From: Microcoleus sp. K4-B3
GTDB taxonomy: Bacteria; Cyanobacteriota; Cyanobacteriia; Cyanobacteriales; Microcoleaceae
Assembly: GCA_036704615.1 (NCBI GenBank)
Contig: JAUBSF010000008.1
Direction: 5' to 3' (one strand)
Length of the DNA: 24,000 nucleotides
The position numbers were made by a program, and so were the translations under genes. Positions 1 to 24,000 of the stretch are shown here, piece after piece. How positions within the stretch are numbered: position 1 is the first letter of the stretch; each line of letters opens with the position of its first letter. Below the pieces are notes generated by a model that was not told the origin of the DNA, did not search any database, and saw nothing but the letters and a program-made list of their open reading frames with translations.

Positions 1-15
1 GAAGCGGTGACCAAA

Positions 16-1608
16 TCAACTCAGCACCGGCGGCAATCCTACTTCTTGCGGCTGCACAAATCGGCCATTAAAACTAACAGCTTTATCCTCAAAAGTCCTC
101 GCTTGGGCAACCGCTTGCCGCAAATGAGCCCGATCCATATCGTCCTCAATTCCCGCGACCAAATAGACCATTAACTTCGCCGCTAAATCCTTTCCAGAAA
201 CTAGCATTCGCTTTTTGTTCGGATCGTACAAAATCCCGTACCACGCAGACTCAGGATTGTCCATGCGGCTAAATCCTTCATCGACATCGAATCTGCGGAG
301 TTTGTCGAAAATAGATTTCAGGGAAAGTTTCTTTCTAAATACTAGAATTCCCAAAGCATTAGCTAAAGCAACTTGACCGACTGGACGGAACAAAAGATTT
401 CCCTCACCCCCTGGCTTTTCAAAACTAAATCGGCGCAATTCGGCGGTTTCTTCGCCGCTTTCAATTCTTTGATAGCTGGGTAAAGTTGCTAAATGATCGA
501 ACAATTTTTTAAACTCTTCAATTCCCTCTTTTAGTTCTTCATCTTCGGGACGCATGGGAATTAAACCTTTTCGTTCCGGCTTCCAATGAGGGAATTTGTA
601 TTCTAAATACCGTTCAGACATATCTTGCAGCGCTTGCAATGTGGTTAAGACAGTTGATTTTGCTGCGACTGTCGCGCTGTCCCAATTGACGCGGGGGTTT
701 CTGTCTTCTTGTTCTTTTAATAAGGGATGGGTGACGGCAATTTTTCGGGCTGCGATCGCAAATCCGTTGTCCTCGTTCAATAATGCTAGCTGACCCTGAC
801 TCAGCGTTACCGCCATTAGGTTAACGTGCACAAAGATCGATCGCACGCGCCGTTGTGCTTGCTGTCGCGTTTCCCCCGCTACCGCCGCCGGGATAAACTC
901 AATCCCGATTTTTTCGTGAGCTAATTTATACACTGTTTCGGGGTCGATTTGATACTCTTCTGCTAAATCTTCGAGAGTAATTGCAGCCCCGACAGGTTTT
1001 TTATTTTTGTTGTATCTTTGCAGGATTCCGGTTTTAATCAAACTCATTAAACCTTGAACTCCCATCAGCCGATGCTGGCCGTCTAAGGCAAAAATTGAGA
1101 CTTTTTGAGAGACATTCAAAAGCCCTAAGTTCTCGTTTTTATCAAACGATGTAAATTCAGCAGCAGATTTAGTTGCTACGCCATTTTTATCCCATTCCTC
1201 GGCTAGGGGATTGTCTACCCACGGAGGACTGACGACTACTAAAACTGCGGGGAATTTGTGCGATTTTCGGGCTGCTAAATATTGAGTTAGGGCGGCTTGG
1301 CGCGACCAATCTAAGGGACGCTGGATAATTTCGTCAATGGTTTCGTCGTCGCGGACGATGTTGTTGGTTTGGAGGTCAAATTTTTGGCGGAAAAGCGGCA
1401 TTTGCGAGGCGAAACGGACGCGAGAGTCTAACCATTCTAGGGTTACTGAACCGATGTATGCTTCGCTGTTTCCCATCTGGGTTTTTTGTACGAAAATGCG
1501 ATCGTCCTTTCCTAAATAATTATCTAATAAAAGTGCGATTTCCTGTCTGTCGCTATTTTCTTTTTCTAATATTTTGCTAGCGAGGTCATCCGCTGGGTGG
1601 GTAGTCAT
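16..1608 (-). CDS. DGQHR-domain protein, DndB/DpdB-like (ParB-fold) paralogue, 530 aa
   Basis: Complete ORF (ATG at 1608, TGA at 16-18). It has a literal FALDGQHRLMG motif, preceded by QRPLDWSRQAALTQYL and FPAVLVVV segments that I associate with the DGQHR/DndB-like family. It is about 150 aa longer than the adjacent dndB product and only distantly similar to it. It is divergently arranged with dndB. Confidence 0.75.
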   Translation of the reverse strand: MTTHPADDLASKILEKENSDRQEIALLLDNYLGKDDRIFVQKTQMGNSEAYIGSVTLEWLDSRVRFASQMPLFRQKFDLQTNNIVRDDETIDEIIQRPLDWSRQAALTQYLAARKSHKFPAVLVVVSPPWVDNPLAEEWDKNGVATKSAAEFTSFDKNENLGLLNVSQKVSIFALDGQHRLMGVQGLMSLIKTGILQRYNKNKKPVGAAITLEDLAEEYQIDPETVYKLAHEKIGIEFIPAAVAGETRQQAQRRVRSIFVHVNLMAVTLSQGQLALLNEDNGFAIAARKIAVTHPLLKEQEDRNPRVNWDSATVAAKSTVLTTLQALQDMSERYLEYKFPHWKPERKGLIPMRPEDEELKEGIEEFKKLFDHLATLPSYQRIESGEETAELRRFSFEKPGGEGNLLFRPVGQVALANALGILVFRKKLSLKSIFDKLRRFDVDEGFSRMDNPESAWYGILYDPNKKRMLVSGKDLAAKLMVYLVAGIEDDMDRAHLRQAVAQARTFEDKAVSFNGRFVQPQEVGLPPVLS

Positions 1609-1765
1609 TGGCGGTTTTTATATAATTAGGCTATTTTTTCAAAAAATATCATATATTAAAGTTTATGTCAACACTTGTTTTTAAAAAAACATTGTGAAAT
1701 ACTTAACTTATTCCCTAATAGCCCACCGTAATACCATAAAATTTGCAAAAAGTCAATAGCTATTA

Positions 1766-1877
1766 ATGCCCCATGCCCCATGCCCCATGCCCCATGCCCC
1801 ATTCCCAATGCCCCATGCCCCATTCCCAATGCCCCATGCCCCATTCCCAATGCCCCATGCCCCATGCCCCATGCCCC
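1766..1877. repeat. Heptanucleotide tandem array (ATGCCCC / ATTCCCA), 16 units, STRR-like
   Basis: Read directly: 16 contiguous 7-nt units. These are 5x ATGCCCC, then 3x [ATTCCCA ATGCCCC ATGCCCC] giving a 21-nt super-period, then 2x ATGCCCC. The array decays into ATTCTAA just before the dndB ATG at 1888. The minus strand reads GGGGCAT repeats. It resembles the short tandemly repeated repetitive (STRR) heptamers known from filamentous cyanobacteria. Confidence 0.95.
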
Positions 1878-1887
1878 ATTCTAAAAT

Positions 1888-3024
1888 ATGTCTACTCCTT
1901 CCTTTGAATACATTTTGCCGGTAATTCGGGGCATTCAAGCGGGCCGCGAATATTACGTGTCGATGTGTCCGGTGCGTTTTTTGCCGAAATTGTTTCCCTT
2001 TGAATCTGAAGATTTGCCGCCGTCTATGCGGGCGAAACGCGGGCTTAACAAAGCTAGGATTCCCGAAATTGCTGAGTATTTTGTTAAGAATCCTACAAAT
2101 TATACTTGTGGGGCAATTGCTGCTTCGATTGATGCGGATATTACTTTTGAAGCAGTGGGAAATGAGGCCGAAGAACGGAAAATCGGTCGCTTGCGAGTGC
2201 CGATGGATGCTAAGTTTACTATTAATGACGGACAGCATCGGCGGGCGGCTTTTGAGATGGCTTTGAGGGAAAATCCGCAGTTGGGATATGAGACGGTGGC
2301 GCTGATTTTGTTTCTCGATATTGGGTTGGAAAAATCGCAGCAGATGTTTGCTGATTTGAACGGTTTTCAAGTTCCTTTGGAGGCGTCACTCAGTCTACTT
2401 TACAACCACCGGGACGATGGCGCTTTTGTGGTGAAGGCTGTTGTTAAGCAGGTTGAGGTTTTCCGGTGTTTGATGGAGATGGAGAGGGGGAGTTTGAACG
2501 GGCGATCGCACAAATTGTTTACGCTGAGTGCGATCGATCGTGCGATCGTGGCTTTGCTGTCTAATATTCACGGCAGCGAACAGGCAAAACCCTCCGGTTC
2601 TCGCACCAAAAAAGAACAGAAAGAGGAAGAACTTGCTCAAAAAATACAACTGGCGGTTAGTTATTGGAATGCAGTTAGCAGTTTTATTCCCGATTGGCAA
2701 TTAGTTCTGCACAAGCAAGTTGCGGCGGCGGAAATGCGCCGGGATTGCGTACACTGTCACAGTGTTGTGCTTGAGAGTTTGGGAGAAGTTGGGGCGGCTT
2801 TGCGATCGGTTTTTCCTGAGAGTTGGGAGGAACGTTTGAGCTTTTTGCGGCAGGTTGATTGGTCGATTTCTAATCCTGATTGGGAGGGTGGGATTTTGTT
2901 GAAAGGGGGGATTTCGCGATCGAGGGCGAGTGTTAGTTGGATGACTGATTATTTGAAAAATCGGTTGGGTTTGGAAACCGCAGATGCAGCACAGGCGGGA
3001 CGCCCGTGCCACACTAAAAACTAG
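1888..3024 (+). CDS. dndB: DNA sulfur modification protein DndB (DGQHR family regulator)
   Basis: 378-aa ORF. The N-terminal FEYILPVIRGIQAGREYYVSMCPVRFLPKLF, FTINDGQHRRAAFEMAL (DGQHR) and FADLN segments fit my memory of DndB. It is on the same strand as dndC/D/E and upstream of them. The last ~16 codons (ETADAAQAGRPCHTKN) are encoded by a dispersed repeat/hairpin at 2976-3010. Confidence 0.85.
   Translation: MSTPSFEYILPVIRGIQAGREYYVSMCPVRFLPKLFPFESEDLPPSMRAKRGLNKARIPEIAEYFVKNPTNYTCGAIAASIDADITFEAVGNEAEERKIGRLRVPMDAKFTINDGQHRRAAFEMALRENPQLGYETVALILFLDIGLEKSQQMFADLNGFQVPLEASLSLLYNHRDDGAFVVKAVVKQVEVFRCLMEMERGSLNGRSHKLFTLSAIDRAIVALLSNIHGSEQAKPSGSRTKKEQKEEELAQKIQLAVSYWNAVSSFIPDWQLVLHKQVAAAEMRRDCVHCHSVVLESLGEVGAALRSVFPESWEERLSFLRQVDWSISNPDWEGGILLKGGISRSRASVSWMTDYLKNRLGLETADAAQAGRPCHTKN
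2976..3010. repeat. Small dispersed element: AACCGCAGATGCA followed by GC-rich near-palindrome GCACAGGCGGGACGCCCGTGC
   Basis: AACCGCAGATGCA at 2976-2988 recurs at 3676-3688, and as AACCGCAGATAAA at 11103. The hairpin part (2989-3009) recurs in reverse complement at 11151-11172 (GGCACGGGCGTCCCGCCTGTGC). The stem is 9 bp with one mismatch. Confidence 0.6.
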
Positions 3025-3032
3025 CTGTGAGT

Positions 3033-3644
3033 TTAATTTAAATAGCGTCGAAACGGTTCTGCAAGAATGCCCAAGATTTGGTCTAGCTGAGTAATAAAAT
3101 ATTCAGTCAAATCAATTTTTAACAACTGATTTTCTAGAATTAGGAATTTCCAGTTTGTACCAGTTGAAACTGCTCCATAAATTGCGGATTGTTCTTGCCC
3201 TTTGCGGGCATTAAATATTTGAGCTGCTGCCATCTGAGCCGCACACTGTCCCAAGCCTATTCTAATATCGTTGTCTTTTGCTTCCACCAATGTCAAAACT
3301 GGGGCAGTCACCAATGATTGATTGCTCGATGCGCTGAGGAGAAAGTCACAAGCCCCGGTTAATCCTTTGCTCTCTTCTACGTTAAATATGTTGCCAGAAA
3401 AGTAGCCAATTTTATTATTAAAAGTGCGCCGTATTTCGAGTAGAATGGGAGTGAGGATTAATTCCGAGCGAGCTTTTTCCGTGCTGATACTTGAGGCTAA
3501 GTCTAAAGCTTCGTCTAGAGTTTGTTTGAGGCGTTCTGAAGGTGCGATCGGGGTAATTTGGCTGAATAAGTGGGGAATGTCTTCAACGGTTAGATCCAGG
3601 GTTGAGACGGCTTGGTCGATGGTTTTGAAGTCGCTGTAGGACAT
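3033..3644 (-). CDS. PD-(D/E)XK nuclease-fold protein (small HsdR-N-like cyanobacterial family), ~203 aa
   Basis: The ORF track starts at a GTG (3689) that lies inside the dispersed repeat, so I prefer the ATG at 3644 (MSYSDFKTIDQ...). A putative nuclease core is GACDFLLSAS ... PVLTLVEAKDND (D ... E-x-K), followed by GQCAAQMAAAQ. The family call comes from motif pattern only. Confidence 0.55.
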   Translation of the reverse strand: MSYSDFKTIDQAVSTLDLTVEDIPHLFSQITPIAPSERLKQTLDEALDLASSISTEKARSELILTPILLEIRRTFNNKIGYFSGNIFNVEESKGLTGACDFLLSASSNQSLVTAPVLTLVEAKDNDIRIGLGQCAAQMAAAQIFNARKGQEQSAIYGAVSTGTNWKFLILENQLLKIDLTEYFITQLDQILGILAEPFRRYLN

Positions 3645-3675
3645 ATTTGATTTGGGTGAGAAATATGATTTTTTT

Positions 3676-3688
3676 AACCGCAGATGCA
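3676..3688. repeat. Second copy of the AACCGCAGATGCA dispersed motif
   Basis: Exact 13-nt match to 2976-2988. It lies in the divergent spacer between the PD-(D/E)XK-like gene and the HNH gene. Confidence 0.5.
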
Positions 3689-3865
3689 CGCGGACAGTGA
3701 TATAATTATCTCCTGTTTAGGCTAGAAAATTAATTTTTAGTCTGCTGACACTGCTTAAATTGTCTAGTTTCTGCATTATGGTTTTGCCTTGTGGCGCTTA
3801 ACCCTCTGTTGACAATAGTGTAAAATTTCATATCCGATTTTATTTAATCCTAGCGGGAGGAGAAA

Positions 3866-4744
3866 ATGACTACAGGAGAAGAGTCCGAAAATAAAAATCT
3901 AGCGTACTATCGCAATTGTTTTTCTCAGATTAAGGTAGGCAAGAATAAACAAGGAGGTAACGCTCTAAATCAGCCAATACTCCTACTGTCTGTAATTGAT
4001 TTAATTACACAAGGCTTACTTGATGAGAACAATATTACTGTTTCCGATCAATTAGTTAACACCTTCAAAAGATACTGGTCTGTATTGAGTTCTGACAGTT
4101 TTGAGGAGATTGATTTTGCTATTCCGTTTTTTCATTTAAAAAACAAGAAACCTAAATTTTGGCACGTTGAATTTAGCGAACAATACACGGGAGGACGCCC
4201 TCAAACCATCAACTCTTTAAGAAGAGATGTTGAAAGAGCGAAAATAGATGGTGAATTATTTGATTTATTGCGAGACTATAATGCCAAAAAAGAATTAATA
4301 GATATACTGATATCTGCCTGGTTTTCCTCAAGCCAAAAACAGATAGAAGATGTTTTAACAATAAATCAGTCTCTCCAAGATTCTACCTGGAATGAATTAG
4401 AGAGTATTGAATCTAGTGATACAGAGGTACAACCAAAGGTGTATTTACGAAAATCTTTGTTTAGAGAGGCTATTTTCCGTAAATCCGTCGTGCATTTGTA
4501 TGATTACCGATGTGCTTTTTGTCGATTGAAAGTTACACGTTCGCTTAGTCAAAGTATTGTAGATGGCGCACATATCAAGCCATTCTCTGAGTTTTATGAT
4601 AATAGACCAGATAATGGGCTCTCACTCTGTAAAAATCATCATTGGGCATTCGACCGAGGATGGTTTGCTGTTGACGATCGTTATCAAATTATAGTGGCTA
4701 GCGATCTACAAGAGGACTCACCATACCCTAGATTAATGAGATAG
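3866..4744 (+). CDS. HNH endonuclease (HNH_2-type, restriction-endonuclease-like) with N-terminal putative DNA-reader domain; truncated by an in-frame TAG
   Basis: GGAGG (3856-3860) lies 5 nt before the ATG. The HNH core is YRCAFCRLKV ... VDGAHIKPFSEFYDNRPDNGLSLCKNHHWAFDRGWF. The N-terminal segments NQPILLLSVIDLI and IPFFHLKNKKPKFWHVEF resemble the winged-helix domain fused to such nucleases. The frame continues open past TAG 4742-4744 for 39 more codons to a TGA at 4862-4864. The gene is AT-rich (21/60 G+C in 3866-3925 by hand count). Confidence 0.8.
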   Translation: MTTGEESENKNLAYYRNCFSQIKVGKNKQGGNALNQPILLLSVIDLITQGLLDENNITVSDQLVNTFKRYWSVLSSDSFEEIDFAIPFFHLKNKKPKFWHVEFSEQYTGGRPQTINSLRRDVERAKIDGELFDLLRDYNAKKELIDILISAWFSSSQKQIEDVLTINQSLQDSTWNELESIESSDTEVQPKVYLRKSLFREAIFRKSVVHLYDYRCAFCRLKVTRSLSQSIVDGAHIKPFSEFYDNRPDNGLSLCKNHHWAFDRGWFAVDDRYQIIVASDLQEDSPYPRLMR

Positions 4745-4860
4745 TTTCACGGAGAACAGATTCTTTTGCCAAGTTTAGAGCAATATTATCCGAGAAAAGA
4801 TGCGCTTCAGTGGCATCGCCAAAATGTGTTTACTTTAAAATCAAAACGGAGTTCTAGAAA

Positions 4861-6546
4861 ATGAATGATTTACAACAAATGTCACTATTTCCGCCCCGCA
4901 ATATTAGCGATTTAATGGCAGACATAGAAATTTTGAAAAAGGAAATTCAAGAGCTTTATTGTCAAGATGAACTCCCACTTGTAATCGGTTGGAGTGGCGG
5001 CAAAGATAGTTCCGCAGTCCTACAGCTTGTCTGGTATGCGATTGCAGAGTTGCCAATTGAGAAACGCCACAAAAAAATTCATGTTTTAACAAATGATACA
5101 CTGGTAGAAAACCCTATAGTAGCTGCTGGAGTACATAATTCTCTAAAACGGATGAAAGTTGCAGCCCAAGAACAGGGAATGCCAATAGAAACTCATTTAA
5201 CTTATCCAGCCGTTCAAGATACCTTTTGGGCGTGCTTAATAGGTAAAGGATACCCAGCACCGAGAAACCGATTTAGATGGTGTACGGAACGATTAAAAAT
5301 ACAACCAACAGGTTCTTTTATTCGTGAAATAATTAGAACTAGCGGCGAGGTAATTCTTGTTCTAGGTACTCGCAAGGCTGAAAGTGTTAAACGCGCCGCA
5401 AATATGGCTAAACATAGGGAGTGGCGGGTAAGCGAACGCCTTAATGCTAATCCCACTCGCCCTAACTCTTATATTTACCTTCCCATTGAAGACTGGCGAA
5501 CAGATGAAGTGTGGCTTTACTTGATGCAGTGGGATAATCCTTGGGGAAATAACAATAAAGATTTGCTAACTATGTATCGAGGTGCAACAGCCGACAATGA
5601 ATGTCCTTTAGTTGTTGATACTTCTACTCCTAGTTGTGGAAATTCTCGCTTTGGCTGCTGGGTTTGCACAATGGTAAGCCAAGATAAATCAATGGAGGCA
5701 ATGATTCAAAACGATGAGGAAAAAGAATGGATGCAGCCTCTCCTTGATATTCGCAACGAATTAGACATTCCAGACGATCACCCAAAAAGAGACTTCCGCC
5801 GCATCTACGGTAGAGTAGAACTGTTTGAACGCAACATGGGCGACGACACAACCTCCGTCGAACCCATCCCAGGGCCCTACACCAAATTCTGGCGAGAACA
5901 CTGGCTGAGACGAGTCTTGGAAGCACAAACCCACATCCGCAAAACCGCACCCCTAGAAATGCGCGATATCACCTTAATTACCCCAGAAGAACTTAGCGAA
6001 ATCCGCCGCATTTGGCTGGAAGAAAAGCACGAATTTGACGACAGTTTGCCCCGGATTTACGAAGAAGTTACGGGCGAACCTTTTGAAGATTCCCGTCCCG
6101 CCGCTGAAAGAAAACTCCTCGGTAGCGACGAATGGGCTGCGATCGAAGAGATTTGCAGCGAGGACAAAATGCACCTCGAATTGATGGCAAAACTCCTTGA
6201 TACAGAACGCCAATACTACACCAAGCCCCGCCGTACAGGCATTTACGCCGATTTGGACAAATGCTTTGAAACCAGTTCGCGATCGAAGGAAGAAGCGATT
6301 GGCAACGCCCACTATCAACGCAATTTAAAAAAAGCGGTGGAAGATATTAAAGCAAATCCGACGGAAAACATTCAGCAATTCAAAGATGCGATCGCCCAAA
6401 CCAACAGTTCCGCCAAAAACGATACCGTTGATATTGCTAAACTTAAAGAAGAACTCGAAAGCAATAGCAATCAAAGCAGACAGCTATCTTGGGCGGACAT
6501 CAAATTTTCACCGCCAAATTCAGGAGAGGAAAAACCTAGCGATTAG
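4861..6546 (+). CDS. dndC: DNA phosphorothioation protein DndC (PAPS-reductase-like PP-loop ATP pyrophosphatase, Fe-S)
   Basis: 561-aa ORF. It has the PP-loop motif VIGWSGGKDSS, the RFRWCTERLKI segment, and a cysteine cluster CGNSRFGCWVCT typical of DndC. Size and position before dndD fit. Confidence 0.9.
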   Translation: MNDLQQMSLFPPRNISDLMADIEILKKEIQELYCQDELPLVIGWSGGKDSSAVLQLVWYAIAELPIEKRHKKIHVLTNDTLVENPIVAAGVHNSLKRMKVAAQEQGMPIETHLTYPAVQDTFWACLIGKGYPAPRNRFRWCTERLKIQPTGSFIREIIRTSGEVILVLGTRKAESVKRAANMAKHREWRVSERLNANPTRPNSYIYLPIEDWRTDEVWLYLMQWDNPWGNNNKDLLTMYRGATADNECPLVVDTSTPSCGNSRFGCWVCTMVSQDKSMEAMIQNDEEKEWMQPLLDIRNELDIPDDHPKRDFRRIYGRVELFERNMGDDTTSVEPIPGPYTKFWREHWLRRVLEAQTHIRKTAPLEMRDITLITPEELSEIRRIWLEEKHEFDDSLPRIYEEVTGEPFEDSRPAAERKLLGSDEWAAIEEICSEDKMHLELMAKLLDTERQYYTKPRRTGIYADLDKCFETSSRSKEEAIGNAHYQRNLKKAVEDIKANPTENIQQFKDAIAQTNSSAKNDTVDIAKLKEELESNSNQSRQLSWADIKFSPPNSGEEKPSD

Positions 6547-6577
6547 CACGCGCTAGCCTGCGGTTAAACCCAAACTT

Positions 6578-6623
6578 GTTGACAGCCACCCCGCCGAGCT
6601 ATCGGATACAATAGGCTGTCAAC
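6578..6623. repeat. 10-bp perfect inverted repeat GTTGACAGCC / GGCTGTCAAC with 26-nt loop, downstream of dndC
   Basis: Read directly (arms 6578-6587 and 6614-6623). There is no T-run after it, so a terminator role is uncertain. It could be an RNA structure or a protein-binding site. Confidence 0.6.
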
Positions 6624-6676
6624 TAACCTCATTATTACCCAACCCTCATCGTTTAAATTACAAAATTTTTACGACC

Positions 6677-7240
6677 ATGATTAATCCTAATATTCCCCAT
6701 CAGGAGCTTACATACAGCATCATCTGCTGTGCAATGAGAGTACACCGGAGGACGCAAAAAGGTTTAAGAGAAAAACATTACCAAAGAGCCTTTGATGCAG
6801 AAATGATAGAAGCCGGTTTAACAACAGAAATGGAGTATCCCAGACAACTTTACGACGGTGAAGTTTGGATGGGAATCCTCTATCTAGACCATTGGGTGAA
6901 TGAAGGTATTGTAGTAGAGGACAAAGCCGTAAATTATCCAATGACCGATAAAGATAAAGCTCAAATAATAGCTTACGTAGCAGCTACAGGAGCGCAAGTA
7001 GGTTTATTTATAAACTTTGGACGCAGCAAATTAGAATATCACCGCATCCTCCCACCAAAATCTGTACAAGGTTGGCAGAAACACATTCAACCATACTTGT
7101 GGACGCCGAAAACAAGTGGCAGGGGTTGGACAAGAGGAAGTTCAGGAACCTATGAAGAAACAGATGCGGAACTCCCCTTACCTCCCAGCATTAGACCCCA
7201 GAAGCAGGAGGAAGATTCAACCGATGTGATTGATTGGTAG
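6677..7240 (+). CDS. GxxExxY protein (PDDEXK_3 nuclease-fold family) with ~60-aa C-terminal tail
   Basis: GLREKHY is the GxxExxY motif. YLDHWVNEGIVVEDKAV supplies a D ... E-x-K core. The canonical fold seems to end near KLEYHRIL (aa ~125). The remaining ~62 aa have no recognisable features. Confidence 0.8.
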   Translation: MINPNIPHQELTYSIICCAMRVHRRTQKGLREKHYQRAFDAEMIEAGLTTEMEYPRQLYDGEVWMGILYLDHWVNEGIVVEDKAVNYPMTDKDKAQIIAYVAATGAQVGLFINFGRSKLEYHRILPPKSVQGWQKHIQPYLWTPKTSGRGWTRGSSGTYEETDAELPLPPSIRPQKQEEDSTDVIDW

Positions 7241-7243
7241 CAA

Positions 7244-7476
7244 GGGGGGGGCGGTTAGCCACGGATTTTGTAACGGATGTAACGGATGATTAGTGGGTGA
7301 TTACCAAATCCGCTGCTAATCGCCCCCCACCAACCACCCAGCCGTTAAATCCGCTGCTAATCGCCCCCCCACCAACCACCCAGCCGTTAAATCCGCTGCT
7401 AACCGTCCCCCCACCAACCACCCAGCCGTTAAATCCGCTACCAAATCCGTGGCTAACCGCCCCCCCACCAACCAAC
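7244..7476. repeat. Complex repeat: 3 full tandem copies plus a fourth, interrupted copy of a 41-42-nt unit, bracketed by a 24-bp perfect inverted repeat
   Basis: The unit is AAATCCGCTGCTAATCG(C6-7)ACCAACCACCCAGCCGTT at 7306-7346, 7347-7388 and 7389-7430. A fourth, interrupted copy runs from 7431, with its main part at 7443-7476. GGGGGGGCGGTTAGCCACGGATTT at 7245-7268 is the exact reverse complement of 7443-7466. The repeat ends 17 nt before the dndD ATG. Confidence 0.9.
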
Positions 7477-7492
7477 AACATCTACATCTACA

Positions 7493-9490
7493 ATGCAATT
7501 CCTCGAACTCGTCCTCAAAAACTTCGGCCCCTATGCAGGCACCCAAACCATCAATCTCCGCCCCGAAAAAGACGGAAATCCCTGCCCAGTCATTTTATTT
7601 GGCGGCATGAATGGCGGCGGCAAAACCACCCTCATGGACGCCATTCGCCTCGCCCTCTACGGCGGCCGCGCCCAATGTTCTACCAGAGGCAATTTAAGCT
7701 ATAGCGACTTTCTCAATCAATGCCTCAACCGCCACACTCCCCCATTAGAAGATACCCGCGTCGAACTAACATTTGAACAAGTCCAAGACGACAAATTAAC
7801 TCAATTCAAAATAGTTAGATACTGGAAAAAATTAGACATCAAAGACACCTTAAGCATTCTCATATACAGCGAGATTGTCAGCGATTGGTGGTCGGACAAA
7901 GCAATTACTAACACCTGGGACGAATACATCGAAACCCTTTTGCCCGTCGGAATATCTAACCTATTTTTGTTTGACGGCGAACAAGTAAAAGAACTTGCAG
8001 AACTCGAAACACCGCCAGAGTTTGTCGTCGGGGCGATTAAATCTCTTTTAGGTTTAGAATTAGCAGAACGCCTCGCCGTCGATTTAGAAATATTAGCCGG
8101 CCGCAAGCGGAAAGAAATTGCTGGCAAAAAAGACTTGGCTGCTTTAGAGAAAATTGAACAAACTTTTAAGAAAATTACTGATGAAATAGAGTTAGCTAAG
8201 CAAGAACAAGCCAGCTTTAAAAACGAAGTAGATAAAGCTCAAAAAAATCAGCAACAAGCATCAGAAAAGTTTATTTATGAAGGGGGAAAAATTGCCGCCG
8301 ATCGCAGTCAGCTAGACAGCAAGCTAAACGACTACAGAAATCAGGCAGACAAAACCCGTCAAGCCATGATGGAATTGGCGTCAAATACGCTACCACTCGC
8401 CCTAATTTCGCCCTTGCTAAGTGAAGCCAAAATTCAAGCAGAAACCGAAGCCAGCCAGCAGCAAGCAAAGATTGCCCAAAATGTTATCAAACAAAGAAGC
8501 GATCGCCTTCTCAACTATATCGCGGAAATCTCGTTAAATCCCCAACAGCTAGATAAAATTCAAGACTTCATCCGCCAAGAAAACCAAGAACTCGAACAGC
8601 AAGCCGGAACAGACGCCCCGCCCTGGATGAACGCCGACAACAACAGCATCCAGCAACTAGAAAACCTTCTTAGCTACCAAATCAAAGCCCAGCAAATTCT
8701 AGCCCGCGACCAAATAGAAGAAATCAAAAGCATCGAAGCAGAAATCGACTTTACAGACAGACAACTCGCAGCCGCAGCTTCCCCCGAAGCCTACGAAAAA
8801 CTAGAAGAAGAAGTCAGGAAAGCCCAAAAAGCAGTCGCTATCGCAGCCGCCGCCTTGGAATCAGCCAACCGCCGCGTCGATGAATTAGAGAGAGAATTAG
8901 CCAAAAACCAAAAAGAACTAGAAAACTACAGCAGCGAATACATCACTATCAGAAACAGCCAACACGTCATCGCTTCTATCGCCAAAGCCCAAGCCACCCT
9001 GAAACTCTTTAAAGAAAAACTCACCCTCAAAAAACTCAACAAACTCGAAATAGAAATTACCGACTGTTTTCGCTACCTGTTGCACAAAACCGACCTCGTA
9101 CACAGAGTTGCGATCGACACTCAAACATTTAGCCTCTCCATTTACGATCCAGAAGGCAAACCGGTACCCAAACACCGACTTTCAGCCGGGGAAAAACAAT
9201 TGCTGGCGATCGCCTTTTTGTGGGGATTGGCTAGAGTATCCGGGAGACAATTGCCAGTTGCGATCGACACTCCCTTGGGCCGCCTCGACTCCTCCCACAG
9301 AAACAACCTAGTCGAACGCTATTTCCCCTCGGCCAGCCACCAAGTCATCCTGCTTTCTACCGACACGGAAATTAGAAAAGTAGAATACGAAAAACTCCAA
9401 GAATTAGAGGCGATCGCCCACAGCTACCTCCTCAAATACGACTCTGCCAAACACCAAACTACCGTCGAAAAAGGTTACTTCTGGGAATAA
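7493..9490 (+). CDS. dndD: DNA sulfur modification protein DndD (SMC/ABC-like ATPase)
   Basis: 665-aa ORF. It has MQFLELVLKNFGPYAG, Walker A FGGMNGGGKTT, a long coiled-coil middle, signature LSAGEKQLLAIAF and Walker B PVAIDTPLGRLD. Confidence 0.9.
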   Translation: MQFLELVLKNFGPYAGTQTINLRPEKDGNPCPVILFGGMNGGGKTTLMDAIRLALYGGRAQCSTRGNLSYSDFLNQCLNRHTPPLEDTRVELTFEQVQDDKLTQFKIVRYWKKLDIKDTLSILIYSEIVSDWWSDKAITNTWDEYIETLLPVGISNLFLFDGEQVKELAELETPPEFVVGAIKSLLGLELAERLAVDLEILAGRKRKEIAGKKDLAALEKIEQTFKKITDEIELAKQEQASFKNEVDKAQKNQQQASEKFIYEGGKIAADRSQLDSKLNDYRNQADKTRQAMMELASNTLPLALISPLLSEAKIQAETEASQQQAKIAQNVIKQRSDRLLNYIAEISLNPQQLDKIQDFIRQENQELEQQAGTDAPPWMNADNNSIQQLENLLSYQIKAQQILARDQIEEIKSIEAEIDFTDRQLAAAASPEAYEKLEEEVRKAQKAVAIAAAALESANRRVDELERELAKNQKELENYSSEYITIRNSQHVIASIAKAQATLKLFKEKLTLKKLNKLEIEITDCFRYLLHKTDLVHRVAIDTQTFSLSIYDPEGKPVPKHRLSAGEKQLLAIAFLWGLARVSGRQLPVAIDTPLGRLDSSHRNNLVERYFPSASHQVILLSTDTEIRKVEYEKLQELEAIAHSYLLKYDSAKHQTTVEKGYFWE

Positions 9491-9521
9491 AAATTCGCTC
9501 CAAAAAATAGCCGCAACCCCC

Positions 9522-9550
9522 TTGACTTTGCTGGGGAGTTGCGGTAGTAT
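9522..9550 (+). promoter_or_regulatory. Candidate sigma70-type promoter TTGACT-N17-TAGTAT upstream of dndE
   Basis: The hexamers at 9522-9527 and 9545-9550 have exact 17-nt spacing. They overlap an imperfect hairpin (CCGCAACCCCC ... GGGGAGTTGCGG, 9511-9544), so the stretch may instead be a post-dndD structure. Confidence 0.25.
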
Positions 9551-9558
9551 ATATAGGA

Positions 9559-9603
9559 TAATGGGATGGTTGCGAAAATTTTATTTTTGCCACCATCCCA
9601 TTA
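9559..9603. promoter_or_regulatory. 12-bp perfect inverted repeat TAATGGGATGGT / ACCATCCCATTA with 21-nt AT-rich loop in the dndD-dndE spacer
   Basis: Read directly (arms 9559-9570 and 9592-9603). The function is unknown; it could be an operator, an attenuator or an RNA hairpin. Confidence 0.7.
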
Positions 9604-9756
9604 TTAAGGATAAATCCTACTACAATCACAATACCAAAAAACAACCTTTTTATCAAGTCGCGCCGTGTAAAAATTTGTTAATTTTTTCTAGTTATCTAGA
9701 GGCTTTGCTTCCCGAATATTAACACTTTTTACAATATACCAAACACTCTCAAACTC

Positions 9757-10158
9757 ATGGAACCACCAGTCGATCGCATCCGCCTCTCCCAAACAGGCAA
9801 AGACCAACTATCAAAACTGAAACGATCGACCAAAATCGATCAATGGAATATTTTATGCAGGTGGGGATTTTGCCGATCGCTCGCGGAGCCCAGCATCCCA
9901 TCCCCAGTACCAATTCCCAGCGACAGCAACGTCGAATTAAGCTGGGATGTCTTCGGCGGCGACATGGCCGATATCTTGATAATTGCCCTCAAGCAGCGGT
10001 GTCACCAAGACAATTTAGGCACAGAAAAAGAAACTCTAGCGAAACAGTTTCGCCTGCACTTGCACCGAGGGATTGGTTATTTGGCCGGCGATCCGAATAT
10101 TAAGAAAATCGAAGACTTGGTGGCGATCGCCCTATCGCCAGAGAAATTAAGAAATTAA
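9757..10158 (+). CDS. dndE: DNA sulfur modification protein DndE
   Basis: 133-aa ORF. IRLSQTGKDQLSKLKRSTKIDQWNILCRWGFCRSL ... VELSWDVFGG fits the DndE pattern as I remember it. Its position after dndD fits too. Confidence 0.8.
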   Translation: MEPPVDRIRLSQTGKDQLSKLKRSTKIDQWNILCRWGFCRSLAEPSIPSPVPIPSDSNVELSWDVFGGDMADILIIALKQRCHQDNLGTEKETLAKQFRLHLHRGIGYLAGDPNIKKIEDLVAIALSPEKLRN

Positions 10159-10165
10159 CTGATTG

Positions 10166-10200
10166 TTGACAGTTGACAGTTGACAGTTGACAGTTGACAG
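10166..10200. repeat. Heptamer tandem array TTGACAG x5
   Basis: Read directly. It starts 8 nt after the dndE stop. Confidence 0.95.
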
Positions 10201-10280
10201 TTGTTATTGGTTATTAGCAGGCCCAAGCGAGCAACAAATAAATAACAAATAACCAATAACCAATAACCAATAACCAATGA
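10201..10280. terminator. Palindromic heptamer arms (TTATTGG ... CCAATAA x4) between convergent dndE and thiD; possible bidirectional terminator
   Basis: GTTATTGGTTATT (10203-10215) can pair with AATAACCAATAAC (10248-10260). The right arm continues as CCAATAA repeats to 10278, close to the thiD stop (10285). Confidence 0.4.
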
Positions 10281-10284
10281 CTTC

Positions 10285-11094
10285 TTACTTCAGTAAAAGC
10301 GGGAAAAAATGACCTACTGGCCCTTGACCTTCCCCAATATCCAAAGCATATTTGAGAGCAGTAGTAACATAATCCTTAGCCAATGTCACCGCCGTAAACA
10401 AATCTTTCCCCAAAGCCAAATTAGCAGCGATCGCAGCACTCAAAGTACAACCAGTCCCGTGAGTATTCCCAGTATCAACATTTTCAGTCTTCAACACATC
10501 CAACCGCGTACCGTCAAACCAAACATCAATTCCCCGCAAATCTCCCTTCATCCCGCCGCCTTTCACCAAAACAGCCTTTGCGCCCAAACGGTAAATCTGC
10601 TGCGCCGCCGATCGCATATCATCTACAGAATCAATCTCTAAACCGCTCAAAATAGTCGCTTCAAAGCGATTTGGAGTCACAACAGCAGCCATTGTAATCA
10701 AAACATCCTGCAAAAAGGCGATCGCCCCCTCATCAATCAATCGATCGCCCGATCGTGAAACCATCACCGGATCGACAACCAAATTCCCCATCTTTAAACT
10801 CTCCATCTGCGAAGCCACCGCCACCATAATTTCCCGGTTCAACAGCATCCCAGTCTTCACAGCATCCACCCCAATATCCCCAACCACCGCCTCAATTTGA
10901 GCCGCCACAGCCTCCGCAGACAAAGCATCAACTCGCATCACCCCCAAAGTATTTTGAGCCGTCACGCAAGTCAAAGCACTCGTACCGTGCACGCAGTGAA
11001 ACGCAAAAGTCCGCAAATCCGCCTGAATCCCGGCCCCGCCGCCACTGTCAGATCCAGCCACAGTCAAAGCCACAGGAATCTTCGATTTAATCAT
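10285..11094 (-). CDS. thiD: Hydroxymethylpyrimidine/phosphomethylpyrimidine kinase ThiD
   Basis: 269-aa ORF. ALTVAGSDSGGGAGIQADLRTF, VKTGML and GTGCTLSAAIAANLA are classic ThiD motifs. Confidence 0.9.
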   Translation of the reverse strand: MIKSKIPVALTVAGSDSGGGAGIQADLRTFAFHCVHGTSALTCVTAQNTLGVMRVDALSAEAVAAQIEAVVGDIGVDAVKTGMLLNREIMVAVASQMESLKMGNLVVDPVMVSRSGDRLIDEGAIAFLQDVLITMAAVVTPNRFEATILSGLEIDSVDDMRSAAQQIYRLGAKAVLVKGGGMKGDLRGIDVWFDGTRLDVLKTENVDTGNTHGTGCTLSAAIAANLALGKDLFTAVTLAKDYVTTALKYALDIGEGQGPVGHFFPLLLK

Positions 11095-11102
11095 CTTTTT
11101 TC

Positions 11103-11172
11103 AACCGCAGATAAACACAGACACATCCCAATAATATCTGGGTTCATCGTGGCACGGGCGTCCCGCCTGTGC
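11103..11172. repeat. Third locus of the AACCGCAGAT... / GGCACGGGCGTCCCGCCTGTGC dispersed element
   Basis: AACCGCAGATAAACACAGACACA at 11103 and the hairpin at 11151-11172 (reverse complement of 2989-3010) lie in the thiD / MBL divergent spacer. Confidence 0.55.
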
Positions 11173-11234
11173 TTCCGAAGGGGTTAAAATTCCCAAACAA
11201 AATTAGCTATGATTAAACCAAATGTAAAGAATTA

Positions 11235-12026
11235 TTGCAAACAACTGTGAAACTCACCCGAATCGACCTCAACTCTTGGATCTTTCACATCGCCGGTCAA
11301 ACCATCCTCGTCGATCCCTGGCTGGTCGATCCCCTTGTATTTTACGGTCAACCCTGGCTGTTCACCGCCTACCACAACACCCCCGTCGCCTTCACTCCTA
11401 GTACCTTACCGCCGATCGACCTCATCCTGATTTCCCAAGGATTAGACGACCACTGCCACAGACCAACACTCGAACAGCTCGATCGCACAATTCCCGCGAT
11501 CGCCTCACCCACCGCAGCCAAAGTCCTCAGCAGTTTAGGCTACACTAATATCACATCTTTAGCCAATTGGCAAGAATTTAATTATCAAGAAAAGTTACAA
11601 ATTACCGCCGTACCCGGAGCCGAAATCCAGCCGGGACAGGAAGAAAACGGCTACTTGCTCAAAGACTTAACCAGCGGCGAGACACTTTATTACGAACCGC
11701 ACTTACCGCCATTAGAAAAAGTCAAACAGAAAATAGACACAGTAGACGTAGCCATCGCCCCAGTCATCGGTCAAATCTTCCCATTCCTCGGACAAGTCAT
11801 CATCGGCCCTTCGCAAGCCCTCAGCCTCGCCCAAACACTCAAACCTAGGTTTTTTCTGCCTACAGCGGCGGGAGACATCCGAGCCACAGGCATTTTACCA
11901 ATGTTAGTGCGATCGGTCGGCAGCATCCCCGAATTTCGCGATTTACTAGCAAAATCGGGACTCTCCACCCAACTCCTCGAACCCGATCCCGGTCAAACCC
12001 TAGAAATTTTAGATTTTAGATTTTAG
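11235..12026 (+). CDS. MBL-fold (metallo-beta-lactamase-like) protein with degenerate metal motif
   Basis: The ORF starts at TTG 11235; an in-frame GTG at 11247 (VKLTRIDLNSW) is an alternative start. The LILISQGLDDHCH segment sits where HxHxDH normally lies. The last codons (ILDFRF) are encoded by the heptamer array. Confidence 0.6.
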   Translation: MQTTVKLTRIDLNSWIFHIAGQTILVDPWLVDPLVFYGQPWLFTAYHNTPVAFTPSTLPPIDLILISQGLDDHCHRPTLEQLDRTIPAIASPTAAKVLSSLGYTNITSLANWQEFNYQEKLQITAVPGAEIQPGQEENGYLLKDLTSGETLYYEPHLPPLEKVKQKIDTVDVAIAPVIGQIFPFLGQVIIGPSQALSLAQTLKPRFFLPTAAGDIRATGILPMLVRSVGSIPEFRDLLAKSGLSTQLLEPDPGQTLEILDFRF

Positions 12027-12163
12027 ATTTTCGATTGGAGATGTTCGATTTGAGATTTTCGCTTTTCTAGATTGGAGATTTTCGATTTTTTAGATTGGAG
12101 ATTGGAGATTGGAGATTCAATCCAAAATCCAAAATCCAAAATCTAAAATCTAAAATCTAAAAT
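12006..12163. repeat. Palindromic heptamer array (ATTTTAG/TTGGAGA ... TCCAAAA/TCTAAAA); possible bidirectional terminator
   Basis: The outer arms ATTTTAGATTTTAGATTTTAGATTTT (12006-12031) and AAAATCTAAAATCTAAAATCTAAAAT (12138-12163) are 26-bp perfect reverse complements. Related degenerate heptamers lie between them. The array spans the whole gap between the MBL-gene stop (12024-12026) and the ftsZ stop (12163-12165). Confidence 0.9.
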
Positions 12164-13437
12164 CATCTTGGCGGGCGACGGTTGCGTAAAAACTCAGGAA
12201 TATCCAATCCCAAATCCTGCGGCGGTTTCGTTTTCGGATCGGGCGTCTGTTGAGCAGGAGTCGTCGGCACAGTTGCAGCCCGCCAAGGAGCATTAACATT
12301 TTGCGTCCGCCCCGGAGTCGGAGGCGACGGAACTTCCCCCGAAAAACCAGTAGCGATCACAGTAATCTTAATTTCGCCCTGAAGCCGCTCGTCAATCACC
12401 GCTCCAAAAATAATATTGGCATTCGGATCGACAACCTCGTAAATCGTCTCCGCCGCTGCATTCACCTCGTGCAGCGTCATGTCAGTACCGCCAGTGATGT
12501 TAAACACCACACCTCTAGCGCCCTCAATAGACGAAGCTTCCAGCAGAGGCGAAGAAATAGCCTGCATCGCAGCCTCCCTAGCCCGCGACTTGCCAGAACC
12601 CACGCCGATGCCCATCAAAGCCGAACCCGCATCCGCCATTACTGCCCGCACGTCAGCAAAGTCAACATTCACCAAACCGGGAATAGTAATAATGTCAGAA
12701 ATACCCTGAACCCCTTGGCGCAGGATATCGTCAGCAACTCGGAAAGCTTCTTGTACCGGCATTTGTTCCGAAATCACAGACAGCAGCTTGTCGTTAGGAA
12801 TCACGATCAGCGTATCCACCCGGGTTTGCAAAGCCGCAATCCCTTCCTCAGCTTGGCTGGTGCGCCGCCGTCCCTCAAACGTAAAAGGCCGCGTCACTAT
12901 GCCCACAGTCAAGGCGCCCATTTCCTTAGCGACCTCAGCCACGATCGGAGCCGCGCCTGTGCCCGTACCGCCGCCCATGCCGGCCGTGATAAATACCAAA
13001 TCCGCGTGATTCAGAGCATTAGCAACTTCGTCCCGAGATTCCTCAGCAGCCTTTTGGCCGATCGCCGGATTGCCCCCCGCGCCTAAACCGCGCGTCAACT
13101 TCTGTCCGACTTGCAAGCGTTTCGGAGCATTTGAGAGAACCAGAGCTTGGGAATCTGTATTCACGCACCAAAACTCGACACCAGAAACCTCGCTAGCAAT
13201 CATCCGGTTAACGGCGTTGCCCCCACCACCGCCGACGCCAATTACTTTGATTTTGGCAGCACTGCTGGGCATTATGTCTTTGGGATTGACCATAGGATCG
13301 ATATCAATACTATCTACATTTACATAACCAGACTTGCGTCTAAAGGGATTGGCGGAATCTGCCGCCACCGGAAAATTTTTTACTTCTTCCGAAGGGGGAC
13401 TGTCTTGGTCAGACCCCTGTCTATTATTAAGCTTCAT
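12163..13437 (-). CDS. ftsZ: Cell division GTPase FtsZ
   Basis: [29 protein letters not shown] and [16 protein letters not shown] motifs are present, with a C-terminal [13 protein letters not shown] tail. The track ORF starts at 13548, but the first 37 codons read through the IS right end. The ATG at 13437 ([11 protein letters not shown]...) gives a ~424-aa product like other cyanobacterial FtsZ proteins. Confidence 0.95.
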
Positions 13438-13459
13438 TACAGTTGGGGATAGTAGATTA

Positions 13460-13700
13460 CAGCTTGGTGACATCCTCCATACACCGATTTGGAGTACCAA
13501 ATGAGCGTGTAGGCTTCCCAAATTCACAGATGGGCATTCCTGCTTCATTGGTCGTATCTAGACCGAAGTCCCCGATAACGATACCTCCACAGGCAACTTG
13601 ACTGCGAGTCCCGCAGCGGCAAGACCCCTTTGTTCTACTACCATTGCAGCAGCAACATCGCGGTCTGTTGTGTATCCACACTCATGACAAGCATGAATGC
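13460..13700 (-). ncRNA. Putative TnpB omega/reRNA (overlaps the tnpB 3' end and the right end); extent guessed
   Basis: This call is by analogy only. In characterised TnpB elements the guide RNA scaffold derives from the tnpB 3' end plus the RE. No covariance or expression evidence is available here. Confidence 0.3.
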
Positions 13701-14754
13701 GATCGGACAGCTTTTTCTTTCCTGTATGAGTGGAACACTGAGGACAAGTTTGGCTAGTGCCATTCGGGTCAACTTTAGCAAAGTACACGCCACGTTTCCA
13801 GCAAACCCAAGATAGGATATCGAGGAATCCGCCCCAACTAGCATCAAGACAGTGTTTTGCTAGCATCCCGCGACTCATCATTTTGAGATTCAACTCCTCA
13901 GCAAAAATCATTCCAACTCCCAAATCGCATAAAGCATGAGCTGTTTTGAAATGAAACTCTTTACGGATATCATGAATGCGCTCGTGCAGAAGGCAGACTT
14001 TGTGTTGGATCTTGCGGTAGTTAGCAGACCCCTTAGTTTTGTTTCTCAGCTTGCGTTGCAGCCATTTAAGCTTGCTTTCCAAGTCTACAAAGAAACGTGG
14101 TCTTGAGAGTAACTTACCGTTAGATACAGCCAAGAATTTCTCCAATCCCAGATCGATGCCAATAGACAAACCATGAGGCATGAGCTCGGGAACAGAGACA
14201 TCACACTGCAAAATCAATTGAGTGTACCATCCTGATGCTTTGTTGATTACCCTCACTTGTTTAATGACAAACCCATCTGGGATGGGGCGGTGCAAATTAA
14301 TTGGCACTGCTCCAATCTTAGGCAGCTTTATTTGTACTCCTATCAATGGATAGTCTTTGAACTGAGGGAAAGTAAACGACCGATACGAACCTAACTTTTT
14401 GAATCTAGGAAACCCAAAACCACGTTCTTTCATAAACTTGAAAGCCCGATCGAGTCGCTTCAAGGCATCTTGTAAAACTTGCGATTGAACCTCTTTGAGT
14501 TCGGGATTTACTTTTTTCGCTCTTGTCAGGGCGTTCTGTTGTTTGTAATAGTCAGGATACGCTGCGTCAGATGGAATGATGTACTCAGAATGAATACTGC
14601 AAGCGTCGAACGCACACTTACGCGATGCTATCGAGTCTTTTCGCTCTCGCAAAGCGTAATTATAAACTTTGCGACAAATCTCCATCCAAGCAAGCATTCT
14701 GGCTTCTTGACTGGCATCTGGATAAATTCGATATGTGTACGTCAAACTGAGCAT
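13558..14754 (-). CDS. tnpB: TnpB (IS605 OrfB-type RNA-guided endonuclease)
   Basis: MLSLTYTYRIYP... is the typical N-terminus. The RuvC triad candidates are IGIDLGLEKF (D), FAEELNLKMM (E) and TTDRDVAAAMV (D). The zinc finger is CPQC ... CHEC. I prefer the ATG at 14754, which is preceded by GGAGG (14762-14766), over the track start at 14769. Confidence 0.9.
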   Translation of the reverse strand: MLSLTYTYRIYPDASQEARMLAWMEICRKVYNYALRERKDSIASRKCAFDACSIHSEYIIPSDAAYPDYYKQQNALTRAKKVNPELKEVQSQVLQDALKRLDRAFKFMKERGFGFPRFKKLGSYRSFTFPQFKDYPLIGVQIKLPKIGAVPINLHRPIPDGFVIKQVRVINKASGWYTQLILQCDVSVPELMPHGLSIGIDLGLEKFLAVSNGKLLSRPRFFVDLESKLKWLQRKLRNKTKGSANYRKIQHKVCLLHERIHDIRKEFHFKTAHALCDLGVGMIFAEELNLKMMSRGMLAKHCLDASWGGFLDILSWVCWKRGVYFAKVDPNGTSQTCPQCSTHTGKKKLSDRIHACHECGYTTDRDVAAAMVVEQRGLAAAGLAVKLPVEVSLSGTSV

Positions 14755-15276
14755 TGTGCAACCTCCCATCGAATTCTAACAGAATTTACAATTTTCTTAG
14801 AATACTGGAGAAATTGTGATATACTTAACAGCCTTATTCCCTCACTTGCTTGTAGTAAATATCGATCGCAGGGCGTTTCGTTTATAACTACCTTATATCC
14901 CGCCACCGATAGGGAGTACCAAATTAGTGTGAGGGACGAGGGCGCGAAATTGTTAACTAAACGCCAATTCACGATCAACTATAGGCTATGTTGCGCGAAA
15001 AACTCACACAGATCGATGCTCAATGTTAGCAATCTCGGATTTTGCCGGCTTTGCAAAGCTGAGACCTCGATTGACCCCAATCCGGGCGCTTGTACGCTGC
15101 GTCAGAAGGAAAAAAAGTTGATACTAGCCTCCCCCATCCGGATGGAAAGAAAAATCAGATTTTTTTTCCCGACTCGATATCAAAAAAGTGTCCTTATTTC
15201 CAGCCGTGCGTATTGATCCTGATGGCTAAAAATTCTGCCGTCCGATCGATACCTTCTACCTTCTGTTGACAGACGA

Positions 15277-16179
15277 TCAATTCTGGGCGCGAGTGGGTGC
15301 GGGAGTGGAACTCTCCAAACTGGGGGGGGGTTCTGGCAAATGGACGATCGGCGAAGCAGGATTTTTCAAGTCAATGTAGGCTATTTTGCTTGAATCTAGC
15401 TGTTTTGGCAATTGTCGCATTCGGTCTAAAACCTTAAGTTGCGAAGCAGTCCTGGAAGTATACGGCCCTAAGTGTACGGTACCGATCTCTGTTTTCAAGA
15501 TCAAGTTGTTCGGGTCTTGCCAATTAATCTCAAACACTTTCACCGTCAAGCCGCTGAGTCCTTGGTAAAACTGCGGCCAAGAGGCACGATACTGTTCCAA
15601 AGGTCCGATGACTTTTAAAGTTGGCAAAGAACGCTGAGGCTGCGTTCCCTGAGCGCTGCCGGGCCCGATCGAACTATTCTGCGATCGCACAGCAGTATAG
15701 CTCTCCGACGGCATCCAACCTCCGCGAGCGTCCAGCCACCCCACTTTTTCCTTGTCGCTGTTCGATCTCAACACCGCAGTCGGCTGAGCTACGGCCACCG
15801 GCAGCCGTTCTGCCACTTCTACAGTCAAACTCGGCGGAAACAAGTTACGAGTCACCTTCGCTTTGGCGATCGGCCCCGTTGACTCCAGCTTTTGGGCCAG
15901 CGCCTGCGGTTGAATCCCCCACAGCGACTGCGGGTAAGACAGCGGCACCAAAGACCGCACCGCCTTGTCCGAGAGCCAGTGATTGCCCTCCACCTTCACT
16001 TGTTCCGATCGGGCAATCAACCAAGCCGGCTGCGCAATCCACCAGAGCAAACCCCCTGCCATTGAGCTCGCTGCCAACATTTGCCACACCACAGCCACCA
16101 ATCGACCGCGACGAAGCCGCCGCAACTCTTGGCGCCTGCGCCCTAACTCTGTTTGAGAAACCGCTCCAAAACTAGCCAT
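15277..16179 (-). CDS. ftsQ: Cell division protein FtsQ (POTRA domain)
   Basis: It has an N-terminal basic stretch plus a TM helix (LVAVVWQMLAASSMAGGLLWW). The POTRA-like segment is VKVEGNHWLSDKAVRSLVPL ... VTRNLFPPSLTVEVAERLPVAVA. It lies in the conserved position upstream of ftsZ. Confidence 0.8.
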   Translation of the reverse strand: MASFGAVSQTELGRRRQELRRLRRGRLVAVVWQMLAASSMAGGLLWWIAQPAWLIARSEQVKVEGNHWLSDKAVRSLVPLSYPQSLWGIQPQALAQKLESTGPIAKAKVTRNLFPPSLTVEVAERLPVAVAQPTAVLRSNSDKEKVGWLDARGGWMPSESYTAVRSQNSSIGPGSAQGTQPQRSLPTLKVIGPLEQYRASWPQFYQGLSGLTVKVFEINWQDPNNLILKTEIGTVHLGPYTSRTASQLKVLDRMRQLPKQLDSSKIAYIDLKNPASPIVHLPEPPPSLESSTPAPTRAQN

Positions 16180-16341
16180 CTACCTCTTGAGAATTTAATA
16201 ATTAAGGATTAGCACAAATTCAAAACTTTTTAAGCTCTCTCCTGCAGCCCCGTTCTCCCCTACCATTTAACCAGATCCCCGCAAATTTACCTTGACTCCT
16301 GCCAAGATCGGTAATATCACTGATCTCCCTATGTAATTAAA

Positions 16342-16359
16342 AATTATTAATTAATAATT
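16342..16359. promoter_or_regulatory. 18-bp perfect AT palindrome AATTATTAATTAATAATT in the ftsQ / ATPase divergent spacer
   Basis: Read directly; the sequence is self-complementary over all 18 nt. Its role is unknown. It could be an operator, or it could simply reflect AT-rich promoter DNA. Confidence 0.5.
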
Positions 16360-16516
16360 AACAATTCCAGCGCCGGGAAAGTCGCTTAGCAAACAAAGGT
16401 TCTTTGGGTATTTAGGGCATTACCCCACAGGGCAAAAGGTTACAAATCAAACTAAACTCAAGCAAAGAAAGTTTAGACTTTCGATTAACTTTTTTAACTT
16501 TTAGTCGGCCTCAATT

Positions 16517-17848
16517 GTGATCGCACTCGAATTAGACAGATTCTATAAAGCCTGCAACCCGAGCAAGACCCTTGTTGCGGGAGACCCAGGAGATTATCAA
16601 TACTACATAGATTTTGGTTCCGTGCGCGGCGGCAAAATCATTGAATCTTTACAGCGAACAATTACCCGCATCTCCCCCAACGAGCCAACCTGTCAGCTAT
16701 TTACAGGACATATCGGGTGTGGCAAATCTACGGAATTGTTTCGACTGAAAGCTGAGCTAGAGCAAGAGGGTTTTTGCGTCGTCTACTTCGAGTCTTCCCA
16801 AGACTTAGACATGGGTGATGTAGACATCAGCGATATTTTGCTGAGCATTGCGCGCCAAGTTAGCGAAACTATGGAATTAGCTAAAATCAAACTCAGACCG
16901 AGCTATTTTACAAATCTGTTTGCAGAAGTGGCAGAATTTTTGCAGACTCCCATAGATTTGTCAGCGGAAGCCGAGTTATCTGTAGGCATTGCTAGAGTTA
17001 CTGCTAAAACTAAAGACTCTCCCAAACTGCGATCGCAACTCAGGCAATATCTCGAACCCCGCACCAACAGCATCTTGCAGTCCATCAACGAAGAACTCCT
17101 CAACAGAGCTAACGCCGAACTCAAGCACCAAGGGAAAAAAGGGCTCGCAGTCATCGTTGACAACCTTGACCGCCTCGACGCCTCCCTCAAACCCAGCGGA
17201 CGCACCCAGCCAGAATACCTGTTTTTAGACCGCGGCGAACAGTTAAAAAAACTCAATTGCCATGTCGTCTACACGATTCCCTTGACTTTGATTTTTTCCA
17301 ACGACTTCGGCCGCCTCGCCAGTCGATTTGGAGTCAAGCCCAAGGTGATGCCGATGGTACCGGTGCAAATGCGATCGGGCGACGACCACATTGAAGGAAT
17401 GGCACTGCTGCGGCAGCTAGTATTAGCTAGAGCTTTCCCCGCAGTTGCTCCCCATCAACGCATCGATTTGATTTCCCAGGTCTTTGACTCTCCCGAAACT
17501 TTAGATCGGCTTTGCCGGATTAGCGGCGGTCACGTTCGCAATCTACTGATGCTTTTGTATAGCTGTTTGCAGCACGAAGACCCTCCCTTCTCTCGCGAAT
17601 GTCTCGAAAGCGTCATTCAAGAATATCGCGATGACCTTTTGGGAGCCATCAATGACATGGAATGGGAATTGCTGTTTCAAGTCGTCAACCGACAAAGTGT
17701 AACCGGCGAAGAAGAGTCTCAAATCTTGTTGCGAAGTATGTTTGTCTTTGAATACCGCGATCAAGAAGGTCGCTGGTTTGGCATCAATCCAGCCCTAGCA
17801 GAAACCAGAAAATATAAGGAGTGGCTGCAGCGCATTGAGCCAAAATAG
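16517..17848 (+). CDS. P-loop NTPase (AAA/STAND-like), function unknown
   Basis: 443-aa ORF with a GTG start. Walker A is FTGHIGCGKSTEL and Walker B-like is LAVIVDNLDRLD, followed by an alpha-helical C-terminal half. I did not recognise a specific family. Confidence 0.65.
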   Translation: MIALELDRFYKACNPSKTLVAGDPGDYQYYIDFGSVRGGKIIESLQRTITRISPNEPTCQLFTGHIGCGKSTELFRLKAELEQEGFCVVYFESSQDLDMGDVDISDILLSIARQVSETMELAKIKLRPSYFTNLFAEVAEFLQTPIDLSAEAELSVGIARVTAKTKDSPKLRSQLRQYLEPRTNSILQSINEELLNRANAELKHQGKKGLAVIVDNLDRLDASLKPSGRTQPEYLFLDRGEQLKKLNCHVVYTIPLTLIFSNDFGRLASRFGVKPKVMPMVPVQMRSGDDHIEGMALLRQLVLARAFPAVAPHQRIDLISQVFDSPETLDRLCRISGGHVRNLLMLLYSCLQHEDPPFSRECLESVIQEYRDDLLGAINDMEWELLFQVVNRQSVTGEEESQILLRSMFVFEYRDQEGRWFGINPALAETRKYKEWLQRIEPK

Positions 17849-17963
17849 TTGGAATTTTTGAGATTGCTTCGCGACTCTAAGAACCCTTAGCCACGAGTGA
17901 CTTAGAAACTCTTTAACTTAACATTCACCGCTCAAAACTCCGAACTCCTAAAATCCAATAGAG

Positions 17964-17997
17964 AAATCAGCCAGCGGTTTTTGCCGCTGGCTGATTT
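17964..17997 (+). terminator. Rho-independent-type terminator hairpin after the ATPase gene
   Basis: AAATCAGCCAGCGG (17964-17977) and CCGCTGGCTGATTT (17984-17997) form a 14-bp perfect stem with a 6-nt loop (TTTTTG). The A-run and T-run at the stem base allow function in either direction. Confidence 0.65.
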
Positions 17998-18415
17998 GTG
18001 TTGAATGCTAGCTATATGCCACGAATTTTATTGTCGCGTAAAACTTTGCCGCCACCAAGGACTTGCCCCAGTCTCAACTCTCATATCTGCAATGCCAGAC
18101 CCCCTATTTCTATTTTTACCTGTTGAGCTTATTTCAACTACTCCCATCCCGGAGGACATTTTTCTGCTGTTGTGCTAAATGCCTGCTACAGATAGCTCGG
18201 AGCTGTTTACTAATAGCTAGTCGTCGGTATTATAATAAGTTGAGCGGTTAGCTATTTATAGCCTGCAGTCATTTATCTGTAGCTGAGTAAAAATTTCTTA
18301 GGCGGGCTTAAATTTTTATTGGGAAGTCTCGCATTCTCTGAGATTGAGAGGTATGATATCTTTACATTGGCTCTAATAACTATGTAAGTATTGATAAGAG
18401 AAGTACGGAAAACTA

Positions 18416-18471
18416 CGTATTTATACAGAGATAAAGCGGCTGGCAGAGACGCTTATCTCTGTATAAATACG
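18416..18471. promoter_or_regulatory. Long hairpin (22-23-bp arms, one bulged A) about 60 nt upstream of the giant STAND/WD40 gene
   Basis: CGTATTTATACAGAGATAAAGCG (18416-18438) pairs with CGCTTATCTCTGTATAAATACG (18450-18471). The loop is GCTGGCAGAGA. Confidence 0.8.
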
Positions 18472-18528
18472 CTTTCTGTCACGATTGGCGAGGGTTAGGT
18501 AATTGATTTAGGCAAAAGAGGTGCACGC

Positions 18529-21500
18529 ATGACGGATCTAATTAAGGTACAAGAAACTGCCAACTACAACGAGCGATCGCTCAAAACTCTGGTAAGGTCC
18601 ATCACAATGTCTCAACAGCAATTCTCGCTAATTTTGGTGCGCTGCAACTACCAGCAGTTACGGCAGCAAATAGCGCAGCGGCTGCGAGAAGTGTCCCCAG
18701 TTCCAATTCAAGATTTCGTCCTGCCAGCTTCAGTTAAAACCCTCTACACTACCCTGCTGGCAAGCACTTTTCAGGAGGGGTTTTCCCCTGTCGGTTCCGC
18801 CTCGGCTTTGATGGTATTCGGTTTAGAAACAGTAGTAGCGATCGACGAACTGATGGCCTCTACCAATCAAGTGCGAGACGAATTCCGCAAAAATTTTTCC
18901 TGCCCGGTAATTTTGTGGGTAACAGATGACATCGTGACCAAAATGATTCGTCTGGCCCCGGATTTTAAAAGTTGGGCCGCCGCCACAATTAAATTTGAAA
19001 TGGCCGTTGACGAATTAATTAATTTCCTTGCTGGGCGGGCCGATACTATATTTAAGGTAGGCGAACTCAATCAAGAAATCGGAAGCAGCAACGTCGGCGC
19101 CCTGGCTAGTTTTGGAACCTGGGAAACGCAGTGCGAAAAACGCGCCCTAGAGCGCGAAATTAGTCCCGGAGAACGCTTTCTGACCTTTCACTCTCAACCC
19201 CAAAACGCACGACAATCAGATCTCCGCTCGTATTCGCCCTTGAGTCCGGGCAATACCCTTGATTTGGCAATCGGCTCTTTGCCGCGCCGAGAACTAGAAT
19301 TAGCTTTAAGAGATTTACAAAATCGCGGTGAAGAATTAGAACCCGCCCTCAAAGCCAGCCTGCAATTCGTTCTCGGTCGAGATTACTATGTCAGCGACCA
19401 AACCGAAACTGCCTTAATTCACTACCAAGAAAGTTTAGCCTTTTGGCAGCAGCAAACCGGCAACTGGGAACTCGCAAACTCGGAAGATTCCGAAAACCCA
19501 GAAACCTTCTCTTCCTTGTCGAATCCTGTCCCCAACATTTTATATTTAGAGAGAGAAGGCATAGTGCTGTTTCACATAGCCCTGTGTCATCGGTTGCAAG
19601 CAGCCAGAAATCCGGTAGCCAACCGCCAGCACTGGGAACAAGCTTGGATTAGCCTCGAACAATCTAGAAACGCTTTCTCCCTTGCCTCACGTCCGGAATT
19701 GGTAGCTGAGGTGACAGCACACCTCGGAGAAGTGCTGCAGCGCCTGAAAGCTTGGGGAGAGTTGCAAGCATTAGCTGAAAATTCTTTGCAGTTGCACTTT
19801 ACTTACGGTACTCCCAGCCAACTAGCTCAAGATTACGGCTTTTTAGCTGAAGTTGCCCTGCAACAGTCGAGGTGGAGTCAAGCCCGCCAGCTAGCCGAGT
19901 TGGCTTTGGCAATTTTGGATCAAACCCCTAATGATTTGAGATTGCTGATTGAAGATTTGAGATTGGGGTTTGAGGGAAATTATCCAGAAATTGTGGGCAC
20001 TAACGAGTCAAGTAACGATCCAAAATCTAAAATCCAACATCCCAAATCCGACAGAAGTTCGTATCTTTTACTGCTAGCCCGAAGTTTGCGGCAGCTAAGT
20101 CAGTGGGAAGCCGCGGTTCATTCTTTGGAGTTGGCTCAATCTCAAAGCGAGCCGAAGTACGACCCCCGACTTTACATCGATATTTTGACCGAACTGCAAG
20201 CGGTTTATTTCGAGCAGGGAGAGTATCTTAAAGCGTTTCGGATTAAAAAAACCCAGCGGTCGATCGAATATCAATACGGATTTAGAGCTTTTATCGGAGC
20301 CAGCCAATTGCAACAGCAGCGACAAGCCGTCAATCCTTCGGGTCCATCAGCTCAAAATCAAGCCGCCATCGCAGCGGAAATGACAGCTTACTCGCGCCAA
20401 ACAGATATCAATAGCTTGCTAGAAAGAATTAGCAGGGACGACCATAAATTAACTATTATTCACGGGCCCAGCGGAGTCGGGAAAAGTTCTCTAGTCAATG
20501 CCGGCTTAGTACCAGCTTTGAAAAATATTACTCCGGGCGCGCGCGATACATTGCCCGTAGTAGTCAAAGTTTACACTGACTGGCTGGTGGAGTTAGAAAA
20601 TGCTTTGAACGGCGCATTGTACGACAAACAAGCCGAAGAGGAAAGTAAATTAATCTCCAAAGGAGTACAGGAAATCCACAAAAGAAGTTGCTTGGTTATT
20701 CCTGATCGCAGCTCGGAAGTCTCTTCTTTTATTATAGATAAGTTGCGTGAGAATGCCACCAATAATTTGTTGACTGTTCTGATTTTCGATCAATTTGAAG
20801 AGTTTTTCTTTGTTTCGACCTCTGTGGCACAAAGACAACTTTTTTATAATTTTTTGCGCTTATTTTTGAATTTGCCTTATGTCAAGGTAATTCTCTGCTT
20901 GCGCGAAGATTATTTGCACTACTTATTAGATTGCGATCGCTTCCCAAATCTTGACGCTATTAACAATAATATTCTCGACAAAAGCATCCGCTACCAACTG
21001 CGGAGTTTTTCTATCAAAGACGCGCGGGCTGTCATCGGACACTTAACGGAACGGGCGGAATTTTATTTAGAGCCGGCACTGATCGATGCCTTCGTGGAAG
21101 ATTTAGCAGACGAACTGCAAGAAGTGCGACCGATCGAATTGCAGGTAGTGGGAGCGCAACTACAAGAAGAAGGTATTACCAGTTTAGCACAATACCAGCA
21201 ATTGGGGGACAATCCCAAAGCGGAATTAGTGAAGCGATCGCTCGAAAGAGTCATCTCTGACTGCGGGCCCGTTAACGAAGACGCAGCTTGGAAAATATTG
21301 TTTTCCCTGACAGATGAAAGAGGCGTTCGGCTGATAAAAACCAAACACGAACTCTCGTTAGTTACAAACCAGCAGCCAGCAGATGCCCGCGAAACCGAAT
21401 TATCGGCGATCGGCAGAAACCGAATTTCCCTACAGCGACAGTTCGCAAAAGATCCAGAAAGCCGACAAAAGAAAACCGACAACCTCGACTTAATTTTAGA

Positions 21501-24000
21501 CATTTTAGTCGGTCACGGTTTGCTATTTCTGCTGCGGGAAGCCCCAGAAGACCGCTATCAATTGGTACACGACTATTTAGTGCGACCGATCCGCCAAAGA
21601 TTCGGCTTAGAAGCCAGACTGCACAAAGCAGAAGCCGACAAAAACATGAGTCAAGCACAGCTCTACCGAGCCAATACTTTTCTCAAACAACTGCTGGGAT
21701 TAGCAGTGATCGGCGTCATGCTGCTAACAAGTTCCACCATCGCCGCCGTAAACTTTTGGTGGCGGGCAGTGGGTCAAAAACAGCTAGCTGTCGCTCAAAC
21801 TCAACGAGCCGAAATCAGTACCCTCACAGCAGCCTCTGAAGCACTTTATTTCTCAAACAACAAATTTGACGCCATGATGGAAAGTTTGAGAGCTGGTAAA
21901 AAGTGGAGACACATCGAACACTCCCAAGAAATGTATACTCTCAAAGACACCGAAATTCTAATTTCTGCTGCCCTCCAGCAGGCTGTTTATGGAGTCAAAG
22001 AACGCAACCGCTTGGAGGGACACGGCGATGTAGTTTGGGGTCTTAGTTTCAGTCCAGACGGCGAAACAATAGCTTCTTCCAGTGTAGATAAAACCGTCAA
22101 ACTTTGGCGGCGCGACGGCAGTTTGCTGGCAACTTTTAAAGGTCACACTAACAGCGTCTCCTCTGTCGCGTTCAGTCCAGACAACAAAACCATAGCCTCG
22201 GCAAGTTTAGATAAAACTGTCAAAATTTGGCAAACTGACGGCAGTTTGCTGGCAACTTTCAAAGGGCATACTAATAGCGTTACCAGCGTTGCTTTTAGCC
22301 CTGACGGTCAAACGATCGCCAGTGCATCTACAGACAAAACAATCAAACTTTGGAAAACCGACGGCACGCTGCTGCGAACGATCGAACAATTTGCTCCCGT
22401 AAATTGGCTCAGCTTCAGCCGCGACGGCCAAATAATCGCTGTGGCGAGCGATGACGGTAGTGTGAAACTGTGGAGTTCTGACGGCAGGTTGCTCGCTAAT
22501 TTGTGGCACAGCGACAACAGACAACCCTCGAAAATTTACACCGTCAGTTTCTCCCCCGACGGTGAAACGATCGCCAGTGCGGGTGAAGACAAAACGGTGA
22601 AAATCTGGAGCATCGCTGCACTAAAACACCCAGCAACACAAAATTCAACACAAGCAAATAAAGGTGAACTACTAACAACTTTGCGGGGACACAGCAAATG
22701 GGTATTTGGTGTCAGTTTCTCCCCTGACGGTCAAACACTTGCTTCTGGAAGTGCAGACGGGACTGTCAAACTCTGGAGTCTTGCTGGTGTTGGCGACAAA
22801 CGCCCAACAGATGCTAGCAATATTAAACCGGAGAGTCGCCTGCTGAGAACTTTTGAGGGACACGCCGATCGGGTTACTCAGGTGAGTTTTAGCCCGGAAG
22901 GCAAAACCTTGGCTTCGGCAAGTTTTGACAAAACTGTCAGGCTGTGGCGGCTCGATGACGTGCCGCTCAAAACCCTCGACGGACACCAAAACCGGGTGCA
23001 AAGCGTTACTTTCAGCCCCGACGGCCAAAGGCTGGCTTCTGCTTCTACGGACAAAACTATCAAACTCTGGAGCCGCACGGGAGTTTTGCTGGAAACCTTG
23101 GAAGGACACACTCAGAGAGTGGCCAGCGTCAGTTTCAGCCCCGACGGCCAGGTACTTGCTTCTGGGAGTTACGACAAAACGGTGAAAGTCTGGAGTTTGA
23201 AAGAAGATGGCATGAGTAATATTCTGCCTTGTCCTTCGGCTCCGCTGTTCCCGTGTTCGCCTTCTGTGCTGTTGACTCTCGACGGCCACGCCGACAGCGT
23301 GATGAGCGTGAGTTTTAGCCCCGACAGCGAGATTCTCGCTTCGGCGAGCAAGGACAAGACTGTGAAACTGTGGACGAGAAACGGCAGGTTGATTAAGACT
23401 TTGACGGGACACACAGGCTGGGTGACTGGGGTGACTTTCAGTCCCGACGGCTCGATGCTGGCTTCTGCAAGCGATGACGGTACTGTCAAACTCTGGAATC
23501 GGGACGGTCGTTTGCTGAGAACTTTTGAAGGAGCTCACAACAGTTTTGTGTTGGGGGTTGCTTTTAGCCCTGATGGCAAAATGCTCGCTTCGGCTGGTTA
23601 CGACAATTCGGTCAAATTGTGGAAGGTAGACGGGACTTTGGTGGCGACGCTGCTGAAGGGTTCTAGCGACAGCGTGACTAGCGTTGCTTTTAGCCCGGAT
23701 GGTTTGTTGGTTGCTTCGGGCAGTTATGACCATAAGGTGAAACTGTGGAGTCGCAGCGGGACTTTGCTCAAAACTCTGAATGGACATAAAGACAGCGTGA
23801 TGAGCGTCAGTTTTAGCCCGGATGGCAAGGTTCTCGCTTCTGCTGGCAGAGATAATCGGGTGATTTTGTGGAATTTGGATCTTGACGATTTGCTGGTGAG
23901 GGGCTGCGACTGGGTGGGCGATTATCTGAGAACTAATCCGAATGTCAGCGATCGCGATCGGCGCCTCTGTGAGGGGGTGGCGGCAAAAGCTCAATTTTAG
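18529..24000 (+). CDS. Giant multidomain protein: N-terminal module + TPR-like repeats + nSTAND-type P-loop NTPase + one TM helix + 14 WD40 repeats
   Basis: 1823 aa, with AAGAGG 7 nt before the ATG and a stop at 23998-24000. Walker A is HGPSGVGKSSLVNAGLVPAL (aa ~646-654) and Walker B is LTVLIFDQFEEFF (D ~754). A hydrophobic helix LLGLAVIGVMLLTSSTIAAVNFWW lies at aa ~1053-1079. From aa ~1162 there are 14 units of the GH..V..V.FSPDG..LASAS.DKTVKLW type, which is two 7-bladed propellers. The conserved C-terminal tail is DLDDLLVRGCDWVGDYL. Confidence 0.9.
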   Translation: MTDLIKVQETANYNERSLKTLVRSITMSQQQFSLILVRCNYQQLRQQIAQRLREVSPVPIQDFVLPASVKTLYTTLLASTFQEGFSPVGSASALMVFGLETVVAIDELMASTNQVRDEFRKNFSCPVILWVTDDIVTKMIRLAPDFKSWAAATIKFEMAVDELINFLAGRADTIFKVGELNQEIGSSNVGALASFGTWETQCEKRALEREISPGERFLTFHSQPQNARQSDLRSYSPLSPGNTLDLAIGSLPRRELELALRDLQNRGEELEPALKASLQFVLGRDYYVSDQTETALIHYQESLAFWQQQTGNWELANSEDSENPETFSSLSNPVPNILYLEREGIVLFHIALCHRLQAARNPVANRQHWEQAWISLEQSRNAFSLASRPELVAEVTAHLGEVLQRLKAWGELQALAENSLQLHFTYGTPSQLAQDYGFLAEVALQQSRWSQARQLAELALAILDQTPNDLRLLIEDLRLGFEGNYPEIVGTNESSNDPKSKIQHPKSDRSSYLLLLARSLRQLSQWEAAVHSLELAQSQSEPKYDPRLYIDILTELQAVYFEQGEYLKAFRIKKTQRSIEYQYGFRAFIGASQLQQQRQAVNPSGPSAQNQAAIAAEMTAYSRQTDINSLLERISRDDHKLTIIHGPSGVGKSSLVNAGLVPALKNITPGARDTLPVVVKVYTDWLVELENALNGALYDKQAEEESKLISKGVQEIHKRSCLVIPDRSSEVSSFIIDKLRENATNNLLTVLIFDQFEEFFFVSTSVAQRQLFYNFLRLFLNLPYVKVILCLREDYLHYLLDCDRFPNLDAINNNILDKSIRYQLRSFSIKDARAVIGHLTERAEFYLEPALIDAFVEDLADELQEVRPIELQVVGAQLQEEGITSLAQYQQLGDNPKAELVKRSLERVISDCGPVNEDAAWKILFSLTDERGVRLIKTKHELSLVTNQQPADARETELSAIGRNRISLQRQFAKDPESRQKKTDNLDLILDILVGHGLLFLLREAPEDRYQLVHDYLVRPIRQRFGLEARLHKAEADKNMSQAQLYRANTFLKQLLGLAVIGVMLLTSSTIAAVNFWWRAVGQKQLAVAQTQRAEISTLTAASEALYFSNNKFDAMMESLRAGKKWRHIEHSQEMYTLKDTEILISAALQQAVYGVKERNRLEGHGDVVWGLSFSPDGETIASSSVDKTVKLWRRDGSLLATFKGHTNSVSSVAFSPDNKTIASASLDKTVKIWQTDGSLLATFKGHTNSVTSVAFSPDGQTIASASTDKTIKLWKTDGTLLRTIEQFAPVNWLSFSRDGQIIAVASDDGSVKLWSSDGRLLANLWHSDNRQPSKIYTVSFSPDGETIASAGEDKTVKIWSIAALKHPATQNSTQANKGELLTTLRGHSKWVFGVSFSPDGQTLASGSADGTVKLWSLAGVGDKRPTDASNIKPESRLLRTFEGHADRVTQVSFSPEGKTLASASFDKTVRLWRLDDVPLKTLDGHQNRVQSVTFSPDGQRLASASTDKTIKLWSRTGVLLETLEGHTQRVASVSFSPDGQVLASGSYDKTVKVWSLKEDGMSNILPCPSAPLFPCSPSVLLTLDGHADSVMSVSFSPDSEILASASKDKTVKLWTRNGRLIKTLTGHTGWVTGVTFSPDGSMLASASDDGTVKLWNRDGRLLRTFEGAHNSFVLGVAFSPDGKMLASAGYDNSVKLWKVDGTLVATLLKGSSDSVTSVAFSPDGLLVASGSYDHKVKLWSRSGTLLKTLNGHKDSVMSVSFSPDGKVLASAGRDNRVILWNLDLDDLLVRGCDWVGDYLRTNPNVSDRDRRLCEGVAAKAQF
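19933..20049 (+). repeat. In-frame copy of the palindromic heptamer repeat family inside the giant CDS
   Basis: The left arm is GATTTGAGATTG ... GATTTGAGATTGGGG (19933-19966). The right arm is GATCCAAAATCTAAAATCCAACATCCCAAATC (20017-20048). The heptamers are the same as in the 12006-12163 intergenic array. The segment encodes DLRLLIEDLRLGFEG ... NDPKSKIQHPKS. Confidence 0.7.
22012..23880 (+). repeat. 14 tandem WD40-coding units (~126 nt each, some with insertions)
   Basis: The periodicity is read from the protein and the DNA. The junctions of units 1/2 and 2/3 are nearly identical at the nucleotide level (GACGGCAGTTTGCTGGCAACTTT[T/C]AAAGG[T/G]CA[C/T]ACTAA[C/T]AGCGT). Confidence 0.9.

Follow-up and report, generated by a model that had tools for sequence, protein, structure and literature searches.

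A putative phosphorothioate-reading HNH nuclease integrated in a Microcoleus dnd locus, with two small nuclease-fold genes as apparent hitchhikers

The window analysed here, a stretch of 24,000 nucleotides from Microcoleus sp. K4-B3, contains what is most probably a chromosomal DNA-phosphorothioation (PT) locus of a Microcoleus vaginatus-type cyanobacterium, in which an HNH nuclease gene between dndB and dndC encodes a sulfur-binding domain (SBD) in the N-terminal half of its product. The explanation that we favour, with a probability of roughly 0.55, is a dnd locus with this SBD-HNH protein as its integrated reader and with two other small nuclease-fold genes as hitchhikers. The initial annotation found no recognisable restriction partner in the locus, which the presence of the sulfur-binding domain contradicts, and put forward all three embedded nuclease genes as candidates for a non-canonical function linked to PT. 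The linkage holds for the HNH gene, an SBD fusion conserved in dnd loci across orders, and is not supported for the PD-(D/E)XK and GxxExxY genes; nor is the HNH gene non-canonical, as it belongs to a known SBD-HNH family already described in Dnd neighbourhoods. Nucleases in Dnd neighbourhoods, SBD-type HNH proteins among them, had already been published (Rakesh et al. 2024), as had a dndBCDE cluster of Microcoleus that has a restriction enzyme upstream.

The dnd operon and its left flank

All four of dndB, dndC, dndD and dndE exceed their NCBIfam equivalog cut-offs (Table 1). They lie non-contiguously on the forward strand, as first annotated, with spacers of 1836 bp (dndB-dndC), 946 bp (dndC-dndD) and 266 bp (dndD-dndE), and the gap contents reported at that time (a minus-strand PD-(D/E)XK gene, an HNH gene, a GxxExxY gene, a structured repeat and a hairpin between dndD and dndE) were recovered from ORFs, profiles and repeat folding. 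The rightward operon reads dndB-[SBD-HNH]-dndC-dndD-dndE, with a DGQHR paralogue pointing leftward. For comparison we used 80 cyanobacterial loci anchored on DndC, of which the nearest fetched is from M. vaginatus HSN003 (DndC identity 99%). The dndD-dndE spacer is kept in some relatives and enlarged or filled with small genes in others. Profile searches for a cysteine desulfurase (dndA) matched none of the large ORFs in the window, in agreement with the initial annotation; as in other dnd loci where dndA is missing, sulfur would come from a housekeeping cysteine desulfurase, and IscS has been published as a substitute for DndA.

Table 1. Features of the dnd locus in the window
Feature	Position	Strand	Basis or remark
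530-aa DGQHR-domain protein (DndB superfamily paralogue)	16-1608	-	TIGR03187 5e-53; Pfam DndB 4e-12
Heptamer tandem repeat ATGCCCC, 16 copies	1766-1879		divergent promoter region
dndB	1888-3024	+	TIGR03233 408 bits (cut-off 328); PADLOC DndB 2.6e-131
Stand-alone PD-(D/E)XK-fold gene	3033-3689	-	PADLOC PD_DExK 1.2e-47
SBD-HNH gene	3866-4744	+	NF045808 75 bits; HNH_2 5.8e-13; stops at codon 293
In-frame TAG	4742-4744	+	DNA alignment with loci L001-L004; relatives GAG or GAT (Glu/Asp)
In-frame remnant, conserved C-terminal tail (FHGEQILLP...ALQWHRQNVF)	4745-4864	+	TGA 4862-4864
dndC	4861-6546	+	TIGR03183 690 bits
GxxExxY / PDDEXK_3 gene	6677-7240	+	TIGR04256 82 bits; PF13366 1.3e-20
Long hairpin repeat	7245-7466		55-nt inverted arms enclosing 42-nt unit x3.2
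dndD	7493-9490	+	TIGR03185 643 bits
Palindrome, 22-nt arms	9558-9604		dndD-dndE spacer
dndE	9757-10158	+	TIGR03184 136 bits; PF08870 5.6e-44

The paralogue divergent from dndB, correctly recognised as such at the outset, is not the DndB equivalog. It is present in 62 of the 80 loci, including Nostoc-type loci without canonical dndB, and retains 61-74% identity across orders with an invariant DGQHR motif. Sequence searches found no match to it among solved structures, and profile and structure-sequence searches detected no nuclease domain in this ParB-like protein. Immediately to its left, relatives carry PbeA (a PLD/HKD and SF2 helicase protein), PbeC, PbeD and an EEP nuclease, with matches of 2e-160 for PbeA, 1e-168 to 6e-221 for PbeC and 190 bits for dnd_assoc_4. 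The earlier statement that Pbe is absent is therefore right for the window and wrong for close relatives, and we infer from the latter, where it is seen, that Pbe (a restriction-type module with a CxC ABC ATPase) lies beyond the window's left edge in this genome; an exact-match search with the window's DGQHR protein gave no hit. The adjacency of PbeA, PbeC and dnd_assoc_4 to dnd genes recalls PbeABCD with dndCDE(A) (Xiong et al. 2019, re-annotated in PMC10853773), although the cyanobacterial Pbe genes, outside the window, are separated from dndC by the 530-residue DGQHR gene and often by the EEP nuclease and toxin-antitoxin genes.

The SBD-HNH gene and its linkage to dndC

The sulfur-binding domain spans residues ~11-150 and the HNH domain ~216-270. 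The SBD of Hga (PDB ID: 8h0l) matches the protein with E = 9e-11 for the single sequence and 4e-18 for the profile, and when the AF2 model of a full-length, 97%-identical relative was searched with Foldseek, the best PDB match was again SBD Hga (TM 0.74), followed by VcaM4I, TagI, SprMcrA and ScoMcrA. The order of an N-terminal winged-helix SBD and a C-terminal HNH_2 domain is that of ScoMcrA, SprMcrA, EcoWI and Hga; the CxxC...C..H zinc and HNH residues of the SBD-HNH type IV enzymes are kept, as are the proline of the central cavity, the aliphatic residue and the histidine (P87, I86 and H90, equivalent to Hga P76, L75 and H79). By its domains the HNH protein is thus the recognisable candidate PT reader of the operon. 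It differs from the type IV enzymes in having no SRA domain and in falling below the NF045808 cut-off of 180 bits, which the full-length relative also misses (106 bits, with the entire model covered). A further difference is in the sulfur-contact pair, which is H25/K26 in Hga and H116/R117 in ScoMcrA and N35/Q36 in the window allele. Published replacements of ScoMcrA R117 by neutral residues lost or lowered binding, and owing to the exchange of the cationic pair PT binding by the window protein is not assured; for the SBD-HNH protein we infer both PT binding and the nuclease substrate.

SBD-HNH genes adjoin dnd genes in 39 of the 80 loci, lying directly upstream of dndC in 33, and homologues from Oxynema and Halotia that were picked independently of dndC both proved to be within dnd loci. 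The position is maintained from Oscillatoriales to Nostocales; in Halotia the gene sits directly 3' of the Pbe-associated dnd_assoc_4 gene. In intact alleles the stop codon overlaps the dndC start as ATGA. With dN/dS values of 0.11-0.47, and ORFs intact in ~37 of the 39 loci (the copy in L054 is split), the gene appears to be under purifying selection and to have been long retained inside writer loci. The gene is an old accessory of dnd loci in cyanobacteria, built into the operon and, in intact alleles, translationally coupled to dndC; its product would read the phosphorothioate mark and serve the module as a nuclease effector. The specificity of the protein would stay compatible with the resident writer, the most likely target being PT in non-self sequence contexts. 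According to Lutz et al., less than 3.6% of SBD-HNH enzymes are near dnd genes, and such cases were suggested to be possibly inactive. A nuclease that depends on PT should be toxic to its own host when the PT writer is expressed alongside it, which speaks against the explanation that we favour, as do the exchanged sulfur-contact pair and the truncation of the window copy.

The linkage extends into dndC itself, the nucleotide identity of which is mosaic, with the first ~250 codons belonging to a variable cassette in common with the SBD-HNH gene. DndC N-terminal haplotypes track the occupant of the upstream slot, and the SBD-HNH allele co-segregates with its haplotype across genera. The slot is polymorphic, the gene being lost, swapped for a DndB paralogue or truncated while the remaining locus is kept, and the cassette is low in GC and devoid of HIP1 sites. 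That the SBD-HNH gene and the start of dndC swap together as an allelic cassette appears to be new, and such behaviour is not described in the sections of PMC10853773 considered here.

The window itself carries a truncated allele, and the initial annotation needs correcting in that the HNH ORF is interrupted by an in-frame TAG beyond which the frame runs on to the dndC start, with the TGA of the remnant overlapping the ATG at 4861-4863. The change from GAG to TAG removes the conserved last 39 residues, including W316, H317 and R318, which are invariant in 30 homologues; this tail aligns with the C-terminus of VcaM4I (PDB ID: 6yex). Each of the nine other alleles examined has an intact reading frame. 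The window copy is probably inactive, and its nonsense codon would be very recent.

The small inserted genes and repeats

The PD-(D/E)XK ORF contains the strings ACDFLL and LVEAKDND as well as D...ExK, and since its homologues are ~203 residues long, translation probably begins at the ATG at 3644, which would give this length. Its presence varies even among near-identical strains; the gene is missing from close relatives (L001, L002, L046 and L098), and homologues with 80-83% identity occur at unrelated, dnd-free loci in Scytonema, Calothrix and another cyanobacterium. In L098 the order is dndB-SBDHNH-dndC-dndD-dndE without either small gene, and the dndC-dndD gap is 123 bp. A similar picture emerges for the GxxExxY gene, which is variably present among Microcoleus loci, near-identical strains included, its slot alternatively holding an IS200 Y1 transposase, a Uma2 gene or nothing, and which has homologues (58-69% identity) beside glycine-cleavage genes, ClpB or CRISPR loci. 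Crinalium and Limnoraphis carry relatives with 60-68% identity at this very position between dndC and dndD, so that long residence there, and hence some function, is possible. The repeat downstream folds at -96 kcal/mol (z = -10), matches no Rfam family and has counterparts in 20 of the dnd loci that we retrieved, the examined matches lying just 3' of the GxxExxY gene; the copy number of the ATGCCCC heptamer differs among relatives.

Judged by sequence comparison, the two genes and the repeats appear to be dispensable, strain-variable insertions, the genes (GxxExxY together with its hairpin repeat) being likely hitchhikers in spacers that were repeatedly colonised in this lineage; equivalent spacers elsewhere carry IS200 transposases, Uma2 genes and toxin genes. 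This agrees with the alternative in the initial annotation, that small genes had colonised the spacers: presence varies by strain, homologues sit at unrelated loci, and there are relatives with contiguous genes.

Alternative readings and published systems

The main competitor, which we consider possible though doubtful, is that SBD-HNH is a self-marking-dependent effector of the DndI/SspE type, and the missing restriction partner of DndBCDE rather than a type IV enzyme. It would recognise self DNA by the resident PT marks, either being released or inhibited at PT sites or being activated by PT, and would cut unmodified invader DNA. Co-transcription and translational coupling with dndC, as predicted from the gene arrangement, would fit this, as would the long retention in writer loci under purifying selection and the Halotia gene right after dnd_assoc_4. 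There is also precedent, as DndI and SspE (DUF262 ParB-like NTPase with DUF1524 HNH) are likewise HNH nucleases genetically tied to a PT writer that use a hydrophobic patch to sense PT and leave self DNA uncut; the sensing surface is similarly hydrophobic here, making them a conceptual model for the sparing of self DNA. In the proposal of Rakesh et al. (PMC10853773), SBD-type HNH nucleases linked to Dnd are the real restriction components. However, the sensor folds are unrelated (an SBD winged helix here, ParB-like DUF262 there), the HNH subfamily is another, and SBD-HNH has no NTPase domain to power a DndI-like release cycle. All SBD-HNH enzymes tested to date cleave or restrict PT-modified and not unmodified DNA, and loss, replacement or truncation of the gene leaves the rest of the locus in place, unlike what would be expected of a toxic restriction partner.

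That every insert, the HNH gene included, is a selfish or decaying passenger, with SBD-HNH a stand-alone type IV enzyme present by chance and being lost, seems unlikely. The nonsense codon, the split copy in L054, the polymorphic slot and the composition of the cassette, consistent with foreign origin, would all agree with it, but it sits badly with the position beside dnd genes from Oscillatoriales to Nostocales, the overlap with dndC, the dN/dS values and mostly intact ORFs, and the co-segregation with DndC haplotypes. Least probable, and in our view very unlikely, is a joint non-canonical PT-linked reader or restriction function of the three nuclease-fold genes specific to the split operon. 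All three do have nuclease folds and intra-operon positions, GxxExxY occupies the same slot in three genera, and Rakesh et al. (PMC10853773) suggest a possible back-up role as suicide effectors for REase-fold genes that stand alone at Dnd loci. Yet four relatives (L001, L002, L046 and L098) have the same cassette without one or both small genes, the homologues of both are spread over unrelated loci, and equivalent spacers elsewhere hold IS200 transposase, Uma2 and toxin genes.

The integrated-reader explanation that we prefer places the window close to neighbourhoods described by Rakesh, Aravind and Krishnan (NAR 2024; PMC10853773), who report nucleases including SBD-type HNH proteins. In both, a DndBCDE core adjoins CxC-ABC (Pbe), the locus includes an HNH nuclease of the SBD(wHTH) type, REase-fold genes stand alone inside the locus or at its borders, and DndFGH is missing. 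The published wHTH+SAD+HNH genes are mostly downstream of the modification genes, whereas here the gene lacks SAD and lies between dndB and dndC; characterised SBD-HNH enzymes restrict incoming PT DNA, whereas this one is inside a PT-writer operon. The cluster of Tee et al. (2021, mBio; PMC8546630), a Microcoleus dndBCDE with a restriction enzyme upstream, is identical to ours in genus and locus; neither the SBD-HNH gene nor the DGQHR paralogue nor the small insertions come up in the sections of that paper considered here. The authors do describe the dndC-dndD junction as a break point, the anatoxin cluster of toxic strains lying between dndBC and dndDE.

The split dnd genes and the inserts between them

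DndB, DndC, DndD and DndE each score above the curated NCBIfam equivalog cut-off for their family (see the table), with Pfam and PADLOC in agreement, and the ORF map and profile searches bear out an initial annotation that had the four genes split by spacers, which measure 1836 bp (dndB-dndC), 946 bp (dndC-dndD) and 266 bp (dndD-dndE). That annotation had also seen no dndA, and searches of the window's large ORFs with NCBIfam and Pfam gave no match to a cysteine desulfurase or aminotransferase class V protein. Since IscS can substitute for DndA according to the literature, this does not exclude the locus from the DndBCDE module. The DndBCDE writer is complete, without dndA, and would mark host DNA with phosphorothioate (PT), with a housekeeping desulfurase as the probable source of sulfur.

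Features of the window and of relatives' loci (bit scores with cut-offs in brackets)
Feature	Locus	Position	Strand	Match or description
DGQHR paralogue	window	16-1608	-	530 aa
Heptamer repeats	window	1766-1879; 10165-10278; 12006-12164		ATGCCCC, GTTGACA, AATAACC, AATCCAA and similar
dndB	window	1888-3024	+	TIGR03233, 408 bits (328)
PD-DExK gene	window	3033-3689	-	PADLOC PD_DExK (PDLC01472), 1.2e-47
SBD-HNH gene	window	3866-4744	+	292 aa; HNH_2
dndC	window	4861-6546	+	TIGR03183, 690 bits (290)
GxxExxY gene	window	6677-7240	+	TIGR04256, 82 bits (35); PDDEXK_3 (PF13366), 74 bits (22)
dndD	window	7493-9490	+	TIGR03185, 643 bits (246)
dndE	window	9757-10158	+	TIGR03184, 136 bits (72)
TnpB gene	window	13558-14769	-	IS605 OrfB / Cas12f-like TNB
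P-loop ATPase gene	window	16517-17848		weak KAP/STAND-type matches
WD40 protein gene	window	18529-24000		>1800 aa
Two tandem Uma2 genes	L001 (M. vaginatus HSN003)	1539-2898		after PbeC
EEP nuclease gene	L001	3856-4914		Exo_endo_phos
PbeA	L006	22-2190		two ORFs
Third DndB-family gene	L007	8649-9827	-
Third DndB-family gene	L013	8577-9830	+
dndC and dndD	L088 (Crinalium)	3248-8632		each as two ORFs
PbeA	relatives' flank			PLD/HKD + SF2 helicase
PbeC	relatives' flank			CxC ABC ATPase
dnd_assoc_4 (PbeD, DndE cognate)	relatives' flank			TIGR04062, 190 bits
Further genes, often present	relatives' flank			EEP-family nuclease, toxin-antitoxin genes

The genes that follow on the 3′ side (thiD, an MBL-fold gene, ftsZ, a gene for TnpB, ftsQ, and then genes for an ATPase and a giant WD40 protein, all by Pfam) place the locus on the chromosome. 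The 16 HIP1 sites (GCGATCGC) in the window, where 0.3 would be expected, and the heptamer tandem repeats occupying several of its spacers fit a filamentous cyanobacterium; the copy number of the heptamers varies by strain. A promoter and terminator consensus scan of 1500-10400 gave counts at the level of shuffled sequence and was uninformative on operon structure, and Rfam returned no family at the gathering threshold over the whole window, which means that the repeats do not correspond to a known RNA. The TnpB gene, between ftsZ and ftsQ, is present in one relative's locus (L093) and missing in L094-L098, and is thus a recent insertion among cell-division genes. The P-loop ATPase and WD40 genes beyond it, the latter with a counterpart in relatives that gives nSTAND1/AAA_16 Pfam hits, have no relation to the dnd finding.

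For comparison we scanned for DndC in one genome per species, which gave 80 cyanobacterial loci, the nearest being that of Microcoleus vaginatus HSN003 (DndC 99% identical); all window proteins were compared with these loci by tblastn, and the variable slots and upstream flanks were then annotated. Cyanobacterial dnd operon structure has already been termed "disordered" by Jian et al., and in toxic Microcoleus the anatoxin cluster parts dndBC from dndDE, as described by Tee et al. 2021 (PMC8546630). In two M. anatoxicus loci (L025, L044) no dndD was found within 10 kb downstream of dndC, which is consistent with that insertion. The Crinalium locus, with dndC and dndD both broken and PDDEXK_3 genes in the dndC-dndD and dndD-dndE spacers, looks to be decaying.

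The three genes embedded in the spacers are real by PADLOC, NCBIfam and Pfam matches, and the two smaller ones are dispensable, variable inserts. The PD-DExK gene, which contains the strings quoted in the initial annotation, is missing from four loci that otherwise match the window (L001, L002, L046, L098), and in Scytonema, Calothrix and another cyanobacterium its homologues, 80-83% identical, are flanked by unrelated housekeeping genes. Its protein matched no solved structure by sequence search. PADLOC labels it as CRISPR-associated on a strong sequence match; CRISPR-Cas genes were found neither in the window nor beside the three homologues examined, which makes such a link doubtful. The GxxExxY gene, whose product carries an atypical additional ~60 aa at its C-terminus, is found in about 20 Microcoleus loci and is missing from others, where the dndC-dndD spacer is taken by an IS200-type Y1 transposase in 11 loci and by a Uma2 gene in 3, or else is empty, with gaps of 40-330 bp. 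Homologues at 58-69% identity adjoin glycine-cleavage, ClpB or CRISPR genes; two others, in Crinalium and Limnoraphis, share the same slot, so that a preference for this spacer, or long residence in it, is possible.

The structured repeat of 230 bp noted earlier in the dndC-dndD spacer is also real, with 55-nt inverted arms, 3.2 copies of a 42-nt unit and a fold z of -10. BLAST matched diverged copies of it at 20 dnd loci of the fetched set, just 3′ of the GxxExxY gene in the hits examined, and an exact search of the fetched loci with the 42-nt core gave zero hits. The hairpins proposed for the dndD-dndE spacer correspond to a palindrome with 22-nt arms; in relatives this spacer hosts a PDDEXK_3 gene, a 213-aa ORF or a PemK toxin gene.

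An SBD-HNH nuclease gene coupled to dndC

The remaining insert, upstream of dndC, had been read as an HNH endonuclease gene in a locus with no recognisable restriction partner, a claim that fails in that the protein also carries a sulfur-binding domain (SBD). Residues 11-148 match the crystal structure of the Hga SBD (PDB ID: 8h0l) with E = 9e-11 as a single sequence and 4e-18 with a family profile. Against the NCBIfam model for a phosphorothioated DNA-binding restriction endonuclease (NF045808) the window protein scores 75 bits, and full-length relatives reach 106 bits for type A, which is the window's allele type, and 139 bits for type B, all below the cut-off of 180 bits. The AlphaFold model of a full-length relative 97% identical to the window protein (pLDDT 74) has the Hga SBD as its best PDB match in Foldseek (TM 0.74, probability 1.0), followed by VcaM4I, TagI, SprMcrA-SBD and ScoMcrA, with 7ccd and 5zmm among the hits. 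The protein has no SRA domain and no DUF262, having the SBD in place of the latter, and it retains the HNH residues for catalysis and zinc (C216, C219, H236, N250, C255, H258, H259).

The sulfur cavity is less clear-cut. We compared the residues lining it in ScoMcrA (H116, R117, Y164, P165) and Hga (H25, K26, L75, P76, H79) and found the positions I86, P87 and H90 kept in the window protein, with H25/K26 of Hga replaced by N35/Q36. Across the 120 closest homologues, NQ stands at these two positions in 42, NK in 24, YK in 12 and HK in 4. In ScoMcrA the substitutions R117A and R117G are reported to abolish binding and R117Q to lower it; because neutral replacements of the equivalent arginine are harmful there, PT reading by the window's allele is predicted, and likely, rather than assured.

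Homologues are 313-353 aa long, and the window's ORF is shorter because of a single in-frame TAG at codon 293 (4742-4744), a codon that is GAG or GAT in relatives. Past it the frame stays open through a conserved tail to a TGA at 4862-4864 that overlaps the dndC ATG (4861-4863), a 4-nt stop/start overlap also seen in the called genes of two relatives (L093, L098). The TAG costs 39 conserved residues, including an invariant W-H-R, from a tail that aligns to the C-terminus of VcaM4I, and the reader encoded in the window is probably non-functional. Since dN/dS among SBD-HNH alleles is 0.11-0.47 and all nine other alleles checked are intact, the gene is otherwise constrained, and the TAG would be either a recent mutation or a sequencing error.

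This gene, coupled to dndC, is conserved in the lineage. Of the 80 loci, 39 have a homologue, directly upstream of dndC in 33 (Microcoleus, Kamptonema, Microseira, Coleofasciculus, Floridaenema, Limnoraphis and others); in Nostoc-type loci it lies beyond the DGQHR gene. Two homologues chosen without regard to dndC are both inside dnd loci: in Oxynema the order is compact, with a divergent DGQHR gene followed by dndB, SBD-HNH, dndC, dndD and dndE, and in Halotia the gene comes after the Pbe-associated dnd_assoc_4 gene. This contrasts with a general survey in which <3.6% of SBD-HNH enzymes were near dnd (Lutz et al.), and agrees with Rakesh et al. (PMC10853773), where SBD(wHTH)+SAD+HNH proteins in the Dnd loci of 698 taxa are proposed as restriction components. 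The initial annotation was accurate as description, and its headline of three embedded nuclease genes as candidates for a non-canonical PT-linked function does not hold: the HNH gene keeps company with dnd but belongs to a family whose Dnd association is already published, whereas the small genes come and go among strains, recur at unrelated loci and are both absent from L098, a type-A locus with a dndC-dndD gap of 123 bp. Small PD-(D/E)XK-fold genes in such spacers should not count as system components.

Possible exchange of the SBD-HNH gene with the DndC N-terminus as a cassette

When the window is aligned to conspecific loci (L006, L009, L012, L046, L007, L030), nucleotide identity is 93-99% everywhere but at about 3700-5600, where it falls to 59-76%. 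This block comprises the SBD-HNH gene and the first ~750 nt (~250 codons) of dndC; its GC content is low (0.36-0.40 at 3500-5000), and zero HIP1 sites lie in 2510-6387, an interval covering the PD-DExK and SBD-HNH genes together with the 5′ part of dndC. Other strains have, in the slot 5′ of dndC, either a diverged SBD-HNH allele (type B), 53-56% identical and recognised by Pfam DNA-SBD_ScoMcrA, or a full-length gene that is the third of the DndB family (Pfam DndB, 1e-70 to 1e-85). Each DndC N-terminal haplotype goes with one type of occupant and is common to several genera: the DndC N-terminus in the window shares 77-83% identity with its counterparts in Kamptonema, Microseira and Coleofasciculus, genera with the same reader type, and only 63% with that of type-B Microcoleus strains, in which the C-terminus of DndC is 98% identical. 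The third DndB-family gene stands in place of SBD-HNH in about 20 loci in all, giving some genomes three DGQHR/DndB paralogues at one locus.

Such a pattern could reflect either plain linkage at a slot on which diversifying selection acts or co-adaptation of reader and writer. One reading makes the SBD-HNH protein and the ~250 N-terminal residues of DndC a single cassette of reader plus writer specificity, co-adapted and open to horizontal exchange; it seems unlikely, and we would give it a probability of roughly 0.15. Should the pairing reflect function and not linkage, the N-terminal domain of DndC would help to set the PT target context or contact the reader directly, and Microcoleus strains would be an allelic series switching PT specificity while avoiding self-cleavage. 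Only the behaviour of this block and the occurrence of a natural nonsense allele may be new; the families, their Dnd association and the Microcoleus locus are already in the literature.

On how a PT-reading nuclease can be encoded beside, and expressed together with, its own PT writer, published views are split between rare, possibly inactive outliers and a genomics-based proposal of a real restriction partner. We favour a reader that would cut PT outside the context of the resident motif, a proposal under which it is compatible with co-expression because PT is cut only in other contexts. The main rival is that PT spares self and unmodified DNA is cut, a PT-sensing logic with published precedent in DndI and SspE. 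These combine a ParB-like DGQQR NTPase with a DUF1524 HNH domain, a fusion found in neither the DGQHR nor the HNH protein of the window, and the characterised members of the SBD-HNH family all act on PT DNA. The Microcoleus loci, in which readers are intact, truncated, replaced or swapped on a 95-99% identical background, offer a natural comparison set within one genus, with which one could test whether foreign or self marks are the reader's target, and which part of Dnd determines the modification motif.

The Pbe flank and the DGQHR paralogue

Restriction modules of the Pbe, DndFGH and SspE kinds had been reported as missing, which stands for the window itself and, in the case of Pbe, not for its surroundings in relatives. 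None of PbeA, PbeC and PbeD is found within the 24 kb, the window's DndD matching PbeC models through family similarity only (PADLOC), and DndF, DndG and DndH gave no match among the ORFs of 16-10158 (PADLOC) or those downstream (Pfam). The left edge of the window is 15 bp past the end of the DGQHR gene, and immediately left of that gene in L001, L002, L006 and most other loci are PbeA, PbeC and PbeD/dnd_assoc_4, these flanks carrying Pbe rather than DndFGH. A Pbe restriction partner thus lies just outside the window in relatives, and by comparison with them probably does so in this genome; a restriction enzyme upstream of Microcoleus dndBCDE was noted by Tee et al. 2021. Nuclease functions would come from this flanking module and from the SBD-HNH protein where it is intact. 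For annotation, the dnd loci of cyanobacteria are not to be taken for orphan modification systems.

The paralogue divergent from dndB was confirmed by NCBIfam to have a DGQHR domain, and is not a DndB equivalog. It is present in 62 of the 80 loci, including loci without a canonical dndB, with 61-74% identity between orders, and has the look of a core component, perhaps the ancestral DndB-type regulator. A 12-sequence profile of it matched no solved structure. We also considered it as a sensor-nuclease like DndI or SspE and ruled this out, as only DGQHR and DndB models match and no nuclease domain was detected.

The flank itself is variable. In Microcoleus the dnd_assoc_4 gene of Pbe is followed by one for an EEP nuclease (25 loci in all), and in Halotia (L100) the SBD-HNH gene sits in place of the latter. 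The tandem Uma2 genes inserted in L001 and the split PbeA of L006 indicate that the Pbe module too shows colonisation and possible decay.

Follow-up and report, generated by a model that had tools for sequence, protein, structure and literature searches.

A recent nonsense allele, probably inactivating, in the SBD-HNH nuclease gene that heads a Microcoleus dnd operon

SprMcrA of Streptomyces pristinaespiralis is a two-domain, PT-dependent type IV restriction endonuclease of NCBIfam family NF045808, in which a sulfur-binding domain (SBD) is followed by a linker and an HNH nuclease domain, without an SRA domain. ScoMcrA has the order SBD-SRA-HNH, and the R117Q change in ScoMcrA reduced PT binding (PMC6224610). 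In Hga of Hahella ganghwensis, the reader, SBDHga (PDB 8h0l), is found with a PD-(D/E)XK nuclease. The modification-dependent HNH endonucleases TagI (6ghs) and VcaM4I (6yex), which dimerize through their HNH domains, read modified cytosine with SRA or EVE domains.

Two views are held of how PT reader-nucleases and dnd modification genes go together. One is that such pairs should be avoided: the characterized SBD-HNH enzymes restrict dnd+ DNA, co-occurrence with dnd is predicted to be absent, and dnd linkage was found for less than 3.6% of SBD-HNH homologues (Lutz et al. 2020, PMC7461809). The other is that the nuclease is a real restriction partner. The physical association of wHTH+SAD+HNH proteins with Dnd loci was noted in 698 taxa, and these proteins were put forward as an alternative restriction component (Krishnan et al. 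2024, PMC10853773).

The window analyzed here, a 24,000-nucleotide stretch of the Microcoleus sp. K4-B3 genome, holds a dnd locus whose features are collected in Table 1. We think it quite likely that the SBD-HNH gene heading this dnd operon is represented by a recent, probably inactivating nonsense allele beside intact dndB, dndC, dndD and dndE. The domain order is that of SprMcrA; SprMcrA comes from a dnd-free host, whereas the Microcoleus gene lies within a dnd operon and this copy of it is truncated. The fusion of an SBD, or wHTH, to HNH is shared with ScoMcrA but without SRA/SAD: no Pfam match to such a domain was found, and between SBD and HNH there is just a helical linker some 45 residues long. 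Its helices are predicted at residues 138–155 and 161–183, with low pLDDT at 178–192. Like the genes of Krishnan et al., the gene sits within a Dnd modification locus, but it lacks the central SAD/SRA, and it lies directly upstream of dndC and overlaps it ancestrally, whereas their genes are downstream of the modification genes. Nor does the gene sit in a host without a matching dnd system, as expected from Lutz et al. (2020); it heads the dndC operon. No cyanobacterial cases were found in one supplementary file of that study.

Table 1. Features of the Microcoleus dnd locus (positions in the window).
Feature	Position	Strand	Basis
Gene for 530-aa DGQHR (DndB-like) protein, alongside the locus in almost all relatives	16..1608	-	
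dndB	1888..3024	+	
PD-DExK nuclease gene, oriented divergently to the SBD-HNH gene	3033..3689	-	PDLC01472, 1e-47
Candidate promoter upstream of the nuclease gene, weak sigma-70-like match TTAACC-17-TAAAAT	3798..3826	+	
Truncated SBD-HNH ORF from its ATG (292 codons plus TAG)	3866..4744	+	RefSeq annotation: HNH endonuclease
Sulfur-binding (winged-helix) reader domain, aa 12-150	3899..4315	+	profile and Foldseek matches
Pocket positions N35-Q36	3968-3973	+	mapping after PMC10602919
Pocket positions I86-P87	4121-4126	+	mapping after PMC10602919
Pocket position H90	4133-4135	+	mapping after PMC10602919
Helical linker, aa 151-195, without SRA/SAD domain	4316..4450	+	structure prediction, Pfam
Retained part of HNH domain, aa 196-292	4451..4741	+	PF13391 (aa 216-270); TagI and VcaM4I matches
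Premature TAG	4742..4744	+	GAG (Glu) in the four closest DNA relatives
Conserved C-terminal tail, now an untranslated remnant (ancestral aa 294-332)	4745..4861	+	
GGAG element resembling a Shine-Dalgarno site, 9 nt upstream of the dndC ATG, within tail-coding sequence	4848..4851	+	
ATGA, ancestral nuclease stop over dndC start (ATG 4861-4863)	4861..4864	+	
dndC, intact, 561 aa	4861..6546	+	TIGR03183, 689 bits
GxxExxY / PDDEXK_3 gene, inserted after dndC and before dndD	6677..7240	+	
dndD	7493..9490	+	
dndE	9757..10158	+	

Past the TAG the same frame encodes 39 further codons, FHGEQILLPSLEQYYPRKDALQWHRQNVFTLKSKRSSRK, and ends at TGA 4862–4864, so that the layout of stop, open extension and ATGA overlap is exactly as an earlier note on this DNA had it. 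By chance alone, 39 open codons would be only mildly unusual: the probability is about 0.05–0.07 from base composition, and among the off-frame stop-to-stop runs of the neighboring genes 7% reach at least that length. What identifies the tail as a coding remnant is homology. The orthologues are about 332 residues long and have no stop at the TAG position. All 24 aligned homologues (54–96% identical) read through that position into the tail with E or D at the site, and D or E stands there in 73 of 82 relatives. In the DNA alignment, the codon is GAG in each of the four closest relatives. A single G>T change, GAG to TAG, therefore suffices. Thus, a single nonsense change in a longer gene, as had been proposed, accounts for the stop; the proposed ancestral length of about 331 codons needs a small correction, as the sense positions including the TAG site number 332 (292 + 1 + 39), and the relatives' gene has 332 codons.

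The tail itself is recognizable as the conserved C-terminal end of the family, in agreement with the earlier note. On its own it matches NF045808 positions 255–283 of 284 (E = 8e-4). When the stop is read through, the score of the whole protein goes up from 75 to 106 bits, and only then does the match, beginning at position 19, reach 283; both scores are below the 180-bit cut-off of the family, which places the protein in a distant subfamily, as a homologue and not an equivalog. Four tail residues, P302, P309, W316 and H317, are invariant in all 83 sequences. AlphaFold2 gives a mean pLDDT of 86–94 per 10-residue block over residues 291–320, with a helix at 311–322. By homology, the tail corresponds to the C-terminal end of the HNH domain in VcaM4I (crystallographic residues 179–309), which extends to the last residue of that protein, ...HRENVFK; the ...(W/Y)HR.NVF helix is common to the two. 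With an in-frame stop at the orthologues' sense codon and homology continuing downstream in frame, the gene has the form of a unitary pseudogene in the making. It has no further stops or frameshifts, and no invariant residue of the tail has been lost from the reading frame (the remnant keeps E297, I299, L301, P302, P309, W316-H317-R318 and F322). Because no other decay is seen in gene or tail, and the core dN/dS against the nearest intact allele is 0.15, the TAG allele is a recent nonsense mutation.

A sequencing or assembly artefact would leave a G at 4742 and an intact gene. Such an error could account for a one-base difference in a gene otherwise 95–97% identical to its relatives, present in a single lineage and absent, by exact 33-nt search, from metagenome contigs, where there is hence no population-level support beyond two genome assemblies. 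We nevertheless regard an error as very improbable. The allele is carried on a 41-kb and a 134-kb contig from two separately deposited GenBank Microcoleus assemblies that differ in the extent of these contigs, and the identical 292-residue protein was deposited from each (MEG4960623.1 and MEG4972265.1; RefSeq WP_333301918.1, 'MULTISPECIES'). Its presence in both makes a sequencing error unlikely. In short-read assemblies of normal coverage, substitution errors seldom reach the consensus. The two assemblies are identical over 9.2 kb, and the window is 100% identical to one of the two contigs but reaches past its end. The assemblies may come from clonal isolates, in which case their agreement confirms the base call without showing an independent origin.

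With the nonsense change taken as real, its effect on the nuclease may be considered. The nine residues C216, C219, D233, H236, N250, C255, H258, H259 and D263, which are invariant in all 83 sequences, are kept, and the beta-beta-alpha-metal motif with its Cys/His zinc site is present. The encoded ORF, stopped at codon 293, does not contain a complete nuclease domain with the C-terminal W-H-R helix, and the missing 39 residues are, in structural terms, roughly one quarter of the HNH domain. The earlier claim that the HNH core is left intact thus stands for the catalytic motif but not for the structural domain. From the conservation of the tail, the 292-residue nuclease is probably misfolded or inactive, and the TAG allele probably inactivating. 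Since the catalytic and zinc residues are all present, nicking or DNA-binding activity could persist in the short form. It is also conceivable that the truncated protein is functional as a PT-DNA binder or nickase with a dispensable tail, or that the tail is still made by low-level readthrough of the TAG or by reinitiation at TTG 4766 or GTG 4826. This reading draws on the retained SBD and whole metal motif, on the two in-frame start-like codons and on a similar truncation limited to the tail in another relative (L028, 'LLPDS*KF'). We consider it quite improbable, as the four tail residues are invariant, the tail lies within the folded nuclease domain both in the model and in VcaM4I, and the RNA around the stop has no special structure. 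We know of no amber suppression in cyanobacteria. Expression of the tail as a separate gene was judged unlikely, there being no in-frame ATG in it. An RNA element for readthrough or for sequestering the ribosome binding site was likewise rejected: the folding energy of 4745–4900 is no better than that of shuffled sequences (z = +0.96).

The proposed course of events is as follows. [quoted passage not shown] A G>T transversion then changed Glu-293 (GAG) to TAG, giving a product that retains the reader and the catalytic beta-beta-alpha-metal/zinc motif and has lost P302, P309, W316 and H317. The outcome would be that the nuclease partner of this locus has been knocked out naturally. The dnd genes, 96–100% identical to those of relatives, are intact, so PT modification probably continues.

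The junction with dndC would also be affected. The same ATGA overlap is found in 12 Microcoleus-clade species representatives and in two of the four closest relatives, L001 and L002, bearing out the view that the full-length gene ended in an overlap with dndC. Translation now stops 116 nt short of dndC, and termination-reinitiation coupling into dndC would presumably be lost. The GGAG element could still support independent initiation; at the equivalent site the four closest relatives have GAGG or GGGAG. In a scan of positions 3000–5000, neither promoter- nor terminator-like matches rose above shuffles (7 promoter matches versus 5.1 ± 2.5), and no terminator- or promoter-like site was found between 4745 and 4860. 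This absence is weakly consistent with co-transcription.

Profile and fold matches identify the N-terminal half as a genuine sulfur-binding domain with an altered predicted pocket, as the earlier note had surmised in describing a diverged winged-helix reader. The best match in both sequence and fold for residues 12–148 is SBDHga (profile E = 2.3e-18; Foldseek TM 0.78, normalized to the target, probability 1.0). Foldseek also matched the ScoMcrA and SprMcrA SBDs with probability 1.0 (5zmm/5zmn and 7ccd; 0.99–1.0 for 7ccd/7cc9). The domain has no Pfam match even at E ≤ 10; some homologues carry the precomputed label PF26340. The motifs NQPILLLSVIDL (N35) and IPFFHL (I86) are spaced by 51 residues, close to the 50 estimated before. 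Pocket mapping confirmed that N-Q and I occupy the positions of H116-R117 and Y164 in ScoMcrA. Where SprMcrA has H-R and Y-P, this protein has N-Q and I-P. In comparison with SBDHga, H25-K26 corresponds to N35-Q36, and L75-P76-H79 to I86-P87-H90, so that the L/I-P-x-x-H half of the cavity is common. Of the canonical cavity, with H-(R/K) on one helix and (Y/L)-P...H on the other, the first pair is replaced and I86-P87-H90 is kept. Q36 is the counterpart of the R117Q change in ScoMcrA. Across the 83 relatives, the equivalent pair is YK, NK, NQ, HK, YQ or HQ, and only seven have the canonical HK/YP pocket. The reader differs in kind from those of TagI and VcaM4I, the HNH domains of which are homologous to that of the Microcoleus protein.

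The earlier note had gone on to imply that the truncation is adaptive. In that account the host's own PT-DNA would be a target of the reader-nuclease, and truncation would have been selected as relief from self-toxicity. The expectation of Lutz et al. described above favors it, as do the recurrence of nonsense alleles (L028, L074 and L076) and the retention of the modification genes while the nuclease is hit. The relatives argue otherwise. Linkage and interruption were counted in 80 cyanobacterial species representatives, 78 of them with informative loci; a further 486 relatives are present among genome contigs. The SBD-HNH gene adjoins dndC or is one gene away in 78/78, and it is uninterrupted in 77/80. 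The rare dnd linkage of Lutz et al. thus contrasts with an essentially universal one in this subfamily, and an intact SBD-HNH gene is a near-constant component of cyanobacterial dnd loci. Its HNH core has a dN/dS of 0.04–0.26, indicating purifying selection. Intact linked copies, invariant catalytic residues, low dN/dS and the ATGA overlap conserved in Microcoleus together point to coexistence as the selected state. Knockouts at about 4% are at the level expected from ordinary mutational loss of defense genes. Adaptive attenuation is therefore unlikely in our judgment. We take the TAG allele for an ordinary, probably loss-of-function mutation of a defense gene; of greater interest is how constantly the family is paired with dnd.

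This family context bears on how a PT-binding nuclease and a PT writer coexist. We suggest, tentatively and as a possibility that we would not call probable, that in filamentous cyanobacteria SBD-HNH is a constitutive partner of DndBCDE, co-transcribed and often coupled with dndC. The weakened or altered pocket (N-Q, N-K or Y-K for H-K/R) and rapidly exchanged reader cassettes would tune the enzyme so that host PT served it as a self mark or, in an SspE-like way, as an activating cue, not for PT-DNA destruction; the TAG allele would then be a natural knockout, with the PT-modification system left as an orphan. Cyanobacteria suit tests of coexistence, as linkage is near-universal and sometimes includes translational coupling. 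A natural contrast is offered by closely related Microcoleus strains that share this dnd operon: some, such as F4-D5 (intact orthologue WP_333428528.1) and B6-A1, have the reader-nuclease, and the window lineage has no full-length copy.

Rates in other parts of the gene were also compared. Relaxed selection in the window lineage was considered and rejected, its core dN/dS being 0.15 against the nearest intact allele and 0.15–0.20 against the nearest alleles. In the SBD dN/dS is about 0.3 and in the linker about 0.8–0.9; positive selection on the reader domain was rejected, no region with dN/dS > 1 being found in that comparison. The high divergence fits old alleles spread by recombination, with positive selection not demonstrable. 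In the tail of the window lineage, dN/dS > 1 derives from 5–7 changes, too few to interpret and mostly in the non-conserved last 10 residues. Among the neighboring genes, the divergent PD-DExK nuclease gene is present in some Microcoleus loci and missing from others.

The SBD-HNH reading frame opens with the ATG at 3866 and meets a TAG at 4742–4744 after 292 codons. Past the TAG, the same frame runs for 39 further codons (FHGEQILLPSLEQYYPRKDALQWHRQNVFTLKSKRSSRK) to the TGA at 4862–4864, and dndC starts at the ATG at 4861–4863; re-reading of the sequence bore out these coordinates from the earlier note. Judged from composition, a 39-codon open stretch past a stop has a chance of ~0.05–0.07, and runs of at least 39 codons make up 7% of the off-frame runs in neighbouring genes. 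Openness alone is not rare, and the case for truncation therefore stands on homology.

As encoded, the protein matches NCBIfam NF045808, "phosphorothioated DNA-binding restriction endonuclease", at 75 bits over model positions 18–245 of 284. With the TAG read through, the match is 106 bits over positions 19–283, and the 39-residue tail by itself matches positions 255–283 (E 8e-4). The readthrough query has 1067 matches in a collection of 5.8 billion proteins. The best, mostly from Microcoleus, other Oscillatoriales and Nostocales, are 73–96% identical, almost all 325–343 aa long, and cover 97–100% of the query. Homologues read through the TAG position, which is E or D in each homologue of a 25-sequence alignment and likewise acidic (D or E) in 73 of the 82 relatives in an 83-sequence set. 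Tail residues E297, I299, L301, P302, P309, W316, H317, R318 and F322 (readthrough numbering, TAG being codon 293) are invariant in the smaller alignment, and P302, P309, W316 and H317 are still 100% invariant across the 83 sequences. The earlier note's conserved family tail is thus present. Its reconstruction, a nonsense change in a longer ancestral gene, is also correct: the gene has 332 codons in relatives, and the four nearest DNA relatives carry GAG in place of TAG within a nearly identical stretch. A single G>T transversion at 4742 explains the TAG completely.

The identical 292-aa product has been deposited twice in GenBank (MEG4960623.1, MEG4972265.1), is also the RefSeq "MULTISPECIES" entry WP_333301918.1 (unclassified Microcoleus), and is encoded on two contigs, one 41 kb long and the other 134 kb. 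Window 1–9177 matches the 41-kb contig at 100% identity as far as the contig end; the window continues past that point, so it derives from the other of the two deposited assemblies. All other listed members of the product's 90% cluster have 332–336 aa; a search of metagenome contigs for the TAG allele gave no match. With the same product in two records on two contigs, a sequencing artefact is a highly improbable source of the TAG. Very probably, two closely related and possibly clonal isolates share the stop as a genuine allele.

The family profile matches the Hga SBD on PT-DNA (PDB 8h0l; E 2.3e-18, aa 12–148), and its C-terminal half matches TagI (6ghs) and VcaM4I (6yex), the VcaM4I alignment extending into the tail (...HRENVFK). 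An AlphaFold2 model was built on the intact orthologue P0002 (92% identical; mean pLDDT 78, pTM 0.76). It matches 8h0l (TM 0.78, normalised to target) and the SBDs of ScoMcrA (5zmm, 5zmn) and SprMcrA (7ccd, 7cc9) with probability 0.99–1.0, and its nuclease half matches VcaM4I and TagI. Comparison with the ScoMcrA SBD, a check proposed earlier for the N-terminal half, is therefore positive by model. Only long helices, 138–155 and 161–183, occupy the interdomain region, leaving no room for an SRA domain, for which the protein has no Pfam match. The modelled architecture is of the two-domain SprMcrA type, SprMcrA likewise being an SBD-HNH protein without SRA.

The sulfur cavity of SBDHga consists of H25, K26, L75, P76 and H79 (PMC10602919), and the aligned residues are N35, Q36, I86, P87 and H90; the earlier note rightly had N-Q and I in place of H-R and Y. 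The pocket of the cyanobacterial subfamily may bind PT more loosely, since in ScoMcrA R117K is tolerated and R117Q reduces PT binding (PMC6224610). Pocket types among 83 relatives are YK/YP (23), NK/LP (21), NQ/LP (13), NQ/IP (11), canonical HK/YP (7) and others (8). Some homologues (P0018, P0023, P0074, P0092 and others) bear a precomputed label, PF26340, perhaps a new Pfam model of the SBD; it was not reproduced with a local Pfam copy.

The invariant catalytic and zinc residues C216, C219, D233, H236, N250, C255, H258, H259 and D263 all precede the stop, and therefore the ββα-metal motif is retained. To that extent the HNH core is intact, as had been claimed, but about one quarter of the folded HNH domain is gone. 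In the P0002 model, residues 291–320 have a mean pLDDT of 86–94 per 10-residue block and include most of a helix (311–322), so the tail is modelled as part of the folded nuclease domain. The crystallographic HNH domain of VcaM4I comprises residues 179–309, up to the final residue, and TagI and VcaM4I dimerise via their HNH domains. Most likely, the enzyme would be destabilised or inactivated by losing roughly a quarter of its HNH domain together with four fully conserved residues. That the truncated protein, its motif retained, still functions, or that the TAG is read through, is very unlikely.

Genes of the window in and around the dnd operon
Feature	Position	Strand	Remark
DGQHR protein gene	16–1608	-	530 aa
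dndB	1888–3024	+	
PD-DExK nuclease gene	3033–3689	-	PADLOC PD_DExK model labelled "CAS-associated", 1e-47; no Pfam/NCBIfam match
SBD-HNH gene	3866–4744	+	between PD-DExK gene and dndC
dndC	4861–6546	+	561-aa product identified as DndC (TIGR03183, 689 bits)
GxxExxY/PDDEXK_3 gene	6677–7240	+	inserted between dndC and dndD
dndD	7493–9490	+	
dndE	9757–10158	+	
ftsZ	12163–13548	-	flanks TnpB gene
TnpB / IS605 OrfB gene	13558–14769	-	Cas12f-like TNB domain
FtsQ-type POTRA gene	15277–16179	-	flanks TnpB gene
STAND/KAP-like NTPase gene	16517–17848	+	
WD40-repeat gene	18529–24000	+	> 1823 aa; continues past window end

One genome per GTDB species was scanned, which gave 566 relatives of the SBD-HNH gene; the best 80 were examined. 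The gene is directly upstream of dndC in 45 of these loci (overlap or gap of at most 84 nt); a DGQHR gene intervenes in 33 (Nostocales), and 2 contigs end before the neighbourhood can be read. The ATGA overlap with dndC is found in 12 species representatives (loci L006–L015, L019, L020), all of the Microcoleus clade with identities of 72% or more, plus L001/L002. Premature stops occur in only three of the best 80: Microseira sp. BLCC-F43 (L028, at 7922), Nostoc sp. KVJ20 (L074, at 7466) and Nostoc MAG P14318 (L076, at 7028 and 7514). All are point nonsense changes, with no frameshifts, and the Microseira stop (LLPDS*KF) likewise lies in the C-terminal tail, 12 codons past the window's stop position. 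With dN/dS of 0.04–0.26 in the HNH core and ~0.1–0.36 in the SBD, the gene is under purifying selection. Some Microcoleus dnd loci have the PD-DExK gene and others (L007–L010, L013) lack it; the GxxExxY/PDDEXK_3 gene is likewise found in only part of the related loci (missing from L008, L010, L013, L014, L017, L020).

Related loci have a second upstream module (L001 1–4773; L005 1–1966; in Nostocales ~2–4 kb upstream of the HNH gene) of a DEAD/ResIII helicase, a small ORF, a DndD-like AAA_23 ATPase (sharing ~22% identity with DndD), Uma2 nucleases and a protein of PF27807, "dnd-associated 4". The module is similar to the PbeABCD / CxC-ABC system that Krishnan et al. discuss (PMC10853773).

The earlier note gave the truncation meaning on the ground that a PT-cutting nuclease is self-toxic in a PT-making host. 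This rationale is unsupported: comparison of loci indicates that an intact reader-nuclease beside dnd, often translationally coupled, is the conserved, selected state in these cyanobacteria. Truncated alleles are exceptional (~4% of lineages), as expected of sporadic defence-gene loss, and adaptive attenuation relieving self-toxicity is thus unlikely. Lutz et al. 2020 argued that SBD-HNH genes ought to keep away from dnd clusters, and found < 3.6% of them linked (PMC7461809). In Krishnan et al. 2024, a wHTH(SBD)+SAD+HNH protein is described from the Dnd locus of 698 taxa, with the proposal that it is the real restriction partner (PMC10853773). The cyanobacterial subfamily fits the latter view, although it lacks the SAD domain and, unlike that protein, is encoded upstream of dndC. 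Reader-nuclease and PT writer in one operon pose a family-level paradox, on which a natural TAG knockout offers a handle.

Apart from the TAG, the window gene carries no nonsense codon or frameshift, and its invariant positions are unchanged. Compared with the closest intact alleles, core dN/dS is 0.15–0.20, and tail differences from relatives fall mostly in the non-conserved final ten residues. These features mark the mutation as recent. We consider it quite probable that this recent GAG>TAG nonsense allele of the dnd-operon SBD-HNH nuclease gene is a real, inactivating knockout. The window lineage would then lack the nuclease partner, while dndBCDE are intact (96–100% identity to relatives). 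Translation of the nuclease gene would halt 116 nt before dndC, so that termination-reinitiation coupling would be lost. dndC probably continues to be expressed, though its level may have changed, because GGAG at 4848–4851, 9 nt 5′ of its ATG, is retained (with equivalents in relatives), a scan found no terminator-like site between TAG and dndC, and folding gave no notable local RNA structure there.

The SBD-coding segment (window 3900–4450) was compared with loci L011, L012, L013, L017, L073 and L080. Among Microcoleus, DNA identity is 95–100% in flanking genes, 70–82% in the reader-domain segment and 92–98% in the HNH core; dS is 0.44–0.72 in the reader-domain segment versus 0.07–0.13 in dndC, and dN/dS is < 1. 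The divergent block of L073 and L080 extends from ~3900 to ~5500, taking in the SBD, the HNH and dndC over its first third. The pattern looks like old allelic cassettes of the reader swapped by recombination. Intergenic repeats lie at 1766–1879, 10165–10278, 12006–12164 and 7306–7439: heptanucleotide tandem arrays (ATGCCCC x16, GTTGACA, AATAACC, AATCCAA and others) and one 42-nt repeat (3.2 copies) in the gap that separates the PDDEXK_3 gene from dndD.
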